DNA from: a phage
Length of the DNA stretch: 64,000 bases
NCBI GenBank assembly: GCA_011939005.1
Contig: GCA_011939005.1_4858.1
Direction: 5' to 3' (one strand)
Shown: in pieces, positions 1-64,000 of the stretch
How the letters are laid out: every line of letters begins with the position of its first letter
Position numbering within the stretch: the stretch's first letter is position 1
Translations under genes and position numbers: made by a program
Notes under the pieces: model-generated
What the model saw: the letters and a program-made list of their open reading frames with translations, nothing else
Database searches by the model: none
What the model was told of the DNA's origin: nothing

Positions 1-88
1 TCCCGTTACTGGCTTTCTGTAACGCAGTAAAGGCACTGTCTGCATCATTACGCTCTAATGCACTTTTAATGGTTTGAAATAAAGACAT
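1..88 (-). CDS. partial CDS, N-terminal ~29 codons; gene continues beyond window start
   Basis: Minus-strand ATG at ~86-88 preceded by GAGGAG-like RBS; frame MSLFQTIKSALERNDADSAF... stays open to the window edge. Confidence 0.3.
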   Translation of the reverse strand, partial: MSLFQTIKSALERNDADSAFTALQKASNG

Positions 89-272
89 GGTACTGCACTC
101 CTCGTTAGGTTAAAAGTCAAGGTCAACTACAAAACAAAAGGATGTCGGTATCCTACGGATACCTCCGTTTATGTTCGCATCCAATACATAAACCCCCTTA
201 CCCCCGTACTCTCCTCGATTGTCAAACGATGAGATCGAAACGTAAAAAAGTGTAGTATGAGAGGAGGGTGGT

Positions 273-1205
273 ATGAACAAATCTAAGTCAGGGTTGCACA
301 TCTTCTCGATAGGTATCGTCGCGGAAGATAAACCTCGTGGTGCCACTCGAGTTAAAGTCATCCCTATCGAAGTTAACTTTATTAATCCAACAGCTGTCGA
401 TGCAACAGAGACGCCTGTAGAGAAGCAACACAACAGTTTAAGTGGTACTGACAACCTTACTGTAAAGCAAGGTAATGCCATCACTGCAAAATGGATGAAG
501 TCCAACAGCAACCGGGTTAACCCTCCGGATGTGAAAAAAGAAGACTACGTAAGAATCTGGCGTATCGGTGAAACCGATATGTACTTCTGGGAAGATTTAA
601 ACAACAGTAACGTTAAGCGACTGGAAGATGGGGTATACGCCTGGTCTGCTGACCCAGTAAACCAGATGGCCGATGACCTCTCTAACGCCTACGTACTGAA
701 TATCTCCCCGATGGATGGTCACGTTACTTTACGTACCAGTATGACTAACGGCGAGAAAAATGCGTATTTGCTCCAGCTGAATACCCGTGACGGGTTTTGC
801 CAGTTAGTGGATGACGAAGGGCGTAAGTTCTACCTCAACTCTCCAGAGGATGACTTAGGGTTTGAAAACGCCTGCCGGTCGAAGATTAATATCAATAAAG
901 AGGACGCTTTCATTTATGCTAAACGTTCTATTAATCTCGAGACAAAGACGATTAACGAGAAGTGCGAAACTCGCAACTCTACAGCGTCGAAAAACATGGC
1001 ATGGAAGACTGAAGACTGGAAGACCACATGCCCAACGAATCTATTTACCGGTAACCTGGAAGTAGGTAAAGATTTCCTCTATAACGGCAAAGGTGAAGGT
1101 AAGGGCACATTCACAGTTACCGAATCGGTTATCGGCGGCATCACCTTTACTCTTCACGTACATACTGGCCATGGTCCGGGCAACGACACCAGTACACCAC
1201 ACTAA
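273..1205 (+). CDS. hypothetical protein (310 aa), possibly structural
   Basis: Long ORF with strong RBS (GAGAGGAGGG) 5-8 nt upstream of ATG; no recognisable motif. Confidence 0.6.
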   Translation: MNKSKSGLHIFSIGIVAEDKPRGATRVKVIPIEVNFINPTAVDATETPVEKQHNSLSGTDNLTVKQGNAITAKWMKSNSNRVNPPDVKKEDYVRIWRIGETDMYFWEDLNNSNVKRLEDGVYAWSADPVNQMADDLSNAYVLNISPMDGHVTLRTSMTNGEKNAYLLQLNTRDGFCQLVDDEGRKFYLNSPEDDLGFENACRSKININKEDAFIYAKRSINLETKTINEKCETRNSTASKNMAWKTEDWKTTCPTNLFTGNLEVGKDFLYNGKGEGKGTFTVTESVIGGITFTLHVHTGHGPGNDTSTPH

Positions 1206-1412
1206 GTTATTTACGTGTGTGGGGTATAATGTGACAATAAACCCCTAACTGTAACGATAACCCGAATCGCTTGTGCACAGTTAGCCACTTTTTTCGCACA
1301 AAAGCCGGTTTATTGTCAACTAATTTACGAGTCGGGGCAGTTAATATGCCTTGAAGTACAAGTAGTTGAACATAGGGTTCTTCTGCTATCATTTGTTAAT
1401 GGAGATAAGTAA

Positions 1413-1622
1413 ATGAGCATTCGTGAAATCACCGCAGGCAGCGACGTTTCTGGTCTGGTAGAAGCAGGCACCGTTCAGGTTTCTGGACTGAGCACCGTTA
1501 CCGAAGTTACCGAAGCGCTGGCTAAGAAAGCCGAAGCTGAAGGCGGCGTAGCATTTAAAGTTACCGCTTGCGGCGGCAACAACAAAATGTTCGGCAACGC
1601 CATCTATTACGTAAACGCGTAA
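1413..1622 (+). CDS. small DUF1471 (YdgH/BhsA/McbA-like) domain protein, no signal peptide
   Basis: 69 aa; RBS GGAGA; C-terminal pattern VSG...ALAKKAEAEGG..FKVTA.GGNNKMFGNAIYY matches the DUF1471 consensus as I recall it. Confidence 0.45.
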   Translation: MSIREITAGSDVSGLVEAGTVQVSGLSTVTEVTEALAKKAEAEGGVAFKVTACGGNNKMFGNAIYYVNA

Positions 1623-1649
1623 TCGGCCTGCAGGCAAAAAAAGATATAG

Positions 1650-1695
1650 GTACCCTACTCCCGTTGGGAGTAGGGTTTACCTTTTATTTTTTTCG
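1650..1695. terminator. bidirectional rho-independent terminator
   Basis: Stem CCCTACTCCC / GGGAGTAGGG with 4-5 nt loop, flanked by A-run upstream and T-run downstream; lies between convergent genes. Confidence 0.7.
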
Positions 1696-2946
1696 TGCTT
1701 TGTAGCGATGCATTTCAACAAATGGCTTACCCCAAGCCCCGAAAGGCCCGACGATTGCCTGCGCGTCGTTTACCAAATTCTGGTTATACCAACGCGCGTT
1801 CCCCAACAAAAAGTTTTCCCGGTCGAAGAATGTGGTATTAAAGACCCACTCCCCTTCTTCCCAGGTCGGCCAGTACCCTACACATTTACCAATACGGTTA
1901 AAGATAGGACCTAGCGTCTTCTTCCCATCTGGGTCAGTCGGGTCTTTTAAATAGAACCGGCCCCAGATAGCGTTGTGGCTTATTCCGTGAATCTCTTTTT
2001 CGAGATACGGGTTGTCTATCGTAAAGATAAACGAGGATTCGTGCGTCAGCAACGCTTTTAACGTTTCTGAGTTACGAATACGTTGAACGGACGTAGGCGT
2101 ACTTAAATCACCTACACCGATGGCGTCCCAATCGTAATAGCGACGGGTTTCCAATACAATCTTCGCCACGCTAAGGTTTGGCAGACTCAGCATAATCGCA
2201 CGGTCGCTGAAATAGCCCTGCGGTGGCAACCAATGCAGAATACCCCCGATGACGAACCCAACGGTTTTCCCTGTAATGGAATCGGGTAAGGTCAACATTA
2301 ACGAAGAATAGTAATCTCGCGTAGTATCGAGTTTGTTCATCGTTAAACCGGATATGGGGTAAGTCTTCACTTTACCAATATTCGCCATCACTAGACAGCC
2401 GATGTCGGGTGTGTTGGCTCTCCGCACGATGTTACCAGCACCGGTTAAGCGAACGCCCACAGGGTCAGATTGGTGCGGTACCCACTGACCGTTGATGTTG
2501 TACAGTACCCCGGTACGGTATTTTTCTTTCCACTCATCGTCGCAGACTACAACAACGTCGTGCGCATCATCAGGGTTGAAGTCCTGAGTGTAATGGTACC
2601 CAGGAGGGCACAGGTGCGTTTCTACGGGCACATCTGCATTAATAGACTGGTAATGTGCCTCAGCGAATTCTAACTTCGGTAGGCCTTTCCCAAGCGTTGG
2701 AATTGCGATTCCTGACTTGGTGTTTAACCAATCTTGCAACGTGTCCGTACGGTTTTGTAAATCAGCCAGGTGATACTGGCTATAGAAGGTATATTCGGCA
2801 CCTAGTGCTTCTAGTCCTACTTCGAAAAAGTGGTAGTTAGCACAAAGGGTATTTAAGGGCTGCGTGACATCGATGGTTCCCCAAGTTCGGGTGTCTCGAG
2901 AGAAGCCAAAAGCGCTGTCGGCCCGCACTTGATAAGCAGTAGTCAC
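1684..2946 (-). CDS. hypothetical protein (420 aa), likely virion/baseplate-associated
   Basis: Long ORF; apparent GTG start with GAGGA RBS; divergent from the fiber operon. Confidence 0.55.
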   Translation of the reverse strand: MTTAYQVRADSAFGFSRDTRTWGTIDVTQPLNTLCANYHFFEVGLEALGAEYTFYSQYHLADLQNRTDTLQDWLNTKSGIAIPTLGKGLPKLEFAEAHYQSINADVPVETHLCPPGYHYTQDFNPDDAHDVVVVCDDEWKEKYRTGVLYNINGQWVPHQSDPVGVRLTGAGNIVRRANTPDIGCLVMANIGKVKTYPISGLTMNKLDTTRDYYSSLMLTLPDSITGKTVGFVIGGILHWLPPQGYFSDRAIMLSLPNLSVAKIVLETRRYYDWDAIGVGDLSTPTSVQRIRNSETLKALLTHESSFIFTIDNPYLEKEIHGISHNAIWGRFYLKDPTDPDGKKTLGPIFNRIGKCVGYWPTWEEGEWVFNTTFFDRENFLLGNARWYNQNLVNDAQAIVGPFGAWGKPFVEMHRYKARKK

Positions 2947-3013
2947 TGGCTGTTTCCTCTAAGGATTCGGGTCATAGTATGAACTCGACGCCCTCAGAGA
3001 AAAGGAGTGTAAA

Positions 3014-6000
3014 ATGGCTGTCGTCCCTGACCCGCACTATCAAGAACCGGGGAATATGCAGACCGGTGAAGCGGTAACGCCGATCGGTACTAAGTACCGG
3101 ATGCTGTTCCCCGCACACGCCCCCTTTTATACCACATCCCTGGTGGTCAAGAGTGGCGGCAAGAAATTAACATTAGGTGATGATTACGTCATCACCCATG
3201 CGTACGTTACGGGCATGGCACGCACTGGCCATGTTTGTCACGGCGGCGTGTGGATTACCAACCCGAAATATCAGAGTGGCTTTACACTCGATTACCACGC
3301 AATTGGCATCGGTGAAGCCACTGCAGAAATGATCGCCGCAGAACGAGAAGCGAATAAAGATCGCTATCCCGTGGACTGCCAATGGGATAACGTCATTGGG
3401 GATTTATATTTCCCACCGGTCGATATTAAGTTCGATTGGGAAAACTGGCGTGGCGAATCTGAGTTGATGGAAGCCATTGTTGCGGTTGGTGCTAAGCTCG
3501 GTGAAGCGATCAGTCGCGTTGACCCGATTGCTCGTAACACGTTAGACCTTCAATATCGCGCCGGCGTCACGCTTATCACGTCCGAGCAGTATGCGACGTA
3601 CGACGGTACTGGCGGCTACACGTATAACGCGTCACGTCGTCGTTATTCGTTATCTTACCAGAACACGACATTCGATGCGTATTCGTTAGCGGTAAAATAC
3701 CGTTTACCGAGCATTCCACCGGAAACAACGTTGAACCCAGGCGAGTTGATCGATTGGATGCTCTGTTACGCAAACGGTGGGACAAGTATCCTGCGTCTTC
3801 AGTTGAAGCAACGCGCGATTTATCTTACCTTAACGACAGCGATTGGTTCCGGTTCGTCCAATTACAGCTATACGTTGACGACTGGCCTGACTGATACCGA
3901 GTTGGCGGGTGAGGTTGAGTTTAGCGTGGTCAGACGCGAAGGTAACGGCGTTTACGACATCACCGTTAAAACAAGCAAGCAAACCGTTAACTACAGCTTT
4001 AACGTTGACAACCCACCGAGCGAATTTGCACCAGGGTATCAGAAAACTGATGTCGCAAAATGGTTGAAGTTTAAATCGGGCGTCAACCTAAACTGGTGGG
4101 CAGGTGAGAACGATTACGTCCAGATTCGTTCATTACCAGGCGCACCGGCACCTGACGTTAACAATGACGTGTACCAGCTGCTGGTAAAATATCACCAGAT
4201 TGTCGATAAACTGTACCGTGATGCACCGGCACACACACACGTGCCGCGCAAGGATAACCCGCATCGCGATTCGTGGGGCGCAATCCGTGCTTTGGAGAAT
4301 AACGGTATTGCTTCGGACGCGACACTGGTATACGGAAAAACGCAACCGCAGCTGACAGATTACGTTAACAATCTGTTGCCGAAACTGTCAACGCTGGCGA
4401 ATAAGCTTTTACGTTTACCGGCGGCTGCACAGTCTATCATCGGCACGTTCGGCATGAAGCCTGGCCTGACTTCAATAACGTCAGCAGTGGGTACCGATGA
4501 GTCTGAAGGCGTGGGTGCACAATTCACGGTTGACCCGAGGGTTATCCGTTTTATTGGCCGCGATTCGCAAACCGTTAACGCCGGGAACAATCCGATTACA
4601 TGGCAAGGTGGGGCTAACCAACTCATCCTTTATCCGGATTCCCGTGGATTGGAGTTCAACGGTAAGAAACTGTTGGACCCTACTACGGTCGGGCCGTACC
4701 TGCCGGGTAACGAATCAGGTGGTGATGGACTGTTTTACGGAACATCCACAGCTACTGTAACCATTAACGGTAACGGTATTCAGTCTGTTCCGTTCATTTG
4801 TACCTTTGTTCCACCGGAGTCCGATGACCTTGGCCTGATGGCTGTCCGTTTGTTGGCTACTGAATTCGGCGATCGTGAGGACTTGGCCGCAACGCCGGCA
4901 CTCATCAAGAAATTGGATCAGCAGTTTACGGGCAAGTTGGTTGCCGTTAAATCGTACATCAACGACATGCCACTGACGAGTTCTATTTACATCGATAAAA
5001 CTAACTTCGGCTTATCGAACGTACAGAACATCCCAGATGTACAATTGCCGATTTCCCCGCTCCAACAAGCTGAGCTGGACAAGTATGCAGTCGTCGGTCA
5101 CAAACACACTTCTGCCGCGTTCGGGATTAAGCGTGCAACAACGACGGAGTTCGGTTTAGTACAGTTCGGCACCGCGGTTGACGATGCCACTCTGGCATTA
5201 GACGGTGGTGAGGTCATCCGACAGGCGGACGCCATCACAGAGATAGAGAAGGTTGCGAAGACAGTCGACTCTGGTGCTTCAATCAACATTATTCGTTACG
5301 GTTTACCCGGCACGGATATCATTGAAAACGGCATCACTTACACCGACTGGATGGTTACTATTAAAGCGAACGATTATTTCGTTGGTCGCGAGTACAAAGT
5401 ACCTCTCTCCACATTTAACTTGGCGGAGCTATTCCCAGCGACGCACGAAGATGCTGAGTTTGGCGTGTATGTTGACGCGGCGGGCGATGACGGCAAGTAC
5501 ATTATCTACGAAAATCCAAACACGGCAGAAACTGAGACGATGACCAAAATAGGTTCCATCATCACCAGTGAAACCGGTGTGGTTTTTGTAGAAATCCGCA
5601 ACGTGACGCGTTTAGGTGAGTTCCGTGAATTAGGCGAGCATATCGAGGATGATAACGCCCATATTCGTCGGGGCATGACGCAAGCTGAATTCGGATTTAC
5701 TTACGGTACGGGCGGGCCTGTGTGGTCCACGGGCGCACCGGGTACAAAACGTATAGATGCTGATTGGCGTTACGCGCAGGCTAGCGGCTATACGCCTATG
5801 TTGAAAGCGGACTACGATCCGGCTGCTGATAAATGGACGTTTAAAACAACCAGTTTATCTGTAACCGATTATCGTTTTGTCCACAACACGTTCCCGATGT
5901 TCCAGAATAACGGCATTACCGCAACGTGGACACCTTTAACCGCAACAGCGGACAGTGTGCTAGAAACGGTAATTGGGTGTTGTCATCACTCGGCCACGTT

Positions 6001-6727
6001 CATGCACCGTATTTCTGTACTCGTCGCACGCACCGCAGGACGTATTACCACTCCAGGCGGTGTGAGCACGTATGCGGGAATCGCGGTTAACTACGGACGT
6101 GCTGCGCAGGTTGTTATTGGCTTGAACGGCGTTACTGGTTCCGGCCATGACTGGACGGCACTTAATCCATCGGTGCGTTTCAGCCACGCGCGAACAGCGG
6201 ACGGTATTTCGTTCGTGGGAACGATTAACATCGATTCCAAAACGATTAACTTTGAGCTGACGCTAACCGCGACAACAAAGACGCTGAAATACACCTTGCA
6301 GTCGACCGGCGAGTCGTGGACTGAGGATTTGTCTACCCGTCTCCGTCCTGACTATATCGACTTGACGAAACTGATTACCGATCCGAGTACGCCGATTTAT
6401 CACGGCGTGGGTGGTTTGTTTAGTTCCGACACAGAAGCGCGTTTGACCTACGCTAACCTGAACACGATGCCGACAAAGAATCGTTATTACGCCACGTTCC
6501 TTGACTATGCGATTAACTATTCCGGCTTAAACCGCGCAAGATTCTTTACTGGCGTGGTGGATGCAGGTTCAACGATTAATGAGATGAACAGCGCGATGAG
6601 CAACTATTCATACAGTTCGTTCCGACCAGTGGATACAGGTAAAATTCCACTGGTGGCACACCCATCCAAGATGATGACGTTCAATCCGAAAAACACGTCA
6701 GCTCGAACACTTATTATTCGTGATTAA
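3014..6727 (+). CDS. large tail fiber / fiber-associated structural protein (1237 aa)
   Basis: RBS AAGGAG; N-terminal module (FP..APFY..L.V) shared with the next three genes; size and composition typical of fibers. Confidence 0.6.
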   Translation: MAVVPDPHYQEPGNMQTGEAVTPIGTKYRMLFPAHAPFYTTSLVVKSGGKKLTLGDDYVITHAYVTGMARTGHVCHGGVWITNPKYQSGFTLDYHAIGIGEATAEMIAAEREANKDRYPVDCQWDNVIGDLYFPPVDIKFDWENWRGESELMEAIVAVGAKLGEAISRVDPIARNTLDLQYRAGVTLITSEQYATYDGTGGYTYNASRRRYSLSYQNTTFDAYSLAVKYRLPSIPPETTLNPGELIDWMLCYANGGTSILRLQLKQRAIYLTLTTAIGSGSSNYSYTLTTGLTDTELAGEVEFSVVRREGNGVYDITVKTSKQTVNYSFNVDNPPSEFAPGYQKTDVAKWLKFKSGVNLNWWAGENDYVQIRSLPGAPAPDVNNDVYQLLVKYHQIVDKLYRDAPAHTHVPRKDNPHRDSWGAIRALENNGIASDATLVYGKTQPQLTDYVNNLLPKLSTLANKLLRLPAAAQSIIGTFGMKPGLTSITSAVGTDESEGVGAQFTVDPRVIRFIGRDSQTVNAGNNPITWQGGANQLILYPDSRGLEFNGKKLLDPTTVGPYLPGNESGGDGLFYGTSTATVTINGNGIQSVPFICTFVPPESDDLGLMAVRLLATEFGDREDLAATPALIKKLDQQFTGKLVAVKSYINDMPLTSSIYIDKTNFGLSNVQNIPDVQLPISPLQQAELDKYAVVGHKHTSAAFGIKRATTTEFGLVQFGTAVDDATLALDGGEVIRQADAITEIEKVAKTVDSGASINIIRYGLPGTDIIENGITYTDWMVTIKANDYFVGREYKVPLSTFNLAELFPATHEDAEFGVYVDAAGDDGKYIIYENPNTAETETMTKIGSIITSETGVVFVEIRNVTRLGEFRELGEHIEDDNAHIRRGMTQAEFGFTYGTGGPVWSTGAPGTKRIDADWRYAQASGYTPMLKADYDPAADKWTFKTTSLSVTDYRFVHNTFPMFQNNGITATWTPLTATADSVLETVIGCCHHSATFMHRISVLVARTAGRITTPGGVSTYAGIAVNYGRAAQVVIGLNGVTGSGHDWTALNPSVRFSHARTADGISFVGTINIDSKTINFELTLTATTKTLKYTLQSTGESWTEDLSTRLRPDYIDLTKLITDPSTPIYHGVGGLFSSDTEARLTYANLNTMPTKNRYYATFLDYAINYSGLNRARFFTGVVDAGSTINEMNSAMSNYSYSSFRPVDTGKIPLVAHPSKMMTFNPKNTSARTLIIRD

Positions 6728-6739
6728 GGAGATTTTTGA

Positions 6740-9700
6740 ATGAAAACGTATCCTTACGATCCTCGGGGTGTAAATCCTGAGTGTCACTTCATCGAGGAAC
6801 GTATCATCGACTCCGACAATCCTAACGATCGGGTGGTGATGCTAGATCATCGCCCGTTTTTCGAAGGATTGGTGGTAAGGCTCGCCGGCTCGTCCATACC
6901 GCTTACCCGCGGGACGGACTATGAGCTGGAGTATGCTTTAACACCGTTGGACGACTCGGTGACGACCCCGGTGTTTTGCGGGGTGCATCTTATTAACCCT
7001 AAACTGCGTGGTGCGGTGGTCTTTGAAGGCCAGATGCTCGGGGGTACGTTTTACAGTGGTTTGATTGAGATGTTGGATGAGCTAGTTAAGGCACTCAACA
7101 ATCCAACGGCTGCAGATTGGCTGCTTTTAGGTAATCGACCTTCCCTGTACCCAGCCACCCCTGCAGCGGTGGCTTGGTCAGACATGCTGAATAAAAAGTA
7201 TGTTGCCTCTGCAGTGCATGATGTGGAGTTAGATGCCGGGGCGGCCAACGAGCAGATTCGTGAAAAGCTTACTGAGCTGAAAGATGCGGTTTTGGGCTTA
7301 GGAACTGAAATCGCCGCATTTAACTACCCCGGACACATTGCGTCGACTAACCCTCATGGGACTACCGCGGCGCAGGCCGGTGCGCATCCTGTCAACCTGA
7401 AAACGCCAGATACTTTCCTGGCGTATGGAAAGACGTTGCGTCAGTTAACCAGCGAGGTCCGTGCACTGGGTCTGCAACAATCGGATATCGACAAGTACAT
7501 TTCTAAATGGGTATCGAAAGAATCCAAAGGGGTGTTTAATGCGACGATATCCGGTACTCGTGCCCTGTTCCGTTCTCCTGCTGGTGAATCCGAAATTGTG
7601 TTCTCTGCTGAGGCATTCACTCTTAAATCTAATGGCTCTGTTGTGTTGGCGTGTGGGTATGCCGACACTACTGGAACCGTCCGGTTTATGGAGTGGAAAG
7701 CAGGCATCAATACATTACGTATTGAGTCGACTGGCAGTGCCTTGGGGATGGATAAGCTGACGCTTAATGGTACGACGTTACTGACCACAACTGCTCTCAT
7801 GGGCTATCAACAAGACCCTGGTACCGGCGGTGGTACCGTTGACCCGGATGACAACAAACTGTACATTAGCGGGGTGAACGGCATCACTTTCACGGGTAAA
7901 GGGTCAAAAGCCGATCCCGTCACCGGGAAGGTCACAGCCAAACCCGCGACGACCTCTGAACCAGGCGTTGTGACGCTGACTGATAAGCCGAGCGATGTAG
8001 TCAAAGGGCAAGCAGCCACCCCGTCGGCGCTTTTGCCGTATGAGGGCGACCTGTCTTCGTACGTCAGGAAGACAACGCTGCTGAATAACCAGCCGATGAA
8101 CACTGGTAGTCGAACGCTGACGAAAAAGGATTTAGGTTTAGACTTGGCTGATAACACAGCTGACGTCGATAAACCACTTTCTGATGCGTTGGCAGAAGCA
8201 GTTACCGGTCTTAGTGATAAAGGTCACCATCACAACTTCGCTGATTTACAGATTCCAACAGCCTCTCAAACTGTGCCAGGTATCGCACGATACTCTACCA
8301 ACTTAAACGGCTTGGCGGATAATCGCGGCGTTACCCCGAATGTTCTGAACGATCTGTCAAAACGTTTAGACGTAGTTGCAGCTGCGCTAGCAAACGCGAA
8401 AGAGGATTCCGTGACCGATTTTGCCGCTGTGCGTGGTAAGACTTGGACTGTGGGATCTACACGTACCACCCTCGCCGTAACGGATTTGAATTATTTCTAT
8501 CTGTTAAATGGTGCACGTAAAGAGGGGACGGTATCTGGTTCGATAGACCTGCAAACCACCCCGATGTTCCAGTGGTTCTCTCCAGATAACCGTATGGAAA
8601 GAACGTGGCAGAACGCGGTAATTAATATCGGTGACGGTATTGATTTTAGTGGGTTTGAGGTTGCCGTCCCGGAAACGAACTACGGTGCGCAGATTGGGTT
8701 AACGGCAACCGGCATGGGTGACTTATCGGTTGTTAACCTTTTAGCAAAAACGTGGGTTCGTTGCGATACAGGTAAACTACGTATTTGGGTTCGTGGCGGT
8801 GGTGCTGTTTCTGTTTATCTGGACGGTGTAATTATCGGTGCGGGTATTACAGAAGCGGGGTATCTGGAGGCGACTGTCAAAGAGGGGTGGAAGCAACATT
8901 GCCTGGCGTTTCGTGCGGAATGTAACAATAGCGCGAAAGCAGCTGCTATACGCTTCACCATTTACGATGGTGATTACCCGGTTGCGGTGTCGGACAAAAA
9001 CACCAAAGTTGCCCGCCTGCAGGAGTTTGTTAAGACCGCGAACGGTTTACGACATTATCTTTACGTGAACATGATAACCAACGCATTGTATTCACGTGCG
9101 GAACCCATTGTGGACACGGAAGGTATTAACCTGGAGCGTGGGTACATTGGTTACATTGATGTACCCGAGACGGGATTGGTTGCAGGTACGACTTACGAGT
9201 TTGAAACGACGTTTGATTTTGGCATGGCGTCCGAACTTAAACGGCACTTCGAAACACGTCTGGCGCACGGAGTGAGTAATGCCGACTGGTCGTTGACGGA
9301 TAACCCAAAAATGTTACCGCTAAACAAAGTCGATCCGTTGCCTAAACAGTGGCTTTATGCGTACCCTAATAGTCCAGTTTCTGGTAACCACTATATTCGA
9401 TTAGACCGAGGGTTATTCGATTATAAATTTGATAGTACCATTTCAAGCCTAGTGTTTGTTGGAGCGGTTGTCTCCACAGAAAGCGCATCACCGTACTGCT
9501 GGTTTACACCAAGCAACCCGAAAGAAAAAGGGATGGCGACGTTTGAAGGTTCTGTGGTGGTCGATGTTGATTTGTCGGAAGCACAAACAGTTCGCGTTCG
9601 CGATATCACATTAAACTTCATGGCCCCGTCTGCAGATGATAAAAGCAAGACCAGGGTACTGAGATGGAGTGGCAATCGTCCAGAATTGAATTGTGGCTTC

Positions 9701-10870
9701 ATCACGTCTCCTTATAACCAAGCAACTGGAGGCATCATCTCGACCACGCAGGGCAGTGTTACAAATAAGGTGCTTGAAAATCCGAGGGTAATTAAAAACC
9801 TGACGAGCCAATCTACCGAGTGTTTAGATTTTCTTTCGGTTCATACCGATAGTGAGCTTGCGCCGCTTGGAGATCGTTGGCTTGTACGTTATCGATACAT
9901 TGTTGATACGCAGGTACTGCGCATCTCAATGGTTTCTAAGTTGATAGCCAATCCGCTGGTGCAGGTTTACGAAATGGAATACGACATTCCGTTTGATGCG
10001 ATCGATTACTTTAAAGGTGGGGCGCTAGCCATCCACGTTTCCGGTATTGAAACTGGAGACAACGTGACTATTAACCACGGTTTGATGCAGCCGATCATCT
10101 CAGATGTGGATATAAATCGTTTCCATTATTTACGTTCACTGTTTGAGTCGTATATTGAAAGGACACCAGATAGACAGTCTTCCGGCCACGAGGAGATGAC
10201 AGTAACAACGGTACCTTTTGCGTCATTTGGAGATAACGTTGATCACCCGGTTACGGAATACATCACGATGTCTGCTGCAAGTGAGGGTTATCCGGAACTT
10301 GCACCGAACGGTAAACTCCCAGCGCCGTTTTATAAAGGGCTGCAGAAACGTGGTGCTCCGCTACTTGAGTCGGCTCCTGCCGACTATACGTCTAACGGTG
10401 GTGAATGGAAGTACGGCTTTATGCGGACTTATCGCCCGACTCAAACTGAGCGTTTTGTGTCGGTAAATGGGACAATGCTCTCTAACTACCCCGGATATAT
10501 CGTCGTGGGTAGTGAGAAAATTCCGGGTAATGTTATACCTTTCAGTGCGTCGACAACAGCTGTTCGGATATCCAGGACTCTTGCCCGCACGAAACCGATG
10601 CAGCCAATTCACATCGTGTTCGTGCCTCCGGAAGGTTCTGTGCCGCCGCTGCAAGCGAAGTTCACTATTAATGGTGTGGGTAGTAGTGGTAATCCGATGT
10701 TCGTGATTACTGAAACGACACCGGTGGAACTTCGCACGGGTGGCGAGACGATTCTCATTGAGAAGCGTAATCCATTCCACATCCCCACCAGGACATGGGA
10801 TTGGATTTTACAAACGTTGGATACTGAACGTAGAAACGAAGGCAACAACTCGGGTGAGTGGGCCTCTTAG
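6740..10870 (+). CDS. tail fiber protein (1376 aa) with phage-fibre repeats
   Basis: RBS AAGGAG; shared N-terminal module; repeats of type TSEPGVVTLTDKPSD...AATPSAL and HHHNFADL...GIARYSTN resemble the Phage_fiber_2 repeat. Confidence 0.65.
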   Translation: MKTYPYDPRGVNPECHFIEERIIDSDNPNDRVVMLDHRPFFEGLVVRLAGSSIPLTRGTDYELEYALTPLDDSVTTPVFCGVHLINPKLRGAVVFEGQMLGGTFYSGLIEMLDELVKALNNPTAADWLLLGNRPSLYPATPAAVAWSDMLNKKYVASAVHDVELDAGAANEQIREKLTELKDAVLGLGTEIAAFNYPGHIASTNPHGTTAAQAGAHPVNLKTPDTFLAYGKTLRQLTSEVRALGLQQSDIDKYISKWVSKESKGVFNATISGTRALFRSPAGESEIVFSAEAFTLKSNGSVVLACGYADTTGTVRFMEWKAGINTLRIESTGSALGMDKLTLNGTTLLTTTALMGYQQDPGTGGGTVDPDDNKLYISGVNGITFTGKGSKADPVTGKVTAKPATTSEPGVVTLTDKPSDVVKGQAATPSALLPYEGDLSSYVRKTTLLNNQPMNTGSRTLTKKDLGLDLADNTADVDKPLSDALAEAVTGLSDKGHHHNFADLQIPTASQTVPGIARYSTNLNGLADNRGVTPNVLNDLSKRLDVVAAALANAKEDSVTDFAAVRGKTWTVGSTRTTLAVTDLNYFYLLNGARKEGTVSGSIDLQTTPMFQWFSPDNRMERTWQNAVINIGDGIDFSGFEVAVPETNYGAQIGLTATGMGDLSVVNLLAKTWVRCDTGKLRIWVRGGGAVSVYLDGVIIGAGITEAGYLEATVKEGWKQHCLAFRAECNNSAKAAAIRFTIYDGDYPVAVSDKNTKVARLQEFVKTANGLRHYLYVNMITNALYSRAEPIVDTEGINLERGYIGYIDVPETGLVAGTTYEFETTFDFGMASELKRHFETRLAHGVSNADWSLTDNPKMLPLNKVDPLPKQWLYAYPNSPVSGNHYIRLDRGLFDYKFDSTISSLVFVGAVVSTESASPYCWFTPSNPKEKGMATFEGSVVVDVDLSEAQTVRVRDITLNFMAPSADDKSKTRVLRWSGNRPELNCGFITSPYNQATGGIISTTQGSVTNKVLENPRVIKNLTSQSTECLDFLSVHTDSELAPLGDRWLVRYRYIVDTQVLRISMVSKLIANPLVQVYEMEYDIPFDAIDYFKGGALAIHVSGIETGDNVTINHGLMQPIISDVDINRFHYLRSLFESYIERTPDRQSSGHEEMTVTTVPFASFGDNVDHPVTEYITMSAASEGYPELAPNGKLPAPFYKGLQKRGAPLLESAPADYTSNGGEWKYGFMRTYRPTQTERFVSVNGTMLSNYPGYIVVGSEKIPGNVIPFSASTTAVRISRTLARTKPMQPIHIVFVPPEGSVPPLQAKFTINGVGSSGNPMFVITETTPVELRTGGETILIEKRNPFHIPTRTWDWILQTLDTERRNEGNNSGEWAS

Positions 10871-10965
10871 GACGGACTGCCTACGGGCGGGTAGTCCGTA
10901 GGTAAACCGCCCTTCCGTTATTGGGAGGGCGGTCTCCGTTTTATTACAGATTAGGAGTGTTTGCA
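10871..10965 (+). other. structured intergenic region with nested hairpins between fiber genes
   Basis: Inverted repeats CCTACGG/CCGTAGG and CCGCCC(T)TCC/GGAGGGCGG followed by T-rich tract. Confidence 0.4.
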
Positions 10966-13900
10966 ATGCCGAGAGAAGATGCGGCGCAGTTTAACGGTAC
11001 CCTCAGTACCGCTACTTACCCGAACCGTTATTCGACGGTCATTCCCGTCGAAGCACCGTTCTATCGCATCGGGTTAACGTTAACCGTTACCGATAAAACA
11101 ACCGGAACCAAACGCAAGTTAATAGAAGGTCTTGATTATTTCTTAGGACATTACTTCCAGGAATTAGCCGAGGCTGAGAACGATGCAATATACGGCAGCA
11201 TAATGCTGCTGAACGCCACAGAGGTAGAATACGAGTTATTGTCGGTTGGTCGACAGTATCGCATCCCTGCTTCTGAAATCGGCAAGTATCTGGTTAAGAC
11301 GGATATGAAAGACCCGCGCAACTGCGATTGGTCTGAGCTGATGAAATATCCGCCGATTATCTCGCCAATCGACCCGCCAAAAGATCTCGAAGAAGCCATC
11401 CTTCGCGATGAAATCGTAAAGGCGTTGGAAGATATCCGTCTGGGTATTTTAGAACGTGCCCACGAACTGGATGAGGCTTTTGCGGAAGTTACTGATTTGA
11501 TTTATCAGAACGGTAAAAAGGTGTTTGATGACGAAATGTATCAACACCACCTGATTAAAAATGCACATGGTTACACCTGCGGTGACATTGGCGCTCTCCC
11601 GGTACTCGGCAAAGCCGTAGATGCGACTAAGGCATTCGGACGTACCCTGGCAGAGCTAGTGACGTTAATGTCTACCAGTGGCATCCAACAGAAACACGTT
11701 GACATGCTTCTGGATAATACCCTGGGTGATTTACTGGGCCGTATGCGTGTTCTGAATAACGACGCGATTACGTTCCAAACAACGTCTGGTCACGTTATCA
11801 GCATGAAGGGTGAGAAGTTCATCATCACCTCGACAAAACCGCTGGTATTAAAAGCTGACCAGGATAACAACGAACCGGGTATCGCTACGGAGTTCAGTGC
11901 TGGTCTGAACACGCTTTGGGTTCACTCGGGTAAAGCAGGTGACAAGTGGGGCGCTTATGATGCAGGTGTGCTTGCACCTGTGTATAACAGCGTGTATCTC
12001 GTTACGCCGGATATGGTTAAGATGTACTTGACCTCGGTGAAGATACTTCCAGCAAACGCCTACTTCAAGTCCAGCGACACGTTGAAGATTTACGGCTCTG
12101 GTAAAGAAACAAACAAACTTTACATGAATGCGGAGCTGCCTGCAGCAACCACAACTGTGCAGGGTTTGTTTGCGATTACTAACCTTTCGGCGTCCGCTGC
12201 AGCATCCACAGCGATTTCCCAAAAAGCTGTTACTGACTTGAAGAACAAACTCGACGGATATGTGGACGACACGTATACAGTCAACGGTAAAGGGTTTGTA
12301 TTAGATTCAAACGGGCAGATGCATCTGACCTTAACCGCGGCAGATTTCGGTATTGAGAAGATGAACAATACCGGGCCGCTGGAGAAACCGGTTACTAATG
12401 CGTTGCGCACCGTGCTATCTGGCAAAGCGCTTACAACGCACACCCACACCATTGCCGATCTCGATAACGTGCCGTACGCATCCACGTCTGTTACAGGTTT
12501 GGCTAAACTGTGGGATGCTATTGACACCACAACAGATAAGATGGTTACTTCGCGTCAAGGCTTCTTGCTTGAACAGAAGATTGACACGCTGAATGACAAG
12601 ATTGCTACGTTATTACCGGCGTGGACTGTCGGCGGATCATCGTACGGCAACAATAACTTCTTGCCTATACCTGTCCAGGGGAACTACGAAGGGTATACCA
12701 AAAACCAAACCTGGCAGAAAGGTTTGGCGCGTTACGAGTCTGGTAAGGTTTACTCGCTCCGTAACGGTTCTAACGGGAACCCACCAGGTGACTGGGCTAT
12801 CTATTACGCCTATGCTGATGTGTCGCCAAGCAATACGCTGGAAAATATGCAGCAGACGTCCGTACGCTATCGACCCGCTGGAATGTCGGCGTATCCTGGG
12901 GTGAATCTGGTTGCTATTGTGATTACCGGTACCGATGCAATGATCTGCTTAGGCAGTGACGGTGCGTACTACCTGGTCATCTTCGATGGGACGATTGACC
13001 ATGCAAAACATCATCGTGTTGTTAAAGTGGTGTTGGGTGATTACAAGAACGGTAATGGTGCGGGCACAGTAACGACAGCACCGTGGGCTCCAAACGCTTC
13101 TACAGACGATTTGATTGTTTGTAATGAACGTGTCTACCTGTTGCGTACGGTGCTTACCTCCGGTAACTATTTCGTGAGTATGCGTAGCATCGCACTCAAC
13201 GAACTTAATCTGGGTGGCAGCAACACGTTTGTGGCGGATGCGTTAACAGGCGGGATATTAACGTCGGGTGAAAACGTTTATCTGCGACAGGGACAGAAAC
13301 GTGCACCTTCCGATGCGCTCCCAGCACCAGTTACACAGATCTACGCAGACGCGTTAGCGAAGTGGAACAATGCAACCAACTTTGTACATGGTCCTGAGTG
13401 TAATCACGCGATTGGTGTTGATGGGCTGAGCTTTCGTGTTGGTTTAACTCCAACGGTTTGGTTTGCTTCTACTACAGGGCAAACTATTAACTTTAAACAA
13501 TGGGTGTCAAGCTTTGTTGTCGACTGTAGCGCATTAACGGTAACGCTGGAAGGGGCTGATCGATTCCCTATTGTGGCTGATCTTACCACGGTTCGTTATA
13601 ACGGTGGTACTGAGATTGGGATTCCAAGCCGGAAGTGGGGCGAAGGTCAAGCTAATAACCGAACCTTTGCAACATCGCAAGACAAGTATATCGTTTCGCA
13701 GGGACATGCAGGCGATCGCGACCTAATGCCAATTGTCACGATTACCACGTTAGACGACGGTGTGAGTTGGTACGAGTACCTGTCGTGCGACTACAACTTC
13801 ACTGCCAGAAGTTTTAGTGCGGTAATGTTAAACCAAGGTCGTGGTTCTATCTACGAGCTAGGTATGGCGTATCCACTGACTCTGGGAGCGAATTCCAGAC

Positions 13901-16149
13901 TTATCTGGTTGTCACAGCCACGTTCCCGTTTGGCAATTGAAGTTGAGTTTGATCCGAACACCACTTACTCAGGTAAGGTGGGGTATGGCCCAACTAACAA
14001 TCGTCGTGTAGTAGATTCTATCACGTATGAGAATCTGTCGCAGATGTGCCACATTGTTACACCGGCGTCGCCTGGTACAGAGTTAAACGGCTGGTATTGC
14101 ACAGGGCCAGAAACATTCCCTTACCACAACGTTTCTGGCACTTTCACGATTCATGCCGATCGGTTGACGCTGTCACAGGCCGAATGGGATAAGATGAAGC
14201 AGATGATCATCGACGGTGCACCGGCAGGCGCTGCGAATGGTTATGCTTCGGAATTTATCCTTGCCGCAAATAACGCAGGAAAGGCATTGTTCTCCGTTTG
14301 GTTCATCGGCATTGGTACGGCCACACCGCTCACGTTAGCACAAGTAGCATGTACGCGTACTGTGAACAACGTTAACGTGTTGGATATCTACTACTTTACA
14401 CTGAAACCAACAATCAGCAACGGGCAGGTAACATTCCCCGCAGCGATATTGGCTTTGTTTGACTTCTATAACAACCTCGACTATAGCTTGAACTATGCTA
14501 CGTTGGGTGAGATAACGGGAGGAAAAACACGCCGGCCGGGACAACCTACCTTGGTGTCAGTAGATGGTACTCAGTTCGGGTTGTATCTTCCACACACGTT
14601 AACCTTGCGCCAAATTGGCGACTTGGGTGCGCTTAACTACGCTGTTGGTCTTACGCTGTCTAATGGTACTTGGACGCGTTCTTCTGCTCCACACGGCGTT
14701 GGACGTATGGCACCGTCACACACTCCAGTCAGTCCAGCTTATCTGGCACATCGCGATCAAGTGATGTTACACAACTCATCTCTCGACTACGTCTATTGTG
14801 GTGGTATCGCAACGCCGTCGAGAGATTTTGTCGCGGCTCCTAATTTTAGTGGCCCGACTGAATCGGTTGTCATTGCTGGTGTGGAAACAGCTGAAGGTTG
14901 GCTGGTATATGTGACTGAGGAAGTTGACCTGCGTTTCGGCTCGAGCACTTATAAGCTGCCTACGTGGTATATTGACCTCAGCGCAGCATTTCCAACAAAC
15001 CATCAGAACCGGACATTCTACCTGCACGCCAAGGTAGAAAATGGTACACCGAAGTACGTAATGGACGTGGTTCAACATCCAGACACTGAAACGGAACTCT
15101 ACATCGGGTATGTTAAAACGGGCTCGTCGCGAGTCGTCGAGACTAACGTCGAACATGCTAAGCGATTGGGGGCGGTGAAACAACTGTTGGAACATGCGGC
15201 GGTTGAGAATAAGCATGATGTGGAGGTGGGAAGGGATGCGGCAACGGGCAGACTGGCACCATTGCGTAAAGAAGCGATGGGTCCTTTGTCTATCGATGCT
15301 ACGAAAGGCTATCTGGATAGTCAGTTGCTTTATACCGTATCTGACGCACAGCGTCGCGGTAAACCGATGGTCTCCAAACGTTTCGAAGGCTTGAAAACTT
15401 TGCCGGCGTTTACTCAGGCAAACAAGTCGGGGGCGTTTTGGAAACATCCTACAACAATTGCGACGGTAACGGCCGATGAGAACGGTGAAGCGGCATCGTT
15501 GGGAATGGAGTGGGTGGGTATCCCTACGCCTGCTTTCTCTCCGACCTCAGGAATGATGATAGTGGTGATACAAAGTAAATTCGTCGTCCCAGGTACACCG
15601 GGAGTAGAAACGACCTTTAATGTCAACATCGCCCCATGGGATACGGTAGATAGATTTTTCTACAACGTCGAGGCGGAAGGTAAGGATGTTAACATTGAAG
15701 AAAATCCAGAAGTGCTAATGCCGACACCACATACCGTGTATCACAAACAGCATTCTCTGCCCGCAGGCGTGCCATGTACGTTTACTTTCGCTGCTGTGTT
15801 GAGTTCCCCAGCGCTTGAGATGGCCAACCAGCATATTTGCTCTTGGCTTTTCACGGACGCGGGGGGACTACCAATCACCACCGATCTTTCGGATAGTAAG
15901 ATTCAAATCTTACCATTGGGGGGAGAGACCTACGGCACACCAGTTGTTTTGAACAGCCGTAGCTACACGTTTGTGGATGTGGCGGGTGCAATTCCGGTTG
16001 TTACCACGGGCGCTCAGGGTTTATTCCCACCACCGATCGTGGCGTGGGATGGCGATGATCTTACGTTAACGATTGCGCACGATTGGGTGAACGAGAGAGG
16101 ATGGCAACAGCCTGATATTATCCAGGTCAATCTTATGTTCCGTACCTAA
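10966..16149 (+). CDS. tail fiber protein (about 1727 aa from internal ATG)
   Basis: ORF track starts at an upstream non-ATG codon; ATG at 10966 has RBS TAGGAG; shared N-terminal module; fibre-repeat-like segments (HTHTIADLDNVPYASTSVTGLAKLWDA). Confidence 0.65.
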   Translation: MPREDAAQFNGTLSTATYPNRYSTVIPVEAPFYRIGLTLTVTDKTTGTKRKLIEGLDYFLGHYFQELAEAENDAIYGSIMLLNATEVEYELLSVGRQYRIPASEIGKYLVKTDMKDPRNCDWSELMKYPPIISPIDPPKDLEEAILRDEIVKALEDIRLGILERAHELDEAFAEVTDLIYQNGKKVFDDEMYQHHLIKNAHGYTCGDIGALPVLGKAVDATKAFGRTLAELVTLMSTSGIQQKHVDMLLDNTLGDLLGRMRVLNNDAITFQTTSGHVISMKGEKFIITSTKPLVLKADQDNNEPGIATEFSAGLNTLWVHSGKAGDKWGAYDAGVLAPVYNSVYLVTPDMVKMYLTSVKILPANAYFKSSDTLKIYGSGKETNKLYMNAELPAATTTVQGLFAITNLSASAAASTAISQKAVTDLKNKLDGYVDDTYTVNGKGFVLDSNGQMHLTLTAADFGIEKMNNTGPLEKPVTNALRTVLSGKALTTHTHTIADLDNVPYASTSVTGLAKLWDAIDTTTDKMVTSRQGFLLEQKIDTLNDKIATLLPAWTVGGSSYGNNNFLPIPVQGNYEGYTKNQTWQKGLARYESGKVYSLRNGSNGNPPGDWAIYYAYADVSPSNTLENMQQTSVRYRPAGMSAYPGVNLVAIVITGTDAMICLGSDGAYYLVIFDGTIDHAKHHRVVKVVLGDYKNGNGAGTVTTAPWAPNASTDDLIVCNERVYLLRTVLTSGNYFVSMRSIALNELNLGGSNTFVADALTGGILTSGENVYLRQGQKRAPSDALPAPVTQIYADALAKWNNATNFVHGPECNHAIGVDGLSFRVGLTPTVWFASTTGQTINFKQWVSSFVVDCSALTVTLEGADRFPIVADLTTVRYNGGTEIGIPSRKWGEGQANNRTFATSQDKYIVSQGHAGDRDLMPIVTITTLDDGVSWYEYLSCDYNFTARSFSAVMLNQGRGSIYELGMAYPLTLGANSRLIWLSQPRSRLAIEVEFDPNTTYSGKVGYGPTNNRRVVDSITYENLSQMCHIVTPASPGTELNGWYCTGPETFPYHNVSGTFTIHADRLTLSQAEWDKMKQMIIDGAPAGAANGYASEFILAANNAGKALFSVWFIGIGTATPLTLAQVACTRTVNNVNVLDIYYFTLKPTISNGQVTFPAAILALFDFYNNLDYSLNYATLGEITGGKTRRPGQPTLVSVDGTQFGLYLPHTLTLRQIGDLGALNYAVGLTLSNGTWTRSSAPHGVGRMAPSHTPVSPAYLAHRDQVMLHNSSLDYVYCGGIATPSRDFVAAPNFSGPTESVVIAGVETAEGWLVYVTEEVDLRFGSSTYKLPTWYIDLSAAFPTNHQNRTFYLHAKVENGTPKYVMDVVQHPDTETELYIGYVKTGSSRVVETNVEHAKRLGAVKQLLEHAAVENKHDVEVGRDAATGRLAPLRKEAMGPLSIDATKGYLDSQLLYTVSDAQRRGKPMVSKRFEGLKTLPAFTQANKSGAFWKHPTTIATVTADENGEAASLGMEWVGIPTPAFSPTSGMMIVVIQSKFVVPGTPGVETTFNVNIAPWDTVDRFFYNVEAEGKDVNIEENPEVLMPTPHTVYHKQHSLPAGVPCTFTFAAVLSSPALEMANQHICSWLFTDAGGLPITTDLSDSKIQILPLGGETYGTPVVLNSRSYTFVDVAGAIPVVTTGAQGLFPPPIVAWDGDDLTLTIAHDWVNERGWQQPDIIQVNLMFRT

Positions 16150-16196
16150 CAGATAGCGCTATGGGGCAAGGAAGCCCCAATCAAAGGAGTTTGGCA

Positions 16197-17399
16197 ATGG
16201 CCGAAATCATTTATCAGTACCCGCTCGACCTTACCGGGACATTAACGTCGAACGCCGTTACGCGGCGTATTACGTTAGGTTCTGGTAAAGTTAACCGGGC
16301 TTTTGCATTTCCTGACGGAGCTTTCTACGCGGATACCTTCCGCTTGGCGGCTGCGAATAAACCAGGTGTCTACCCGTACAAACGCGGCACAGACTACGAA
16401 CTGATTTTTGCACATACTGCATATCAGAAAATGACCAAGAACCGCGAAGTGGTCATGGGTGTGGTGGTAACTAACTCGGCCATTCCTACTGATATCGAAG
16501 TCTCTGCGCAAGTCGTTGGTGGTTTTCAGTCCGCGAACGTCGAAGGCATCCGACAAGCGATTGCGTCGTTGAAAATTGAAGACCGCGTGGTGGACTTCAA
16601 GGATCTTCGAAACGTACCCGATACGTTCCCGTCCGCACCGACGTATAAAGACCTTGGCGATATCTACGGTTTTGAGTATATCATTACCGTACTCGCGGGG
16701 ATTAAAGATGCGATTAACTCCGGCTCTGCAGTACAGCTGGAAGAAATTAAAGGTATTCTGGGTGGTCTGAAAAACGACTTCCTCGACGCCTTAAATGCCC
16801 ACATCAACGCCGAAGGTAACGTACACAATCTCGACATTCATCAGGTTAATGGCCTGACGGAGACGGAGATTCGTGCCCTGATTCAAAGTGTACAGACTGC
16901 CATTGACGCCACCATCAAAGATATCGGCGACTTAAGAGCAGCAGACACAGCGTTGGGGCAACGCATCGATGCAATTGTGGCTTCGTTAGCCGCGTGGAAC
17001 GACCAGCTTAACGTGGTTGCTCAAAATTACCAGAAAATGTCGTTAGCATTAGCTAACCTTAATTCTCTGGTGTTGCAATTACAGAAGATGGTTAACGATC
17101 TTCAGTCTGCACTGAATAAAACAAATCAGCGCGTCACGGATCTTGAGAATCAGGGCAAAGACTTCCAACAGCAAATTGATAACCTGCAAGGACAAATCAA
17201 CAGTCTTAAAACTCAGGTTGTAAATAACACCAACGCAATTTCGCAGGCAAACCAGAATCTGGCGAACCATGCGGCTGCGGATAACCCACACCCGAATTAC
17301 CTCCATAAACAGTATGGCGGTGTTGTGCAGGCTGCTGTTCACGTCAACAACAACCTCACCTCGCGCGACGATGTTCAAGCTGAAGCGGGTACTAAGTAA
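16197..17399 (+). CDS. fiber-associated coiled-coil protein (about 400 aa)
   Basis: Internal ATG with RBS AAAGGAG; shared N-terminal module (GTDYEL); long heptad-like Q/N/L-rich C-terminal region. Confidence 0.55.
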   Translation: MAEIIYQYPLDLTGTLTSNAVTRRITLGSGKVNRAFAFPDGAFYADTFRLAAANKPGVYPYKRGTDYELIFAHTAYQKMTKNREVVMGVVVTNSAIPTDIEVSAQVVGGFQSANVEGIRQAIASLKIEDRVVDFKDLRNVPDTFPSAPTYKDLGDIYGFEYIITVLAGIKDAINSGSAVQLEEIKGILGGLKNDFLDALNAHINAEGNVHNLDIHQVNGLTETEIRALIQSVQTAIDATIKDIGDLRAADTALGQRIDAIVASLAAWNDQLNVVAQNYQKMSLALANLNSLVLQLQKMVNDLQSALNKTNQRVTDLENQGKDFQQQIDNLQGQINSLKTQVVNNTNAISQANQNLANHAAADNPHPNYLHKQYGGVVQAAVHVNNNLTSRDDVQAEAGTK

Positions 17400-17410
17400 C
17401 TTGTTTACGA

Positions 17411-17450
17411 GCCGGACTATGTTTATGGACATAGTCCGCTCGTTCTACTT
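17411..17450 (+). terminator. hairpin, possible terminator/attenuator between fiber operon and Cys-peptide operon
   Basis: 9-bp stem CGGACTATG / CATAGTCCG, T-run a few nt downstream. Confidence 0.4.
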
Positions 17451-17464
17451 TTTAAGGAAGCGTA

Positions 17465-17857
17465 ATGGCGATATCTATTAAAGACGTCAGAAACCGCGTC
17501 CAGATAGTCGAAGCTAACATGGCGACAGGCCCCCGCGTCGACGCGCAAGTGGCCTCTAAAGCCCATAATGCGGCAGACCGATTTGGGGGTTGGACGAAAA
17601 CACAGCTAGATTGCGGAGGGACATGTTCTTGGACGTGCTCTAACGGTTGCTCGCATGGCTGTTCGAGCTGTTCAGGAAGCTGTTCTGCTTCTTGTATCGG
17701 TAGCTGTTCTTCGACGTGTGGCGGTAACTGTTCTGGTTGCTCTGGTTGTTCTGGTGGTTGCAGTAGTAGCTGTACCGGTAACTGCACAGGTGGTTGCGGT
17801 GGCTCTTGTTCTTCCAATTGTTCCGGAGCCTGCTCCGGTGGCTGTTCAGGTCGCTAA
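17465..17857 (+). CDS. Cys/Ser/Gly tetrad-repeat small protein A (130 aa); candidate RiPP precursor
   Basis: RBS AAGGAAG; N-terminal ~50 aa non-repetitive leader-like region, then about 21 Cys in C-x3 (sometimes C-x2) spacing built only from C/S/G/T/N/A. Confidence 0.6.
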   Translation: MAISIKDVRNRVQIVEANMATGPRVDAQVASKAHNAADRFGGWTKTQLDCGGTCSWTCSNGCSHGCSSCSGSCSASCIGSCSSTCGGNCSGCSGCSGGCSSSCTGNCTGGCGGSCSSNCSGACSGGCSGR

Positions 17858-17867
17858 GGGGGATTAA

Positions 17868-18272
17868 ATGGCAATTGGATTAAAAGAACTGAATAACCGA
17901 TTAAACACGATCGATGCAAACGCTCTAAAGAATACCACGAATGTGCAAAACTACATTCGCAATAAAGCTACGAATAACGCTGACTTGTTCGCAGGTCAAG
18001 GTCGTTCGCACTACGACTGTGGTGGTACGTGTTCTTTTAGCTGCTCAAGTTGCTCTGGCGGGTGTACTGGGTCTGCGACAGGTGGTTGTGGGTCGACTTG
18101 TTCGGCAAACTGTGTATCAGGCTGTAGCAGCAGCTGCACGGGCTGTAGCTCTTCGTGCTCTGGTGGTTGTAGCGGCACGTGCACAGGCAGCTGTTCTGGG
18201 GGTTGTGGTAAATCCTGCTCCGCAAACTGCTCAGGTGCGTGCTCTGGTGGTTGTTCAGGTCCTAACTCCTAA
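17868..18272 (+). CDS. Cys/Ser/Gly tetrad-repeat small protein B (134 aa); candidate RiPP precursor, paralog of A
   Basis: RBS AAGGGGGA; leader-like N-terminus similar to A (I.LK..RNRL), core starts DCGGTCS and ends CSANCSGACSGGCSG, nearly identical to A. Confidence 0.6.
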   Translation: MAIGLKELNNRLNTIDANALKNTTNVQNYIRNKATNNADLFAGQGRSHYDCGGTCSFSCSSCSGGCTGSATGGCGSTCSANCVSGCSSSCTGCSSSCSGGCSGTCTGSCSGGCGKSCSANCSGACSGGCSGPNS

Positions 18273-18287
18273 CTGACGGAGGCTTAT

Positions 18288-18494
18288 GTGATCAGTCTCA
18301 AGACTATTCGAAACCGTCTCGTTACGGCAGAAGGTTACATTACAACCGCACAGGCAAACAACTATATCGCTAACCAGGGCACCGTGTCGACCACAAATAA
18401 CCTGGCTGGCTTACCGCTTTCTCACTATAACTGTAATGGTGGGTGTAGCTGGTCCTGCAGCGGAAGCTGTAGCCGTGGAGCGGGGAATCGATAA
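18288..18494 (+). CDS. short paralog C (68 aa) with truncated Cys-repeat core
   Basis: Apparent GTG start with GGAGG RBS; leader-like region similar to A/B; core NCNGGCSWSCSGSCS. Confidence 0.45.
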   Translation: MISLKTIRNRLVTAEGYITTAQANNYIANQGTVSTTNNLAGLPLSHYNCNGGCSWSCSGSCSRGAGNR

Positions 18495-18516
18495 CAGAAA
18501 ACGTTCGGAGTATTAA

Positions 18517-19404
18517 ATGAAAAACGATTTGCATCTTGCGTATAAAACCACATTCAACCACCCGCTGCATCTATCTTCCCCAGATTCAGTGCGTGCACAT
18601 CTCGCTGACAAAGTCAGACTGATTGCACAGATTCCTGGTGAGTGGCCAAAGGTTCGTGGTCGCTTCTTGACCGACAAGAAGAACTACACCGTAGAAAATA
18701 CGTTTAAGATCCGTGATATGGTTGCAGAGGCCATCGTTATCTTTAACGGCGATGGTAACTCTCGCGGCGTGTTGGTTGACGGTAAGTATTTCTTCAGTGA
18801 AGGGATTCTGAACAACAGTGTCGATTTAGAACTGATGTTTACACCGTTTGACGAACTTGAAGCAAAACCGATGGCGCGCCGTTGGTGGAGTCCGGACTAT
18901 CTGGGCTCGTTCCCTTACTACTTTGTACTGGTACCTGCCGATACGGAAACGTATTTCGACACCGAACCATACATCGATATCGAGGGGTATAAAGAACTCG
19001 GCATCACCCGTTTAGCGGACATGATGGCGTATAGCTATAAGTTCGTGTGGGATAAAAAGCGTTCTGTCTGGTATGCGCTGACTGACGATTTTGAAATCAC
19101 CAAGCGTATTCGTAAGCCGTGGATGCAACACCTGGTTCAAACTCGATATGGGGATTACCCGGCGACAGAAGCGGATTTGAGTAAGCTGGTAAGTTTCCTC
19201 TTAACGAAGGTGGATTTAACGAAAGAAGAAGCAGAAGCTGTTTCTGAGATTCGTGGTCGTTCGGTAACGTTGGCCGATTTGAAACGTCTGAACGAAAGAC
19301 ACGCCGACCTGAACAAAATTTTAGCTGCCTATCACGACCCGATGTTACTGGTGCCTGGCGCTAACGTAGACGAAGATCCTTTATTCGCCATTGATTATAT
19401 TTAA
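18517..19404 (+). CDS. hypothetical protein (295 aa) in Cys-peptide/radical-SAM operon
   Basis: RBS GGAG; co-oriented and tightly spaced with neighbours; no motif recognised. Confidence 0.55.
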   Translation: MKNDLHLAYKTTFNHPLHLSSPDSVRAHLADKVRLIAQIPGEWPKVRGRFLTDKKNYTVENTFKIRDMVAEAIVIFNGDGNSRGVLVDGKYFFSEGILNNSVDLELMFTPFDELEAKPMARRWWSPDYLGSFPYYFVLVPADTETYFDTEPYIDIEGYKELGITRLADMMAYSYKFVWDKKRSVWYALTDDFEITKRIRKPWMQHLVQTRYGDYPATEADLSKLVSFLLTKVDLTKEEAEAVSEIRGRSVTLADLKRLNERHADLNKILAAYHDPMLLVPGANVDEDPLFAIDYI

Positions 19405-19426
19405 AAATATACTGGAGCAACCTGCA

Positions 19427-20341
19427 ATGACAGATCAAGTAGAATCCAGGATCTCGTCTGAACTGTACGACAAACCGTCAATTCTGTCGGTTGTCGCAAC
19501 TTCTAAGTGTAACTTAGACTGTAGCTTCTGTGGAGGGGCTTATTACATGGATAGAGAAGATACTTCTCGTGAGTTTCAACGTGAAGAGATTCTCTCGATT
19601 TTAGAGAAGAATCCGGATATCGGTGAGATTCATTGGACGGGCGGTGAGCCGCTGTTAGCGCAGCGCAAGATTGAAGACTTCGTGAACGAGTTGAAGGAGT
19701 CTCATCCGAACCTCCGTCATCACATGTACACCAACGGTTTAAAGATGCGTAAATCACATCTGCCGTTGCTGAAACAGTTCGACCTTATCTTTGTGTCCAT
19801 TGACGGCTACAAGAAGTCGGAACGTCCGTTTATGAACTTTGTAAACGGTGGTAATCACGAAGCGCTGGAAGTGCTGTACGAGCTGGACAACTATTACACC
19901 TGGGGTGTGATGACGCGTGACCAGTTAGGTGATAAACGCTGGTACGAAGATTTCATCGAGCTGCACCGAGCAATCTATCATTACCGTCCAGGTGGTATGT
20001 CGTTGCTGTTTGATGCGATGATGCCGAAACCGTTATCGCCAGACCACGTCATGAACTTCATGTACGGGTATTGGAAAATACTCGACAATATCGAACGCCT
20101 TAACATGCAGAACGATTCTGAATGTGGGCTTGCGATCAGTAAAATGTTCGATACCGAGTGCAACACGTGCAGTGAAGTGCTGTGGCTTAACGCCGACGGT
20201 ACGCAGGAGCAAATTCAGAACGCCCCAGAGATATTGGAAGTCGGCTGTAATCGCCTGGCGCGTTCTATCGGCGTTGATGCGTATAACTACATCAACCGTG
20301 TAATTTCTGCTAAGCGTAAACGGGCGGCGAACAATGAGTAA
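19427..20341 (+). CDS. radical SAM enzyme (about 304 aa)
   Basis: C-x3-C-x2-C (CNLDCSFC) about 28 aa from the internal ATG start (RBS GGAG); GGEPLL motif; extra C-terminal cysteines (CGLA...CNTC...C) suggest an auxiliary cluster. Confidence 0.75.
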   Translation: MTDQVESRISSELYDKPSILSVVATSKCNLDCSFCGGAYYMDREDTSREFQREEILSILEKNPDIGEIHWTGGEPLLAQRKIEDFVNELKESHPNLRHHMYTNGLKMRKSHLPLLKQFDLIFVSIDGYKKSERPFMNFVNGGNHEALEVLYELDNYYTWGVMTRDQLGDKRWYEDFIELHRAIYHYRPGGMSLLFDAMMPKPLSPDHVMNFMYGYWKILDNIERLNMQNDSECGLAISKMFDTECNTCSEVLWLNADGTQEQIQNAPEILEVGCNRLARSIGVDAYNYINRVISAKRKRAANNE

Positions 20342-21662
20342 TAGCGAACAGCAAATCCAGTACACACCACGCACGTATCAGGTTGTGACTAACCTGTCAT
20401 GTAACCTGGACTGCGAATACTGCTACGAGCGTAAATATCCACGCAATAACAAAGTAGCTGACGTGATTGATTTTATCCACGCTTGCTTCGAGCGCGATAA
20501 AGATATCCCGAACGTTGAAGTCATCATCGATATCATCGGTGGTGAGCCGTTCATGCAGCCTAAACTTCTTTTGGCGGCCTTTGAAACCGCAGAGAAGTTA
20601 TGCGCAGAACACAATCGCCCGTATATGTTCAGTATCTCCACGAACGGTACACTTCTGGACCGTCCGCTGAACAAAGAAATTATCGAGCGCTGGAAAGACA
20701 AACTGTCTATTGGGGTCTCCATCGATGGTTTACCTGAAGTCCATGACAAATATCGTATCTTTACCACGACGCGTGAAGGGTCGTACGAAGCTGCGGTACG
20801 TGGTTACAATTATCTGAAGAGTGTTGGCATCGCTGAACTGGGCGTAAAGGCGACGTTTACGATCGATACATTGCCGCACTATGCCGCCAGCATGAAATCG
20901 TTAATTGACATGTCCGGCGGTGGTACCATTTCTGGTAACGTAACGTACGAAGATATCCTACCGCGCCATATGGCGTTGGATATCGCGAACCAGATGATGG
21001 ACGTGATGGACTACTGGATTGAGAAGGGTCTGCACACCAACCCGCGTAACACGATTACACACATCATCCCGGATGGCCTGAACTTTATGGCAACTTGGGA
21101 CCCGGATTGGCGTGACAAACTCTTACATGACGACTCTGTTCGTCTCGACCCAGAACGCCTGAAACCGTACTGCGGTACGTTGACGCACATGACCTGTCTC
21201 GGCTTTGATCGCAAGATTTACGGTTGTAACCGTTTCATGTCCACGGTAACTTCCCGTTCTGCTGTAGCAGAACTGGTCGGTCGTGAGTTTGTGAGCCTGG
21301 ACGGTGGTAAGCTGTTAGAAGAGATTCAAACGCAGTACACCAACTACCCAGAAACCTGTTTAGGGTGTCCGATGAAACACAGTTGCGGTAGCTGCGCGGC
21401 AGCATCGTACGAAAACGGTGAAGGTACACTGGAAGACCGTAAAGCGTATCATGCCGAGCGTCGTCAGTGTGGTTGGACTACTGCGAAGCTGATGGCGGCA
21501 GAATATTGGTATCAGAAAACTGGTACGACCCGCGCATCAGATTTGCATGATAAATCCATGTGCTATTGTTCACGTTGTGTACGCCAACGTGCTGAAGCAG
21601 AAAAATTACAAAACGGAGCCCAGAATGAAGTCAATACTGATTCACAATTTTACGAAGCGTAA
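20334..21662 (+). CDS. radical SAM enzyme with SPASM-like C-terminal domain (442 aa)
   Basis: CNLDCEYC near N-terminus; C-terminal cysteine cluster C-x2-C-x5-C-x2-C plus upstream Cys; start ATG overlaps stop of the upstream radical-SAM gene (translational coupling). Confidence 0.8.
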   Translation: MSNSEQQIQYTPRTYQVVTNLSCNLDCEYCYERKYPRNNKVADVIDFIHACFERDKDIPNVEVIIDIIGGEPFMQPKLLLAAFETAEKLCAEHNRPYMFSISTNGTLLDRPLNKEIIERWKDKLSIGVSIDGLPEVHDKYRIFTTTREGSYEAAVRGYNYLKSVGIAELGVKATFTIDTLPHYAASMKSLIDMSGGGTISGNVTYEDILPRHMALDIANQMMDVMDYWIEKGLHTNPRNTITHIIPDGLNFMATWDPDWRDKLLHDDSVRLDPERLKPYCGTLTHMTCLGFDRKIYGCNRFMSTVTSRSAVAELVGREFVSLDGGKLLEEIQTQYTNYPETCLGCPMKHSCGSCAAASYENGEGTLEDRKAYHAERRQCGWTTAKLMAAEYWYQKTGTTRASDLHDKSMCYCSRCVRQRAEAEKLQNGAQNEVNTDSQFYEA

Positions 21663-22191
21663 ACTGCACTTGGTCGATCGCTTCCTGCGCAAAAGCAAGC
21701 TGTACAATGTGCACGCAATTGTGGCAGGGGAAGACTTCACTGATGAAATCCAAAGCCTGTTGATTAAATACGGGCTGAATGTGATGATCCCGGTCTACTG
21801 CGTTGAGAAAGGACACGAGTCTGTCGCAGAAATCGAAAAGCGCAATCCTGGCTTTGAGAAGCGATTGCTCGCATACCCACGCCACAAAATCGAACTGCTA
21901 CGTCATTCCATCGATGAAGCCAGTCCTGAAAGTTTAGTGGCTTTGGGCTTGTCTTTCCCGCGGATGCGTATTCGTAACTTACGCTCCAATAATCCGGTCG
22001 ACGCGTATTACACAGAGCGTCAAATCTTTGAAGAACATCTGCTCCCGCAGTTGGAAGAAGAAGAGCAACACAACATTTCGTTGTTGTGGGCCGGTAACCT
22101 CGATCAGGACTTCCAGATGCTGGACTTCGGTTTGTTGTTAGAACTTGGCCTGATTGAGGAGGACGAATGTCTGTTACTGACAAAAGCTTAA
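21625..22191 (+). CDS. hypothetical protein (about 188 aa)
   Basis: Internal ATG with RBS GGAG; overlaps end of upstream gene; same operon. Confidence 0.45.
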   Translation: MKSILIHNFTKRKLHLVDRFLRKSKLYNVHAIVAGEDFTDEIQSLLIKYGLNVMIPVYCVEKGHESVAEIEKRNPGFEKRLLAYPRHKIELLRHSIDEASPESLVALGLSFPRMRIRNLRSNNPVDAYYTERQIFEEHLLPQLEEEEQHNISLLWAGNLDQDFQMLDFGLLLELGLIEEDECLLLTKA

Positions 22192-22838
22192 CGAACGAAG
22201 AGATCCGCGCCCGTTATTTCCAGCGCAATTTGCCGATTGACCGACACGGCAACTTCATGGAACGTATCGGTGCAGAGGATCAAGGCCGTACAGGCTTTTG
22301 CGCTCTGCTCCATTATCATCTCATCGAAGGGATGTCTGATAAAGAAGCCCTGGCACGCATGAAGCTGTATGAGATGTCGGAGATTGAAGCTAACTTCACA
22401 TTGAAACGCACGAAAGAGTTTATTGCTAATGTGCTGGAGATTGACCTCGACGAAATTCGCGGGAATCTAAAATCTACCGCACGTTACATTTACGAAGACG
22501 TGCAGAAGATGCTGTTGGAACTCGACCACCGCTACGAAGATGAGCGCCATGGTTATATCGAGTTTGAAGGTAGTCACTTTCAAGCCGATGAATCGTCGCG
22601 TACCATCCTCGGTCAATACATTCAGGCAGATACCGCACCAGAATACTGGCTCGATACGCTGAATACTAAGCACAGTCCGTTTACAGTAGACCAATGTAAA
22701 GCGTTGTTGGGCGCTATTGTTGCACGCGACCAAGTGTTGCACTCAGCAATGGCAGATAACAAACGCCAAATCCGTGAGTTAGCTGAAAAGCGCGATTACA
22801 CTGGATTAAAAACATTGTCCGAGTCACTCGGCATGTAA
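22167..22838 (+). CDS. hypothetical protein (223 aa), last gene of operon
   Basis: RBS GAGGAGG; followed by strong terminator. Confidence 0.5.
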   Translation: MSVTDKSLTNEEIRARYFQRNLPIDRHGNFMERIGAEDQGRTGFCALLHYHLIEGMSDKEALARMKLYEMSEIEANFTLKRTKEFIANVLEIDLDEIRGNLKSTARYIYEDVQKMLLELDHRYEDERHGYIEFEGSHFQADESSRTILGQYIQADTAPEYWLDTLNTKHSPFTVDQCKALLGAIVARDQVLHSAMADNKRQIRELAEKRDYTGLKTLSESLGM

Positions 22839-22852
22839 GCAAAGAAAATAAA

Positions 22853-22895
22853 GGCCCTACCTCCCCGAAGGGAGGTAGGTACCTTTTATTTATTT
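22853..22895. terminator. bidirectional rho-independent terminator
   Basis: 10-bp stem CCTACCTCCC / GGGAGGTAGG with CGAA loop, T-rich on both sides. Confidence 0.7.
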
Positions 22896-22919
22896 CTTAG
22901 AAACTACTAAGTTGTTTTG

Positions 22920-23447
22920 TTAAACGAATCCGTCCAGTTCACCGTTGGTGGTACTCAGGTCAGTTTTAACGATTGGCTGCGTTACAGTATAAACTGCAAG
23001 GCTGGCAGGCTGGTATTTAATGTGGCCTTCTTTCACCTTAACAGTGATGATTTTCTCACCACTGTCGCCGTCCTCGCGTGTAATGGTGAGTTCAGACAAT
23101 GCAAACGCATCTTCCGTTTTACCGGCAGCAATTAGATCTGCGTTGACAAAAGCAAGCACTTCTTCATCGGTATCCCATTCTGCCTGGTCAGCGGTAACTG
23201 CTTTCGCACCGATGATGTTCAATGAATCGAGGCGGGTATAATGCAGCTCTTTCTCGCCAGTAAAGTTAGCGGATTCCGCGGTGGCAGTGATGGTGAGTTT
23301 GGAGTTGCGATGGTCTCCAGAATCTGCTGGTGAATAGTCAGCAACAGCGCCGAATGTAACGTCAGCAGAAGTTAACGGACTAGACAGTCCGCTGTTTGCA
23401 GCATTAAACAGCGCAACGAGTTGGTCTTTTGCAGAGATGACTGCCAT
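22920..23447 (-). CDS. fiber-like protein, short member of the N-domain paralog family, C-terminal NGELDGF motif
   Basis: Internal ATG with RBS AAGGAAA; N-terminus resembles the 36982-43059 array; ends TNGELDGFV. Confidence 0.5.
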   Translation of the reverse strand: MAVISAKDQLVALFNAANSGLSSPLTSADVTFGAVADYSPADSGDHRNSKLTITATAESANFTGEKELHYTRLDSLNIIGAKAVTADQAEWDTDEEVLAFVNADLIAAGKTEDAFALSELTITREDGDSGEKIITVKVKEGHIKYQPASLAVYTVTQPIVKTDLSTTNGELDGFV

Positions 23448-23571
23448 GGTTGTTTCCTTATAGTAGGTTTGTGGTGCATACCAAATCATTCTAAAAAATA
23501 CATAGTGGGGTTAATATGACAGTAAAGTTGGCTGTTAAACGAGAAAGTTTTTACCACTGAAAGGATACCTT

Positions 23572-24063
23572 ATGAAACGTCTATTTATCGTATTCGCGAT
23601 TATAAACCTGTTGGTCGGTTGTGTTCAGTCGCCAAACAACATCGGGCAATTTAGCGCCACGCCAGTAAAGAATCACGACTTGGTGATTTATACATGCACA
23701 GGAACGCAGGAGAAGTTTGTAGACTACCGTCCGGTTCTGGACAACCTACAAATGATGCCGCGGTCAGTAACAGTATTGGATGTGGGTGCAAGCTGGGTAG
23801 CAACGTGGGACGGTGGCAAACTTGAGTCACCGATGATGTTTAAAGATACAATTGGCAAAATCGACGGGAATGTTAACACCACCACAGGTGAGCGTTATTA
23901 CCGTATTAATAAAACCGTAAACGATAGCCCCACTTACTCTTTTTCGGATGTGAACCCGTATACCGGCGAAGGTAAAGGGATGACATTCTTTCGCTGCAGC
24001 AGCGGGTTTATCGGTGAAGTTCCTACCCCGATTACGATTGTTCCGTTAGAAGAAAATAAATAA
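23572..24063 (+). CDS. predicted lipoprotein (163 aa)
   Basis: N-terminal signal peptide with lipobox (LLVGC); followed by GNRA-loop terminator. Confidence 0.6.
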   Translation: MKRLFIVFAIINLLVGCVQSPNNIGQFSATPVKNHDLVIYTCTGTQEKFVDYRPVLDNLQMMPRSVTVLDVGASWVATWDGGKLESPMMFKDTIGKIDGNVNTTTGERYYRINKTVNDSPTYSFSDVNPYTGEGKGMTFFRCSSGFIGEVPTPITIVPLEENK

Positions 24064-24110
24064 TGCTTACCCACTCCCGTAAGGGGAGTGGGTAAGGGCT
24101 TTATTTACCC
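24064..24110 (+). terminator. rho-independent terminator
   Basis: Stem TTACCCACTCCC / GGGAGTGGGTAA with GTAA loop, then T-rich tract. Confidence 0.7.
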
Positions 24111-24188
24111 TCTAAAACGCTCTGTAACGCTCTCTAAGCGCATTAAACGTATCAAATGATAAATGATATTACTTTTGATTAAAGTGGC

Positions 24189-24704
24189 TTAGATTTTAAC
24201 TAGCTTGCTCCAATCGATGGGTTGTTGCTTAACCACTTTAACGGTACCACGTGTCGGTGACCAGAAGGTGATATCAGGCTGGTTGCGTACGTCAACATGC
24301 AGCCAGGTAATATCGCACTCGATAAAGTGAATAAATGGAAACTCGTCAGGGTTCGCGGCAATATAATCGTGCACTTTCTGCAACGGAGTATCAAGCATTG
24401 TTGCATCAAACGCATTACCGAATTTATGCATACTGCCTGATTCGGCGTACAGTTTGTTTGCACGAGTTTGCCAATCGCCACCCTTTGGTTTCTCTTGATT
24501 AATAAAGAACTGCAGGGTACGCAGACTACGCTGTTGCTGGGAACTGGTTAAAATCACCATCCGCCCAAAACGATTACGAATCTGTTGGAGCGAGATTAGC
24601 AGTAACGGATTAAGGAAACGAATAGCACCTTCACCGTATTTCGCGATGTACTCCTGCGGCATCAACTCTTTTAACGCGAAGTTGGCAGGATTCGGATGAA
24701 ACAT
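24189..24704 (-). CDS. peptidase M15-like zinc peptidoglycan peptidase (171 aa), putative
   Basis: Motifs S-M-H-K-F-G-N-A-F-D (S.H..G.A.D) and W-L-H-V-D consistent with the His/Asp/His zinc site of M15/VanY-type cell-wall peptidases. Confidence 0.45.
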   Translation of the reverse strand: MFHPNPANFALKELMPQEYIAKYGEGAIRFLNPLLLISLQQIRNRFGRMVILTSSQQQRSLRTLQFFINQEKPKGGDWQTRANKLYAESGSMHKFGNAFDATMLDTPLQKVHDYIAANPDEFPFIHFIECDITWLHVDVRNQPDITFWSPTRGTVKVVKQQPIDWSKLVKI

Positions 24705-24713
24705 TTTCTCTCC

Positions 24714-25355
24714 TTAAGGGGTAGTCAGGAACGCGCGTTTGATATTCAAATACTGCACGTTTACCGGTTGCCCATTAGTAATGTCAACACGTTCGTGTTC
24801 AGGAATCGCTAACGTACGCGATGTTCTAAAGAACAGGTAGTTGCGATTATAGGACAACGTCTTTTCTACCGGCCGGCTATAAACCACCTTAGAGTTATCG
24901 TCTACATAGGACGGCCAACCAAACTCGTGAACGGCATGGTAGAAGGACTTACGAATAAAGGTGTCAACGCCTAATGCCTCCATGATGCGTAAGAACATCA
25001 AGTCAGCGAACGTTTTGTCACATGCACGAGATAGATTACCTTCAACGGTGTCAGGGTAAAAGCCTACCGATGAACGTTTCTGGTAAAACAAATCATGCAC
25101 ACAAGCGGCAGCGGCCCAAGGCCCATCCGGATGCAGGATAGGACGTAACGTTTCTGGAATGCTTGCCAGGTCCGTCACAAATCCTCTCGGTACCGTTACC
25201 CATAACGGGGTATCCGGATGCACACCTGCTAATGCTACCATCGCATCCATTCCGGTCTGTTCACGATAGAGGCTGCGCAACGTAAACTCGAAATGGAAAT
25301 CATCCGTGAGGATAAACCACGGCTTCTCTAACAACTTATACTTAAGTGCTTCCAT
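24714..25355 (-). CDS. DUF1353 domain protein (213 aa)
   Basis: GFVTDLASIP....HPDGPW....HD..Y pattern typical of DUF1353. Confidence 0.45.
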   Translation of the reverse strand: MEALKYKLLEKPWFILTDDFHFEFTLRSLYREQTGMDAMVALAGVHPDTPLWVTVPRGFVTDLASIPETLRPILHPDGPWAAAACVHDLFYQKRSSVGFYPDTVEGNLSRACDKTFADLMFLRIMEALGVDTFIRKSFYHAVHEFGWPSYVDDNSKVVYSRPVEKTLSYNRNYLFFRTSRTLAIPEHERVDITNGQPVNVQYLNIKRAFLTTP

Positions 25356-25643
25356 ACTGACCTCATGTCATATAACGCACGAGCATCGTGAGGACCATTA
25401 ATCCCAGTAAAATGGGCATTAAGCCTTTCGGCCAGTCGTCGTTGTCGTATTGCATGGCTTTACCCTCTGACAGAAGATCGTGCGTAATAGTTTGAAGAAC
25501 CCAGAATCGTAATACGTTTCCGGAACAGTTTGTACTTCGGGGAACTTAGGCGGAGTTGGACGGTGGGTCATTACGTTTTCTCCTTGCAGCAAAAACAAGG
25601 GCGCGCCAGATAGCTTTCATTAAGGCAGCAAACCAATTCTGTT

Positions 25644-26297
25644 TCATTTACACATCCCCAACTTAGCCACGTAGTCTGGCATTTCCTGATAGACGCGGCC
25701 ATACCAGCCGTAAGTAAACTCTTCGTTATCCTCACGCCCTTCACTGATTTCCGTGTAGTACGCTACCTGATGACAGGTTAAAGCGAATATCAGTCGATTT
25801 AGGCCCTCTTCCCCACGAGCTTTGATAAAGCCTTCTAACGCTGTTAACGTACGTGGTCCAATACCACCGTCGGCATCGATATCGTCGTACAGTTTACCCT
25901 GACGGTTTAATACGTTCAGAATGCGCTGCAGGGACTTGATACAGTTGCCACGACCTGCGTTGATGCCGAAATCAAACATCCGGTCAGCTAGCAGGACATT
26001 CATTTTCATAATCTGGTCTAAGCGCATCCGCTGCCACCAGAGCTTGTTGTAAATGTCTAACGCGGTTTCTAGGCTCAGGTCACGCATATCCCCTTTATAG
26101 CCATATTCACGCGCCGTGAGTTCGGTGACACCACGGTTCGTTGCTTTACCCAAATCTTTCGGGTTATTAACGTAACCGGCTTCGATGTTTACTTTGGCAC
26201 GAATAATGCCCTCTTTACTCCAACGATCGACCACGATAACCTCCTGCGTTGATAGGGTCATAAAAAGAAAGCCTCTTCCCCGTGGGGAAGAGGGCAT
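25644..26297 (-). CDS. endolysin: GH108-type muramidase with C-terminal peptidoglycan-binding domain
   Basis: EAGYVNNPKD.G..T..GVT...YGY.GDM motif (GH108) and DADGGIGPRTLTAL (PG_binding_3-like). Start ambiguous: M1 at 26297 or M13 at 26261, which sits immediately after a hairpin. Confidence 0.8.
   Translation of the reverse strand: MPSSPRGRGFLFMTLSTQEVIVVDRWSKEGIIRAKVNIEAGYVNNPKDLGKATNRGVTELTAREYGYKGDMRDLSLETALDIYNKLWWQRMRLDQIMKMNVLLADRMFDFGINAGRGNCIKSLQRILNVLNRQGKLYDDIDADGGIGPRTLTALEGFIKARGEEGLNRLIFALTCHQVAYYTEISEGREDNEEFTYGWYGRVYQEMPDYVAKLGMCK
26268..26296 (-). terminator. hairpin terminator after the 722-aa gene, overlapping the possible 5' end of the endolysin gene
   Basis: Stem CCTCTTCCCC / GGGGAAGAGG, T-run on minus strand. 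Confidence 0.5.
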
Positions 26298-26348
26298 GGG
26301 TTATTCTCAGGCTTTAACCCCGTCAAGTTCCTCGTTAAATTATGATAA

Positions 26349-28517
26349 CTATTTCTTTGGCCGCACCCACGGTTTAGGGGCGGATTTGGTATACGGATTA
26401 CATTCCATCATCTTACCGAGGTAGGCATCGTAATACACGAAGCGATCGACATAGAACTTCTCCACCGGTGCACTACTGGTAGCCGATTTCACCCGGTTGC
26501 GTTCCACAGCGAGGCTAATCGCCCCGGTAGGTGCGGGTTTTAGCGTGAACATTACCGCGCGGTTGTAACGCCAAGTGTCGTGCACAATATCAAACTCCGA
26601 TACACAGTGTGCCATGATACCAAACAATGTGGTGGCTGGTAAGTTGGCTACAGCATCGCCGTATGGTGTTCCCACCAAACCGCCGGGTATGTTTTGCTTT
26701 TTGAACAGCGTACCTGAAATAATCGTACCTAAGAACTCCACAACTACAGGCTTGGTTGGGTCGGTGACTTTATCTATCCCATCCGCACTGGCCAATCGGT
26801 TGGCATCTAAATCTGCGAGGTAGTCGAGGAACTCTTGGTACTCGTCGGTAACATTCGGTTTCACCGTTCCGACGGATACCCAGTTGACGATACTTTTATT
26901 CCCACCGACAGCTTCGCCTGCCATCCCAGGGCGAGTCCATGACATCCCGTCTTCACGACCGTAGACATAGACTGGCGAGCCGGTAGCCGGGGTGTTCCAT
27001 TGCTCGAACGCTGTATATCGTCCCGGCTGGCCCCAATCCCCACCCGGACCGCCATAGTAGCGACTCTGGTAGCCGGTAAATTGCGCGACGACTAACTGGG
27101 TAGCACCGCCTTTGTCACGGGACCCAGCTAAGCCGTTACGGTTATTGGTGCCGCTGGGCACCGCCGCGCCTGGCCCGAGAGGCGCACCACCAGCTCCACC
27201 GATCTTGGTGGTGCTAAACGCATAGTAGTCGCCCCCACCCCCACCACCGGCGATGGTGCCGTAGTTTTCGATGGTGACTTTGCCACGGAAGGTATCGCTA
27301 ATGTGGATTGCGTCAGCTCCGTCCGCTGATGTGTTCGCAGGCATAGAGTAGACCACACCCGAACCACCACGACCAAGAATGGTTCCCCGGTTAACGAAGT
27401 TCCAAACCACCTCGCCAATTTGCGGCAATTCGTCGATAACGAACGTCGGTTTCAGGTTGCTGTCGCGATAAACGAAAGCCCCCGCATCTACGGTCACGTT
27501 AACAAACAAACGCCCGCACGCCGCATGGTTGGTCAACGTTGTGGCCCAGTAGCTGTCCGAAAGTTGCGACGTAGTTGTGTAGTTCAGGTTAAGGGTTTGC
27601 TCGTTATCTTGATAGCGTGCTACATTCAACGTGGCACTGCCCATGACTTTGTACGAACCCTCTACGGGTGCCAATTGCACTTGTCTCGGCCACTCGCCTG
27701 CCAGGTTCTCTACAGGAGCAATTTCGTTTACATCAAAAACACTCCGAATGCCGAGTGTCTCGATGGCCAGAGCATCGTGCAGGCTACCGGTGAAATCATC
27801 CGGGACGTATGTGGTTTTGCCTGCATATGTCTCGAGTTTGTTACGTGAGAAGAACACATACTTCGTTCCAAACATCCCGCTCCCCGGTCTAGCGGTCAAA
27901 GCTACGACGCTGTTATACGCAGAGGTTTGGCCTATATCCTCCGGGGACATCGGGGCGCTGACATCGACTTTATCAAGATCCACGATCCGTTTGGTTGCAT
28001 TAGAGTAGAAGTTAATCCACTGCTGCTTATTCGCAGCCTTTAGCGTGAAAATGATATTGGTAACAGTGTAGACAGTGTTGATATCCACGTCACCGTTTAT
28101 CACATCTAGCGTTTGGCTGCCGTACCAGATAAGACTTGTCTGTTTCGCCTGGAACGTGATGCGCGCAGCATTGTTTGTCCAAGTGATGGGCAGGTCTTCA
28201 AAGTCGTCGGTTAAAAAGGTAATCCCTAGTAGAGTGTCTAAATGCGGCAACAGTTCGTGGATGGACGCACAAGTGGGAATGGCATCCAACTTAACCTTGG
28301 CGAAATAATCAGCAATATTTTGCTTCGTGACTTGGGCCGTAATTTGACCGTAACTAGAATACCCCGGACCCCCTGTCAGTGTGACGTCTAGGGTTTTTTC
28401 GTCACGATGCGCCACGGACACCAGGCGTACGTTAGCGGGGTCTACTGCTTTGGCGACCGCGTTTTTACGGTTGAGCGACCGAATCACGGTCGCCACTAAA
28501 TCGGGAGTGTATGACAT
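26349..28517 (-). CDS. fiber-like protein (722 aa) with Gly-rich region; N-domain paralog family
   Basis: RBS AAGG; N-terminal module resembles the array genes; poly-Gly/GGxGG segment. Confidence 0.6.
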   Translation of the reverse strand: MSYTPDLVATVIRSLNRKNAVAKAVDPANVRLVSVAHRDEKTLDVTLTGGPGYSSYGQITAQVTKQNIADYFAKVKLDAIPTCASIHELLPHLDTLLGITFLTDDFEDLPITWTNNAARITFQAKQTSLIWYGSQTLDVINGDVDINTVYTVTNIIFTLKAANKQQWINFYSNATKRIVDLDKVDVSAPMSPEDIGQTSAYNSVVALTARPGSGMFGTKYVFFSRNKLETYAGKTTYVPDDFTGSLHDALAIETLGIRSVFDVNEIAPVENLAGEWPRQVQLAPVEGSYKVMGSATLNVARYQDNEQTLNLNYTTTSQLSDSYWATTLTNHAACGRLFVNVTVDAGAFVYRDSNLKPTFVIDELPQIGEVVWNFVNRGTILGRGGSGVVYSMPANTSADGADAIHISDTFRGKVTIENYGTIAGGGGGGDYYAFSTTKIGGAGGAPLGPGAAVPSGTNNRNGLAGSRDKGGATQLVVAQFTGYQSRYYGGPGGDWGQPGRYTAFEQWNTPATGSPVYVYGREDGMSWTRPGMAGEAVGGNKSIVNWVSVGTVKPNVTDEYQEFLDYLADLDANRLASADGIDKVTDPTKPVVVEFLGTIISGTLFKKQNIPGGLVGTPYGDAVANLPATTLFGIMAHCVSEFDIVHDTWRYNRAVMFTLKPAPTGAISLAVERNRVKSATSSAPVEKFYVDRFVYYDAYLGKMMECNPYTKSAPKPWVRPKK

Positions 28518-28531
28518 GGTGACACCTTAGT

Positions 28532-29851
28532 CTATAGCGCTGGATACCAAGGGACCGGGGCAGTTTTGCTATATGGACTGTAGACCATATAGCCGCCTTT
28601 GCTTGGGTCGTAATAGATGAAATAGTTACAGTAATTCGAGTAGAGGCTCGTCATTTGTTTGGATTGGTATCCGTTACGGTATAGTCCCTGGTAAGTAGTA
28701 GCTGATGTCGTGGTGGTGTAAGCAGTGTGGTACAGTACCCGACGTCGGTTAGCAATACTTTCTTGGAACATCTCTTCGGTCGGAAACGCGTGTTGCATCA
28801 GCCGTCGAATACTCCCGGTACAGTATCGAGTGCCATACGGGGAACCCGTTAAATCATCCGCAGTTTCAGGCGATTCTGCCCGAGTCAACACGTACTCGTT
28901 TTGATACAACGTGACGCTCATCGAATTTGGGCTGGTTTCCCGGAAACTCATGTAACGCGCATAACGTTCGACGTCCTCTTCCTGCGCCAAATAGGCCACG
29001 TTATTTTTCGGACCAAAGTGCAAGAAGAACGGACGGCGGAGATTACCCATATCCTCAGGTGGCGTCAACTTCACGCAGTAATTGTACTCCCCACGCATAT
29101 CAGGGTCTAAGCCTGGGTTGTTATTGCGTGTAGCGACATACCCATAGAGGTCATACGGGTTATCAGTAGCAGCATTACCGATAGTGAACGGGATGCCCGA
29201 CCATGCCGACAGCGCCGCGATGAACTGGGTCATGTACGAGTTACTGTTTAGTCGCAGCGGGGTACCCATCTGGATATTGATTATCTGTTGGGTGTACATG
29301 CTCCAGTCGAGTCGATAGACCGTGCTGTAAACATCCATGGGTTCCCAAGCTCCGGTTTCGGTGGTGTGGTACAAGTCGGCAAAGCTGGGCTCTTCACGAA
29401 TAAAGCTAATAGGAATGTGACCCGTGAATGCGGGGTTATCCGATTTAATCGCCACCGTCCGATCGCCCGTTGCCACAGTGATCATTGCAAACTGGCTGTC
29501 AGGATACGTTAAATCGTCAGCAGTAAGCACCAGCCCACAAGCTGCGGAAATCCGGTCGATGATGTCGCGGTAGACCGTCGCCCGATAAGGTACTTTAACC
29601 GGTACGCTGACGCCTTTAAAATACTGCGAAAGGTTTAAGCGGTCGTAGTAGATGTCCATCTTACCGCTGTAACCACCACCCTGTAATCCGTTTACCACGA
29701 TACGGCTGTTGCGACCATCGCGCAAGGCATTGGTTAAAGGACCTTGTAATAACGCCACGTTGGTTGCGTTGAGCGGTTTCTTGAGCTGCGGGTTATCACG
29801 ATTAATCTGATCCCAAACCAGTTGCATGACAGGTTTGTTATAGTTGATCAT
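28532..29851 (-). CDS. fiber-like protein (439 aa), N-domain paralog
   Basis: Starts MINYNKP..L..QINRDNP, VYYDRLNL motif shared by family. Confidence 0.6.
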   Translation of the reverse strand: MINYNKPVMQLVWDQINRDNPQLKKPLNATNVALLQGPLTNALRDGRNSRIVVNGLQGGGYSGKMDIYYDRLNLSQYFKGVSVPVKVPYRATVYRDIIDRISAACGLVLTADDLTYPDSQFAMITVATGDRTVAIKSDNPAFTGHIPISFIREEPSFADLYHTTETGAWEPMDVYSTVYRLDWSMYTQQIINIQMGTPLRLNSNSYMTQFIAALSAWSGIPFTIGNAATDNPYDLYGYVATRNNNPGLDPDMRGEYNYCVKLTPPEDMGNLRRPFFLHFGPKNNVAYLAQEEDVERYARYMSFRETSPNSMSVTLYQNEYVLTRAESPETADDLTGSPYGTRYCTGSIRRLMQHAFPTEEMFQESIANRRRVLYHTAYTTTTSATTYQGLYRNGYQSKQMTSLYSNYCNYFIYYDPSKGGYMVYSPYSKTAPVPWYPAL

Positions 29852-29861
29852 TGCAACGTCC

Positions 29862-29895
29862 TAAAAAAGAAAATAGGCCCCGAAGGGCCTATTTT
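29862..29895 (-). terminator. rho-independent terminator (UUCG-type loop)
   Basis: Stem AGGCCC / GGGCCT around a 4-nt loop, T-run on minus strand. Confidence 0.6.
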
Positions 29896-30086
29896 TAGCT
29901 GTTATGGTGAAGTACGCTATCCCTTTAACTCCAGCTGCTTCGACGTCAGTTTGGATAACCACGCGGCCGTACGCTTTATTAGCGAAATTGAATCAGCGCT
30001 GATTCGACCTGCGAGTTCAGGGTTATCCCTTACGACTTGTTGGCAGAGCAGTTCCAGTGCGCTATACAATCCCATGAAGTCTCCTG

Positions 30087-30986
30087 TTAAGGCAGAACGA
30101 GTTCAAGTACCGCGATAGAACGTATTGTATTGGTTTCGTATCTACCGTACGACGGCGACTCTGGGTAGGGTGGACGGTTGTACCACTGATTGTAAATGTC
30201 AGACATAGCCGCAAAGAATGCAGATTGTTGGGCAGTAGTCGAATCGATTGAACCGACCGGAAGGTCGTCAAAGCGCGGCAACTGCCCACTGTAGTTGTAC
30301 AGGCGCGCGAAAGTGTTAAACCACTCACCGTCGAGATACAACTCACTGTTACCGCTTCTAACGTTAGTCGTCCAGAATCTGTAGTCGAACAAATACGGCA
30401 AGCGCACCACGTATTCGTAACCGTTCTTCGCCACCGTGCGGCGTTGGTTACGTGCAGTGGCCCAGCTCGGTACAAATCCATTGCCATCCTGGCCGTACAT
30501 CAGCCCCTGGTTATAAATGAACTGCGGGCTAGCGTATATTATCGAGTTATCGGACATAAACAGAATACGGTTTTTGTAAATGAATTTATGCCAGGCACCA
30601 ACGGCGGAACTGAACATATTCACCACGAGGCTGTTCAGTTCCGCGTTAGTGAATAACTCTGCTGGCGTTACTGTTCCAAAGTATCCAGCGTGCCAGTCGC
30701 CGTATAACAGCTTCTGGGGGCCAGGCCCGGTGTCTAAAAAGAACCCTTGGGCGGTAGGGGTGTTGAAGACACGCTCACCGTCTTTAACCGCAGCTATCCA
30801 ATAACGGTAAGTGGTGTTGTTTTCCACAGCGTTGTCTTCGTACGATGTAGCGTCACCCGGAAGGGTTGCCAGAGGCGTTCCCGGTGCATTAACATCAATG
30901 GTGGCGTTGCCCGGCGTCTTGCGATAGATTTCAATGTTATCGAGCGCCTGTGGCTTCCGTTGTGCAAAGTTTAATGTAATAGGCAT
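30087..30986 (-). CDS. fiber-like protein (about 300 aa): FN3-like N-module plus GPGP module
   Basis: Internal ATG overlaps stop of upstream gene; TTYRYW..AVKDGER and DTGPGPQ motifs. Confidence 0.55.
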   Translation of the reverse strand: MPITLNFAQRKPQALDNIEIYRKTPGNATIDVNAPGTPLATLPGDATSYEDNAVENNTTYRYWIAAVKDGERVFNTPTAQGFFLDTGPGPQKLLYGDWHAGYFGTVTPAELFTNAELNSLVVNMFSSAVGAWHKFIYKNRILFMSDNSIIYASPQFIYNQGLMYGQDGNGFVPSWATARNQRRTVAKNGYEYVVRLPYLFDYRFWTTNVRSGNSELYLDGEWFNTFARLYNYSGQLPRFDDLPVGSIDSTTAQQSAFFAAMSDIYNQWYNRPPYPESPSYGRYETNTIRSIAVLELVLP

Positions 30987-30988
30987 GA

Positions 30989-31978
30989 TTAATCCTCGAT
31001 AAGCTCGATTACTGGAATCCAAATACCGCCCACGGTCGCACCAGGGACATGTTGTATACGCTGGAGGTTATCCACGGTATCAGTGGAATCCGTCGTCGCT
31101 GTTCCGCGCGTCAGCCCCAACTTACGGTCTGGGTCAAACTCCTGACAATGCACCCCACGGCCACTCACCACCGATCCATTTCCGAATATGCTGATGTTCG
31201 ACCGCGTTAACAGGGACATCACTTTTTTCTTTGCTGGGAACCAGGTACTTATCCCATAGATGAGTCGGTTGTATTCGCTATCGGCAGTATACGGTGACAC
31301 GTCATGGATTTTTCCGTCCCACTGTGCATCGAGCGCCATGACCGGACTTTCACTGTCGTGTGTTAAACCGCGCAGCAATCGCATCCGATAGCGGTCACCC
31401 AACCACGTAAACTCCCCAGACTGGTCAACGTCAGGTAAATCACCATGACCGCCTTCCGGACCAGGTCCCGCCACACCGTACAGCAAACCCGCGTTATAAA
31501 TCGCATCACGGCTATACAGCGTGTTGCCGTTCACACGAAGACCACTAAGCAGATACAGAATTTTACCGTCTAGCTGGAACTTAAACAAGTACAGCTTAAC
31601 AGTTGGGTCAATTCCAGAAAGGGCCACAAACCCTGGCGGATAATCACCCACGCTAGGCAATTCATCGTACGCCACATTCCCGTAATACGCAAAGCGGTCA
31701 TCACCGTACTGTGGAGTCACGATGCCGATACCGCGACGGTTCTGAATCAGAATTGATTTCTGCGGACTGAACAGTGTCCGGCTTCCCACTGTCACGGTGG
31801 TCATGTAGTAATACGTTGTCCCCAGTATCGCTGTTCGGTCAGTATACTCAGTTTCCCCGTTAGTGAACGTTGCCAGAGGTTCAGGTAATGCCGTACGCAC
31901 CAGAGGTTTGGTGTCGCGGTACAGCTTCACGGTCGAAGCCCCAGGGTTATTGTTCGTCCAACGAATTGTAAAAGCCAT
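30989..31978 (-). CDS. fiber-like protein (329 aa): FN3-like N-module plus GPGPEGGHG module
   Basis: Starts MAFTIRW; paralog of 34434-35432. Confidence 0.55.
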   Translation of the reverse strand: MAFTIRWTNNNPGASTVKLYRDTKPLVRTALPEPLATFTNGETEYTDRTAILGTTYYYMTTVTVGSRTLFSPQKSILIQNRRGIGIVTPQYGDDRFAYYGNVAYDELPSVGDYPPGFVALSGIDPTVKLYLFKFQLDGKILYLLSGLRVNGNTLYSRDAIYNAGLLYGVAGPGPEGGHGDLPDVDQSGEFTWLGDRYRMRLLRGLTHDSESPVMALDAQWDGKIHDVSPYTADSEYNRLIYGISTWFPAKKKVMSLLTRSNISIFGNGSVVSGRGVHCQEFDPDRKLGLTRGTATTDSTDTVDNLQRIQHVPGATVGGIWIPVIELIED

Positions 31979-31990
31979 TGTCGTTACCTC

Positions 31991-33487
31991 TTATTGGAAT
32001 CCATCCAACTCACCGTTAGTATCGCCCAGAGTAATTTTTGAAGGTTGGGCGATTTGGTCAGTCGTGAGAATAATCGGTCTAATCTTAACGCTAGCCATGC
32101 CTGTTACCGCGACGGAATATGCACGTTCATCATTGTCCGTCGTGGCAAGCAGAGGACGTGGTGAGTCTGATGACGCTTCCCGTACCCAGGCAGGGGTGGC
32201 AGTTTCGGTGTTGTCGGTGTTGAAAACTAACGGACGTGGATTCGCTGCAGCGGAGGTTTCCGTAATCGGCACCACACGAAGCGATTCATTTTGGTCGATG
32301 TCCGTCAGAGTAACCACGGACGGTGCCCATGTTAGTTCTGCACCTTCGTCAATCAACGGCACAGGTTCATTGGCAACATCAATCATCTCCAAGATTGGCC
32401 AAAAGCCAGAAGAGGTGTAGATGTAGGTGTATGAACGATAGCTCCCACTGATAGACTGGTAATACGCTTGGTCGGCACCGAACTGGTGTCGTAACCACAC
32501 GTAATCCAGGAAGTTAGCATCAGTCGTGCTAAGAGTTCCCCATTCCCCATATACGTTCACCGACCCCAATTTGCTGGTCAGTGACAGGATAGAGGTGATT
32601 GACGGCGGTTTACTCCAATCAGGCGCGGCGGCGTTCTCGGTGTAATACGGGATAGACATTCTGAAATAATGCGTTCCTTCATCATCCCGTTTTACCATGT
32701 ATTTCAACTGTTCAACATCGACAGGTGTGTAAGTCGACTTCGGGCGAGGTCCTGCGTCTCCGGAATCAAATATTGCACCCTTGTTGTACAGGTCTGCCCA
32801 GGTAACGTTGCAAATCGCACGGGTCGGAACAAACACTACCGCCCCATTCAGAAAGAATTTGAGCCACTTGATAGCGTAGCGGTTAGGCCAGTTGGTGCCG
32901 TTATAGAGGGCATACACCATTTCATCAGATGTGAATAACTCTTCCGCGCTTACCAGCCCAAAAAATCCGTATAACTCATTACCGGCCATTAATCCTTTTG
33001 GCCCAGGGCCCGACTTCGGATACATCGCAATCGGTTCGTAAACATAGGTCATCTTGCATGACCCGGTATAGCACAAGGAGTTAGCGTGCGCCGTCAGAGT
33101 TACAGTTTCTGGCGTAGCGTATTTCATTAATGCAACGTTTGGACTGGTGATGTCACTCGCGGTTAAGTTCAACCCGTTCAATTCATTGAACGCCGGTAAC
33201 GCTTCCGCATGGGTTTGTGCGCTACGTGGAATACTCACCATCTTCGGGCCAGACTTGAACAGACTGGCCAGATTCAACCGGTCGTAATAGACCGTTATTT
33301 CCCCAGCAAATCCTTTACCGGGTTTACCTACCAACGTAATCTGTGTGTTTCGTCCGTTAACGTTTTTCGCAACAGGAACACCCCTGACCCCAATGGAGTC
33401 AGCGGTGATTTTTCCTGCTAAACCGGGATTGTCACGCACAATTTGTTGGCAGAGCAGTTCCATTGAAGGTTCTGTATACAACCCCAT
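31991..33487 (-). CDS. fiber-like protein (498 aa): N-domain, GPGP module, C-terminal NGELDGF
   Basis: RBS GGAG; VYYDRLNL, SGPGPKGL, ends TNGELDGFQ. Confidence 0.6.
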   Translation of the reverse strand: MGLYTEPSMELLCQQIVRDNPGLAGKITADSIGVRGVPVAKNVNGRNTQITLVGKPGKGFAGEITVYYDRLNLASLFKSGPKMVSIPRSAQTHAEALPAFNELNGLNLTASDITSPNVALMKYATPETVTLTAHANSLCYTGSCKMTYVYEPIAMYPKSGPGPKGLMAGNELYGFFGLVSAEELFTSDEMVYALYNGTNWPNRYAIKWLKFFLNGAVVFVPTRAICNVTWADLYNKGAIFDSGDAGPRPKSTYTPVDVEQLKYMVKRDDEGTHYFRMSIPYYTENAAAPDWSKPPSITSILSLTSKLGSVNVYGEWGTLSTTDANFLDYVWLRHQFGADQAYYQSISGSYRSYTYIYTSSGFWPILEMIDVANEPVPLIDEGAELTWAPSVVTLTDIDQNESLRVVPITETSAAANPRPLVFNTDNTETATPAWVREASSDSPRPLLATTDNDERAYSVAVTGMASVKIRPIILTTDQIAQPSKITLGDTNGELDGFQ

Positions 33488-33500
33488 GGCTTTTACTCCG

Positions 33501-34424
33501 TTACGGTAAGACTAATTCAAAAGCAAAGAATATCGTGGCCGAGTTCCCGACACCTGCGGTGTTACTAATCACCATAGGCACGGTGCCATACGCATAAGCG
33601 AATATGTTGTTGCTCCACAAAGGAGCTAATACAGCGGCACCTGACTCATTCGGCTGCACAGTCGCGCCTTGTCTTGCAAGTGAGTCAATCGCACCAAGAC
33701 CGAGGGCTGCGAACTGTGCACCGACAGGATACAAACGGCCCATTGTGTTTCGCCATTCACCGTTGTTGTAATCCTGTCCTGAGAGAACAGCGTCGTACGG
33801 GACTGCGTAAGGTAATCGGATACGGTACGTACGACCATCCTTCGTGACCTTACAATCTTGTTTAGTCGCCGTGGCTCCCTGCGGAACAATACTTCCGACA
33901 TCATCGGTCCCGTACATCATACCGTACTGATACGCCATTTGTACCGAGTTGGTTTTCGAATGCATCGTCGCTGGGAAGAAGACAATTCTCCCACGGAAAA
34001 TAAACTTGTGCCATTCCTGAGGGTCGTAGACAAACATGTTTCCCTGCTGTGCAGTCAACATAAGCTTCAGCTCGGCGGTATTAAAGAACTCGGTATTCGG
34101 TACTGTACCGAAATAACCTGAAGCCCAGTCACCACGCAAAATAGTTTGCGGACCCGGCCCGGTGTCCGGATAGAATCCTTGCGTAATCGGATTGCCGATA
34201 AGTCGTTCACTGTCCTTCACAGCAGCTACCCAATAACGATAGGTTGTATTCTTCGTCAGAGTATCGATATTATCTACGAACTCTACCGCGTTGCCCGATA
34301 AAGTTGCGTGGGGTGTGCCTGGATTGTAAACGTCGATTGTTGCGTTCCAACCTTCCTTGCGGTAGATTTCAATCGCGGTAAGACCTTTGCTGGCTTGGGA
34401 CGGCCAGCTTAACCGTATAGTCAT
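33501..34424 (-). CDS. fiber-like protein (307 aa): FN3-like N-module plus GPGP module
   Basis: Starts MTIRLSW; TTYRYWVAAVKDSER; DTGPGPQ. Confidence 0.55.
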   Translation of the reverse strand: MTIRLSWPSQASKGLTAIEIYRKEGWNATIDVYNPGTPHATLSGNAVEFVDNIDTLTKNTTYRYWVAAVKDSERLIGNPITQGFYPDTGPGPQTILRGDWASGYFGTVPNTEFFNTAELKLMLTAQQGNMFVYDPQEWHKFIFRGRIVFFPATMHSKTNSVQMAYQYGMMYGTDDVGSIVPQGATATKQDCKVTKDGRTYRIRLPYAVPYDAVLSGQDYNNGEWRNTMGRLYPVGAQFAALGLGAIDSLARQGATVQPNESGAAVLAPLWSNNIFAYAYGTVPMVISNTAGVGNSATIFFAFELVLP

Positions 34425-34433
34425 GACTGCCCC

Positions 34434-35432
34434 TTACTCGACCAGTTCAAAGATAGGGTAGTAACGCCCTTTCGTGGTGGGTGATAAATAGTTTATACGC
34501 TGAATCGTGGATACGGGTGTTCCACCGGCATTGTTAAAAATGCCACGATGGACCACACGGTCTTCCGCGGTGTCGTGTTCCATACAGAGAACTCCGGCAC
34601 CGAAATACGTTGCCGAGGTTCCCAAATTAGCCTGCCCCAGATAAGTATAACTGTTCGCTGCCCAGTTAGCCCAACGCTGTTTCCTCGGCACCTCGTTAAC
34701 CATCGTGTAAAGTAAATCGTTATACTCACACGGGTTGGTTAGAGAAGCGATTTCATCGTGGGTTTTCCCATTGTAGTCAGCTACGAAAGGATACGCAGGA
34801 GACTCGCTAGACGTCGTCAGGCCGCGAGGAAGACGCATAATGTACGTATCCCCTTTGTGGACTATCTTAGCGTCTTGTGGAGTGGCCGGTAGCGTTCCAT
34901 GGCCGTTCTCTGGGCCAGCATCGCCCGTACCATAGACTAAACCAGCTTGATAGAGGGAAGCCCAGTCCACAGGCGTATTCGGGAACTGCGACGTGTTAGA
35001 TAGCATGTAATAGATCTTCCCGTTTCGGGTAAATTTATACAACGCCACACGATCGGTTAACAGGTTAGGGAACATCGCCAAAAATGCAGGTGGCATTTGC
35101 GACGGAAGCCACTGTTCGTCGTAAGGAACCTCACCCATAAACCCTAAACGGTCGTTGCCGTTTAGAATAGTCATTGGGCCTATCCCGCGTTTTACCTCAA
35201 TGGTATATTTCTGGCTAGACGACGCTACTGTTTTACCGTTGGCGGTTACCGTCAGAAGGTAATAATAGGTTGCGCCTGGTGTGGCGGTGGTATCACGCCA
35301 TTCTGTCTCGCCGTTTGAGAGCGTTGCAATCGGTTCAGGCAAAGCGCTTGGTGTGATATCTTTAACATCACGGTAGATTTTTACTACCGTAGAGATTACG
35401 TTTGGATTTTTCCAACGCAAAGTAAAAGACAT
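34434..35432 (-). CDS. fiber-like protein (332 aa): FN3-like N-module plus GPENGHG module
   Basis: Starts MSFTLRW; paralog of 30989-31978. Confidence 0.55.
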   Translation of the reverse strand: MSFTLRWKNPNVISTVVKIYRDVKDITPSALPEPIATLSNGETEWRDTTATPGATYYYLLTVTANGKTVASSSQKYTIEVKRGIGPMTILNGNDRLGFMGEVPYDEQWLPSQMPPAFLAMFPNLLTDRVALYKFTRNGKIYYMLSNTSQFPNTPVDWASLYQAGLVYGTGDAGPENGHGTLPATPQDAKIVHKGDTYIMRLPRGLTTSSESPAYPFVADYNGKTHDEIASLTNPCEYNDLLYTMVNEVPRKQRWANWAANSYTYLGQANLGTSATYFGAGVLCMEHDTAEDRVVHRGIFNNAGGTPVSTIQRINYLSPTTKGRYYPIFELVE

Positions 35433-35443
35433 AGATGATACCT

Positions 35444-36934
35444 CTACTTAAAGCCGTCCAGTTCACCGTTAAGAGACGTTAACGTTGTCTTGTCAGGGGG
35501 CGTATACATTTCAGCGGTAGCCGCAATAGGTTGAAAATCGACAGTCTTCGGCAGCATTAATGCAGGCGGATGCAGTGCGAAACTGTTTTCTGAAGTAACG
35601 GCCACAGGTTGAAAATCGACAGTCTTCGGCAGCATTAATGCAGGCGGATGCAGTGCGAAACTGTTTTCTGAAGTAACAACTACCGGTTCGAAATCGGTAG
35701 TATCTGGATTACCGAGCACCAACGGCTTGAGACTAAACGTGTTTTCTGCGGACACGCTGCACGGTTGGAGGCTGTAATCTACCGCGCCGTGGATATCTTC
35801 TAAGCCCAAGGTAACCGTGGACTTATCCACCAACTCCAGCACCGGGAACCAGTAGTAGTTGCCCGCACTCGATGATTTTTCTAAGTTTGTCCAACTTGCT
35901 CCAGACAACGTCGCCATGCGATGATTGGCGACGTTGGTGTTCAGTGTATCTTTCAATAAACAGAACAGCGTCCAGTAACTGTTAATCGGTTTGTCCCACG
36001 TTCCATTATACAGAAAGTTGAACATCTCAAACTCACTACCTGCTAACTCAGCGGCAGTTGGGGTGCCGCTGACGTATGGGTCTTTCCCGGCACTAGGTAG
36101 ACGAACGCGGAAGTAAAACCTTTTGTTGTCTGCGCCTGTAAAGCTAATGATGCGTCCCTGGTTAACGGGCGTCGCCGCAGGGTATTTACCATTATCATCT
36201 GTTCCGTAAACGAGTCCGTTTGTATATAACGTATTCCAGGAGATGGAGCTAGCGACAGGACTGATCGGAAGGTAAATAACCCTACCCTGGTAAAAGAACT
36301 TGTACCAACCTTCGGCACCAGAATGTACCGGTGGTAACGCACCGGCCGATATAGTGGCATTAAGAAGTTGAGAGTGTGTAAACAACTCTGCAATTGTGGT
36401 TGTTCCGAAATAACCCGCGATAGTGTTACCTTGCAGCAACGTTTTAGGGCCAGGTCCAGAATCGGGGTAAATTGCACCGCTCGGGACGGTATAACGTATC
36501 GTTAAGCTGCCTATAAACGCAGGGCAATTACCTGAGATATTTAATTTCAACGTCTGCGGCGAAGCGCTCGGTTTAGGTAAACTTGCGTCAGGTGACTGCA
36601 AATCAGAAGCAACTAATGTAAGCCCCAATGCGTCGTTTATTGCAGGTAGCGCGTCTCGTACCGTTAAGACTGTATCTTTGATAGCCACAGTCGGCACAAA
36701 ATTAAATAAAGTGGCCAGGTTAATCCGGTCGTAGTACACGGTAACATTACCTTGTACACCTGTCCCTGGATACCCGGTGAAAACAGCTTTGGTGTTACGT
36801 TGGTTTAACGTAACTGAAGTTGGGCCGCTGGTTAAAGCAGCGATAGCCGGTGTCAGCTTAACAACTAAATCAGGGTTATCCCGATTGACTTGGTCGTATA
36901 CAAGCAGTGCCGACTCCTTCGAGTAAAATAGCAT
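35444..36934 (-). CDS. fiber-like protein (496 aa): N-domain, GPGP module, internal 26-aa tandem repeats, C-terminal NGELDGF
   Basis: VYYDRINL; DSGPGPK; repeated KTVDFQPVAVTSENSFALHPPALMLP; ends NGELDGFK. Confidence 0.6.
   Translation of the reverse strand: MLFYSKESALLVYDQVNRDNPDLVVKLTPAIAALTSGPTSVTLNQRNTKAVFTGYPGTGVQGNVTVYYDRINLATLFNFVPTVAIKDTVLTVRDALPAINDALGLTLVASDLQSPDASLPKPSASPQTLKLNISGNCPAFIGSLTIRYTVPSGAIYPDSGPGPKTLLQGNTIAGYFGTTTIAELFTHSQLLNATISAGALPPVHSGAEGWYKFFYQGRVIYLPISPVASSISWNTLYTNGLVYGTDDNGKYPAATPVNQGRIISFTGADNKRFYFRVRLPSAGKDPYVSGTPTAAELAGSEFEMFNFLYNGTWDKPINSYWTLFCLLKDTLNTNVANHRMATLSGASWTNLEKSSSAGNYYWFPVLELVDKSTVTLGLEDIHGAVDYSLQPCSVSAENTFSLKPLVLGNPDTTDFEPVVVTSENSFALHPPALMLPKTVDFQPVAVTSENSFALHPPALMLPKTVDFQPIAATAEMYTPPDKTTLTSLNGELDGFK
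35524..35684 (-). repeat. 78-bp period tandem direct repeat inside the 496-aa gene
   Basis: Two copies identical over 71 nt (GGTTGAAAATCGACAGTCTTCGGCAGCATTAATGCAGGCGGATGCAGTGCGAAACTGTTTTCTGAAGTAAC), flanked by degenerate copies. Confidence 0.85.
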
Positions 36935-36942
36935 AGGGACTC

Positions 36943-36978
36943 CGCATCGCCAAAAGAGGGGGCTCCGAAGAGCCCCTA
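36943..36978 (-). terminator. rho-independent terminator (UUCG loop)
   Basis: Stem GGGGCTC / GAGCCCC around TTCG, T-run on minus strand. Confidence 0.6.
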
Positions 36979-36981
36979 CAC

Positions 36982-37809
36982 TTAGCTGTTATAGTGGTAG
37001 TACGCCACGCCTTTCACGCCTTCCTCATCGATGCCCGTTTGGACAACCACGCGGTCGTACGATTTGTTAGCGAACTGAGCGGTGGATGTCGGCACATCCT
37101 GAACGGTGTTGCTGTTCAGTGGCCCCGCGTAGTTCGGAATACCCAGGTCATCCAACACCTTACGCAATCCAGCCCACTGCGGTAGGCCAGAAGCATCTAC
37201 TGTCAGTAGGTTTTTATACGCGGTAAAGTCAATACCATACGTCAACAAATCAATACACTTCTTACCGAGAGACGGTGAAATAGGCTCTTGAATCGCATTC
37301 AAGACATCCGATTTCACCGAAGTGTCTAGTACCGGTAAACCACGGTTATAACGCAACGTCGCAGAACCGATATAAGCCGGAGATGTCGATAGCGCTACGA
37401 TGTTCTGTGTATTGGTGTAATTTGGGGTATTGGGACCCGCCAGTGGGAGGTTATAGATATCGATTGCAGAGAAGTTTACTCCGTAAGTATCCAAGAGCAC
37501 CGAAAAGGCTGAATGGAGGTTGGGCGCGTCAAACGTGACGAACTGCGCCTGGACAGAAGGACCCCACGGCAATAACCGCGCTAAGTTCACACGGTCGTAG
37601 TAAACGGTGATTGCGTCTCGAAATCCGGAACCCTGAATACCGCGCAAGCGTGCCGACGTATTGCGGTTGTTGGAAGCTGCATTAACGGGAACCTGTGTCA
37701 CTTTCTCCACGTAGCAGTTTGCCGGCGACGCTTTAATAGGTAGGTTTGGGTTATCCCGGTTAATGAGGTCAAAGACCAACTCGTTTGACGGCTTAGCATA
37801 GTTGATCAT
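36982..37809 (-). CDS. fiber-like protein (about 275 aa), N-domain paralog
   Basis: ATG at second codon of tracked ORF with GAGG RBS; starts MINYAKPSNELVFDLINRDNP. Confidence 0.55.
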   Translation of the reverse strand: MINYAKPSNELVFDLINRDNPNLPIKASPANCYVEKVTQVPVNAASNNRNTSARLRGIQGSGFRDAITVYYDRVNLARLLPWGPSVQAQFVTFDAPNLHSAFSVLLDTYGVNFSAIDIYNLPLAGPNTPNYTNTQNIVALSTSPAYIGSATLRYNRGLPVLDTSVKSDVLNAIQEPISPSLGKKCIDLLTYGIDFTAYKNLLTVDASGLPQWAGLRKVLDDLGIPNYAGPLNSNTVQDVPTSTAQFANKSYDRVVVQTGIDEEGVKGVAYYHYNS

Positions 37810-37812
37810 CAA

Positions 37813-38700
37813 TTATACCTCGCTTGGATCGTCCAGATCGTTGAACTGGAGATACAACGTTCCGACGATGGTGGTACAGGTAACAGGCAGTTTCAACGCC
37901 AGCACATACTTGTACTTCGCGTTTGTCGGCATTGCAACAGGGTCATTCAGACCAACACTGATAACCTCCGCGCCCGCCAAACCGTAGGAAGCGGAAGTGG
38001 TCGCTACCCATGCAGTACCCGTGATATCTTTCAGCAGGTTAACCATATCCGTTAACGGCTGTCCGGACAGAATACCCGGCTTGTATGCCAGCAGAGCATC
38101 TCGGTACTTAGTGAAGTTGTACGGGTAGGAATAAACCTCTGCAATGACCGCAGTAACATTTTCGGAACCCATCTGACCGTTCGGGTATTTCAGACCGGTC
38201 AGGACGTTAGTGGTGACTGCAGAGACTAACGACTCATCACCTTTCACGACTTTAAATGTCGCCTGTCCAACCCAACCGATAGACTCTGGATGTGCAACAA
38301 CACGCACAGTACCTTCGGTCTTATCACCGTTCCATTCGATATCTGCGTCCTGCAGGTCAGCTTCTTCCAGAACAAAACCGTAACGTTGGTTCAGTCCAGG
38401 AATGGCCGCATACAAGGTTTCGTTGGATGGGCCGATCGCCAACGTGTCACCGATCAGCACTAACAAGTCTTCGACTTTCATGCGGTTGTAGAAGACATTT
38501 TTCTTACCCGACCAGGTAGAGCCCGTTACCCCATCTGCCGTAATTTTAATTTGCGTGTTACGGTTAGTCAGCGTTTCCTTCTCCGTACCACGGATGTCCT
38601 TTGGCGAGGACCAGATGATGTCAGTCATCTTAACAGCAAGCGAGTTCTGTGCGTTCACTGCTGCCAACAGGACGTCTTTAGAAGGTTGATAAATAGCCAT
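37813..38700 (-). CDS. fiber-like protein (295 aa), N-domain paralog
   Basis: Contiguous with neighbours, no intergenic gap; family N-terminus. Confidence 0.55.
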   Translation of the reverse strand: MAIYQPSKDVLLAAVNAQNSLAVKMTDIIWSSPKDIRGTEKETLTNRNTQIKITADGVTGSTWSGKKNVFYNRMKVEDLLVLIGDTLAIGPSNETLYAAIPGLNQRYGFVLEEADLQDADIEWNGDKTEGTVRVVAHPESIGWVGQATFKVVKGDESLVSAVTTNVLTGLKYPNGQMGSENVTAVIAEVYSYPYNFTKYRDALLAYKPGILSGQPLTDMVNLLKDITGTAWVATTSASYGLAGAEVISVGLNDPVAMPTNAKYKYVLALKLPVTCTTIVGTLYLQFNDLDDPSEV

Positions 38701-38710
38701 TCGCTAATTC

Positions 38711-39550
38711 CTAGTTGTTGTAGTGCAACATACACTCGCCGATTACTTTCGGGTCGTTCTGAATGCCGGTAATCAGCAATACGTTATCGTACGCTTTATT
38801 GGCGGTCGCCAACTCACTCGTTTTGTAGCGGGTAATTGTGCAGTTCGTCGGATCAAACGACGGTACCCCACGTGCGACCAATGTGGCCATCAGATTGGAC
38901 GTGTAACCCAAATCAAAGTTACTTCCTACATCCATTCGCCCGTTCTTAAACGAGGCCATAACCTGCACTTCATCGGTAAAGTCTTCCCCGTACGTCAAGA
39001 AGCCCATGTATTTCTTACCAGTGCTTGCTGCTGCAGGGTGGTTCAAAGCCAACAAGATGTCGTTTACCACGAGGTCTTCGAGGCTATTCTTACCCCGGAT
39101 AGACATAAAGGTGATGCTGCCAGTGTATTGGATACAGCTAGCGTTAATACGCATCGTGTTGTTTACGTTCAGATAAACGTATTGTTCTGGGATATCATCT
39201 GCAACCAGGTTTAATCCATAACGACCGTTCAGGTTCTGCGCAAACGCAGTACGTTTCGACTCCACGTTCAACCAACCGTAGGCATTCGGTGCAGTTACCT
39301 GAGGTGTCATGTTCTTAAATAAGTCGTTCAGCGACAAGCGCTTATAACGGAACGTCTGGGGACCGATATAGCCACGACCTTGACGACCACGAATGATAAT
39401 CTCAGTATTGGCACCGCTTGCTGTCGGTGTGATTGCTTTCGGCGTACCGATGATAGCATTGTCTAAACCCATCGGTAGCACAGCATCCGGGTTTTCGGCA
39501 TTAATCGCATCGTACAGATATTGTCGCTGAGACAGACTATATAAAGCCAT
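38711..39550 (-). CDS. fiber-like protein (about 279 aa), N-domain paralog
   Basis: Internal ATG with RBS GAGGAGG; ends LHYNN. Confidence 0.55.
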   Translation of the reverse strand: MALYSLSQRQYLYDAINAENPDAVLPMGLDNAIIGTPKAITPTASGANTEIIIRGRQGRGYIGPQTFRYKRLSLNDLFKNMTPQVTAPNAYGWLNVESKRTAFAQNLNGRYGLNLVADDIPEQYVYLNVNNTMRINASCIQYTGSITFMSIRGKNSLEDLVVNDILLALNHPAAASTGKKYMGFLTYGEDFTDEVQVMASFKNGRMDVGSNFDLGYTSNLMATLVARGVPSFDPTNCTITRYKTSELATANKAYDNVLLITGIQNDPKVIGECMLHYNN

Positions 39551-39569
39551 AATAGCCTCCTCGGCCAAA

Positions 39570-39612
39570 AAAGAAAGGAGTAGCCGGGAGGAGGATTTCC
39601 TCCTCCCAGCGA
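39570..39612 (-). terminator. hairpin, possible intra-operon terminator/attenuator
   Basis: Stem GGGAGGAGG / CCTCCTCCC with AAAT loop; T-run follows after a short spacer on minus strand. Confidence 0.45.
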
Positions 39613-39619
39613 GGCCTAA

Positions 39620-40531
39620 TTAGGCATTAAAGTGCAGGTACATGATGCCCTGGAAGTTGGTGCACAGAGTGTCATCCAGCTGCAGCAGCAGAACCTGGTT
39701 GTAAGCAGTGTTTGCACCTTCAACCGGTTTCTTAGGTTCGTCGCCTGAAGCAGTGCCATCGTCAGTAGTAGAACCAACGTACAACACGTTAGCACCTTTC
39801 AGGTTATAATCCGCAGGCTCATCAGATGCAACCCACAGTTCCGGCACAACTTTATTCAGCTCAACCGGGAATGCAGAGTCGCCAGCGATAACACCTTTCG
39901 CCTGTACTTTCAGGAATGGTGCGATTGCTGTGCAGTCTACACCGTAAGAGTAGATGTAACCCTGACCCTTCGCTTCGCTTGGACCATCTGGGTAAACCAG
40001 GCCGTCGAGCTTGGTTTGTGTTACCACCAGACTCAGACGTTCACCAACCTGAGGCTTAGCACCGATTTTAACCGGGATGCTGCCCAGATAAGCGTAGCAG
40101 TCTTCTTTGAAGGTAATGACGTGGTCAACCGGTGCTGGGTCCGGATCGTTCGGGTTAGTCAGCGGCGGGTTGGTATTTTCCGGAATAGCCGCCGGAACAA
40201 TATCATCTTCGGTCAGTTTCAGACCGTATTGGGTGTTCAGGGTCGTCAGCAGGTCGGTGGTGGTTTTCGGCAATTTAACGTCGAGGTATGCCGTTACATT
40301 ACGGAACAGCGCACCGCCTTCCAGGCGATTATAAGTCACGTCCTGAGTACCGATGTACCCGGAGTTCTTTTTCGCAGTCAGGGTCATGCTGGTATTGCGA
40401 TCAGCACCTTCATCGCTAATAGGGGTCGGTGTGCCGAGCGTTATTTTAGAAAGTTCCAGTTCTGCGTCTGGGTTTTTCTCATTAATAAAATCCAGAACCA
40501 GCTTATCTGACGTTTTGTTTAAAGGTTTCAT
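39620..40531 (-). CDS. fiber-like protein (303 aa), N-domain paralog
   Basis: RBS AAGGAAG; ends LHFNA. Confidence 0.55.
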   Translation of the reverse strand: MKPLNKTSDKLVLDFINEKNPDAELELSKITLGTPTPISDEGADRNTSMTLTAKKNSGYIGTQDVTYNRLEGGALFRNVTAYLDVKLPKTTTDLLTTLNTQYGLKLTEDDIVPAAIPENTNPPLTNPNDPDPAPVDHVITFKEDCYAYLGSIPVKIGAKPQVGERLSLVVTQTKLDGLVYPDGPSEAKGQGYIYSYGVDCTAIAPFLKVQAKGVIAGDSAFPVELNKVVPELWVASDEPADYNLKGANVLYVGSTTDDGTASGDEPKKPVEGANTAYNQVLLLQLDDTLCTNFQGIMYLHFNA

Positions 40532-40552
40532 TCTTACTTCCTTTACTCAGGA

Positions 40553-41398
40553 TTAATCAGGGTCGTTGTAATGCAAATACAAACGCCCGCCAAAATTCAG
40601 ACAGTACAACGACAGCTCCACAATCAGCACGTTGTCGACTGCTGGGTTGGTTGGTAATTCCGCTTTGTTACGCCCGTTATAGACGACGACGGCTTCACGA
40701 AGGTTAAAGTCGATTGGGTTACGGTACGTTGTCCAGTTATCACCGGTGACCGTTTTGAGAATCTGCGCCAGACGTTCTGCGGTTATCGCAGCACCTAGTC
40801 GTTGAAATTCCTCCGCGAAATTATCAAAGCGCCAGGGATACGAATAAACTGCACCTTGACCGACCTTGATGTTAAAATACGGATACTCGTAAGGCATCAC
40901 TGTTAACGGTTCGAAGTTTGCAGGAAGCAACGCATCGCCTGGTAACAGCTGTACCTGTTGTTGCCCTATCCAACCTAAAGAAGAGGGCGTGGCAATCAGA
41001 TCCACACGCCATGTCTTCCTGTCGATTTCGGTATTCACCACATCTGCAGGTTTAAGGCTGAGACCGTAATACTGGTTAATTAACCCGACCACGTCATGCA
41101 TCTGGTAAACAGCATCGAGACGTGCAGGAACACGTAAAGGTTGAATCCCGTCTGGGTCGGTAAACATGTCTGCGAAGTCAACACGATCGTAATAGACGGT
41201 AGTGGCACCGATAGCATTAGCCGTGGCCAATGCCTGAATGCGCACCATCGCGTTGTGACCGTTAGCTTTTGCCAAGTCTTCGTCAGACGTTGGAATCGCA
41301 GGGACACCAAAAACAACATCCTCGACTTTTAAATCGAGATTGTTTTCGACGTTAACTTCCGCGATAATAATCTTTTCAGCTGTGGCTAAAAGTGGCAT
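40553..41398 (-). CDS. fiber-like protein (281 aa), N-domain paralog
   Basis: RBS AAGGA; ends LHYNDPD. Confidence 0.55.
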   Translation of the reverse strand: MPLLATAEKIIIAEVNVENNLDLKVEDVVFGVPAIPTSDEDLAKANGHNAMVRIQALATANAIGATTVYYDRVDFADMFTDPDGIQPLRVPARLDAVYQMHDVVGLINQYYGLSLKPADVVNTEIDRKTWRVDLIATPSSLGWIGQQQVQLLPGDALLPANFEPLTVMPYEYPYFNIKVGQGAVYSYPWRFDNFAEEFQRLGAAITAERLAQILKTVTGDNWTTYRNPIDFNLREAVVVYNGRNKAELPTNPAVDNVLIVELSLYCLNFGGRLYLHYNDPD

Positions 41399-41408
41399 GT
41401 CAAAATCC

Positions 41409-42251
41409 TTATATCGGGAGATAATGAAGGATGAGATTACCGGCGTAGTTGCTGTCCGCAGCTAGCTTGATAATCGCCACACGCTGATAATCGGGGTTGT
41501 AACTATCGTTCGGTGTGACTGAAGTTATCCCCATAAATCGTGCACCTTGGAGTGCAATTTGTTCAGGTTGCGCATTCGCCCCCGTCACATATGCAAACTT
41601 TAATGGCACCACTTCATTCAACAACTCAACATCCGCTGCAGTGATTGCACGGTTGTAAACCCAATCGGTGGTGAACTGTTTTTGCAGTTCAGTCCAATCG
41701 TAACCATACGCCACATACTCGGCCTGTGGTTTACTAGCAACCACGAACGGTGCGATTATTGCGCTGAGGTCAACATCCGTCACCACATCCGCCAAGTTCG
41801 GGAAGAACTTCGCAAAGCGTAAACGGAAACCACCTTGCCAGGCCAAGCAACCGGGCTTAATAGTCACATCGATTAACCAGCTTTCTCCCAAATCTTTTAC
41901 TGACTGGTCAACGATATCGTCGGCAACTAAAGACAAGCCGTATTTCGCATTCAGAAACGGCAACAACTCAGAGAGTTTATTTACCGGGTCGGCAACGACT
42001 ACCGGTATTACGTTCCTGAACAGAATTTCCATTTCGATACGGTCGTATTCGAGCGTAACGTTGCCTTTGTAGCCCTTGCCGTTCAACCCGTATAAGAGCA
42101 CACGTGTATTCCGGTCAGCGCCAGGCGTTTGGACAGACTCAGGGAAGCCAGTTGCAACCTGCTCCCATGTGAGTGGATTGGCCGTTAATCCGTTCTGTCG
42201 GTTAATAGCATCTAACAACATCTCTTTCGAGGGCTTATCGTAAATAGACAC
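41409..42251 (-). CDS. fiber-like protein (280 aa), N-domain paralog
   Basis: Apparent GTG start with AGGAGG RBS overlapping upstream stop. Confidence 0.55.
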   Translation of the reverse strand: MSIYDKPSKEMLLDAINRQNGLTANPLTWEQVATGFPESVQTPGADRNTRVLLYGLNGKGYKGNVTLEYDRIEMEILFRNVIPVVVADPVNKLSELLPFLNAKYGLSLVADDIVDQSVKDLGESWLIDVTIKPGCLAWQGGFRLRFAKFFPNLADVVTDVDLSAIIAPFVVASKPQAEYVAYGYDWTELQKQFTTDWVYNRAITAADVELLNEVVPLKFAYVTGANAQPEQIALQGARFMGITSVTPNDSYNPDYQRVAIIKLAADSNYAGNLILHYLPI

Positions 42252-42261
42252 CTATACCCTC

Positions 42262-43059
42262 CTAGTTGTTAAAGTGTAAGTTGAGGCTGCCCTGGAAGTT
42301 CGTACATTTATCGGTCAGTTGCACTGACACGACTTTCGCGAACGCCGTATTTGCTCCCGGTAAGTCTGCAGGTACGCCGTCGAATACGACAGTAGCACCA
42401 CGCAAGTTATACGGGGATGGGGTATCTTCAGCCACCCAAATCTCAGGAACACATTTGTTGAGTTCGATTGCTAACGCCGTGTCATCTACTTCGATACCGA
42501 CCGCTAAGAGGCTCAGGAAACGAGAGATGTGGCTACAATCGATGTCGCGCGAATAGATATACGCCTGACCCAACTGGATGTCCTGGTGATCCGGGTACAG
42601 AAGACCGCTCAACTCTGTATTGGTTATTACTTCTGCCAGAGGTGTAGCAGGTTTCAGCTCGATGACCGCTTGACTTCGCCACTCGTGGGAAGTTTCAACA
42701 GCAACGACTGTGTGAGTCTGTCCATCAATGGGGTTATCTTCGATATCCTCAGGTAAGATAGACAGATTAAAACGCTCGTTAATCGCCGCGAGTAAGTCGT
42801 GCGTGGTATGCACATCTTCATCGCCAAAGGCAACATCGCCTGTAAGGTAGTCCTCTAATGGACGACGATGATAGTCCACAATCACTTGCGTACCTTCATC
42901 ACCGCGCATTTTCGAGGTTAGTACCACCTCCGAATCACGACCGTCTACTGACACAACCTCCGGCAGTCCGATATCAACATCGTCAAAGGTAAGCGGTGGG
43001 CTTATCTTATTCTCTTCGTTGATGAGTTTTAGCAGATTCTGTTTTGAAGTAAAAGACAT
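42262..43059 (-). CDS. fiber-like protein (265 aa), first gene of the paralog array
   Basis: Starts MSFTSKQNLLKLINEEN; ends LHFNN. Confidence 0.55.
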   Translation of the reverse strand: MSFTSKQNLLKLINEENKISPPLTFDDVDIGLPEVVSVDGRDSEVVLTSKMRGDEGTQVIVDYHRRPLEDYLTGDVAFGDEDVHTTHDLLAAINERFNLSILPEDIEDNPIDGQTHTVVAVETSHEWRSQAVIELKPATPLAEVITNTELSGLLYPDHQDIQLGQAYIYSRDIDCSHISRFLSLLAVGIEVDDTALAIELNKCVPEIWVAEDTPSPYNLRGATVVFDGVPADLPGANTAFAKVVSVQLTDKCTNFQGSLNLHFNN

Positions 43060-43184
43060 CGCGTTAACTCGAGTTAAGGGATTATTGAGGTCGTAAGATT
43101 TTTAGACCTCCTGCCAGCATATTAAAAGCGTAGAGCGTACCAGAATCCGAACAAGAGCAAACAAAAAGAAAAGGAAACAAAAAA

Positions 43185-43215
43185 AGAAGGGGAGCCGAAG
43201 CTCCCTTTTCTTCAC
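43185..43215 (-). terminator. rho-independent terminator
   Basis: Stem GGGAGC / GCTCCC around a 4-nt loop with flanking T/A runs. Confidence 0.55.
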
Positions 43216-43236
43216 GACTATATCCTCAATCGTCGA

Positions 43237-43455
43237 TTAACAGACCCACACAAGGCCGTTATTCTTTGGGCGGTCTTTAACACCATAGGTTACTTCAACA
43301 TTGTCAATCGTTTTCTCGTCGTCTTTCATTGTATTCATGAAAGCTTTGGCTTCTGCTGCAGACATTTTCAGCAGCAGGTCAATCATGTCGGGCTTACGTT
43401 TGGCTGCGGTTTCAACAACAGGTTTGATTTCAGATTTGGAGAACAGGTTGCGCAT
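43237..43455 (-). CDS. small hypothetical protein (72 aa)
   Basis: ORF with downstream terminator; no motif. Confidence 0.4.
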   Translation of the reverse strand: MRNLFSKSEIKPVVETAAKRKPDMIDLLLKMSAAEAKAFMNTMKDDEKTIDNVEVTYGVKDRPKNNGLVWVC

Positions 43456-43516
43456 GGGATATTCCTTTTTTGTAGATTGCGGGTGAATTGGCGGGACTTT
43501 GCCCGCCGGGTTATTA

Positions 43517-43963
43517 TTAGTGTACTTCTTTTTCTAAACGCAGGCGATGTGTTGCTAAGGCAACCGCGCGGTTTTCGAATTCAAGACTGAATGGGCTGAT
43601 TTGTGCCATGTATTTCTTTACGACATCGTCAGAGACAACTTGACGACGATAATCACGAATCATTTCAGCAAAGCTGCTAGTAGGAAGTTCGTCGTATTCG
43701 ATTTCCATACCACGTCTATTGATGTAGTACGAAGCAATCATGTCGTTAAACATTACATCGCCGGCTTCACCTAGAGGGAACTCGTCACGTGTGGGTTCCG
43801 TAGTCTGGAACGTGGCTTCTTTGGCGTTGGCGATAATCTCTTCGAAGTCCTCAGTAGTGAATTCGCTAGGGTCTTGTTTGTTGGCCGCCATCACGATTAG
43901 GAAAGAAATCATAATCGGGTTTTTGCTAGCGTATTTAGTAAGTTCGTTATTCAGAATGTACAT
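43517..43963 (-). CDS. hypothetical protein (148 aa)
   Basis: RBS TAAGGAG; promoter-like motif about 70 nt upstream. Confidence 0.5.
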   Translation of the reverse strand: MYILNNELTKYASKNPIMISFLIVMAANKQDPSEFTTEDFEEIIANAKEATFQTTEPTRDEFPLGEAGDVMFNDMIASYYINRRGMEIEYDELPTSSFAEMIRDYRRQVVSDDVVKKYMAQISPFSLEFENRAVALATHRLRLEKEVH

Positions 43964-44023
43964 GTTAAAACTCCTTAAGATAATGGTCGATTAGATAAGA
44001 GTTAATTGTTAACTCTCACCTAA

Positions 44024-44047
44024 GTAATATATATCTGAAAATAATTG
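44024..44047 (-). promoter_or_regulatory. promoter-like motif, copy 1 (minus-strand reading TTTTCAGATATATATTACTT)
   Basis: Shares TTTCAGATA.AT.TTA core with two other intergenic sites; contains -10-like TATATT; lies between a terminator and an RBS/ATG. Confidence 0.4.
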
Positions 44048-44059
44048 TAATCGGACTAG

Positions 44060-44105
44060 GCAAAAAAAAGAAGAAACCCTACTCCCGAAGGAGTAGGGTA
44101 CTGCT
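44060..44105 (-). terminator. rho-independent terminator
   Basis: Stem CCCTACTCC / GGAGTAGGG around CGAA, T-run on minus strand. Confidence 0.65.
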
Positions 44106-44135
44106 TTATTCGCTACCCTTGGGATAAGCGTCATC

Positions 44136-44564
44136 CTAGTTGATGTGGAGTAGAGTGTCCTTCAACGCCTTCTGCTTTTCGTACGACTGACGACACAAGG
44201 AAGTCAGCGTCGAATACGCCGTGCCGGTACGCACCGGTAATTCGCCACCCGCTTCGGTGGGTTCTGTACGAACAAAAGACCCTTCTTCAAACGGCGGCGC
44301 TGCGTGTGGGAAGTTCTTTTTCATGTATCGCTTATACCAGCCGGCCACAACACGGATAACTTTTGGCATCTGAGATCGTCGGTCACGTACTTTCTTCCCG
44401 TGCATCTGATTCATCTCGGAAGACATGCATAGCGAGGTGTACTGACTGAATCCGTCACTGACCCACTTACCGTCCTGGACCAGTAATTTCTTACCAACTG
44501 CTACAGCGATTCTCGGAGAGAAAATGACCGCACCATCTTTACGTTTCTTAGGCTTAAGCATCAT
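44136..44564 (-). CDS. hypothetical protein (142 aa)
   Basis: ORF in minus-strand operon. Confidence 0.45.
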   Translation of the reverse strand: MMLKPKKRKDGAVIFSPRIAVAVGKKLLVQDGKWVSDGFSQYTSLCMSSEMNQMHGKKVRDRRSQMPKVIRVVAGWYKRYMKKNFPHAAPPFEEGSFVRTEPTEAGGELPVRTGTAYSTLTSLCRQSYEKQKALKDTLLHIN

Positions 44565-45357
44565 TATCGTCCTTGTATAGGGAGTCGTAAGGGCTGTTAG
44601 TGTTCATGTTAAATTCTTGTTCTACTTCAGGATGTTGTGAAAGGGAATCCAGAAAGATCGGTTGATATCCACCCTCTGTACGTTTCTTTATCATTTCAAG
44701 GAACGACTTTCCATCAGGAACATCAGGTGTTGATACTAACACCGTGTCAGAGACTGTCGGTAAACGCGCGCAGCCTTCAGTGTTCAGCTGTAGTACCGCG
44801 TCTGGTGCGATGTGTCTGATGTTAGGAAACTTCAACGCGATCTCTTCCATCTTCGCTTTCAATGCATCACCGTTTAGCAGCGGTACAGTCGGCGTCATAT
44901 AAGCGAACTCAACATCTCGATCGGCCACATAATCGCGTAAGTGTTTTCGGGCTGCTACTGTAGCAGAAACTTGCTCTTTATTAGCGTTTATGCCGATGTC
45001 ATTAAAGCGTTTTAGTTTGTCTAAGAAAACGCTAATGTTTTCCTTCGGCATAGGGCGTGGGAACTTACGCAGAAAATAAAGTTGTTCGCGGCCAGGCACC
45101 CAGCTGAGTACCCAGCACGCTTTTAGTGTACGGAAGATATCACGATAGGGTTTCTTCTCTTGAAAGAAATCCCCTTTTAACTGGCAACGGTCTTCAACCA
45201 TTGCCTGGAGTTGGGTGGCTACGTTGGCCATTGCCGACCAGGTGATAAGACGACTACGGTGTTTACCCACGTAGAGACGTCCACCTGTAACACGATGGGA
45301 CTGTGGATGTACTATTTTGACAAACTGTAATCTTTTCTGTTTGCGTGGCTTTAACAT
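44554..45357 (-). CDS. hypothetical protein (about 267 aa)
   Basis: Internal ATG (MLKPRKQ) with GGAG RBS. Confidence 0.5.
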   Translation of the reverse strand: MLKPRKQKRLQFVKIVHPQSHRVTGGRLYVGKHRSRLITWSAMANVATQLQAMVEDRCQLKGDFFQEKKPYRDIFRTLKACWVLSWVPGREQLYFLRKFPRPMPKENISVFLDKLKRFNDIGINANKEQVSATVAARKHLRDYVADRDVEFAYMTPTVPLLNGDALKAKMEEIALKFPNIRHIAPDAVLQLNTEGCARLPTVSDTVLVSTPDVPDGKSFLEMIKKRTEGGYQPIFLDSLSQHPEVEQEFNMNTNSPYDSLYKDDNDA

Positions 45358-45434
45358 TTTAATACTCCTTATGGTCGTAACTAATTTGAAACTGTTGCTT
45401 TTAAGGATTAACGAACAGCCTGCCAACCTCTAAT

Positions 45435-45851
45435 TTACTCATCTTTTACCTCGAAACCGTGACTACGGAAATACTCGATGGCCGCAGAACGTTTACCTAC
45501 ACAGGAGAGTTTTTCATAGAGCAACTCAAGGAGTGTTTTTGGTTCCCAACGTTGCTCTATGAAATAGATTAGGGCACCCAGGTTCCGTCCTAACATCTTG
45601 TCACGCAGATCCGCATCTCGTCGGGCATCTCGTAGTTCGTCTTCGAGTTTTCGGTTCTTAGACTGTTCCTCAGAAAGTAATCGGGTAAGTTTGCGTTGTT
45701 CTTCGAATGCTGCTAACAGGTTCCGTTCCCAAACTTCTTTGGACGCTTTCAACTCAATTTTTGCGATGTCGAGTTCCATTTCCAGCAACTCTACTTGCTG
45801 CCGCAATTGTCTCCTCTCCCGGAACACTCCGAACATGTTTTCTCCTTGCAA
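45435..45851 (-). CDS. hypothetical coiled-coil protein (138 aa)
   Basis: Charged heptad-like region (ELLEMELDIAKIELKASKE...). Confidence 0.45.
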   Translation of the reverse strand: MQGENMFGVFRERRQLRQQVELLEMELDIAKIELKASKEVWERNLLAAFEEQRKLTRLLSEEQSKNRKLEDELRDARRDADLRDKMLGRNLGALIYFIEQRWEPKTLLELLYEKLSCVGKRSAAIEYFRSHGFEVKDE

Positions 45852-45901
45852 TAGCCCTGTCGATTCTGTTACGAATTTCTGCTAACGTTAACGGTTCCCA
45901 C

Positions 45902-46222
45902 TTAAAATCCATTGCGACCTCCTTGTGCGATGTATAACGCACATTTCGCATTGAGTGCTTCGATATTAGCGATAAGTATCATCACCCCGCCGAGTGTTCG
46001 TGGTACGCGAACTGCTTCGTACTCGCGACTTTGTGTACGGACACAATACTCATCGCCCAGAAACGCGATTTCGTAATACTCAGCGCGTAGCGGCACAAAT
46101 GACTGCAGCAACATATCTGCGGTTTGATAGTCGTCAGTCAGTTTCCCGCCCTCGAGTAAATATTTCTGAATCTCGTGAATGGTCAATCCCTGTAATGAAA
46201 TAGACACCGGCTTCTCCTTCAT
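45902..46222 (-). CDS. hypothetical protein (106 aa)
   Basis: ORF; overlaps the 3' end of 46134-46565, so start/extent uncertain. Confidence 0.35.
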   Translation of the reverse strand: MKEKPVSISLQGLTIHEIQKYLLEGGKLTDDYQTADMLLQSFVPLRAEYYEIAFLGDEYCVRTQSREYEAVRVPRTLGGVMILIANIEALNAKCALYIAQGGRNGF

Positions 46223-46565
46223 GGTCGATTAATAACAGTTCAGGTGGCACGTCATAGTCGATGGGTGCGGACTCCTCCATCACGCTATACAATCGCTGAT
46301 AGAACCCTCTGGAGGTTTCCAGGTGCCCTCTTGACACGTGTCTGACATGCGGTGTATTAGGATGATAAAACTCGCCGTAGGTTATCGCTAACTCGACAAA
46401 CCATAGACATAGTTCTCTTGGCCCGTATCGGTTATAAAACTTTATCACCCCAACATCAAACATCTTGTTGTAATGCGGTAAATCGCGATAACGAAGTTTT
46501 AGTGTACCTACACCGATGCGTTGAAGCTCGATAGAGATAGCTACGTCTATGGTTAACATTATCAA
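46134..46565 (-). CDS. hypothetical protein (143 aa)
   Basis: ORF in operon. Confidence 0.45.
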   Translation of the reverse strand: MIMLTIDVAISIELQRIGVGTLKLRYRDLPHYNKMFDVGVIKFYNRYGPRELCLWFVELAITYGEFYHPNTPHVRHVSRGHLETSRGFYQRLYSVMEESAPIDYDVPPELLLIDHEGEAGVYFITGIDHSRDSEIFTRGRETD

Positions 46566-46582
46566 TTACCCTTATCTACCGA

Positions 46583-46966
46583 TCAGTTAAATCCGGTATA
46601 TTCGTTGATGCTACCGTCCTTGATATACACGCCTGGCGTCAGTGCAACTTTACGTGGATCGTTATCAGCACGCTCGCCGTTACACTGAACGTTCCACTCG
46701 TTGACTAAGCGCTCCATTTCGCGCGATGCATATAGGCGCACGTCTGTAACCAGCTCGCTGGCCTCACCCAGATGCGTTGCGTGAAGCACGCTGTTCTCCA
46801 GGCTGTAGAGTTTAGCGAGCAGGATTTTGTTAAGTTCTAACGCTGCTTTTGCAACGAGTGCATACCCTTGACGTTGTCCGTCTGTGCTTGCATTCAGTAA
46901 CGTCAGCTGATGGTTTTTCATGTGTTCGATTGCCAGTGCTAAGTCGGTGTTCATTGGCATTTCCAT
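46583..46966 (-). CDS. hypothetical protein (127 aa)
   Basis: ORF in operon. Confidence 0.45.
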   Translation of the reverse strand: MEMPMNTDLALAIEHMKNHQLTLLNASTDGQRQGYALVAKAALELNKILLAKLYSLENSVLHATHLGEASELVTDVRLYASREMERLVNEWNVQCNGERADNDPRKVALTPGVYIKDGSINEYTGFN

Positions 46967-47286
46967 TAGTATTTATCCTCACGTTTGCTAAACTCTTCTA
47001 ACATCTCGTCGTACACATTCCTGGTATCTTTCAATCCCTGGACGGCCGCGTCATAGACGCGACGCGCAGGAGACGTAAGATGGTAGTGTCCAATACGTTC
47101 GATGATATCGTGGCACCGGCTAATGTGCGTGCAAAGCCTACTCGCGTTAACACCCAGTTTCGCGAGGTCGTGTCTTAACTGCAAGTTATCGGCCTGTACA
47201 CGACGGTTAGCGGCAGCCAATTCTCGGTTTTCTTCGTACAGTTGTTTTTGTCGCTTGTTAATCAGCGCAAGTAACCAGTTCAACAT
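46966..47286 (-). CDS. hypothetical protein (106 aa)
   Basis: ORF; stop/start overlap with neighbour. Confidence 0.45.
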   Translation of the reverse strand: MLNWLLALINKRQKQLYEENRELAAANRRVQADNLQLRHDLAKLGVNASRLCTHISRCHDIIERIGHYHLTSPARRVYDAAVQGLKDTRNVYDEMLEEFSKREDKY

Positions 47287-47296
47287 CCTGTCCCCC

Positions 47297-47815
47297 TTAA
47301 CGCTTCAGATAGATAACGTTATGGTTTTCGTATTTCGCATCTACCCAGGAAAATTCCCAGTAGTGGCGAGGCCGATCAGCAATTTTCATGTCCAGTTCCA
47401 GGATACCATCTAAAGGTACCTGTCTGAGCACCTCTACGATGCTCTGTAGCTCGTTACGAGGCCGGTCGTGGATTAGCTCCAGATAACGCTCCAAACGCGC
47501 AGGCGTCGCTACAGTGCGAATATGGGTACGTTTATCGTCATCGTGTAAGTAGAGGAAGTTTGGTGTGCGTGGAACGTACCAGTGCCAGGTACCGATATAC
47601 GGACCAGGCTGATAATCAGACAGTTGTTTGATTGCATTTAATACCGACGAACAACGGAAATACCAGATGTCCCATTCATCACGAGGGAACAGTTCCGCGA
47701 CTTTCACTTTCAATGGGTCGATACTAATATCCCCCGCAGCCAATACTTCCGGGGCAACGCCCGATTCTAAAACGTTACGTTCCCGTTTGGTATACAGGTT
47801 CATGATAATATTCAC
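47297..47815 (-). CDS. hypothetical protein (172 aa)
   Basis: ORF in operon. Confidence 0.45.
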   Translation of the reverse strand: MNIIMNLYTKRERNVLESGVAPEVLAAGDISIDPLKVKVAELFPRDEWDIWYFRCSSVLNAIKQLSDYQPGPYIGTWHWYVPRTPNFLYLHDDDKRTHIRTVATPARLERYLELIHDRPRNELQSIVEVLRQVPLDGILELDMKIADRPRHYWEFSWVDAKYENHNVIYLKR

Positions 47816-47842
47816 TTAATGCTCCTTAGGATTTAAAATAGC

Positions 47843-48502
47843 TTATTGTTTAGCCCAGTATTCGGCTAACGTTTGGTCGCCTTTACCGATGCGAGCATGA
47901 ATGCCCATTTTACGCAGCCGGCACAGCTCAAGGGACATAGTGTTTAGTTTGATAAGATTTACGTCCGTTGGGCTCTTAAGGCAATCGTCTAATACATTAA
48001 CGAATTTATCCAGCGCCTCTTGCGGAACTTTGCCTTCTGGGTAGTCGTACAGTGTTATCACTTTAAAGGTGTAACCGTCGATATTCGACAACTGTTTTAC
48101 AGCTTCACTGATATCACGATTTATCATCGGCGTCCTATTGAGACGCATTGGTCTGGCAACACGGATTACTCTACCCATTAACCACCCCAAACCACTTACA
48201 GTGGATGCTGCGGGGACATCCAGGTTATTCATCCATAACGACAGTTTGTTCATCTTCGCCGCGGTTTCAGGACTAGGGTTATTGCGCAAGTCACTTAAAG
48301 CCATCGCATACTGGGTTGCCAGTATTTGACTGCCGTAGAAAGCACTGCGGCTTACTGGTAACGCTTCGAAGCGTGCATCGAAATTGTTTGCTTGGTTAAG
48401 TTCTTTAACAGTGCTCAGAATGGCTTCTTGCATTCGAAGTTCACCGTCGCCTTCAAGGTCAGTTGCCTGACGCAATACCGCAATGTGATAGACTTTAGAC
48501 AT
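47843..48502 (-). CDS. hypothetical protein (219 aa)
   Basis: RBS AAGGAG; promoter-like motif about 75 nt upstream. Confidence 0.5.
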   Translation of the reverse strand: MSKVYHIAVLRQATDLEGDGELRMQEAILSTVKELNQANNFDARFEALPVSRSAFYGSQILATQYAMALSDLRNNPSPETAAKMNKLSLWMNNLDVPAASTVSGLGWLMGRVIRVARPMRLNRTPMINRDISEAVKQLSNIDGYTFKVITLYDYPEGKVPQEALDKFVNVLDDCLKSPTDVNLIKLNTMSLELCRLRKMGIHARIGKGDQTLAEYWAKQ

Positions 48503-48568
48503 TTTAAGTGCTCCTTAATACATGACATAAGCTCTGATTGAAACGTAAATTTCAGAGGTTCACTGAGA

Positions 48569-48590
48569 TAACATCTATCTGAAATAAAAT
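48569..48590 (-). promoter_or_regulatory. promoter-like motif, copy 2 (minus-strand TTTCAGATAGATGTTATCTCAGTGAACCT)
   Basis: Near-identical to copy 3 over about 25 nt; TG.TAT extended -10-like element. Confidence 0.45.
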
Positions 48591-48591
48591 A

Positions 48592-48630
48592 AAGGTTAGG
48601 TGGTACCTCTACGAGGTACCACCTAGACAC
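48592..48630 (-). terminator. rho-independent terminator
   Basis: Stem GGTGGTACCTC / GAGGTACCACC with short loop. Confidence 0.6.
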
Positions 48631-50790
48631 TTACTGATATATTTTGATTTGTGGGTAACTATAGCGATAGCTATCGCTATCAACATCCTGACCGACAAAC
48701 AAAATGCCTGTGTTAGAAAACGCCGCGCTGCAATACAATGTTAGCCCGGCGGGGTTAGAAATCGTATTACCGTAGTAGGCGCTGTAGCGCATGTACTTAC
48801 CATCATTCTTCACAAACAGGCTGCCTAACGATCCAACCATTCCGAAGATCAAACAAGCACCATCGGGAGAAACACAGACATTGCCGTTCGGATATCGAGT
48901 GGATGTTACACTATAATCAATTTCCGTGTAATCCAACTCACGTGTCGCCACCCAACCATCGGCGCGTTTTTCGAAGATGTAGTATTTGTGGGTTTCAAGG
49001 ACGGATACCAGTATGACTGAAAAGTTCGAAGATGCTGCCACCTTCAACGTCGAGGCTTCTGCTAACCCTGGGATGTCTAGCTTAGCGGTTTCAACATAGA
49101 GTCCTTCTGAACCTTTAGTTACGATATGGACAGATTTTCCATTGTGCTCTGAAAAAGCAACGCTGGTGCCATCGGCGGTCATCGCGATACTGTCGTACGA
49201 ACCACACAGAGCACCAGAATCGTCGAAGTCAAACGTGAGCGTTTCGTAATTTGAAAACCCATCACTTTTTTGGTAAACAGCTATTTCGCGCGTACCATTC
49301 CCAACGAACAGTGTCTCTCCGTCCGGGGTGAGTTTGACCAACTTACCGTTTACACCGGCGGCCGGGAGATTGGTAATTGCCGTTGGCGTCACTTTGCCCC
49401 ACGCCATGTCGGCACCGTTGTCGTAAACCAGCACTGCGCCCTTCGTTGTTTCTCCAGTTATCGCGGAAGGAATCCCGACGACGAACAAATCGCCTGACTT
49501 GTTTATCGATACCGGACAACGCCCGTCGGTTTCCGCATTTTCACCAGTATCAAAAGTTAGATCCATCAGAATGCTGGCATCGTGTCTATAGCCTGGGAAA
49601 TCTTTTCTATATATAGAAATTGTAGTTGAACGCTTTGCAAGCGGAGTGGTAATCAGAACATTTGCATCGCTACTACAATCCAATTCTGCACCCAACGAAT
49701 AATTATTTTCCGAAGACACGTTCAACGACTGGAATTCATTCGATGGGTATACGTTTCGGCTTATCTTTATCCGATAAGGATCGGACCACTGTCCGACGGT
49801 GTCCTCACCACGATATCTGACGCGTAGCCAATAACTACTACCGTATTGAAGCACGTTATCCGGCAGAGTTATCGTTGTAAGGTTTCGCATATCGAACAAT
49901 GAAGAGAATGGTAGGTTGCTACTAGGACTAAAATCTAACGTATCGCCATAGTTATAATAGAGTTTCCAGTCTGTAGCAATATGCGTTTCCGTGCCTGAAG
50001 TTTCAAACGTCGATGTTTCTATCGTTAAACCTGACGGTCCGTTCACATCGGTTGGGGTTGGCGACACTATCGTCGGTTTTTGGATTGTGGTCTCTATTAC
50101 CGAAAACATGGTTACTGACCAGTCACTATTAACCGTATCTGAGTGAAATTTAGCACGGGCGTAATACGTCTTGTTTCCTACCAGTGTGCCGGGTGGTAAA
50201 GTTAGAAATTTTTTAGCATCCTGAGATTCGAGCAATTGGTAAACCGTAGTGGAAAAATCTTCATTTTCAGACACTTCCCAACTCGTCGCTCTATGAGGTG
50301 TTGTTTGAAACGGCCTTGCAGTGAAGCCATTGAGGATAAAATCCAGATCACTAGCTGAACTAGAACCGTAGTACGGGGAAATCCATGTAGGCGCGTCCAC
50401 TACATTAGAGACCACCTCAATTTCATAGGTTTTGGTGATGCCGTTAGCAGAAACGGTCAGCGTAATAATTTGTCCTAACTGCCGAGGATCTTCGATAAAC
50501 AACGTATAGTTTAAACCTCCATAATGCCTGATTGTTGCTTCAGGGCACGTTACCTGATAAACCGACGGTTCTTCATTACCGGCAATGTAAAAAAGCGTTT
50601 CACTGCCTAGAATGCATTTTTTTTCATTTCCGTCGGAAAAGATTACAGTGAATGATGACTCTGCAGAAGCATCTGACAACGGTATCTTGTATTCGATTCC
50701 ATCCTTACTAAATAAAACAACCCCACCCGTTTTATCCCCAGTAAATTCAGGCAGTTCGTGTAAACGTTTCTTTTTGACTACAGTTGCCAT
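48631..50790 (-). CDS. large structural protein (719 aa) with tandem FN3/Ig-like domains
   Basis: Two FN3-like segments (W.V...E.F...Y...YYARAKF; W.L.Y..G....YWLRVRYRG); Thr/Ser-rich beta-type composition. Confidence 0.55.
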   Translation of the reverse strand: MATVVKKKRLHELPEFTGDKTGGVVLFSKDGIEYKIPLSDASAESSFTVIFSDGNEKKCILGSETLFYIAGNEEPSVYQVTCPEATIRHYGGLNYTLFIEDPRQLGQIITLTVSANGITKTYEIEVVSNVVDAPTWISPYYGSSSASDLDFILNGFTARPFQTTPHRATSWEVSENEDFSTTVYQLLESQDAKKFLTLPPGTLVGNKTYYARAKFHSDTVNSDWSVTMFSVIETTIQKPTIVSPTPTDVNGPSGLTIETSTFETSGTETHIATDWKLYYNYGDTLDFSPSSNLPFSSLFDMRNLTTITLPDNVLQYGSSYWLRVRYRGEDTVGQWSDPYRIKISRNVYPSNEFQSLNVSSENNYSLGAELDCSSDANVLITTPLAKRSTTISIYRKDFPGYRHDASILMDLTFDTGENAETDGRCPVSINKSGDLFVVGIPSAITGETTKGAVLVYDNGADMAWGKVTPTAITNLPAAGVNGKLVKLTPDGETLFVGNGTREIAVYQKSDGFSNYETLTFDFDDSGALCGSYDSIAMTADGTSVAFSEHNGKSVHIVTKGSEGLYVETAKLDIPGLAEASTLKVAASSNFSVILVSVLETHKYYIFEKRADGWVATRELDYTEIDYSVTSTRYPNGNVCVSPDGACLIFGMVGSLGSLFVKNDGKYMRYSAYYGNTISNPAGLTLYCSAAFSNTGILFVGQDVDSDSYRYSYPQIKIYQ

Positions 50791-51323
50791 TATACATCGT
50801 CTCCGTAGGTTAACACTGCATCATCACCGATGCATAAAACAGTTTCTTCATCCAGACTTGCCACAGCTTCTTTTTCATTAAACGCCGTGAATGTAAAGGT
50901 AGCCGTCCAAGCCGGTGAATCGTCACTCATCGCTGCAATCAATGGCTCGTTTGTTGGTGTAATAACCCCTGTCGAGATGTCTTCACGTGACAAGTTTAAA
51001 CCGCATAACTGGTTTACAACTGTCGCTAAATCAGCATAGGTGTCGCCGGGAGCTACAGTAACCAGTATCGGTCCTTGCGGGTCGATAATATTATTAGCGA
51101 CTAGACGGTCGTAATAGACGGTAACCTTCTTGCCGTTAGGTTTACGTGCTTTCGCAATGTACGCTTGCGAGGTACGGGCACTTTCAACACCTAAGTCGAT
51201 TGGCCCTACTCCGCTTATCACAATCTCGTCAGGCGATAATGACAAGCCGTTATCGTGATTAATCAACGCCACGACAAGCGCTTTCGACGAGATTGTTAGG
51301 TCGGGCTGATAGCGGTCTGCCAT
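50790..51323 (-). CDS. short N-domain family protein (about 177 aa), possible adaptor
   Basis: Internal ATG with GGAGG RBS; LINHDN...VTVYYDRL motif of the fiber N-domain family; stop overlaps start of the 719-aa gene. Confidence 0.5.
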   Translation of the reverse strand: MADRYQPDLTISSKALVVALINHDNGLSLSPDEIVISGVGPIDLGVESARTSQAYIAKARKPNGKKVTVYYDRLVANNIIDPQGPILVTVAPGDTYADLATVVNQLCGLNLSREDISTGVITPTNEPLIAAMSDDSPAWTATFTFTAFNEKEAVASLDEETVLCIGDDAVLTYGDDV

Positions 51324-51334
51324 TAACGCCTCCA

Positions 51335-51388
51335 GAAACAAAAAAAATAAGCTACCACACATATGATCGTGTGGTAGCCTACTCGTAC
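51335..51388 (-). terminator. rho-independent terminator
   Basis: Stem GCTACCACAC / GTGTGGTAGC followed by T-run on minus strand. Confidence 0.6.
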
Positions 51389-51392
51389 GCTG

Positions 51393-51788
51393 TTAGTGCA
51401 GTGTAGCACTGTGCACAACAGTTAACCCGCGACGTTTGATCTCATCCGCGATGGATTGCAACAGCTTATCGTAACCCACCTTTACAAATTCAGGTAAGCC
51501 ACGGTCAACCATCTCCATCTCGGTGATTTCTTCACGGAAAACTTGACAACAGCCTTCTAAATAACGTTTAGCTTCTGTCACGTCATCGACATACCGCGCA
51601 TAACTCAGGGCGATCGCGTAACCTTCTGCAATAAACGCATACTTCATGAAGATTTCTGGGTCGAGTTCTTCAACTGCTACGTCTAGACGTGAAGCGGTCT
51701 GACGTACAGAGTTACGTAATGATTCAGAAAACAGTGTAGTCGTAACCATATCCTGATTAGGAACGGTTTTAGGCATAATCAATTTCAC
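51393..51788 (-). CDS. hypothetical protein (131 aa)
   Basis: ORF in operon. Confidence 0.45.
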   Translation of the reverse strand: MKLIMPKTVPNQDMVTTTLFSESLRNSVRQTASRLDVAVEELDPEIFMKYAFIAEGYAIALSYARYVDDVTEAKRYLEGCCQVFREEITEMEMVDRGLPEFVKVGYDKLLQSIADEIKRRGLTVVHSATLH

Positions 51789-51799
51789 GAGGACTCTCC

Positions 51800-52183
51800 T
51801 TACGATAACTCGCCCATGTAAATTACTTCATAACCGAACCACTCACCGATTTCAATAAGGTAAGAAACTAGCAAGTGGCGATGACAGAATTTCCCCGGTG
51901 GGCAATAGCACATTAGTACGACCTCGCCCTGGCGGAGAATCTCTATCAACTTATCAGTGTCTTCATCAAACAACCGACTAAGTTTCTGCAGGTAGCGTTT
52001 GGTATACGCAGCTTCTGCGTCGGGGCCTTTATCAGACTTCTTGTAGTCCATCAGAAAGTCCCAGTCGGGTGCCAAATATTTCAACCCCGACTTAACTGTT
52101 ATATCCAGCTTTGGCAAATTCCGTTTTTCAGCTATCCGCCACTTCGCCAGTTGGAGCGTCCACAGCTTTACTTGCTTTGGCAT
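51800..52183 (-). CDS. DUF488 (YeaO-like) domain protein
   Basis: C-terminal LMCYCPPGKFCHRHLL matches the DUF488 signature. Confidence 0.5.
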   Translation of the reverse strand: MPKQVKLWTLQLAKWRIAEKRNLPKLDITVKSGLKYLAPDWDFLMDYKKSDKGPDAEAAYTKRYLQKLSRLFDEDTDKLIEILRQGEVVLMCYCPPGKFCHRHLLVSYLIEIGEWFGYEVIYMGELS

Positions 52184-53135
52184 TTTTCGCTATCTCTTTT
52201 TCTTTCTCCTGAAGCGCTTTAAAATGTGGCGCATACGCGCACCACTCTTCCGCGGTAAACGATGTGATACATAACCGGTTAGTATCTTCACTTACCGTAA
52301 AGGTCGTGTGGTTTCTTTCCGGGTCCTTAAAGTTAGCAAAAGCCGGTACGCCCAAACCCATAGCAGAAATAGCACTACCGAGAGCAGAACACCATACCCG
52401 TCTGTAAGCATCGTTGATTTTAATCTCCCATCCCACTGACGGTGTAATACCAAGACTACGATAATTCTGCGACTTTGCCGACGGATGGGCATAAACGATG
52501 AGCACGTTATTCTCACGGTCTATCGCGAATTCGTAGTTGTTGTTGTTACTGACCTGTACCAACCTACGAATATCTTCCGGCAACTCCTGCCACATTTCCA
52601 GTTTCTCTTTATCCCACGCAGGTGTTAGAAGCGGTGGAACGCGACCGGCATGATCTTGGAAATACATCAATTCGCTATAGAGGTTCTTTAAGCGAGCGTA
52701 CTCGTCTAATGTCCAATCTCCCAGCTCTAGACTATTCTCCAACGCATCTAGCTTATTCCAACCAACAACTGCATAGGCGTGGTGCTGTTTGCGCGTAATA
52801 CCACACATCAGTTTAGCGAGACCGTTAACAACATTGCCCTGCTGAACCAGAGGCGACCAGCCGTTAGCATATCCAGCGCTAACGACAGGCTGGAAGTTCT
52901 CTTCCCCGAGCACCGCCCATGTAACATGTTCGGTTTGTGCATGGTGTCTATCCATCAACCGTTCAACAATGGCCACGCTACAAAGAATTTCCATGAAGTT
53001 CGCGTTACCTCCATTCCACATGGAGAAATACGCAGGACGGACATGTCGTGCTTCATTGGCCGGTGCTTTGCATAGCAGCTGATACATTATCCAGGTGGAA
53101 TCCAACCCTGCTGAAAACGAAACGAGCTTCGCCAT
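52128..53135 (-). CDS. putative PP-loop (adenine nucleotide alpha-hydrolase) superfamily protein (335 aa)
   Basis: N-terminal SFSAGLDST resembles the SGGxDS PP-loop; assignment tentative. Confidence 0.3.
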   Translation of the reverse strand: MAKLVSFSAGLDSTWIMYQLLCKAPANEARHVRPAYFSMWNGGNANFMEILCSVAIVERLMDRHHAQTEHVTWAVLGEENFQPVVSAGYANGWSPLVQQGNVVNGLAKLMCGITRKQHHAYAVVGWNKLDALENSLELGDWTLDEYARLKNLYSELMYFQDHAGRVPPLLTPAWDKEKLEMWQELPEDIRRLVQVSNNNNYEFAIDRENNVLIVYAHPSAKSQNYRSLGITPSVGWEIKINDAYRRVWCSALGSAISAMGLGVPAFANFKDPERNHTTFTVSEDTNRLCITSFTAEEWCAYAPHFKALQEKEKEIAKNAKASKAVDAPTGEVADS

Positions 53136-53143
53136 CCTTTACC

Positions 53144-53476
53144 TCACTTTTGTTTCTGTTTTTCTTCACGCATCAACTTAGCGTTCAGGTCGACCATGTA
53201 ACCCGGTTTTTCCATCACCTGCACTTCTTCCCAATTGCTCCCCACTGCCATTTTGAGGGTTCCTTGACGTACCGCGATTTCTTTTGCAGTGTCACGGCAG
53301 ACCTCTAACGCTTCGTCCAAATCGTTAAAGGTTGTCTTCTGTGGTCCGTTAAAGGTTTTAGCGCATTCCAGGAATACACGTTCGTAAACATCCTGGTCGA
53401 GTAAGAGTGGTTTGTCCGCAGCGTGGACAACCATAGGCGCAACGAGTGCGCCTAACAGAACTAAAACTTTCTTCAT
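53144..53476 (-). CDS. secreted/periplasmic small protein (110 aa)
   Basis: Classic Sec signal peptide MKKVLVLLGALVAPMVVHA with A-x-A cleavage site. Confidence 0.55.
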   Translation of the reverse strand: MKKVLVLLGALVAPMVVHAADKPLLLDQDVYERVFLECAKTFNGPQKTTFNDLDEALEVCRDTAKEIAVRQGTLKMAVGSNWEEVQVMEKPGYMVDLNAKLMREEKQKQK

Positions 53477-53605
53477 TGTTTCACCGTGTGTATAAGTTGA
53501 TAACGTGGGGTTTCTTCTACCACAACATCAAAGGATGGAATACATGGGGTTAAAATCAAATCCATGTAACCTAGGGTCAATAGCGCACTTGCGGCGCTAT
53601 TAGCA

Positions 53606-55366
53606 TTACGCGTTCTCTGTCCAAGCACGCCCACGCAGCGTTTCACCGCGTATGTCATATTGCTTATATTTCGAAGAGTCGTAAGACGCAGGTAGGAAGA
53701 TCTGATGAACAATATCCGCCAGTCGACGAGCACCAAGGTTCTCTACAGCATTGGCTTCCATTGTTTTCTCAGCGATGAACGTATAGGTGTCCATGTCGTA
53801 CTGCGTTTCCACCCCTTCGGTTTTCAACAACTTAATCATGCCGTGGAACTCACTGTTATCCAACTTACAGATAGCAATCAGTGCCTCGGTATCCAGCGAA
53901 GACATTTTCGCTCTTAACGGAAAACGTCCCTGGAGTTCTGCCATGAGTTTAGAAACAGGCGCTTGAGCAAACGACCCAGCAGCGACAAAAAGCACATTGG
54001 TTGTGTCAACGCCATGATAAATACCCCCTTCAACCATTTTCAACAAGCTACGCTGCACACCACTACGGGATACACGTGCGGTGTGTTGCGTGTCAGTCTC
54101 GATAAGTTTGTCAAACTCATCCAAGAACACCACCGCAAAGTTCTCAACGAAATCATGCCCATTACAGTTGGGTAGTTTCTTGAGGTCTTTGCGGCTGACT
54201 GTTTCTTTTTCTGGTGCAACTGTTTCAGGTATCTCGTAATGCCAGAGCCGTTCATCGGCGTATTTGGTAAATTCTGGAGAACCTTCGAACACGTCATCCC
54301 ACCAACGACACCACTTCTCAGGATCTTCCAAACGAGACAACAAGCGAATAGTAAACGCTGTAGCGTTGATCGGGAGCCAATTAATGCCCACCGGCTCGAC
54401 GTCCTCGTCGTCGCCGTTAAACGTGTCGAACAAATCGTAGAAATCTGAGCCATCGGCACACGAGAGTGGCAGGTTATTTGACATCAGCGCTTGACCGGCA
54501 TCAACGTATAAGTCAATCTGTTCGCCTAAAGCCATCAGCGACATAAACTCACCCATATACCCAATCGCGCCCGGTATATCACCATCCATTAACTTATCGA
54601 CTTGACTTTCAAGTTCTACACTATTCAACAGTTCAGAAATTGACGAGACACCGAGCAGACTCCTTGCGATTTCCGACATCTTATCTATCCATTCCTGCAC
54701 AGTACGGCCACCGAGCGTAACAGAATAGATATCGAAGTCTTCGTAGGTTAAATTGTGTTGACGGCAATAGCCAACCATAAACGCGCGAAGACAATAGATG
54801 TCTTGGTATTCTTCGTACAACTCCTTCGGATCGAGTATACCCTGACGCCGTAATAGTTCGGTGTGGTCACGTTTAGCTTGATACCGCAGCTGGCGCTCAG
54901 CTGCGCGCTCGTCTAGTTCGCGCTCAACTTCCTTACGGGATTCACGCTCCCACTCTTCACGAGTAAGACGATTACCGTCTACTTCCGTCTCGACACGTCG
55001 TTTGGTACGCAGCTCGATATACCAGTCGGGCAATTCGACAGAACGCGCTAAGTCGGCTAAGTCCTTGCCGATTGATGTAACTTCCCGGCCTACGTAGCCT
55101 GATTCTGTAAACGCGGTCATGTCGAGTTCCAGCACAGGTAAACCGAATTTAGTTTTCAGTACCCGCATCAACGCTGTTTTACCCGTGCCTGTTGGACCTT
55201 CTATTAAAAGGTTCTGTTTGTGGACCGACATACGGTCCACTACGTTGAGTTTGTTGGCACGATATCGATTACGTAGCGCAATCGCCAGCATTTTCTTTGC
55301 CTGCGTTTGTCCGTATACGTAACGGTCGAATAGCGCCACTATCTCAACCGGCGTGAGGTTTTCCAT
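53606..55366 (-). CDS. hslU: HslU-like AAA+ ATPase/unfoldase (586 aa)
   Basis: N-terminus GQ..AK..LAIALRNRYR....nLLieGPTGTGKT (Walker A) then TESGYVG; C-terminus FLDEFDK...GVQRSLLK.VEG...AAGSF...LQGRFP...GARRL, colinear with HslU including an inserted domain; RBS AGAGGA. Confidence 0.8.
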   Translation of the reverse strand: MENLTPVEIVALFDRYVYGQTQAKKMLAIALRNRYRANKLNVVDRMSVHKQNLLIEGPTGTGKTALMRVLKTKFGLPVLELDMTAFTESGYVGREVTSIGKDLADLARSVELPDWYIELRTKRRVETEVDGNRLTREEWERESRKEVERELDERAAERQLRYQAKRDHTELLRRQGILDPKELYEEYQDIYCLRAFMVGYCRQHNLTYEDFDIYSVTLGGRTVQEWIDKMSEIARSLLGVSSISELLNSVELESQVDKLMDGDIPGAIGYMGEFMSLMALGEQIDLYVDAGQALMSNNLPLSCADGSDFYDLFDTFNGDDEDVEPVGINWLPINATAFTIRLLSRLEDPEKWCRWWDDVFEGSPEFTKYADERLWHYEIPETVAPEKETVSRKDLKKLPNCNGHDFVENFAVVFLDEFDKLIETDTQHTARVSRSGVQRSLLKMVEGGIYHGVDTTNVLFVAAGSFAQAPVSKLMAELQGRFPLRAKMSSLDTEALIAICKLDNSEFHGMIKLLKTEGVETQYDMDTYTFIAEKTMEANAVENLGARRLADIVHQIFLPASYDSSKYKQYDIRGETLRGRAWTENA

Positions 55367-55575
55367 TAATTTTCCTCTTTCAATATCTCAGCAACTGCTT
55401 TACGGCACGCATTCACCGCGTCAGGATAAGTGGTACTGTTCGGGTCTACGCGGTCAATGCACATTCTGAACGTACTGGTTGCGGTCTCGCGACGTTCTGC
55501 AGTGCGGGTACTGGTGCTGATGGCGATATAAATACAAAACAACACAGCAGCCACGATCGGCCAACGTAGATTCAT
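55366..55575 (-). CDS. small membrane protein (69 aa)
   Basis: Single hydrophobic helix (IVAAVLFCIYIAI); stop overlaps hslU-like start. Confidence 0.45.
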   Translation of the reverse strand: MNLRWPIVAAVLFCIYIAISTSTRTAERRETATSTFRMCIDRVDPNSTTYPDAVNACRKAVAEILKEEN

Positions 55576-56273
55576 CAGTAATCCCCCGTTGCCCCTATCG
55601 CAGTCGCTACTTTACTGACAACCTCGTCAACCGGAAGCACCACCTCGTCTTTCTTGCTCACAATCTCTGGTACTTCTTTGACATGTTCAACGGTCACGTC
55701 AAACTTCCGAGTATAACCAACGAGCAGGTTGGCCATTTCTGCACGACTAACGAACTGTTGTTCTTCCGACAGATGTAACGACGTATCAAGAAGTCCAGAA
55801 TGCATGAAGTTTTCAATGAGTTGGTCTTCTTCCGCTTTGAAGTCGTACCGCTCGTTCGGGGCGGCCACAAACGCATAACCGAAATATTTCCCTTCTTCCT
55901 GTTCAGGACGTAGCGATTTAACTAACTCCTCAGCGTGTTCACAGAAGTCCGCCAAAGTATAATCGTCGAGTGTGGCAACTGCGGTTTCTGTTACAATTTC
56001 ACCGGTGTCGAGTTCAGTGAGGTGCATCACCCAAAGATGCCATGGTCGCGGTTGGTCGAACAGCCCACCGACTAACATATCTGTGGCGATAGCACGAATA
56101 CGAGGACTTGCCGTAAAGTGAAAACCACGGCCCGCGTACGGCCCGAGGCGACGAATCGAACTGCCTATAAACGTGATACGATTCAGAGCGTTTTCAGCGA
56201 CGGTGTGTGCCGTACGTTCTGTGGCAACTTTCGGGTTATACTTTTTGTTACGGGGTTTCTTTTGCTTAGCCAT
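55575..56273 (-). CDS. hypothetical protein (232 aa)
   Basis: ORF with start/stop overlaps to both neighbours (coupled). Confidence 0.5.
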   Translation of the reverse strand: MAKQKKPRNKKYNPKVATERTAHTVAENALNRITFIGSSIRRLGPYAGRGFHFTASPRIRAIATDMLVGGLFDQPRPWHLWVMHLTELDTGEIVTETAVATLDDYTLADFCEHAEELVKSLRPEQEEGKYFGYAFVAAPNERYDFKAEEDQLIENFMHSGLLDTSLHLSEEQQFVSRAEMANLLVGYTRKFDVTVEHVKEVPEIVSKKDEVVLPVDEVVSKVATAIGATGDY

Positions 56274-56743
56274 TAGTTAAAAACCTTTTTGCAAACTGTG
56301 TGGAATACTTTACGAATTTCACGAAGGGATTGTTCGGTGTGCAGATAACGATACGTTATCTTCCACGCGTTATACGTGTTTTTCAGGGTGATTTCGCTGA
56401 GGTCATAAACGAAATCATCATCAGGGTACATGAGTCTCGCCATGGATAAATCCCACAATGGTGGAATATCCGCTTTCATTAACTCAGCAACTAGCTCATG
56501 CGCTTTGTGCTCAAAGCCAACACCAAGAACAAACACTACATGGAACTCCCCTGGCGAGTTCTTTTTAGAATATGGTCCGTGTCCATGACATGACCACATT
56601 GTCGTCGCGCCGGGGTAACGGCAAATAACTTCACACGCATCCCGTACCCCACGCTCGACCCAACCGTTTACGAGCGCTTCGGATGCCCGTAGTTTAAACC
56701 GATCCAAAACTTTCAGATCCACGCCGCCGTATAAAACTGGCAT
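56273..56743 (-). CDS. hypothetical protein (156 aa)
   Basis: ORF in coupled operon. Confidence 0.5.
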   Translation of the reverse strand: MPVLYGGVDLKVLDRFKLRASEALVNGWVERGVRDACEVICRYPGATTMWSCHGHGPYSKKNSPGEFHVVFVLGVGFEHKAHELVAELMKADIPPLWDLSMARLMYPDDDFVYDLSEITLKNTYNAWKITYRYLHTEQSLREIRKVFHTVCKKVFN

Positions 56744-56771
56744 CTTTAATTCTCCTTAAGGGTGTCTTCAT

Positions 56772-57224
56772 TTAATGGTTGTGTTCTGTAAAAATTGCGA
56801 GTGCGAGCCAGTGCTCCATCACTCTTTCCATCACATCTGGGTCAGGTCGATAGATGAGTCTAAACGTCCAGCTTGGATAACAGAGATTCGCATTGCCTTC
56901 TTGACGCAGCCAAGTAAAGTTTAACTGAAAACGTTTCCCGTATTCGTGCGGCTGCCATCCTTCTAATAAATGATTAATGTCTTTAAGACCAGCCTCGGTT
57001 GCCACAAATGTTAAGCTGTGGTGTCTACGTGTACGAAGCTTGTCTCCGTCTTTGCGAACTTCTCCCGTGAATGCCCAAACGGTTGCGATATTCGGCCATT
57101 CGCTAAATGCCCTAATGATTGCACGCGTTTTAACATCGACTGGTTTTTCAGCATCCAGCGCCCGGATTGTGCGCTGCTTGTACACGGCCAATTCCGCATC
57201 ATTGACGACTGAACATTGAAACAC
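56772..57224 (-). CDS. hypothetical protein (150 aa)
   Basis: ORF in operon. Confidence 0.45.
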   Translation of the reverse strand: MFQCSVVNDAELAVYKQRTIRALDAEKPVDVKTRAIIRAFSEWPNIATVWAFTGEVRKDGDKLRTRRHHSLTFVATEAGLKDINHLLEGWQPHEYGKRFQLNFTWLRQEGNANLCYPSWTFRLIYRPDPDVMERVMEHWLALAIFTEHNH

Positions 57225-57249
57225 GGTATATCCCTCAGAGGGTTAAAAA

Positions 57250-57292
57250 TAAAAAGAGCCCTACCTAACCGAAGTTAGGTAGGGGACTACTT
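57250..57292 (-). terminator. rho-independent terminator
   Basis: Stem CCCTACCTAAC / GTTAGGTAGGG around CGAA, T-run on minus strand. Confidence 0.65.
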
Positions 57293-57596
57293 AAGCGACA
57301 GCGCGTTTGCGTTTATCGACGACTTTCTTGGTTGCTTTCGCTGCCTTCTTACTGGCAGGGATAGTATCAACCGGGGTGTCGGCTACCAAGGCACGCTCTA
57401 CACCGTCTGCACGTACGACGCGCAGATTCTTCGCCTGTGGTAAGCCTTTGAAAGTGATGGTCAAACCCGCGCGGAGACCTTGATACAGAAACCCTTGCAG
57501 GTTCAGTTTCTTGGCGGTTGCAGTGTTCTCACAACCTTTCTCCACGTACAGCAGAGTCATACCTGCACGTTTAACAATTGTGTATTGTTTAGCCAT
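57291..57596 (-). CDS. small basic protein (101 aa), possibly nucleic-acid binding
   Basis: Lys-rich C-terminal tail (KKAAKATKKVVDKRKRAVA); promoter-like motif about 45 nt upstream. Confidence 0.45.
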   Translation of the reverse strand: MAKQYTIVKRAGMTLLYVEKGCENTATAKKLNLQGFLYQGLRAGLTITFKGLPQAKNLRVVRADGVERALVADTPVDTIPASKKAAKATKKVVDKRKRAVA

Positions 57597-57633
57597 CTAC
57601 TTTTTTCCTTTCTTTACAGTTAGGTTCAGTAAA

Positions 57634-57653
57634 ATAACATCTATCTGAAAAGT
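57634..57653 (-). promoter_or_regulatory. promoter-like motif, copy 3 (minus-strand TTTTCAGATAGATGTTATTTTACTGAACCT)
   Basis: Conserved with copy 2; TG.TATTTT extended -10-like element. Confidence 0.45.
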
Positions 57654-57659
57654 CGTGCG

Positions 57660-57992
57660 TTAGACCATCATCTCTAAGCGCACATACTCTTTACGGCTAG
57701 GATGTACCTGCGCCATAATCCGATGATGCACACGGTCGATGAGCAGCGTTTCGTTTACGCGCGGAATAAACCGAAATACGTTTAACGGTAACGTGAACTC
57801 AACACCCGTCACAATATTAGACAGTGTCATTAGTTCTTCGCCGATACCTTTAACTTCTGCAACCACGGAACGATCGTGTACCTCACCACCTAACGGGGGT
57901 GTGAACGCCCGAATAAAACGGACGTGCAGTTCCTGGTGCGTCAGCGTGGGCTCAATGGGGTTTAGGTTCGACATGAAGCTGTCCTGGGGCAT
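57660..57992 (-). CDS. hypothetical protein (about 105-110 aa; start uncertain)
   Basis: Tracked ORF extends to 58211, but RBS-supported ATGs are near 57974 or 57992. Confidence 0.35.
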   Translation of the reverse strand: MPQDSFMSNLNPIEPTLTHQELHVRFIRAFTPPLGGEVHDRSVVAEVKGIGEELMTLSNIVTGVEFTLPLNVFRFIPRVNETLLIDRVHHRIMAQVHPSRKEYVRLEMMV

Positions 57993-58269
57993 ACGCGGTA
58001 CCTTTTTCATTGGTTGTGTTAGCAACGCACCACATCCACTGTTTAGTTTCTTTGTCTTGCCAAGAAAACAAGATAGAACCCTCGCGGATTTCAGACGCAT
58101 CAACTTCGGGATGGAATAACATGAATTCGTTTTCATCGTTGTCCACCACGACATACTGCCCTTCCTCCATACGGTCGAAGTTAGCGACACCAACGGTAAT
58201 CGGTTCCGCATCGACAGAAAGGGTCACTTCACGTTTTGGCAGGTCACGATGAATAGCACTTAACCACAT
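57952..58269 (-). CDS. hypothetical acidic protein (105 aa)
   Basis: ORF; overlaps downstream gene start region. Confidence 0.4.
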   Translation of the reverse strand: MWLSAIHRDLPKREVTLSVDAEPITVGVANFDRMEEGQYVVVDNDENEFMLFHPEVDASEIREGSILFSWQDKETKQWMWCVANTTNEKGTAYAPGQLHVEPKPH

Positions 58270-58330
58270 TCTCTTAATTCCTCTTTACGTGGGTTGTTTC
58301 ACATAAGTTAGTGGACTGATGTAAATAAAA

Positions 58331-58362
58331 GGGACCTCCTTACCCGTGGGCAAGGAGGTAGA
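58331..58362 (-). terminator. rho-independent terminator
   Basis: Stem CCTCCTT / AAGGAGG with about 10-nt loop, T-run on minus strand. Confidence 0.5.
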
Positions 58363-58364
58363 CC

Positions 58365-58859
58365 TTACAGTTGGTTTTCTTCGCGGTCGTCTGTCAGTAC
58401 GGCTGCGCAGATAAAGCGTGCGAGTTTCAATTTCGCAGCAGCCGTCTGTTCTGCAGATGGGTTTGGGTCAACCGGTGCAGCCAAATCGACATCTGCCAGC
58501 TCTTCCGCGTATTTCTCAGCAGCTTCATCGAAGCCTGCACGGATACCTGCCAGAAGGTCTTGTACCTCATCGCTTGGCACAGGACCATCGATAAGAATCT
58601 TCTGAGCGTCAGACGGTTCCACATCAGCAAAGTTCATTTCGTTTAACATGCCAATGCGTTCTGCGTTAGAGGTGATGAGTTGTGCCAACAGTTTTTCAAA
58701 ACGGTTGATATACTCATCGTCCAACGGTTGACCGGTCAGTAGCTCGTAGTAGCGGGCCATAAGTGTGTTCGCGTCGGCCCCTTCCTCATGACGCACGCCT
58801 AAATCAAAATCGTGCTGAGGGAGCTGACCTAATTCGATCATATCCATAGTTAACCTCAA
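58365..58859 (-). CDS. hypothetical acidic protein (164 aa)
   Basis: ORF in operon. Confidence 0.45.
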   Translation of the reverse strand: MRLTMDMIELGQLPQHDFDLGVRHEEGADANTLMARYYELLTGQPLDDEYINRFEKLLAQLITSNAERIGMLNEMNFADVEPSDAQKILIDGPVPSDEVQDLLAGIRAGFDEAAEKYAEELADVDLAAPVDPNPSAEQTAAAKLKLARFICAAVLTDDREENQL

Positions 58860-58887
58860 CGGTATTTAAGGGTCATACAATGGCGAA

Positions 58888-59178
58888 TTACGCCGTTACC
58901 GGAACAGGGGTGATTAACAGCTCCCCTTCCACCTCACGTAACTGATAACCGTACATAACGTTGTAGGATTTAATGCCGTCGCGTTGTTTGGCTTTCGCGA
59001 CGAGTTTTTCCAACACGCGACTATGTGCACGAGTCATCTCCTCTTTCGGATAAACAACTTGGAGCACGTGCTGTTCGTCAATAACGGCACGGAACTGCAT
59101 TACATCACCGTCTTCAACGTTGTAAACGACTTCTTTAGACTTCGACACTGTACGATTAATTTGCATTATTTTCTCCAT
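58888..59178 (-). CDS. hypothetical protein (96 aa)
   Basis: ORF in operon. Confidence 0.4.
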   Translation of the reverse strand: MEKIMQINRTVSKSKEVVYNVEDGDVMQFRAVIDEQHVLQVVYPKEEMTRAHSRVLEKLVAKAKQRDGIKSYNVMYGYQLREVEGELLITPVPVTA

Positions 59179-59968
59179 TAGTAGTTTTCAGGGCACGTCC
59201 GTAGATATAACTTTCAGGTAGCCAACCGTTTTCTAATAACCACATTGCGGCAGGCCCCCCAGTATATTGGTGATAAGTGTAAATCAGTTCATCCCCCACC
59301 GGTAATTCAGACTGGATACAGTGCATCAACAGCCCGAACTCCTCCCGAGTTAGAGTAACCACCCCTTCTGCGGTAAACCACCCACCAATAACCCAGCGTT
59401 GTCCACGATGTGTGAGCACTGTCAGTTTGTAACTATCGCTGTTCCGCCACGACATCATCCTCCCGCCCGTAACGAGCGTTGAGTAGATAGAGCTTGTACC
59501 GTAAAGCATCCTAACCCAATCCAAGAACGCTTTCTTACTATCGAACAACGAACTGACATCCCCACAGAAATCCTCATCGTGGCTAGGCACCGATGAATTA
59601 ATTTTGCGATAGTTTATCGTTTCGCAACAAAAGCCCATGCGTGCATATTCGTCCCCTTCAGAACGAGTAAAATGCATCGCGTAGTTACGCCCAGCTGCAC
59701 GAAGTAAGGAATCCGCAAGCGAGGTTAACTGGGCGTCTAAAGCACGAACCATATTGATAACTTCTAACATGTATCCGTGGTCCAGACAGAGCACGATCGC
59801 ATCAGGCGCAACCGTGTCCCGACTGAATACTTCAAAGATTCGGTAGTAAAGACGACGTTCATCTTGTAACGTGGAAGGATCGATATCATTTAACAACGAT
59901 AACGCTTTACGGTCTTCCAACCACGTTCGGTCCAGAATCCTCTCCGTGCGTTCGATAACTCTCAGCAT
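59156..59968 (-). CDS. hypothetical protein (270 aa)
   Basis: ORF in operon. Confidence 0.45.
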   Translation of the reverse strand: MLRVIERTERILDRTWLEDRKALSLLNDIDPSTLQDERRLYYRIFEVFSRDTVAPDAIVLCLDHGYMLEVINMVRALDAQLTSLADSLLRAAGRNYAMHFTRSEGDEYARMGFCCETINYRKINSSVPSHDEDFCGDVSSLFDSKKAFLDWVRMLYGTSSIYSTLVTGGRMMSWRNSDSYKLTVLTHRGQRWVIGGWFTAEGVVTLTREEFGLLMHCIQSELPVGDELIYTYHQYTGGPAAMWLLENGWLPESYIYGRALKTTNGENNAN

Positions 59969-59977
59969 ATTCTCTCC

Positions 59978-60781
59978 TTACGCAAGGGTGTAATGATGCG
60001 TGATTACACGATACTCTAACCCTTCGATAGAAGGAAACTCGTGCTCTATCGCAACACCCATGTTGACCTTCTTACCTTTCTGTCCCGCCAAATGCAAAAT
60101 GGCGTGGTAGTGTTTTAGAAACTCTACCGAGTAGGCAATCGGGTCAAAACTTTGGCAGCAGAATTGCTCAGTAATGATGCTCTTCGGGAACTCCTTATAG
60201 AGCATTAATGAAAACGGTTTCTGGCCGTGTAACCCTACAAACGCGGAAACAAAACCATTTGCTAACTCGCCCAACATCTCTCGCGTTCCTGCGTCTTTTA
60301 GCGTAGGTCGCATCAGATAGCAAACATCTTGGGTTTGTTCTAATGACAATGTCTCCAACGGGACAACCGATGGGTCTGACGTAAAACCGTATTTCGGACT
60401 GACAGTAATCTCCACACGTTTCGTTACAGCTTCGAACCCCAGACGCTGGTATAATGCTGCGTGTTCGGTGTCGTGCGGGAAACAGGTAATATCAAGCATC
60501 TGCACTTCCAGGAGTCGCGTTAAACGCTTCCACTCGTGGAACAGGGGCTCGGAAAGCACGTGCAACTCGTAGATGTAGTAAACAATACCTGAACGACATC
60601 CACGAAAATACATTTGCGCACGACCGCTATTGCTCAACACTAACCAATGATCGTCTTCTTGGTCTGCGACGGGTCGCAAATCTTGAATCCGTTCGCGGAG
60701 TTGCCCCAAGGTGGTCAATCGACCACTAAACTCTACGGTCAGGTCGTTTTTGTCCATACCGTATAGATTAAATAGTTGCAT
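59978..60781 (-). CDS. hypothetical protein (267 aa), possible acetyltransferase-like fold
   Basis: Segment HAALYQRLGFEAV resembles GNAT motif B; weak. Confidence 0.4.
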   Translation of the reverse strand: MQLFNLYGMDKNDLTVEFSGRLTTLGQLRERIQDLRPVADQEDDHWLVLSNSGRAQMYFRGCRSGIVYYIYELHVLSEPLFHEWKRLTRLLEVQMLDITCFPHDTEHAALYQRLGFEAVTKRVEITVSPKYGFTSDPSVVPLETLSLEQTQDVCYLMRPTLKDAGTREMLGELANGFVSAFVGLHGQKPFSLMLYKEFPKSIITEQFCCQSFDPIAYSVEFLKHYHAILHLAGQKGKKVNMGVAIEHEFPSIEGLEYRVITHHYTLA

Positions 60782-60790
60782 GTTGGTACC

Positions 60791-61609
60791 TTATAGGGTG
60801 CCGATTAGCTCTGTCACCGCTTTACGCTTATTCGCATCCGCAGACATATATCGACCTACCTGAACTTCGCGCCAAGTAAAGCCGTAGTAGATGTCACGTG
60901 TGAGTAACGTATCTGCGTTTGACAGAACGACCTTATTGCCATCGGCAGCTTGTTGTTTTAAAAGTTTCGCTAACTCGCGGTGGTCAGCTTGTGAAAATTC
61001 TTTGCTGTGATACTGCGCGTGTTTAGCCGTATCCGAAAGTGGGATGTAAGGCGGGTCAGCGTATATCACAGCGTTAGATGGGCATTTATTTAGGATATCG
61101 CGGAAGTCCGCGCAGAGCAGCTCGACGTTGGTTTCCGAACAACGTTTTGCCCACGCCAGAATTTCCTCTTCAGGGAAATAGACACCGTTCGGGTGTTGAC
61201 CATAAGGCACGTTAAACCCACCCGACTGATTGTATCTGCACAAACCATTGTAACCATGACGTGTAAGATACAGGAACATCGCGGCGCGCTGGAGATTAGG
61301 TTTCCCCGTGGTTGCTTCGCTGTTAAATTCCTCGCGTCGTTTCATGTACAGACCGCGGTCCGTCCCATTTGCAAAGAGTGCCTTTGCTTCCAGAATCAGC
61401 GCTTCCGGACGATCGCGCGCCATGGTCAGTAACTCGATTAAGTCTGGGTTCGTGTCGCCGAGAATATAGTTCGGGTATTTAGTGTTTAAAAACACTGACC
61501 CTGCACCCACAAACGGTTCAACGAAATACTCAGCATCTGGAAGCACCTGTAGCAGCTCGGGAAGTACGCGACTCTTACCACCCATCCATTTTAAAATTGG
61601 TCTTATCAC
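60791..61609 (-). CDS. dam: DNA adenine methyltransferase (Dam-like, N6-adenine, D12 class)
   Basis: N-terminus LKWMGGK...VEPFVGAGSVFLNT and catalytic DPPY (IYADPPYIPLS), colinear with E. coli Dam. Confidence 0.85.
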   Translation of the reverse strand: MIRPILKWMGGKSRVLPELLQVLPDAEYFVEPFVGAGSVFLNTKYPNYILGDTNPDLIELLTMARDRPEALILEAKALFANGTDRGLYMKRREEFNSEATTGKPNLQRAAMFLYLTRHGYNGLCRYNQSGGFNVPYGQHPNGVYFPEEEILAWAKRCSETNVELLCADFRDILNKCPSNAVIYADPPYIPLSDTAKHAQYHSKEFSQADHRELAKLLKQQAADGNKVVLSNADTLLTRDIYYGFTWREVQVGRYMSADANKRKAVTELIGTL

Positions 61610-61615
61610 CCGTTA

Positions 61616-62614
61616 TCATCCTCTCATGCCAGATTGAAACATATCACTAATAGTCAGCCTGGTTGTAGTCTCCACCGGAAAGCTAGGTTCTTCATTCAGC
61701 ACTCGATCGGCGCGGTTTCCATTCACCCGTTTCCAGCTAATAAGTTCAGGATCGCGTTTCAACGTTAGTGTACGCAGTACCTGCTTGCAACGTAAGATGT
61801 TGCCATACAGGTGATTTGCTGGATTATTATCAGCAGCTGTTTCAATATAGACTTGGTCGGAATGACGTTGTGCGAAATCGAATAGCGCGCCCATTAGCCG
61901 GCGGCCAATGCCACGTTTACGGTGCGTGGGTGCAACGGTTAAACCAGAAAGTTCAACGACGCCTGGTGTAACCAAGCGCATCTGGGCAATACCGACGATA
62001 TCATGACCGTCTCGCCAAATTGCAGTCTCCACATTAGCGTGCTGAATTCTTGCTATTACTGTTTCTGCTAACGGACCAATGTGCGTATAATAGCCACGCA
62101 CATCGTATTCTAGCTCTTCGCAAATTGCACCGCTAATCAAATTCAGGATAACGTCTTTATCTTCCTTGGTAAGTTCTGCGTATGCATCACCAGAAATAAT
62201 CTTGATTTCCGATGCGGTGATTACTTTGTCAAACAGTTTAGAATGACATGCCCAAACGATATCTGAAAGAACAAACCCTTTTTCGACCAGTTTTTGTTCA
62301 ACATCGTCAGTAGGTGCTGGGCACGACATATATTCGAATCCTGTGTGGTCGAGCACAAGGGCCAAACCAACTTTATCGAACGCCCCAGGTACAAACTCCT
62401 CAAAATAGTGACAGGTTAGTGTAGGGTCACCGTGTCGATAGGTGGCCACTAAATAACCCTCCCAGGTTTCTTTATTCTTCACCACGTAAACAGAATAAGT
62501 CTCGTCCTTTAGAAACTCTTTTAGGCGGCGTGCTCGTACAGTATCGGTACCGACGTTATTTCGGAACTCGGCAGTGCGGATGCTGGTGCGAAACAATTTA
62601 GCCACAGTTTTCAT
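61616..62614 (-). CDS. GNAT-family N-acetyltransferase domain protein (about 332 aa)
   Basis: Internal ATG with GAGGG RBS; C-terminal acetyl-CoA binding motif R-K-R-G-I-G-R-R-L (R..G.G/A). Confidence 0.6.
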   Translation of the reverse strand: MKTVAKLFRTSIRTAEFRNNVGTDTVRARRLKEFLKDETYSVYVVKNKETWEGYLVATYRHGDPTLTCHYFEEFVPGAFDKVGLALVLDHTGFEYMSCPAPTDDVEQKLVEKGFVLSDIVWACHSKLFDKVITASEIKIISGDAYAELTKEDKDVILNLISGAICEELEYDVRGYYTHIGPLAETVIARIQHANVETAIWRDGHDIVGIAQMRLVTPGVVELSGLTVAPTHRKRGIGRRLMGALFDFAQRHSDQVYIETAADNNPANHLYGNILRCKQVLRTLTLKRDPELISWKRVNGNRADRVLNEEPSFPVETTTRLTISDMFQSGMRG

Positions 62615-62667
62615 TGTAATGCCCTCAAAAGGTATTGCTGTCACAACATGAGGATAATGCGTAAAAA

Positions 62668-62702
62668 GACAAAAAATTAAGGGGTCCGAAGACCCCTTAA
62701 TG
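62668..62702 (-). terminator. rho-independent terminator (UUCG loop)
   Basis: Stem AAGGGGTC / GACCCCTT around TTCG followed by T-run on minus strand. Confidence 0.65.
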
Positions 62703-62703
62703 A

Positions 62704-63360
62704 TCACAGTTCAGGTTTGGAGACAAGCGCCGTCCAAGTTTCAGAATGTTTGACACTGACGTGCGCCAAGCGATTCACCATGAACGCAAATTTGTCCATA
62801 TGCTTCTGCACTTCGTTATCAGTCAGATTGCCAGCGATAACTTTACCGTCTTTGGTCAGCACGATATAGCCGTGGTTGTTGTCTACCGTAGTGAACGCCA
62901 CATCAATCGTAACCGGGTAAAGTTTCACCAGCGTCGGCAGAATGTGGCCAACACGATCGGCCATACCCGCAAGCTGGCCACAAAGGTCGGCTTTATCCTG
63001 CATGAACAAACGCAACATCGCTACTGCAAACACCGGATAGATGTTTTCGATTTGCGTGTCGTAACGAGACAGACCGATAACTTCATCACCGCGGGTTAGC
63101 ACCATGTTGTTCAGATGCGCGCCTTTATAGATGGTAAAGCGTACGTCGCTACCAAGGTTAACCGCAACGATTTCCTGACCAAGGTCAATCGGATATTCGC
63201 GCTCGATGTGAATTGTTTTCAGACGTTCACTGATTGGTACAATTACATCCGGTTTAGGAATGGTAGGTGAGCGTGGAGATTCGGTAGTACGCGTTTTTGT
63301 GGATTTAACCGCGCTGCTTGCCATTGAATCTTTTGCTACAGTTTTAGGGGCCTTCGCCAT
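62704..63360 (-). CDS. hypothetical protein (218 aa)
   Basis: ORF with terminator downstream. Confidence 0.5.
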   Translation of the reverse strand: MAKAPKTVAKDSMASSAVKSTKTRTTESPRSPTIPKPDVIVPISERLKTIHIEREYPIDLGQEIVAVNLGSDVRFTIYKGAHLNNMVLTRGDEVIGLSRYDTQIENIYPVFAVAMLRLFMQDKADLCGQLAGMADRVGHILPTLVKLYPVTIDVAFTTVDNNHGYIVLTKDGKVIAGNLTDNEVQKHMDKFAFMVNRLAHVSVKHSETWTALVSKPEL

Positions 63361-63386
63361 GGTATACTCCTTAAGGTTTACACTAG

Positions 63387-63773
63387 TTAATCCCAGAAAG
63401 CTGCTTCTGGAAAGTCGTGTTCAAATGCCCGACGGTCATTCTCTACACGGTTTAAATGTGTCGGTAAAGACACGCAGTTATTACAGATACAAAGTTCTTT
63501 ATCCCCTTGACTGGGGTCAAAGTCGTACCATTTCCACTCAACGGTATCCCGTTTCGGGAAGGTACCTTTGCAGTCGTCGCAGACCACTTCTTCAGCTGCA
63601 ATTTCAGCCTGCAGCTTTTCCCAGCAGTTCTCGCACATGTAATACGTTTCGCGGCCCCATGGGTCGCACTCTGCCGTATAACGTGGAGCTATAGAGCCCA
63701 CTTTAAGATGTTTACATCGATCATCCTCTTCCGTCATTACACGACGGGTGATACCATTTACAAACCAATTCAT
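63387..63773 (-). CDS. Cys-rich zinc-finger-like protein (128 aa)
   Basis: Multiple C-x2-C pairs (CENC, CDDC, CNNC) spaced as in zinc ribbon/treble-clef folds. Confidence 0.45.
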   Translation of the reverse strand: MNWFVNGITRRVMTEEDDRCKHLKVGSIAPRYTAECDPWGRETYYMCENCWEKLQAEIAAEEVVCDDCKGTFPKRDTVEWKWYDFDPSQGDKELCICNNCVSLPTHLNRVENDRRAFEHDFPEAAFWD

Positions 63774-63784
63774 ACGTTTGCTCC

Positions 63785-63979
63785 CTACATCACTGCAGAA
63801 GGTTTACGTGCCATGACTTTAAGTCCCGTATCTCGTACCCGGATAGGACAGTTATTCATGTAGTCGATGCAGGATTCAATTTTGAAGCTATGGCGGCATT
63901 TGCCGTTGATGGAACGGTAAACGATTTCGTAATTCAGGCGCAGTGTATCAGCAACCCGCATCAATGTTTCGATAGTCAC
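63785..63979 (-). CDS. small hypothetical protein (64 aa)
   Basis: ORF; upstream region extends toward window end. Confidence 0.35.
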   Translation of the reverse strand: MTIETLMRVADTLRLNYEIVYRSINGKCRHSFKIESCIDYMNNCPIRVRDTGLKVMARKPSAVM

Positions 63980-64000
63980 GGCCTTCTCACGTTCATTTTT

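Follow-up and report, generated by a model that had tools for sequence, protein, structure and literature searches.

The 64,000-nucleotide DNA window analysed here, which derives from an SPN3US-like (Seoulvirus) phage of the giant-phage type, carries between positions 17465 and 18494 three tandem ORFs, all on the plus strand, that encode small cysteine-rich proteins (A, B and C). From sequence and gene context, we put at roughly 0.55 the probability that these proteins are short members of the tail-fibre family, and that their C-terminal cysteine ladder is the substrate of an enzyme set encoded downstream. Because the same kind of ladder ends tail-fibre proteins of unrelated phages, and because radical SAM (rSAM) genes are its constant neighbours, the ladder is probably a cross-linked part of a fibre rather than a secreted peptide. 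The features of the region are collected in Table 1.

Table 1. Genes, signals and spurious reading frames in and around the operon, in window coordinates.
Feature	Coordinates	Strand	Description
gp167-type virion fibre protein	16161..17399	+	412 aa, long coiled coil; directly 5' of the trio
Terminator-like hairpin and U-run	17407..17450	+	Between the gp167 stop and the A start; -24.1 kcal/mol, z = -4.7 versus shuffles
Spurious ORF	17452-17817	-	Overlaps the trio
Protein A	17465-17857	+	130 aa; 49-aa N-terminal part, then 81-aa CXXX ladder with 21 Cys
Spurious ORF	17655-17867	+	Overlaps the trio
Protein B	17868-18272	+	134 aa; N-terminal part with tail-fibre-type motif NNADLFAGQGRSHY, then ladder with 20 Cys
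Spurious ORF	17941-18276	+	Overlaps the trio
Spurious ORF	18011-18184	-	Overlaps the trio
Protein C	18288-18494	+	68 aa; GTG start; N-terminal part and cap motif (CNGGCSWSCSGSC) like A and B; only 4 Cys
Accessory protein	18517..19404	+	295 aa; SPN3US gp165; specific to the module
Small radical SAM enzyme	19391..20341	+	SPN3US gp164; CNLDCSFC motif, without SPASM; probable true start ATG 19427
Radical SAM/SPASM enzyme	20334..21662	+	442 aa; SPN3US gp163; CNLDCEYC at residue 23, seven conserved C-terminal Cys
gp162-type protein	21547..22191	+	phrog_7988; true start probably near 21625
gp161-type protein, DUF4376	22167..22838	+	PF14301 (5e-9); weak match to tail phrog_2837; last gene of the operon
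Bidirectional terminator	22856..22879	.	Perfect 10-bp, GC-rich; closes the plus-strand tail operon

A preliminary description of this DNA had drawn attention to C-x3 repeats in three small proteins, two of which share the starts and ends of their cores, and both observations stand. All 21 Cys of A lie within its C-terminal 81 residues, with 17 of the 20 Cys-Cys spacings equal to 4 and the other three equal to 3; B has 20 Cys within its C-terminal 84 residues, 16 of the 19 spacings being 4; and the 4 Cys of C are spaced by 4, 4 and 4 (3/3). The ladders of A and B begin with DCGGTCSW/F, end with CSxNCSGACSGGCSG, and are built almost entirely of S, G, C, T, N and A in units of C-[S/T]-G-[G/S/T], with no Asp or Glu at all in these cores or in those of their orthologues. 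Scanned in all six frames, the window reached at least 11 Cys per 40 aa only in stretches of A and B, the runner-up having 7. A separate Cys-dense spot at 8776-8803 was dropped, as it is out of frame with respect to a real 1376-aa gene.

A Shine-Dalgarno-like sequence can be read 5' of each of the ORFs A, B and C (AAGGAAG, AAGGGGGA and GGAGG), and all three products match phrog_6085 (A 1.5e-40, B 3e-41, C 2.7e-24). Each also displays the tandem Cys-Xaa-Xaa-Xaa repeat of TIGR04114 (CXXX target repeat) proteins, with weak model scores of 18.9, 17.1 and 13.7 bits, respectively, all below the cutoff of 20. A local copy of Pfam-A returned no match for A, B or C, PF27846 being present only in precomputed annotations; no metallothionein family of Pfam or NCBIfam was matched, and BLAST of the three N-terminal parts against all window ORFs found nothing beyond one another. 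An AlphaFold2 monomer of B, built from a 9-sequence alignment, had a pLDDT of 41.7 with the ladder unstructured, and was uninformative. Tryptic peptides from the N-terminal parts include VQIVEANMATGPR and VDAQVASK for A, and LNTIDANALK and NTTNVQNYIR for B.

A, B and C are genuine genes, read in the Cys frame, with purifying selection on every Cys. Comparison with the orthologues of Erwinia phages Huxley, Phobos and Wellington places nucleotide differences mainly at codon position 3 (30, 21 and 78 at positions 1, 2 and 3 for A versus Huxley). Across six A and B comparisons Cys is retained at 121 of 122 aligned positions (20-21 of 21 in A, and 19-20 of the 19-20 aligned in B), with frequent TGT/TGC swaps at the retained codons. 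The three genes are conserved across four jumbo-phage genera, and over those genera and a related locus, L011, A and B keep 20-23 Cys, a constancy that fits the expectation for a length-constrained structural element. The C orthologues of Phobos and Wellington have only 2 Cys left. The repeat is weak in the DNA itself, Tandem Repeats Finder (TRF) giving short degenerate arrays only, and TRF together with DNA alignment revealed no recent tandem duplication; therefore the CXXX periodicity reflects a constraint on the protein.

The same tract gives rise to overlapping spurious ORFs on both strands, as had been anticipated, four of which were located (Table 1), and some of these are the ORFs annotated in public records: SPN3US gp166 is a +1-frame ORF, and Huxley gp176/177 and Phobos gp167/168 lie on the minus strand. 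Such GenBank assignments would be expected if the region were a low-complexity tract with its true gene in another frame or strand and the Cys frame a by-product. That explanation is highly improbable in the face of the excess of substitutions at codon position 3 of the Cys frame, the near-100% retention of Cys through synonymous changes, the ribosome-binding sites and start codons of the genes themselves, the phrog_6085 matches, and the occurrence of the ladder domain, in frame, at the end of larger proteins of unrelated phages. A reading in the wrong frame or on the wrong strand was ruled out by the codon-position and Cys-retention comparison. The preliminary description had also raised the possibility that the repeats belong to another frame or to a larger structural gene; in the window they are in the right frame and in separate small genes, but the homologous domain does lie within a larger structural gene in other phages. 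The SPN3US, Huxley and Phobos reference records systematically mis-annotate or miss A-C, and the exact sequence of B is absent from a catalogue of 5.8 billion proteins, so that the genes have been invisible to proteomic and comparative work.

The trio is embedded in a tail operon, flanked by gp167-170-type virion proteins, which lie upstream, and by DUF4376 and tail-chaperone genes. The gene preceding A encodes a protein with coiled-coil Pfam matches that belongs to phrog_2163 ('virion structural protein', 5e-108), and mass spectrometry has placed its SPN3US counterpart gp167 (PMC5694885 Suppl. Table 1), and gp167-170 collectively, among the non-head proteins of the virion (PMC5694885). In the virion proteome tables of SPN3US (PMC5694885), gp167-173 appear and none of gp161-166 does; as the annotation searched was one without A-C, in which gp166 is the wrong-frame ORF, the tables are uninformative about A-C. 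This position in a tail or baseplate module recurs, with an equal slot occupied in loci L008, L009, L011, L040, L092 and L093. Homologues of the gp167-type protein and of the gp162-type protein (2e-8) adjoin the module in L011, the latter directly 3' of the SPASM enzyme. Searches of Pfam, NCBIfam and PHROG detected no protease and no exporter or transporter family among the operon genes; nor does the operon include an immunity gene, or its vicinity a metallochaperone or metal-transport gene.

Among NCBIfam models the 442-aa enzyme is matched best by TIGR04115, 'radical SAM peptide maturase, CXXX-repeat target family' (125.6 bits, 3e-36; cutoff 350), and second best by the PapB model NF047865 (113.6 bits, 1e-32; cutoff 340), with TIGR03974 (SCIFF/CteB) at 53.9 bits against a cutoff of 425. 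By sequence its closest solved relative is CteB (5wgg, 3e-10), and anSME is also among the solved relatives. It combines a CxxxCxxC motif (CNLDCEYC, residues 23-30) with SPASM-type cysteines, C280, C298, C342, C345, C351, C354 and C379 being invariant in a 21-sequence alignment. With its rSAM motif as early as residue 23, the enzyme has no room for an N-terminal RRE. The small rSAM enzyme (316 aa; PF04055, 1e-15) is matched by NCBIfam models over its N-terminal core only, and weakly by many families, including cyclophane formers; it is conserved with the module, and L092 has it as a fusion with the SPASM enzyme. Matches of the larger enzyme to HxsB (4.8e-21) and of the smaller to HxsC (6e-12) are far below cutoffs.

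Relatives of the rSAM were examined in 84 loci, 80 of them from a viral-contig scan (L012-L091) and four found earlier (L008-L011), the viral loci totalling 185. Such a relative is encoded in every one of the 84, and in 80 it is accompanied by an ORF with a CXXX run in the same orientation. The tail neighbourhood was inspected in eight loci. In unrelated phages the junction motif and CXXX ladder form the C-terminal end of tail-fibre-like proteins of 200-570 aa, and the homology to fibres runs through the phrog_6085 domain, which is C-terminal in proteins whose N-termini match tail or tail-fibre PHROGs. In a Deferribacter prophage (L008) a GpJ-like gene is followed by a 302-aa fibre, then by a homologue of the accessory protein and a pair of rSAM genes; the fibre is composed of HxHDxRYYTExE repeats, whose HxHDxRYY units resemble phage-tail repeats, and ends in NADQLGGQAGSYYRCSDCSWTC followed by 28 Cys. 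On a 213-kb contig (L009) a 568-aa CXXX protein, with a precomputed Pfam assignment to PF27846 (tSAM_targ_Cxxx_rpt) and a TIGR04114 score of 20.7 bits that passes the cutoff, follows a T4 gp13-like gene. In a gut-phage clade (L040) the module is immediately preceded by genes for the hub, assembly and wedge of the baseplate, and both partners score higher, the enzyme at 308.9 bits on TIGR04115 and the target at 31.2 bits on TIGR04114, above the cutoff of 20. The L011 module adjoins Peptidase_S74 fibres.

A T7-like locus (L092) presents T7_gp14, core proteins and a Phage_T7_tail gene with a gp17 N-terminal domain, and then a CXXX protein of about 206 aa, followed by a homologue of the accessory protein and a double rSAM fusion. 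A paralogue in this locus shares the N-terminal domain of the CXXX protein and bears a collagen-like GXY repeat in place of the ladder, an exchange that suggests that the ladder stands where a trimeric rod would otherwise be. The larger fibre-like proteins of L008, L009 and L092 each lie beside the same enzyme set. Other N-termini point the same way: that of the L085 CXXX protein is a tail-protein domain (3e-11), and among three fibre-like relatives of B of ~210 aa (P0119, P0120 and P0127) those of P0127 (6e-7) and P0119 (2e-4) match tail-fibre phrog_5073. The tail-fibre-type motif N-x-x-L-x-G-x5-Y, carried by the ~50-aa N-terminal part, also occurs in S74 fibres. All of the tail-linked substrates examined in the two-rSAM clade carry an aromatic residue after their second Cys. 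One related locus, L025, differs: the enzyme set stands in a non-tail neighbourhood, its neighbour is a 97-aa protein that has no more than 3 Cys at its C-terminal end, and Met occupies the position of the aromatic residue in this candidate.

These arrangements can be accommodated in a single scheme. The enzyme set would consist of the 295-aa protein in an accessory or docking role, the SPASM-less rSAM, and the rSAM/SPASM enzyme. The last of these would introduce covalent cross-links from the Cys sulfurs post-translationally in the reducing cytoplasm, most likely as thioethers, the products of its nearest characterised relatives PapB, CteB and QhpD. The second rSAM may act with the invariant cap C-x-G-x-C-S-[W/F/Y] in a distinct, initial or nucleating modification. 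The product would be a rigid rod or tip, resistant to reduction and to proteases, that stays joined to its N-terminal part with no cleavage or export, and it would then be built into or onto the fibre apparatus, possibly with gp167. Extended to many tailed phages, the proposal is that the distal part of a fibre is a ladder of 4 to >60 Cys, cross-linked by rSAM enzymes (for example as thioethers) into a rod or tip, a generalisation that we offer tentatively and at somewhat less than even odds. With the same reserve, its range may take in enterobacterial jumbo myoviruses, T7-like podoviruses, prophages with a lambda-type GpJ, and abundant phage contigs from metagenomes, human-faecal clones included.

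Several observations run counter to this fibre reading, namely that a ~50-aa N-terminal part and a Cys-rich core are also typical of a RiPP precursor, that the Asp/Glu acceptors of PapB are missing from the cores, that the AlphaFold2 monomer of B leaves the ladder unstructured, and that L025 lies outside a tail module. The trio could instead be a classical RiPP system, in which ~50-aa leaders are removed by a host or other protease from an rSAM-cross-linked core, and the free peptide serves as a bacteriocin, a signal, or a host-manipulating factor at lysis. Besides the leader-plus-core layout and the L025 variant, such a system would account for three paralogous precursors with a common conserved N-terminal part, and for an enzyme whose nearest families (TIGR04115, PapB, SCIFF/CteB) are RiPP maturases. 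We consider it unlikely, because the genes sit within a tail operon that extends from virion fibre genes to the DUF4376 protein and in which no leader protease, exporter or immunity gene was found, and because the ladder is C-terminal in the 200-570-aa fibre-like proteins, where its domain is fused to tail-fibre-like N-terminal regions of 150-450 aa. Moreover, the supposed leader itself bears the tail-fibre-type motif that is present in S74 fibres. Thus the likeness to RiPP cores and metallothioneins drawn in the preliminary description is sound in so far as these are Cys-rich targets beside rSAM genes, but neither a free RiPP core nor a peptide of metallothionein type accounts best for the data.

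Rows of Cys, probably trimeric, might also coordinate metal or an Fe-S cluster in the manner of the T4 gp37 HxH rows, with the rSAM enzymes loading the metal or cluster or serving otherwise. The extreme density of Cys among small side chains would suit such a ladder, as would the metal-stabilised fibre tips known in T4 and the TAT-type signals, typical of exported cofactor-containing proteins, on some bacterial CXXX proteins (P0126, P0131 and P0139). Its probability is nonetheless low, given that the ladder is almost always accompanied by a SPASM enzyme of the peptide-maturase type (80 of 84 loci), as is seen for covalently modified targets, that the neighbourhood is without metallochaperone or metal-transport genes, and that no Pfam metallothionein family was matched. 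Similarly doubtful is a family of alternatives in which the enzymes perform other radical chemistry (formylglycine, dehydroalanine, a Cys-aromatic or cyclophane linkage at the CSW cap, or epimerisation), or in which A-C are non-virion scaffolds or chaperones for gp167-170. In its favour are the solved relative anSME, the weak matches of the small rSAM to cyclophane formers among many families, the aromatic residue after the second Cys in the tail-linked substrates, and the absence of gp161-165 from virions, so that the neighbourhood includes assembly factors. The anSME and cyclophane matches, however, are confined to the generic rSAM core and far below cutoffs, and the cores contain no C/S-x-P/A-x-R sulfatase motif.

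If the fibre reading is correct, A-C and their relatives would provide the first biological role for the long-orphan CXXX-repeat/TIGR04115 family, so far defined by genome context, and would represent a new class of virion structural protein, one that is cross-linked by enzymes. The action of RiPP-type maturases on virion structural proteins would constitute a new principle of phage assembly, in which irreversible cross-links could stand in for disulfides, which cannot form in the cytoplasm. The substrate, rich in S, T and G, is poor in acceptors, so the enzymes may perform unexplored radical chemistry of use for peptide stapling. Fibre stability, host-range engineering and phage therapy are also touched upon, SPN3US-like phages being therapeutic candidates.

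Among the closest known systems is that of the TIGR04114 targets, the TIGR04117 paralogue family, TIGR04115 and PF27846, which likewise combines tandem Cys-Xaa3 repeats, with near-invariant Cys and variable X, and an adjacent rSAM/SPASM enzyme without an N-terminal RRE domain. To our knowledge this family has a bioinformatic definition only, with no maturase chemistry or biological role known, and we found no literature linking CXXX, radical SAM, RiPP or SPN3US gp163-166 with phage tails or tail fibres. The window proteins differ in scoring under the curated cutoffs for both enzyme and targets, and the SPN3US clade adds a SPASM-less rSAM, the 295-aa accessory protein and the cap motif C-x-G-x-C-S-W, in a module embedded among tail-fibre genes. 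PapB/PapA (freyrasin) resembles the present system in its short SPASM enzyme without RRE and its substrate with many regularly spaced Cys. PapB joins Cys sulfur to the C-beta of Asp in C-X3-D motifs, with one cross-link per Cys (PMC10739248). Here, by contrast, the NF047865 score is far below cutoff, Cys-X3-Asp/Glu motifs are absent, so that the acceptor must differ from that of PapB, and the substrate is a fibre-type protein of 130-570 aa rather than a small exported peptide.

A precedent for a retained product is QhpD, an rSAM/SPASM enzyme that places several Cys thioethers in a protein kept as a structural subunit of a larger complex (PMC11002830), and its family TIGR03906 is among the matches of related phage enzymes. 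The sequence similarity is distant only, and QhpC carries 4 cross-links to Asp, Glu or Trp and belongs to periplasmic enzyme biology, with no virion, whereas the ladders here have 20-60 Cys. SCIFF/CteB shares a Cys-rich substrate and SPASM auxiliary clusters as well as the closest solved structure, and differs in its score, in the N-terminal RRE that the 442-aa enzyme does not possess, and in its ~45-aa six-Cys peptide, as compared to precursors of 68-134 aa with 4-21 Cys. HxsABCD has the same four-part organisation: HxsB is its rSAM/SPASM enzyme and HxsC its second, SPASM-less rSAM, and they are joined by an accessory protein and a target with a short-period repeat. Its repeat is HXS rather than CXXX, its accessory protein is unrelated, and the phage-tail context is particular to the present module. 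Among fibre tips, T4 gp37 offers in its iron needle, where HxH rows bind iron, a comparable regular row of ligand-type side chains, and gp37, Peptidase_S74 and the Pam3 fibre chaperone all illustrate a distal fibre element with adjacent dedicated helpers that are not part of the virion. Unlike the intramolecular chaperones of Peptidase_S74 and the fibre chaperone of Pam3, the helpers encoded beside the cysteine ladder are radical enzymes.

Three small open reading frames in tandem (A, B and C) fill positions 17465-18494 of the plus strand, each preceded by a good Shine-Dalgarno sequence, in a region where the Seoulvirus jumbo phages Escherichia phage EC001, Salmonella phage SPN3US and Proteus phage 7 are about 98-99% identical to the window. 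The very dense repeat of a cysteine at every fourth residue that a preliminary description had reported in three small proteins is indeed there (Table), its density in A and B peaking at 11 cysteines per 40 aa versus at most 7 elsewhere in a six-frame translation of the 64-kb window. When the three proteins are combined with their orthologues and relatives, the consensus unit is C-[S/T]-G-[G/S/T]; non-cysteine residues of their cores are nearly all S, G, T, N or A, and Asp and Glu are absent from the A and B cores and from those of their orthologues. The cysteine number of A and B stays at 20-23 in four phage genera and in a distant contig (L011), with freely varying residues in between, and this constancy suggests a length ruler. 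The repeat is weak at the DNA level across the A-C region, and modelling B as a monomer with AF2 yielded no usable structure.

Features of the cysteine-ladder region of the tail operon
Feature	Position	Strand	Description
Hairpin	17407-17450		Strong; between gp167 stop and A start; -24 kcal/mol, z = -4.7; then U-run, UUCUACUUUUU
A	17465-17857	+	130 aa; 21 Cys within C-terminal 81 residues, spacings 17x4 and 3x3
B	17868-18272	+	134 aa; 20 Cys within C-terminal 84 residues
C	18288-18494	+	68 aa; GTG start; 4 Cys
3' gene 1			295-aa accessory protein; phrog_8030
3' gene 2			rSAM of 304-316 aa, without SPASM domain
3' gene 3			442-aa rSAM/SPASM enzyme
3' gene 4			phrog_7988 protein
3' gene 5			DUF4376 protein
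Terminator	22856-22879	both	Perfect 10-bp GC-rich palindrome, T-runs either side

The A, B and C genes are real and constrained in their cysteines. The trio is kept in the Erwinia phages Huxley (Machinavirus), Phobos (Derbicusvirus) and Wellington (Wellingtonvirus), and in pairwise codon alignments substitutions fall mainly at codon position 3 (30/21/78 for A against Huxley), while 121 of 122 aligned cysteines in A and B are kept despite many TGT/TGC swaps. Because of this position-3 excess and cysteine retention, alternative frames are excluded and the cysteine frame stands; the same evidence rules out a non-coding artefact. The repeat also spawns spurious reading frames on both strands, as was first supposed, and some have entered public records: SPN3US gp166 is a Val/Ala-rich ORF in the wrong, +1 frame (17941-18276 in window coordinates; records L001 and L007), and Huxley gp176/177 and Phobos gp167/168 are Pro/Glu/Gln-rich ORFs on the wrong, minus strand (window 17452-17817; L003 and L004). 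A and C are absent from the SPN3US records; the EC001 record annotates all three genes correctly. The exact B sequence has no entry in a catalogue of 5.8 billion proteins, and two of the top catalogue matches are frameshift-fused gene calls. In several Salmonella phage SPFM genomes (P0081-P0084, P0166, P0169, P0171, P0177, P0182) the radical SAM (rSAM) and accessory calls match just 6-32% of query length, probably because sequencing errors have left frameshifts in the assemblies.

The trio lies in the tail operon; on its 5' side are genes for three giant proteins, of 1237, 1376 and 1742 aa, and for gp167, a coiled-coil protein of 412 aa. SPN3US virions contain gp167-170, none of which was assigned to the head (PMC5694885, Suppl. 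Table 1). Proteins gp161-166 were not detected among SPN3US virion proteins in that study (PMC5694885), and A-C could not have been, since they were missing from its search database. The palindrome downstream, a bidirectional terminator, parts the plus-strand tail operon from convergent minus-strand genes, and the hairpin ahead of A may be an attenuating terminator or mRNA-stability element that lowers expression of A-C and the enzymes. Residues 20-33 of the gp168-type giant fibre-cluster protein (10921-16149, 1742 aa; listed with a TTG start, from which the true start may differ) read DAAQFNGTLSTATY, resembling the N-x-x-L-x-G-x5-Y motif found ahead of cysteine ladders.

Two rSAM genes lie 3' of the trio. 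The best NCBIfam match of the SPASM enzyme is TIGR04115, 'radical SAM peptide maturase, CXXX-repeat target family' (3e-36, 125.6 bits versus a cutoff of 350), followed by the PapB ranthipeptide maturase (113.6 bits versus 340); the target-repeat model TIGR04114 scores A, B and C at 18.9, 17.1 and 13.7 bits, all below its cutoff of 20. The nearest solved relative of the SPASM enzyme by sequence is the SCIFF thioether synthase CteB (3e-10), with anSME next. Seven of its C-terminal cysteines never vary among 21 homologues, which fits SPASM auxiliary clusters, and the enzyme has no N-terminal RRE domain, because the rSAM motif already begins at residue 23. Conservation in the small rSAM is limited to CxxxCxxC, GGEPL and a partial C-x(1-2)-C...G-C.

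The SPASM enzyme has distant homologues, at 32-47% identity, that are likewise encoded in tail modules of phages and accompanied by the same partners, and there the CXXX domain is common to the C-termini of tail-fibre-like proteins. In a Deferribacter abyssi prophage (L008), a GpJ-like gene and genes for 147-aa and 316-aa proteins precede a 302-aa fibre with HxHDxRYYTExE repeats, which ends in '...KATNADQLGGQAGSYYRCSDCSWTCSSSCTGSC...' with 28 ladder cysteines; behind it come an accessory-protein homologue of 250 aa (2e-9), a small rSAM (1e-14) and a SPASM rSAM. The 213-kb contig L009/L010 encodes, 3' of a T4 gp13-like gene, a protein of 568 aa with precomputed Pfam family PF27846 (tSAM_targ_Cxxx_rpt), which ends in 'NAVTLGGQPPDFYTCGGSCSWSC...' with 28 cysteines and precedes two rSAM genes; unlike the A and B cores, the L008 and L009 fibre cores hold 2-3 Asp/Glu. 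In L011 a pair of small CXXX proteins of the SPN3US-like kind is accompanied by the accessory protein and both rSAMs, with a gp167 homologue and Peptidase_S74 tail fibres alongside. In the T7-like contig L092 (module 6632-10336), T7_gp14, core proteins and a Phage_T7_tail (gp17 N-terminal domain) gene are followed by a 118-aa protein and the 206-aa CXXX protein P0127, whose common N-terminal domain matches tail-fibre phrog_5073 (6e-7); the 118-aa paralogue has a collagen-like GXY repeat in place of the ladder. An accessory homologue (1.7e-5) comes next, and then the two rSAMs, fused in this lineage into one 668-aa protein. Ahead of the ladder, B and the fibres just described carry the motif N-x-x-L-x-G-x5-[Y/F], which also occurs within the L011 S74 fibres.

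An IMG/VR scan with the SPASM-enzyme alignment gave 185 confirmed loci, of which 80 were examined together with L008-L011. The CXXX domain is nearly always paired with an rSAM/SPASM enzyme: at 80 of these 84 loci a CXXX-run ORF, with up to 63 cysteines in 370 aa, lies no more than a few kb away on the same strand. An SPN3US tier has the accessory protein, the second rSAM and a cap motif, C-x-G-x-C-S-[W/F/Y]; a second, larger tier, mostly of metagenome-derived viral contigs, has one enzyme, 24-27% identical to that of SPN3US and scoring 309 bits on TIGR04115. The 63-cysteine protein (L040) occupies a tail-fibre slot, 3' of baseplate hub, assembly and wedge genes, and matches phrog_6085 (1e-23), the PHROG common to A-C; the N-terminal part of another CXXX protein (L085) is a tail-protein domain (3e-11), and L093 has tail-fibre genes upstream. 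Members of the accessory family are rare, forming 49 representative clusters in a set of 1.84 billion proteins. Some CXXX-repeat proteins of bacteria (P0126, P0131, P0139) bear signal peptides of the twin-arginine type (SRREFFKKAAK...) and belong to a different, probably exported, branch of the repeat family.

We infer that the cysteine ladder is the substrate of the neighbouring enzymes, which, by analogy with PapB, CteB and QhpD, would make covalent cross-links from cysteine sulfur; the A and B cores offer no Asp or Glu as acceptor. The cross-linked ladder would then be a rigid fibre element, which fits both the constant ladder length across genera and the collagen-like paralogue in L092. 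QhpD provides a precedent in which the modified protein remains a structural subunit (PMC11002830).

The preliminary description had likened the repeats to RiPP cores or metallothionein-like peptides, and the association with rSAM genes and the cysteine richness stand. A classical RiPP, its leader cleaved off, would suit the leader-plus-core appearance of the proteins and an exceptional locus (L025, a 279-kb contig, 7883-11074), where a protein of 97 aa that ends RGCESCAMGCHGPQ, with just three C-terminal cysteines, accompanies the accessory protein and both rSAMs, and where the upstream neighbour is no tail gene but encodes a helicase-like protein of 909 aa that appears to carry an inserted (intein-like) segment. 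Such a free peptide is nevertheless unlikely given the tail context, the fusion of the ladder into larger fibre-like proteins, and an operon in which no protease or exporter was found. The description had also allowed for a larger structural gene; the repeats of the window are separate small genes, and elsewhere the domain does end larger fibre-like proteins. That the ladder binds metal seems slightly less probable than the RiPP reading, and we give similarly little weight to some other radical chemistry or a role in assembly alone.

There is a substantial chance that the module, read as a fibre element cross-linked by its own enzymes, reveals the biological role of the whole CXXX family, for which we know of no chemistry or role. 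A literature search, which may miss subscription-only papers, found nothing linking the CXXX system or SPN3US gp163-166 to tail fibres. The pairing of CXXX-repeat target and maturase, already catalogued in NCBIfam and Pfam, is what the window shares with the TIGR04115 system; what differs, and is new here, is a four-component form embedded in tail-fibre genes.

Follow-up and report, generated by a model that had tools for sequence, protein, structure and literature searches.

A radical-SAM enzyme pair and cysteine-rich proteins in a tail-fibre operon of an SPN3US-like jumbo phage: a putative protein-maturation module

Organization of the operon and its cysteine-rich genes

The window, that is the whole stretch of 64,000 nt that was analysed, comes from an SPN3US-like jumbo phage (a giant Salmonella phage). 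It holds an operon that runs from the gp168/gp167 fibre genes to a DUF4376 gene, with strong hairpins at both ends and two radical-SAM (rSAM) genes in its downstream half. The features are as follows.

10906..10933, forward strand: strong terminator-like hairpin, the operon's upstream edge
10921..16149, forward strand: gp168-like baseplate/fibre protein, 1742 aa, the operon's first gene (phrog_7449, phrog_2163)
16161..17399, forward strand: gp167-like virion structural protein, 412 aa, coiled coil, fibre-like
17465..17857, forward strand: Cys-rich protein 1, 130 aa (phrog_6085, E 1.5e-40), with a good ribosome-binding site
17868..18272, forward strand: Cys-rich protein 2, 134 aa with 20 Cys, junction motif CGGTCSFSC, with a good ribosome-binding site
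18288..18494, forward strand: Cys-rich protein 3, 68 aa, with a GTG start and a GGAGG ribosome-binding site
18517..19404, forward strand: accessory protein, SPN3US gp165, 295 aa (phrog_8030)
19427..20341, forward strand: rSAM1, SPN3US gp164, 304 aa, ATG at 19427, radical-SAM core and twitch-like C-terminus
20334..20341, forward strand: overlap of rSAM1 and rSAM2, 8 nt, ATGAGTAA, the rSAM2 ATG lying 5 nt 5′ of the rSAM1 TAA
20334..21662, forward strand: rSAM2, SPN3US gp163, 442 aa, radical-SAM core and SPASM-type eight-Cys C-terminal domain
21625-22191 and 22167-22838, forward strand: gp162-like gene and DUF4376 gene, the operon's end
22856..22879, bidirectional: terminator-like hairpin of 10 pairs, 7 of them GC, closing the operon

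In SPN3US, gp168 is a tail baseplate/fibre protein belonging to the phiKZ gp131 paralogue family (PMC5105663). The gp167-like protein matches phrog_2163 (E 4.9e-108), has weak matches to tail-fibre PHROGs, and carries the annotation "virion structural protein 20". At the opposite end, the gp162-like and DUF4376 genes overlap each other and lie 3′ of rSAM2 in the same orientation (21625..22838). Inside the operon there is no strong GC-rich terminator-like hairpin, only weak matches of 5-7 bp. SPN3US-like phages have their own RNA polymerases, and scanning for sigma-70 promoters, which gave 6 sites where 16 were expected, was uninformative. Between 10.9 and 22.9 kb, no protease, transporter or exporter family was found with Pfam, NCBIfam and PHROGs, and searches of the operon with Pfam and PHROGs found no immunity gene.

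The three Cys-rich proteins share phrog_6085. Cys-rich protein 1 has an N-terminal segment of about 49 aa, then 21 Cys placed every 4 (occasionally 3) residues, a count that is kept in all jumbo-phage relatives; its junction motif is CGGTCSWTC. Cys-rich protein 3 has the junction motif only, CNGGCSWSCSGSC (4 Cys), and lacks a repeat tract. Altogether the repeats comprise 36 C-x3-C units with the consensus C-S-G-(S/G), and Cys makes up 26% of the repeat regions, in which neither Asp nor Glu occurs. The anSME motif C/S-x-P/A-x-R and His-x-Ser repeats are likewise absent from the Cys-rich proteins. Two of them score just under the TIGR04114 cut-off of 20 bits (18.9 for protein 1 and 17.1), and phrog_6085 also includes a protein that passes TIGR04114 at 28.9 bits.

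The reading frame of the Cys-rich genes was chosen on the basis of ribosome-binding sites, family matches, and in-frame fusions to longer N-termini in relatives; a test for closure of the alternative frames across these genes in relatives was non-discriminating, as their composition keeps the frame open everywhere. The reference annotation of SPN3US lacks all three genes, and published virion proteomes were therefore unable to detect their products. RefSeq places a wrong-frame ORF (17941-18276) where Cys-rich protein 2 lies.

Downstream of these genes, gp165 has no sequence match in Pfam, NCBIfam or the PDB, and no named homologue. It is homologous to a 250-aa protein of a Deferribacter prophage (E 2e-9), jackhmmer finds further matches in the loci L004 and L019/L020, and it accompanies the short rSAM in distant relatives. 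It is a fourth conserved part of the module, one that had been missed when the locus was first read.

Two unlike radical-SAM enzymes

The rSAM1 ATG has GGAG 10 nt to its 5′ side; as an alternative start, the in-frame TTG at 19391 finds no support in the N-termini of homologues. rSAM1 is a member of the radical SAM superfamily (PF04055, 58.8 bits vs. a cut-off of 29.5 in Pfam) with the cluster motif C28-N-L-D-C32-S-F-C35 (CNLDCSFC, nt 19508-19531) and GGEP at aa 72, and CxxxCxxC and GGE are invariant among its homologues. Towards the C-terminus, C245, C248, and C274 (nt 20159-20248, spacing C-x2-C-x25-C) are invariant in an alignment of 23 homologues with at least 40% identity, whereas C233 is not conserved in the same alignment. 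The AlphaFold model (pLDDT 88.8) has a single auxiliary site after the barrel, built from a beta-hairpin and a helix, as in twitch domains. The three Cys ligands of this predicted site, a number shared with MoaA, suggest an open iron site, one coordination position probably being left free. The single C-terminal auxiliary site is a likeness to the twitch enzymes SkfB, MoaA, and BtrN, the first two of which also appear as structural matches, although the C-terminal part of rSAM1 has no similarity to these enzymes at the sequence level. The rSAM1 family is restricted to phages and prophages.

rSAM2 is also a radical SAM superfamily member (PF04055, 55.6 bits vs. 29.5), with the cluster motif C23-N-L-D-C27-E-Y-C30 (CNLDCEYC, nt 20400-20423) and GGEP; CxxxCxxC and GGE are again invariant in the homologues. 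SPASM domains have seven or eight C-terminal Cys in the pattern C-x(n)-C-x(n)-G-C...C-x2-C-x5-C-x(2-3)-C...C, by which two auxiliary [4Fe-4S] clusters are ligated. In rSAM2 there are eight such residues (C280, C288, C298, C342, C345, C351, C354, and C379; nt 21171-21470), invariant or nearly so in an alignment of 27 homologues with at least 32% identity, and we take them to correspond to the ligands seen in the anSME structure. The phage clade has additional Cys, C410-x-C412-x2-C415 (nt 21561-21578). The SPASM model PF13186 gave no match to rSAM2 at E<=0.01, nor does it appear in the precomputed Pfam assignments of family members. In Foldseek searches, the AF2 model (pLDDT 87.9) was matched best by CteB (5e-15), followed by ChlB and anSME, with the matches to CteB and anSME extending over the full length. 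The top NCBIfam matches were TIGR04115 (125.6 bits vs. a cut-off of 350) and PapB (113.6 bits vs. 340), with the geopeptide maturase model third. Since the scores fall below both cut-offs, membership of rSAM2 in either TIGR04115 or PapB was rejected, and on profile scores it is a sister family of these two groups of maturases.

Similarity between rSAM1 and rSAM2 (26% identity) is confined to the N-terminal core. In a profile-profile comparison of the two families only the N-terminal 150 columns aligned, with no C-terminal similarity, and for this reason profiles cannot show the C-terminus of rSAM1 to be a cut-down SPASM domain. Both AlphaFold models are of good confidence and are best matched by peptide-modifying SPASM or twitch enzymes (CteB, ChlB, TigE, anSME, SuiB, and SkfB), which stand above viperin and MoaA. 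For rSAM1, CteB is in the top two, and the best matches, which span 254-264 residues, are peptide maturases.

All the features that a sequence-only reading of the locus had described are present, and its view of the enzymology holds up. The near-identical CNLDC(S/E)(F/Y)C motifs are present in both enzymes, the first has a short, Cys-containing, twitch-like C-terminus in which C245/C248/C274 are invariant, and the two are non-identical to the extent that a three-Cys twitch-like enzyme stands beside one with a full SPASM Cys set. The C-x2-C-x5-C-x2-C cluster ascribed to rSAM2 (C342, C345, C351, C354) is real and invariant, but it is part of the larger eight-Cys set. Conservation of the auxiliary Cys in both homologue sets is the opposite of the outcome that was named as refuting this reading, and in the structural comparison both models rank peptide-modifying rSAMs over nucleotide-acting ones. 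The second ATG does overlap the first stop, by the 8 nt listed above, which had been read as translational coupling. In relatives, the two genes overlap by 1-17 nt or are separated by a gap of 10-13 nt with a strong Shine-Dalgarno sequence; because overlap or tight spacing is conserved, coupling is plausible.

Recurrence of the module in other phages

The order Cys-rich domain, accessory protein, short rSAM, long rSAM was found at 11 jumbo-phage loci, with rSAM2 identities of at least 63%. The same order occurs in a Deferribacter abyssi prophage, where the module adjoins a GpJ-like tail protein and a protein of 302 aa ends in the Cys-rich region, and in a T4-like contig, where that region forms the C-terminal end of a 568-aa protein among tail genes. 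Both fusions are in frame and include the segment that might be called a "leader", and each of these two loci has two rSAMs and one Cys-rich substrate. In several unrelated phage lineages, then, the enzymes keep their synteny with Cys-rich proteins, amid tail genes. In a distant relative (L020), the enzyme trio lies away from tail genes and adjoins a 97-aa protein with three Cys only.

About 60 further phage contigs carry a TIGR04115-type rSAM together with a CXXX protein containing up to 63 Cys. Visual inspection of three of these loci (L030, L038, and L042) placed the pair among tail/baseplate-like genes. The rSAM of L042 is a genuine TIGR04115 enzyme (470.5 bits vs. a cut-off of 350), and the pair is located beside a fibre protein of phrog_2163, the PHROG common to gp167 and gp168. 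The long Cys-rich proteins and neighboring fibre-like proteins of related loci had no Pfam match, and only PHROGs were informative for them. The CS(W/F)xC junction motif is present in every two-rSAM locus with a Cys-rich protein in reach, and is missing at the junction in single-rSAM loci; this link between rSAM1 and the motif is a correlation over lineages that also share ancestry. A full-text literature search found no paper on the SPN3US-type rSAM/Cys-rich module, and gp168 is the sole member of the operon mentioned in the SPN3US papers.

A candidate role in maturation of tail-fibre proteins

Taking sequence, structural models, and analogy with known enzymes together, we favor with moderate confidence the view that the rSAM pair matures the Cys-rich domain proteins of the tail-fibre operon by cross-linking, probably through thioethers. 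The substrates of rSAM1 and rSAM2 would be the three adjacent Cys-rich proteins rather than nucleotides. rSAM2, with a predicted SPASM domain holding two fully Cys-ligated auxiliary clusters, would most likely act along the C-(S/T)-G-x tract and turn each Cys into a covalent cross-link; what is known of CteB, PapB, and QhpD makes sulfur-to-carbon thioethers the likeliest form of such links. rSAM1 and gp165 would most likely introduce a second, different modification, for which the junction motif C-G-G-x-C-S-W-x-C ahead of the repeats is the favored target. The product would be a Cys-rich domain, covalently stapled and redox-independent, that makes up or caps a portion of a tail fibre, and stapling would occur in the cytoplasm, whose reducing conditions do not allow disulfides.

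Several known systems resemble parts of this scheme. The TIGR04115/TIGR04114 system, which is defined bioinformatically in NCBIfam and to our knowledge has not been characterized, likewise has a long rSAM/SPASM enzyme adjoining a Cys-x-x-x repeat protein; it provides the best family match of rSAM2, and phage contigs carry genuine or near-genuine members of it as well, those inspected lying among tail genes. However, rSAM2 is 24-27% identical to those enzymes and scores 125.6 bits where 350 are needed, and the TIGR04115 single-enzyme systems lack the second, twitch-like rSAM, the 295-aa accessory protein, and the CS(W/F)xC motif of the SPN3US-like system. PapB, the maturase of the ranthipeptide freyrasin (NF047865) and second-best family match of rSAM2, makes thioethers from repeated Cys, but the score of rSAM2 is 113.6 against 340 bits and the Asp/Glu acceptor (C-x3-D/E) is absent from the SPN3US-like repeats. 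Other Cys chemistries are possible, e.g., formylglycine or thio-oxazole. CteB, the SCIFF/thermocellin thioether synthase (PDB 5wgg/5why), is an rSAM/SPASM enzyme and the top structural match of rSAM2. The cluster motif of rSAM2 begins at residue 23, and hence the enzyme has no N-terminal RRE-like domain. PapB and CteB act on short peptides, whereas the putative substrates of the SPN3US-like enzymes are proteins of 68-134 aa or fibre C-termini. HxsB/HxsC has the architecture seen here, in which a long SPASM rSAM and a short rSAM lacking SPASM come with an accessory protein and a substrate made of short-period repeats, and there are weak matches between rSAM2 and HxsB (75.1 bits vs. a cut-off of 370) and between rSAM1 and HxsC (45 bits vs. 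268); the repeats of that system are His-x-Ser, however, whereas those studied here are based on Cys and lie in a phage tail module.

We consider it unlikely that the locus is a classical phage RiPP cluster, in which three small leader-core precursors would yield free peptides, secreted or released by lysis (a bacteriocin, a signal, or an anti-competitor agent), and the position beside fibre genes would be incidental. The substrates are small and stand-alone in this phage (68-134 aa), the N-terminal segment of about 49 aa is leader-like, and both enzymes resemble RiPP maturases. Against this, the operon lacks genes for a leader protease, an exporter, or immunity, the domain including its "leader" is fused to the C-termini of the 302-aa and 568-aa proteins among tail genes, and association with tail modules repeats in unrelated phages. 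Where three adjoining substrates had been proposed from the sequence, three Cys-rich ORFs indeed exist, but as members of a tail-fibre operon and not as ordinary free RiPP precursors.

The sequence-only reading had offered sequential or substrate-specific action of the two maturases, and either may apply. The presence of several substrates with two enzymes could also mean that both rSAMs perform the same chemistry, each on its own substrate protein, instead of two chemistries on shared proteins; in the relative L017, a paralogue of rSAM1 is inserted as a third rSAM between the first and second Cys-rich genes. Such a division of labor seems improbable to us, as rSAM1 and rSAM2 are not close paralogues (26% identity in the core, differing auxiliary-cluster architecture) and as a single Cys-rich substrate accompanies the two rSAMs of the Deferribacter prophage and likewise those of the T4-like contig. 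We give similarly little credence to the idea that the tracts bind metal or Fe-S clusters in the manner of metallothioneins, with the rSAMs making a non-cross-linking change (formylglycine, thio-oxazole) or aiding metal loading. The Cys density of the repeat regions would suit this idea, as would the place of anSME among the structural matches and of the geopeptide maturase model in the NCBIfam ranking; however, the anSME substrate motif is absent, the scores for anSME (TIGR03942, 57.3 bits vs. a cut-off of 349) and the geopeptide model are far under cut-off, and the closest families, TIGR04115, PapB, and CteB, are known or predicted cross-linkers. Finally, action on nucleotides, tRNA or a cofactor, as in viperin-, MoaA- or QueE-like metabolic or anti-defence enzymes unrelated to the Cys-rich genes, appears very remote. 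Phage rSAM genes are usually taken as metabolic, as in the Campylobacter phage papers (PMC2853527), rSAM1 bears the automatic label moaA in one GenBank record, and it has weak N-terminal matches to the viperin, MoaA, QueE, and NrdG models, but these are far below cut-offs and confined to a generic core of about 110 residues. In the structural comparison the top matches of rSAM1, extending over 254-264 residues, are to peptide maturases, and in all the lineages compared the enzymes keep strict synteny with Cys-rich proteins.

A wider proposal, to which we would give an even chance, is that tailed phages apply radical-SAM RiPP-type chemistry to their own virion proteins. A Cys-x-x-x repeat domain that is attached to a tail fibre or lies at its tip would be converted, inside the reducing cytoplasm, into a ladder of covalent, thioether-type cross-links by a SPASM maturase, joined in the SPN3US-type variant by an accessory protein and a twitch rSAM. 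Fibre or receptor-binding structures stapled after translation would then be a new class, common to many jumbo, T4-like, and gut phages, and its existence would give TIGR04114/TIGR04115, an orphan CXXX-repeat system, its function.

The locus suggests that phage rSAM genes, usually dismissed as metabolic add-ons, may mature structural proteins. rSAM/SPASM enzymes are otherwise known for their work on small peptide natural products, cofactors, and sulfatases, and this would be the first maturation of a structural protein by such enzymes. It would also explain how a heavily cross-linked, redox-independent fibre element can be assembled in a reducing cell. SPN3US-like phages are under development for therapy and biocontrol, and they would possess a host-recognition component that has gone unannotated. 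For rSAM enzymology, the module would offer a naturally iterative, highly repetitive substrate together with a two-enzyme system. The analysis also exposes the errors in reference-genome annotation that had hidden the Cys-rich substrates.

The operon and its Cys-rich proteins

A module pairing a short twitch-like radical-SAM enzyme (rSAM1) and a long SPASM radical-SAM enzyme (rSAM2) with an accessory protein and a Cys-rich domain, four parts in all, is conserved among the tail genes of several unrelated phage lineages. In the window, the operon carrying it is bracketed by strong, GC-rich terminator-like hairpins:

10906-10933: first hairpin
17465-17857: Cys-rich protein 1, 130 aa, good ribosome-binding site
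17868-18272: Cys-rich protein 2, 134 aa, good ribosome-binding site
18288-18494: Cys-rich protein 3, 68 aa, good ribosome-binding site
19427-20341: rSAM1, 304 aa, GGAG 10 nt 5′ of the ATG at 19427
20334-21662: rSAM2, 442 aa
22856-22879: second hairpin, bidirectional

Between the hairpins lie ten genes in the same orientation, a block of 12 kb from gp168 to a DUF4376 protein, within which other terminator-like matches are weak (5-7 bp). Upstream of the Cys-rich genes are gp168, described in PMC5105663 as belonging to the tail baseplate or fibre and to the phiKZ gp131 family, and gp167, a virion structural protein with a coiled coil. Since phrog_2163 is shared by gp167 and gp168, in the latter over its N-terminal third (window 10921-17399), they are paralogous fibre modules.

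All three Cys-rich proteins match phrog_6085. In proteins 1 and 2, about 50 N-terminal residues precede 21 and 20 Cys, respectively, at a near-constant spacing of four, with the consensus C-S-G-(S/G) and zero Asp or Glu in the tracts; both score slightly under the cut-off of the CXXX target model TIGR04114. Protein 3 ends directly after a four-Cys motif. The gene order of the window is kept in eleven jumbo-phage loci, where the Cys count of protein 1 is always 21.

The radical-SAM enzymes

Homologue N-termini support the rSAM1 start at ATG 19427 and do not support an upstream TTG. The sequence-only reading had noted that the second ATG overlaps the first stop, and the overlap is indeed present (ATGAGTAA); 12 related loci have overlaps of 1-17 nt, or gaps of 10-13 nt with a strong Shine-Dalgarno sequence, so close coupling of the two genes is conserved. 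The near-identical radical-SAM motifs that it described (CNLDCSFC in rSAM1, CNLDCEYC in rSAM2) are accompanied in both enzymes by GGEP and by Pfam PF04055 scores well over the cut-off. A recent duplication is ruled out as the origin of the pair, because identity is 26% and confined to the N-terminal core, and profile-profile comparison aligned no more than 150 columns.

Across 23 homologues of rSAM1, the most distant at 40% identity, no Cys beyond the SAM cluster is invariant except C245, C248, and C274 (C-x2-C-x25-C), C233 being variable. Among 27 rSAM2 homologues (at least 32% identity, prophage and other-phage members included), eight Cys are invariant or almost so: C280, C288, C298, C342, C345, C351, C354, and C379. 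They have the layout of a full SPASM domain and correspond to the anSME ligands. The C-x2-C-x5-C-x2-C cluster recognized earlier is real and forms the central block of this set. With three invariant Cys in rSAM1 and eight in rSAM2, the auxiliary residues are conserved, and the outcome that would have refuted the sequence-only reading, a lack of conserved auxiliary Cys among homologues, did not occur. An extra C-terminal motif of rSAM2, CYCSRC (C-x-C-x2-C; aa 410-415, window 21561-21578), is kept in the jumbo-phage clade, whereas the shorter relatives from prophages and other phages lack it; the motif may be an additional metal site or a substrate-like tail.

AlphaFold models built from homologue alignments were confident for both enzymes (pLDDT 88.8 for rSAM1, 87.9 for rSAM2). 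After the barrel, the rSAM1 model has two strands (251-254, 260-262) and a helix that begins at residue 275, flanked by the three invariant Cys, a modeled twitch topology that agrees with the twitch-like C-terminus proposed from sequence. The best Foldseek match of rSAM2 was the thioether synthase CteB (E 5e-15), followed by ChlB, anSME, TigE, and SuiB. Its best NCBIfam match, at 125.6 bits where the cut-off is 350, was TIGR04115 ("radical SAM peptide maturase, CXXX-repeat target family"), and the PapB model gave 113.6 bits (cut-off 340); with both scores under cut-off, rSAM2 is related to these families and belongs to neither. rSAM1 had only generic NCBIfam matches over ~110 core residues. 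Its family is small (36 proteins among 5.8 billion in the database; 16 cluster representatives < 1e-30 in an exhaustive profile search), and of jumbo-phage origin nearly throughout.

Related loci and candidate chemistry

On a Deferribacter abyssi contig, an rSAM2 homologue (38% identity) lies downstream of a GpJ-like tail protein, preceded by a 250-aa homologue of the 295-aa accessory protein gp165 (E 2e-9) and a full-length rSAM1 homologue (263 aa, E 1e-14). Ahead of the accessory gene is one for a protein of 302 aa that has sequence repeats with histidine and ends in ...NADQLGGQAGSYYRCSDCSWTCSSSCTGSC... and 28 Cys. Similarly, a T4-like contig encodes an accessory protein, an rSAM1-like enzyme, an rSAM2 homologue, and a 568-aa protein whose C-terminus has the same junction and repeat. 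About 60 more phage contigs carry TIGR04115-type enzymes (24-27% identity to rSAM2; one at 470 bits, others at ~300), each adjoining a CXXX protein (110-370 aa) in which the Cys number as many as 63. In these single-enzyme systems, no rSAM1 or gp165 homologues were found. In all three inspected (L030, L038, L042), the pair lies among tail or baseplate-like genes, and in L042, an unrelated contig, it is beside a fibre protein of phrog_2163, the PHROG common to gp167 and gp168.

By analogy with its relatives TIGR04115, PapB, and CteB, rSAM2 may act repeatedly on the repeat Cys, with thioethers as the likeliest products, although the acidic residues of PapB-type substrates are absent from the Cys repeats of the window. 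rSAM1 and gp165 would do something different. Their favored target is the junction motif C-G-G-x-C-S-(W/F)-x-C, because it occurs in every two-enzyme system with a Cys-rich protein in reach, is missing at that position in single-enzyme systems, and makes up essentially all of protein 3; this link is a correlation only. With three Cys at its auxiliary site, rSAM1 may have an iron position left open to which a substrate Cys could bind, as in CteB. Covalent, redox-independent links made in the cytoplasm could give a rigid Cys-rich fibre element for which disulfide formation is not needed.

The proteins may instead bind metal, or undergo Cys chemistry without cross-linking. Substrate-specific paralogues, one enzyme per substrate, would fit a related jumbo-phage contig (L017, IMGVR_UViG_3300045988_078609) in which a third radical-SAM gene (4543-5454), a 303-aa rSAM1 paralogue, lies between Cys-rich genes 1 and 2; however, this explanation is weakened by relatives with two enzymes and a single substrate. 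A free secreted RiPP is likewise made less probable by relatives in which the Cys-rich domain is fused to long proteins, and by the absence of protease and exporter genes from the hairpin-bracketed block. Action on nucleotides or a cofactor is contradicted by fold ranking and synteny.

Two further loci differ in composition. A 246-kb IMG/VR contig (L059, 2973-12281) has four rSAM2-like genes (278-603 aa) and three Cys-rich proteins (13, 24, and 36 Cys), a multi-enzyme elaboration of the theme. On a 279-kb IMG/VR contig (L020, 6883-10074), the order is accessory, rSAM2, rSAM1, behind a 909-aa uncharacterized protein and outside a tail context; an ORF of 97 aa, with GCESCAMGCHGPQ at its end, is the sole candidate for a substrate.

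Annotation of the locus

The radical-SAM annotation of both genes and the CXXX target family, as a database model, are already known. A literature search found no publication on these radical-SAM genes, the CXXX target family, or the tail-fibre link; the biological role of the module would be new if it is confirmed.

The 4.8 kb around the pair is 98.5-98.8% identical to SPN3US (Salmonella), Proteus phage 7, Escherichia phage EC001, and ~25 further jumbo phages of the genus Seoulvirus (~240 kb each), and ~80% identical to SPAsTU and Erwinia phage pEa_SNUABM_29. In SPN3US, rSAM1 is gp164 and rSAM2 gp163, named "putative radical SAM superfamily protein 2/1" in GenBank. Its RefSeq and original GenBank records leave all three Cys-rich genes without annotation and place a wrong-frame ORF (gp166/gp100, window 17941-18276) across the second of them. 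In the same records gp164 begins at a Met further downstream (window 19546), so that its CxxxCxxC Fe-S motif is lost. The EC001 record (MN445185) has the Cys-rich genes and gp164 annotated correctly. Owing to the TGY/AGY/GGN composition, alternative frames of 75-130 aa are open over the Cys-rich genes (window 17465-18272; L008-L017) in every relative, and the region readily misleads gene callers. Several of the Salmonella phage records SPFM1, SPFM6-10, SPFM12, SPFM14, SPFM15, and SPFM20 match the region only in ~40 short pieces (51% covered). Their radical-SAM and accessory proteins appear to be frameshifted or scrambled, a sign of poor assembly quality more than of real variants.

What the first reader, a model, noticed from the sequence alone, without database searches (positions are those of the whole stretch)
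22920..36934. Conserved C-terminal NGELDGF tail on three otherwise different fiber-like proteins
Genes 22920-23447, 31991-33487 and 35444-36934 all end with (T/L)NGELDGF(V/Q/K). A conserved extreme C-terminus on variable fibers may mark a shared docking, chaperone-recognition or processing site.
Basis: seen in the sequence. Interest (0 to 1): 0.45.

Follow-up and report, generated by a model that had tools for sequence, protein, structure and literature searches.

The report
Shared docking tail on phage proteins
Three virion proteins of an SPN3US-like giant Salmonella phage end in the same short peptide; it is that protein family's inter-domain connector left at the chain end, and most likely the plug that lets these proteins chain head-to-tail and carry lectin-like domains into the virion.

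Summary
NGELDGF occurs exactly three times in the six-frame translation, each time one residue before a stop; about 4e-5 occurrences are expected by chance. Codons differ at synonymous sites, so selection acts on the protein. The window is an SPN3US-like jumbo phage: the genes are orthologues of gp160, gp148 and gp145, and SPN3US has a fourth carrier, gp151.

The proteins are not "otherwise different". All carry the N-terminal domain (NTD) of Pfam DUF7941 (SPN3US "paralog family B"). The tail is kept in orthologues down to 28-45% identity and is the best-conserved segment of the 498-aa type, next to its least conserved, predicted-disordered spacer.

The tail is collinear with the DUF7941 NTD-CTD linker (...T.T[KE]LDGL.YP). 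A 2026 preprint on phage Goslar predicts that this linker docks on the next subunit's NTD. Of 79 representative NTD-only proteins, 55 end with [LM]xG[FLYWM].

I also find that the NTD matches two spiralin-like repeats of Mollicutes surface proteins, and that the tail matches the leading segment of the next repeat.

Best reading (about 0.55): a terminal plug for head-to-tail assembly. The main rival is a cis cap. Processing, chaperone-signal and DNA-element readings are not supported. No multimer model could be run.

The parts
22920..23447 (-). Small protein (175 aa), orthologue of SPN3US gp160. It consists of the DUF7941 N-terminal domain (two spiralin-like modules, residues 1-160) plus a terminal connector and nothing else.
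22923..22967 (-). Terminal connector KTDLSTTNGELDGFV of the small protein.
   Evidence: near-invariant in 60+ orthologues. hhalign places it on the interdomain linker of full-length paralogues and on the start of the next Mollicutes repeat. AF2 pLDDT 81-89.
31991..33487 (-). A-type protein A2 (498 aa), orthologue of SPN3US gp148: NTD (33038-33487), lectin-like cargo domain (32351-33037), disordered spacer (32039-32350), terminal connector.
31994..32038 (-). Terminal connector KITLGDTNGELDGFQ of A2.
   Evidence: Tail mean pairwise identity 0.58 against 0.22 for the spacer.
35444..36934 (-). A-type protein A1 (496 aa), orthologue of SPN3US gp145, with the same architecture as A2. The spacer lies at roughly 35492-35809.
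35447..35491 (-). Terminal connector KTTLTSLNGELDGFK of A1.
35528..35677 (-). Perfect 78-bp tandem duplication (26 aa) inside the A1 spacer, absent from SPN3US gp145 (470 aa). It shows that the tether tolerates length change.
   Evidence: compare.
36982..43059 (-). Seven full-length DUF7941 paralogues (orthologues of SPN3US gp144-gp138), each with an internal connector between NTD and CTD. These are candidate sockets and co-polymerising partners.
39995..40039 (-). Internal connector RLSLVVTQTKLDGLV of the gp141 orthologue (gene 39620-40531), the linker most like the tail. It reads GERLSLV[IV]T.T[KEQ]LDGL.YPDG in nearly all of the 46 homologues aligned.
30087..35432 (-). Cassette partners B1 (34434-35432), C1 (33501-34424), B2 (30989-31978) and C2 (30087-30986). 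They share the cargo domain of the A proteins but have no DUF7941 NTD and no tail. The range also contains A2 (31991-33487), listed separately.
   Evidence: phrog_1062 matches in A, B and C. No Pfam hit.
50790..51323 (-). Another NTD-only DUF7941 protein (177 aa) with a divergent end (...DDAVLTYGDDV).
   Evidence: Pfam DUF7941 63.5 bits, profile positions 4-162.

Best explanation
The NGELDGF tail is the connector segment of the DUF7941 protein family, left at the chain end in proteins that lack the family's C-terminal domain.

Architecture. A DUF7941 N-terminal domain (NTD) is built from two spiralin-like modules, each a helix plus strands. The second module has its own leading segment. The first module has none, because the chain starts about 7 residues before its helix. 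After the second module comes one extra, orphan leading segment: the connector, consensus [DN]-[LI]-x-x-x-x-x-x-[EK]-L-[DN]-G-[FL].

Proposed mechanism (inferred, not shown). The orphan connector of one subunit docks on the NTD of the next subunit. This gives non-covalent head-to-tail chains that mimic the covalent tandem arrays of Mollicutes surface proteins.

Roles of the three proteins. The abundant small protein (gp160 type) is a pure socket-plus-plug chain unit. The two (three in SPN3US) low-copy A-type proteins are the same unit with a C-type-lectin-like cargo domain and a ~100-residue disordered tether inserted between socket and plug. The shared tail would let different cargo plug into the same scaffold. 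Because the tails are identical, they would all fit one kind of socket, probably that of gp160 and/or gp141.
For: Shown here:
- hhalign of the small family against seven full-length paralogues is collinear over residues 1-174. It puts KTDLSTTNGELDGFV on the linker RLSLVVTQTKLDGLV (prob 96%, E 1e-9).
- The linker of gp141 orthologues is near-invariant: T.T[KEQ]LDGL.YP.
- The tail is conserved in orthologues down to 45% identity (small type) and 28% (A type).
- In the A family the tail has 0.58 mean identity against 0.22 for the adjacent spacer. The spacer and tail are predicted disordered (pLDDT 30-40). Spacer length varies, including a 26-aa duplication between near-identical phages.
- Family-wide, 55 of 79 representative NTD-only proteins (clusters at 50% identity, from 1.84 billion proteins) carry [LM][DNSTPG]G[FLYWM] in their last 16 residues. 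The same pattern occurs in 0 of 1295 internal windows.
- SPN3US gp83 and gp237 were predicted to end with a connector and do...ALDGFRPGEFLNG and ...ELNGLVYDVSDMAQA.
- Natural NTD-NTD(-NTD) fusions place a connector 10-20 residues upstream of the next NTD's first helix.
- The small-family profile spans two ~78-aa repeats of Mycoplasma/Mesoplasma surface proteins, and its tail lands on the start of the next repeat. hhalign gives prob 91.5% and 84.9%.
- In those arrays the first repeat has a leading segment and the last has no trailing one (read). The Pfam Spiralin model begins at that segment.

From the literature:
- Goslar gp22 forms filaments in vitro. AlphaFold3 docks the linker (plus CTD) of one DUF7941 subunit on the NTD of the next. 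This also holds for gp23, which is NTD plus linker only and the most abundant member (bioRxiv 10.64898/2026.04.21.720040).
- Goslar gp23 ends ...KDQLATVLADNVADGFVKPTVSVVG.
- SPN3US gp160 and gp141 are each present at more than 300 copies per virion. gp145, gp148 and gp151 are at about portal level (PMC5694885).
Against: - No multimer structure could be computed.
- In the AF2 monomer of the small protein the tail is fairly confident (pLDDT 81-89), which could mean it packs in cis.
- A 20-column linker-only HMM scores the tails at E = 1.8-17. They rank just below true linkers and align in one register, but the score is not significant on its own.
- hhalign of the small family against Goslar gp23 aligns only the N-terminal part.
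- The spiralin link falls below Pfam's curated cut-off (19.7 against 25 bits).
- The Goslar docking model is itself an AlphaFold prediction in a preprint.
- Location is contradictory. SPN3US family B stays on tailless heads (head/WT 1.2-1.35 for gp160 and gp145). phiKZ gp127 sits in the outer baseplate.
Confidence: 0.55

Rival explanations
1. Cis cap (circular-permutation reading). The connector folds back onto the first module of its own NTD and supplies the leading segment that module lacks. It would then be conserved because the NTD cannot fold or stay stable without it, not because it links subunits. In the A-type proteins the cargo domain and tether would form a large loop inserted into one closed domain.
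For: The AF2 monomer of the small protein models the tail with pLDDT 81-89. If the two modules pack with closed two-fold symmetry, the chain end would lie next to module 1's empty site (inference). The pattern 'every NTD is followed by a connector' fits this reading as well as the trans reading.
Against: The tail of the A-type protein is not docked in the monomer model (pLDDT below 40). In the small-protein model the tail does not adopt the strand-plus-turn seen for the equivalent segment of module 2 (DSSP E80-85/H88-91 against coil/HHH at 161-175). Goslar gp22 polymerises in vitro and AF3 places the linker in trans. In Mollicutes arrays the segment belongs to the following repeat in an open, linear array.
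Confidence: 0.25
2. Virion- or head-incorporation signal read by a partner outside the DUF7941 family. The tail would bind a capsid, scaffold or baseplate protein and target its carriers to the particle.
For: SPN3US proteomics keeps all family-B proteins, including gp160, gp145 and gp148, on tailless heads. The layout, a conserved terminal peptide on a disordered tether, is that of a short linear motif.
Against: Only 4 of about 20 family-B virion proteins in SPN3US carry this exact tail, yet all are incorporated. The same segment occurs internally as the NTD-CTD linker and between fused NTDs, which ties its role to the family's own domains. No candidate receptor is identified.
Confidence: 0.1
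3. Processing or chaperone-recognition site. The tail would be cleaved during maturation, or recognised by an assembly chaperone such as the nearby DUF1353 protein.
For: Position at the C-terminus. A DUF1353 gene annotated 'tail assembly chaperone' lies at 24714-25355.
Against: The SPN3US prohead protease cuts after A-x-E, and the tail has N-G-E. Published MS reports 14 cleavage sites in 9 proteins. The supplementary tables list family-B members at their unprocessed masses (gp160 18.5 kDa in gel slice 1; gp145 and gp148 at 51-54 kDa in slice 6). There is no Peptidase_S74 or intramolecular-chaperone domain. Only 0-9 residues follow the motif, so there is nothing substantial to remove.
Confidence: 0.04
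4. Nucleotide-level feature (regulatory element, recombination hotspot or recent gene conversion) that only incidentally encodes the same peptide.
For: The three sites abut intergenic regions, and two are followed by similar start regions of the paralogous B genes.
Against: 5 of 21 motif nucleotides vary and every change is synonymous. The flanking DNA is unalignable. The peptide persists in proteins 28-45% identical overall.
Confidence: 0.01

Closest known systems
DUF7941 (PF25613) head-to-tail oligomers of chimalliviruses: Goslar gp22/gp23 and phiKZ gp126/gp127 (bioRxiv 10.64898/2026.04.21.720040; phiKZ atlas PMC13250141, PDB 9xqd)
   Same: Same N-terminal domain by sequence and fold. The small protein has the architecture of Goslar gp23 (NTD plus linker only, ~175-180 aa, very abundant). 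gp23 also ends shortly after ...ADGFV. The proposed mechanism, linker of one subunit docking on the NTD of the next, is the one adopted here.
   Different: The preprint describes the linker as disordered and names no motif. It does not discuss SPN3US-like phages. Its cargo-bearing members (gp86, gp92) keep the linker directly after the NTD and have no terminal copy. Here the connector sits at the extreme C-terminus, after a lectin-like domain and a ~100-aa tether.
SPN3US 'paralog family B' (gp83, gp138-154, gp160/161, gp237; PMC5105663, PMC5694885, PMC10052503)
   Same: The window genes are 96-98% identical orthologues of gp160, gp148 and gp145. The published abundance, size and lack of processing apply directly.
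   Different: Those papers define the family by PSI-BLAST and assign it to the head with unknown function. They do not describe the shared C-terminal motif or any assembly mechanism (no library hit for the motif).
Spiralin-like tandem repeats of Mollicutes surface proteins (Pfam Spiralin PF05215; e.g. Mycoplasma cottewii WP_259429887.1, Mesoplasma corruscae WP_104207611.1)
   Same: The ~78-aa module has the same order of elements. The junction KTD[IL]ST...EL/AG..[IF] is almost identical to the phage tail (KTDLSTIATKELGDI against KTDLSTT-NGELDGF).
   Different: There the modules are covalently linked in arrays of 4-22 on a cell surface. In the phage there are two modules per chain plus an orphan junction segment. 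The relationship rests on profile matches (hhalign prob 85-92%) and is below Pfam's curated threshold for the phage protein.
Donor-strand complementation in chaperone-usher pili (own knowledge)
   Same: The logic is the same: a subunit with an incomplete fold is completed by a short extension from the neighbouring subunit, giving a polar, non-covalent fibre.
   Different: The fold is unrelated, the polarity is opposite (C-terminal donor here, N-terminal in pilins), and no chaperone or usher is involved. Whether the phage segment adds a strand is not shown.
Adenovirus fibre N-terminal tail (FNPVYPY) docking on penton base (own knowledge)
   Same: A short invariant terminal peptide anchors otherwise variable receptor-binding proteins to a common socket.
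   Different: It sits at the other terminus, the sequence and partner are unrelated, and it is not a polymerising system.

Membership tests
DUF7941 (PF25613) | Pfam HMM match above the gathering score | tested here: met
   43.5, 105.3 and 110.6 bits against a cut-off of 27 for the three proteins.
DUF7941 (PF25613) | N-terminal domain fold as in the solved phiKZ gp127 (9xqd) | tested here: met
   [not shown]
DUF7941 (PF25613) | Full architecture: NTD, linker and C-terminal globular domain (ending ...LHYN) | tested here: not met
   Matches cover only profile positions 7-101 or 1-153 of 276. The three proteins lack the CTD and are truncated or rearranged members.
DUF7941 (PF25613) | Head-to-tail oligomerisation through the linker | not testable with these tools
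   Only single chains can be predicted. No coordinates are returned.
Goslar gp23-type 'NTD + linker only' subunit | About 170-180 aa, chain ends a few residues after the connector, high copy number in the virion | tested here: met
   175 aa ending 1 residue after ELDGF. gp23 ends 8 residues after ADGF. 55 of 79 representative small members share the ending. The copy number (>300) comes from PMC5694885 for the 97% identical gp160 and was not measured here.
Spiralin domain (PF05215) | Pfam match above the gathering score | tested here: not met
   19.7 bits against a cut-off of 25, E 0.0012.
Spiralin-like repeat of Mollicutes surface proteins | Profile-profile similarity of both NTD halves and of the junction segment | tested here: inconclusive
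   hhalign prob 91.5% (E 9e-7) and 84.9% (E 6e-6). HMMER whole-library E values are 2.5e-22 to 1e-6 but are summed over repeats.
Substrates of the SPN3US prohead protease gp245 | Cleavage after A-x-E; mature mass smaller than predicted | tested here: not met
   The tail reads N-G-E. The supplementary tables list the orthologues at their unprocessed masses.
C-terminal intramolecular chaperone / Peptidase_S74 of tail spikes and fibres | S74 domain downstream of the cleavage site | tested here: not met
   No such Pfam hit. At most 9 residues follow the motif.
C-type lectin-like fold (cargo domain of the A proteins) | Structural similarity to CTLDs | tested here: inconclusive
   [not shown]
Donor-strand complementation polymers | Incomplete fold in one subunit completed by a segment of the next | not testable with these tools
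   The only support is the sequence argument that module 1 lacks a leading segment while the chain ends with an orphan one.

The most novel reading that the evidence does not exclude
DUF7941 proteins are 'split' spiralin-type repeat arrays. Each phage chain carries two modules, the first lacking its leading segment, plus one orphan leading segment at the end. Subunits therefore complete one another in trans and build long non-covalent fibres. The identical ELDGF plug on gp160, gp145, gp148 and gp151 would be a universal adaptor that lets lectin-type host-recognition cassettes be swapped, duplicated or lost without touching the scaffold (two cassettes here, three in SPN3US). This would also imply an evolutionary link between the virion proteins of nucleus-forming jumbo phages and the major surface proteins of Mollicutes.
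Probability: 0.35. Interest if true: 0.65.

Novelty: new variant of a known kind. Interest (0 to 1): 0.5.

Why it matters
SPN3US-like phages devote about 20 genes, and hundreds of copies per particle, to a paralogue family whose function and location are still disputed (head in SPN3US proteomics, baseplate rim in phiKZ cryo-EM, a "fibre cloud" in the Goslar preprint).

A defined 14-residue connector with two invariant hydrophobic anchors gives a precise handle on this question. Deleting or mutating it should break polymerisation of the abundant subunits and release the low-copy lectin-bearing ones. That would show what the assembly does and where it sits.

If the plug-and-socket reading holds, it explains how cargo cassettes vary in number between near-identical phages. 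It also suggests a way to graft new binding domains onto jumbo-phage virions.

The match to Mollicutes spiralin-type repeats, if confirmed structurally, would give this orphan family its first relatives outside phages.

Tried and rejected
- DNA-level explanation: rejected, because every difference in the motif codons is synonymous and the flanks are unrelated.
The TNGE[L/F]DGF scan also returned 15 internal TNGEFDGF sites in ~300-aa proteins that look like capsid proteins by motif context (family not tested). I set these aside as unrelated.
- The search for related loci with a single A-type protein returned only SPN3US itself.
- A tail-only profile search of the 5.8-billion-protein set was not possible (E-value cap, then a 40-aa minimum).
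- The afdb50 fold library was not installed.
- A 20-column linker-only HMM does not pick out the tails significantly (E 1.8-17). I therefore rest the linker homology on collinear profile alignment and family-wide position, not on the motif alone.
- hhalign to the single Goslar gp23 sequence aligned only the N-terminal part, so the similarity of the tails is by inspection.
- A search of SPN3US proteomics supplements for the C-terminal tryptic peptide TDLSTTNGELDGFV found no peptide lists, so retention of the tail in virions is inferred only from the listed masses and gel-slice positions.
- The motif is not mentioned anywhere in the searched literature.


Full report
**1. The observation.** The region holds a run of minus-strand genes. 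A six-frame search finds NGELDGF exactly three times. Each occurrence is one residue before a stop codon, at 22926-22946, 31997-32017 and 35450-35470. From the window's own residue frequencies, 4.3e-5 occurrences are expected.

The 21 coding nucleotides differ at five positions, and every difference is synonymous. The DNA on either side is unrelated. The conservation is therefore at the protein level, and is neither a nucleotide element nor a recent conversion tract. The conserved block is longer than reported: K-[TI]-x-[LI]-x-x-x-[ND]-G-E-L-[DN]-G-F.

**2. Where we are.** The window is 96-98% identical to Salmonella phage SPN3US and its relatives (Seoulvirus, 240-kb jumbo phages). In SPN3US numbering the carriers are as follows:
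- gp160: 22920-23447, 175 aa.
- gp148: 31991-33487, 498 aa.
- gp145: 35444-36934, 496 aa.

SPN3US has a third copy of the large type, gp151, which ends ...KTDLATANGELNGF with no residue after F. The window lacks that whole cassette (gp151-153).

**3. The carriers are one family, not "otherwise different" fibres.** All three match the N-terminal part of Pfam DUF7941 (PF25613) well above threshold. So do the seven genes at 36982-43059 over their full length, and so do 28532-29851, 26349-28517 and 50790-51323.

The two ~497-aa "A-type" proteins are paralogues with 30% identity. Each heads a three-gene cassette A-B-C, and A, B and C share one ~220-aa domain (phrog_1062).

AF2 models:
- The small protein is confidently folded (pLDDT 93.4).
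- A2 is folded for residues 1-379 and predicted disordered for residues 380-498 (pLDDT 30-40).

**4. Conservation.**
- Orthologues of the small protein come from Salmonella, Erwinia and Cronobacter jumbo phages and from metagenomes. Down to 45% identity, nearly all keep KTDLS[TA]T[ND]GEL[DN]GF, followed by 0-9 variable residues.
- A-type homologues down to 28% identity all end with the same block, followed by 0-1 residues.
- Within the A family, mean pairwise identity is 0.48 for the NTD, 0.35 for the cargo domain, 0.22 for the spacer and 0.58 for the 14-residue tail.
- The spacer has large indels. In this window it also carries a perfect 78-bp tandem duplication that SPN3US lacks.
- An IMG/VR scan for TNGE[L/F]DGF gave 10 TNGELDGF sites. 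All lie 1-4 residues from the C-terminus of these two protein types, and most lie on jumbo-phage-sized contigs of 220-245 kb.
- The same scan gave 15 TNGEFDGF sites. All are internal, in ~300-aa proteins that look like capsid proteins, and I set them aside as unrelated.

**5. What the tail corresponds to.** Profile-profile alignment of the small family against the seven full-length paralogues is collinear over residues 1-174 (prob 96%, E 1e-9). It places KTDLSTTNGELDGFV on the NTD-CTD linker RLSLVVTQTKLDGLV of the gp141 orthologue. That linker is almost invariant across the gp141 homologues aligned: GERLSLV[IV]T.T[KEQ]LDGL.YPDG.

A linker-only HMM is too short to score the tails significantly (E 1.8-17), although all three align in one register. 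The argument therefore rests on position and family-wide pattern:
- In an exhaustive HMM search of 1.84 billion representative proteins, only 147 match the small-family profile.
- 79 of those retrieved are 150-200 aa, that is NTD-only. Of these, 55 have [LM][DNSTPG]G[FLYWM] within the last 16 residues. The pattern occurs in 0 of 1295 internal windows, and in 3 of 109 long ORFs of this window, which are the three carriers themselves.
- I predicted that the other small family members of SPN3US would end the same way, and they do. gp83 ends ...KRALDGFRPGEFLNG and gp237 ends ...VTELNGLVYDVSDMAQA.
- Goslar gp23 ends ...ADNVADGFVKPTVSVVG.
- Longer relatives carry the motif at about position 160-180, directly after the NTD.
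- Natural fusions of two or three NTDs in one chain carry a connector between successive NTDs, 10-20 residues before the next first helix. An example is P0181...LLDAIMDGFVYNNESPSW...LGQLRDLINAQN. Some of these chains end right after the last connector.

The repeating unit of the family is thus "NTD + connector", and the NGELDGF tail is a terminal connector. The A-type proteins are that unit with the cargo domain and tether inserted between NTD and connector. This differs from the Goslar cargo proteins gp86 and gp92, which keep the connector next to the NTD and have no terminal copy.

**6. A link outside phages.** The same exhaustive search also returned surface proteins of Mycoplasma cottewii, Mycoplasma yeatsii and Mesoplasma corruscae, plus a metagenomic protein of the same repeat type. 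These contain 4-22 tandem ~78-aa repeats. Pfam calls some of the repeats Spiralin.

The 175-residue phage profile spans two repeats, and its tail falls on the start of the third. hhalign to a repeat-unit alignment gives two independent matches:
- Residues 7-72: prob 91.5%, E 9e-7.
- Residues 112-167: prob 84.9%, E 6e-6. This match includes KTDLSTTN on the first residues of the next unit.

One junction reads KTDLSTIATKELGDI against the phage KTDLSTT-NGELDGF. In these arrays the first repeat has a leading segment and the last has no trailing one. Pfam's Spiralin model starts at that segment, so the segment belongs to the module that follows it.

In the phage NTD, the second module has its leading segment (residues ~76-93; strand 80-85 and turn 88-91 in the model). 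The first module has none, because the alignment starts at repeat position ~20. The chain ends with an orphan segment. Pfam had already hinted at Spiralin for the small protein, below threshold (19.7 bits). I treat this homology as supported but not proven.

**7. Mechanism.** The Goslar virion preprint (bioRxiv 10.64898/2026.04.21.720040) reports four relevant points:
- DUF7941 proteins are among the most abundant virion proteins.
- Purified gp22 forms filaments.
- AlphaFold3 predicts head-to-tail oligomers in which the linker (plus CTD) of one subunit docks on the NTD of the next. This includes gp23, which lacks the CTD.
- A phiKZ gp126-gp127 heterodimer fits unexplained density next to the modelled gp127 NTD in the outer baseplate.

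The preprint mentions neither a motif nor SPN3US.

Combining this with sections 5 and 6, the best-supported reading is that the tail is the plug and the NTD of another subunit is the socket. gp160 (more than 300 copies in SPN3US, PMC5694885) is a pure chain unit. gp141 (also more than 300 copies) has the most similar connector. The low-copy A-types (SC/M 0.5-1.0, about portal level) would plug lectin-like cargo into the same assembly through a flexible tether.

What is shown: the homology, position, conservation and predicted disorder. What is inferred: docking in trans. I could not run a multimer prediction.

**8. Rivals.**
- *Cis cap.* The tail could complete its own first module. This is the serious alternative. 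The small-protein monomer model gives the tail pLDDT 81-89. However, the tail there does not take the strand-plus-turn conformation of the equivalent module-2 segment, and the A-type tail is not docked at all.
- *Targeting signal for a partner outside the family.* This cannot be excluded, but it does not explain the same segment occurring as an internal linker.
- *Processing.* This is disfavoured. The SPN3US protease cuts after A-x-E. Published MS reports 14 cleavage sites in 9 proteins, and the supplementary tables list family-B members at their unprocessed masses.
- *Chaperone recognition.* Nothing supports it.

**9. Unresolved context.** SPN3US proteomics retains the whole family on tailless heads (head/WT ratios 1.2-1.35 for gp160 and gp145) and calls them head proteins. 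The phiKZ cryo-EM atlas places gp127 at the tip of a baseplate "star lobe" (PMC13250141). The Goslar preprint proposes baseplate-anchored fibres. "Fiber-like" is therefore plausible but not established for this phage.

**10. Verdict.**
- The feature is a new variant of a recently proposed kind. It is the DUF7941 connector used as a terminal, tethered plug on lectin-bearing proteins, with an explicit motif and a possible origin in spiralin-type repeats.
- Interest is about 0.5.

Noticed in passing
window 28532-31022, compared with L001 5230-11032: The window has two A-B-C cassettes where SPN3US has three; gp151-gp153 are absent. Another relative (MET_P1_082_240) spans 6,990 bp for the 4,944-bp query. 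Cassette copy number therefore varies among phages that are 96-98% identical.
   Followed up: partly
window 35528-35677: A perfect 78-bp tandem duplication (1.9 copies, 100% identical) adds 26 aa (VVTSENSFALHPPALMLPKTVDFQP) to the spacer of the gp145 orthologue, giving 496 aa against 470 aa in SPN3US.
   Followed up: yes
window 26349-28517: The gp155 orthologue (722 aa) combines a DUF7941 NTD with a glycine-rich domain matching the T-even Gp38 tail-fibre adhesin (Pfam PF05268, E 7e-18; phrog 'tail fiber protein; host specificity'). This is a likely receptor-binding member of the family.
   Followed up: no
[not shown]
   Followed up: partly
window 32039-32350 and alignment A6: The 'disordered' spacer of A-type proteins is not featureless. 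It contains repeated PRPL-like elements (e.g. ANPRPLVFNTDN, DSPRPLLATTDN, KIRPIILTTDQ) and one invariant proline about 25 residues before the tail. These could be extra short binding motifs.
   Followed up: no
window 50790-51323 and 48631-50790: A further NTD-only DUF7941 protein (177 aa) has a non-canonical end (...DDAVLTYGDDV). Its stop overlaps the start of a 719-aa protein with no Pfam hit. It may correspond to the SPN3US 'gp122' family-B candidate; I did not check this.
   Followed up: partly
window 24189-26297: Between the fibre-like cluster and the gp160 orthologue lie an endolysin-like gene (25644-26297), a DUF1353 protein annotated 'tail assembly chaperone' in RefSeq (24714-25355) and a weak Peptidase_M15-like protein (24189-24704).
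   Followed up: no
proteins P0060, P0063-P0069, P0072-P0076, P0085, P0091-P0094 (Salmonella phage SPFM records): Several GenBank SPFM phage records encode scrambled versions of these genes, with shuffled blocks of the same peptides and up to 40 BLAST pieces per record. They look like assembly artefacts and should not be used as evidence for loss of the tail.
   Followed up: no
loci L003, L005-L007, L009, L011, L014, L016, L017, L019-L024, L026: Unrelated ~300-aa phage proteins, which look like capsid proteins by motif context, carry an internal W.G...TNGEFDGF motif. This is a look-alike of the tail that differs by L-to-F and is never C-terminal.
   Followed up: partly
locus L018 11666-12260: One 107-kb IMG/VR contig encodes two tail-bearing small proteins in tandem (...DLATTNGELDGFTA and ...DLSTTNGELDGFKPTE), so the gp160-type unit is itself duplicated in some phages.
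   Followed up: no
literature: PMC5694885 and PMC10052503 against PMC13250141 and bioRxiv 10.64898/2026.04.21.720040: The published locations of the family conflict. SPN3US MS finds all members on tailless heads. phiKZ cryo-EM and the Goslar model place them at the outer baseplate. PMC5694885 also lists 'gp161' in the text but gp160 in its tables.
   Followed up: partly
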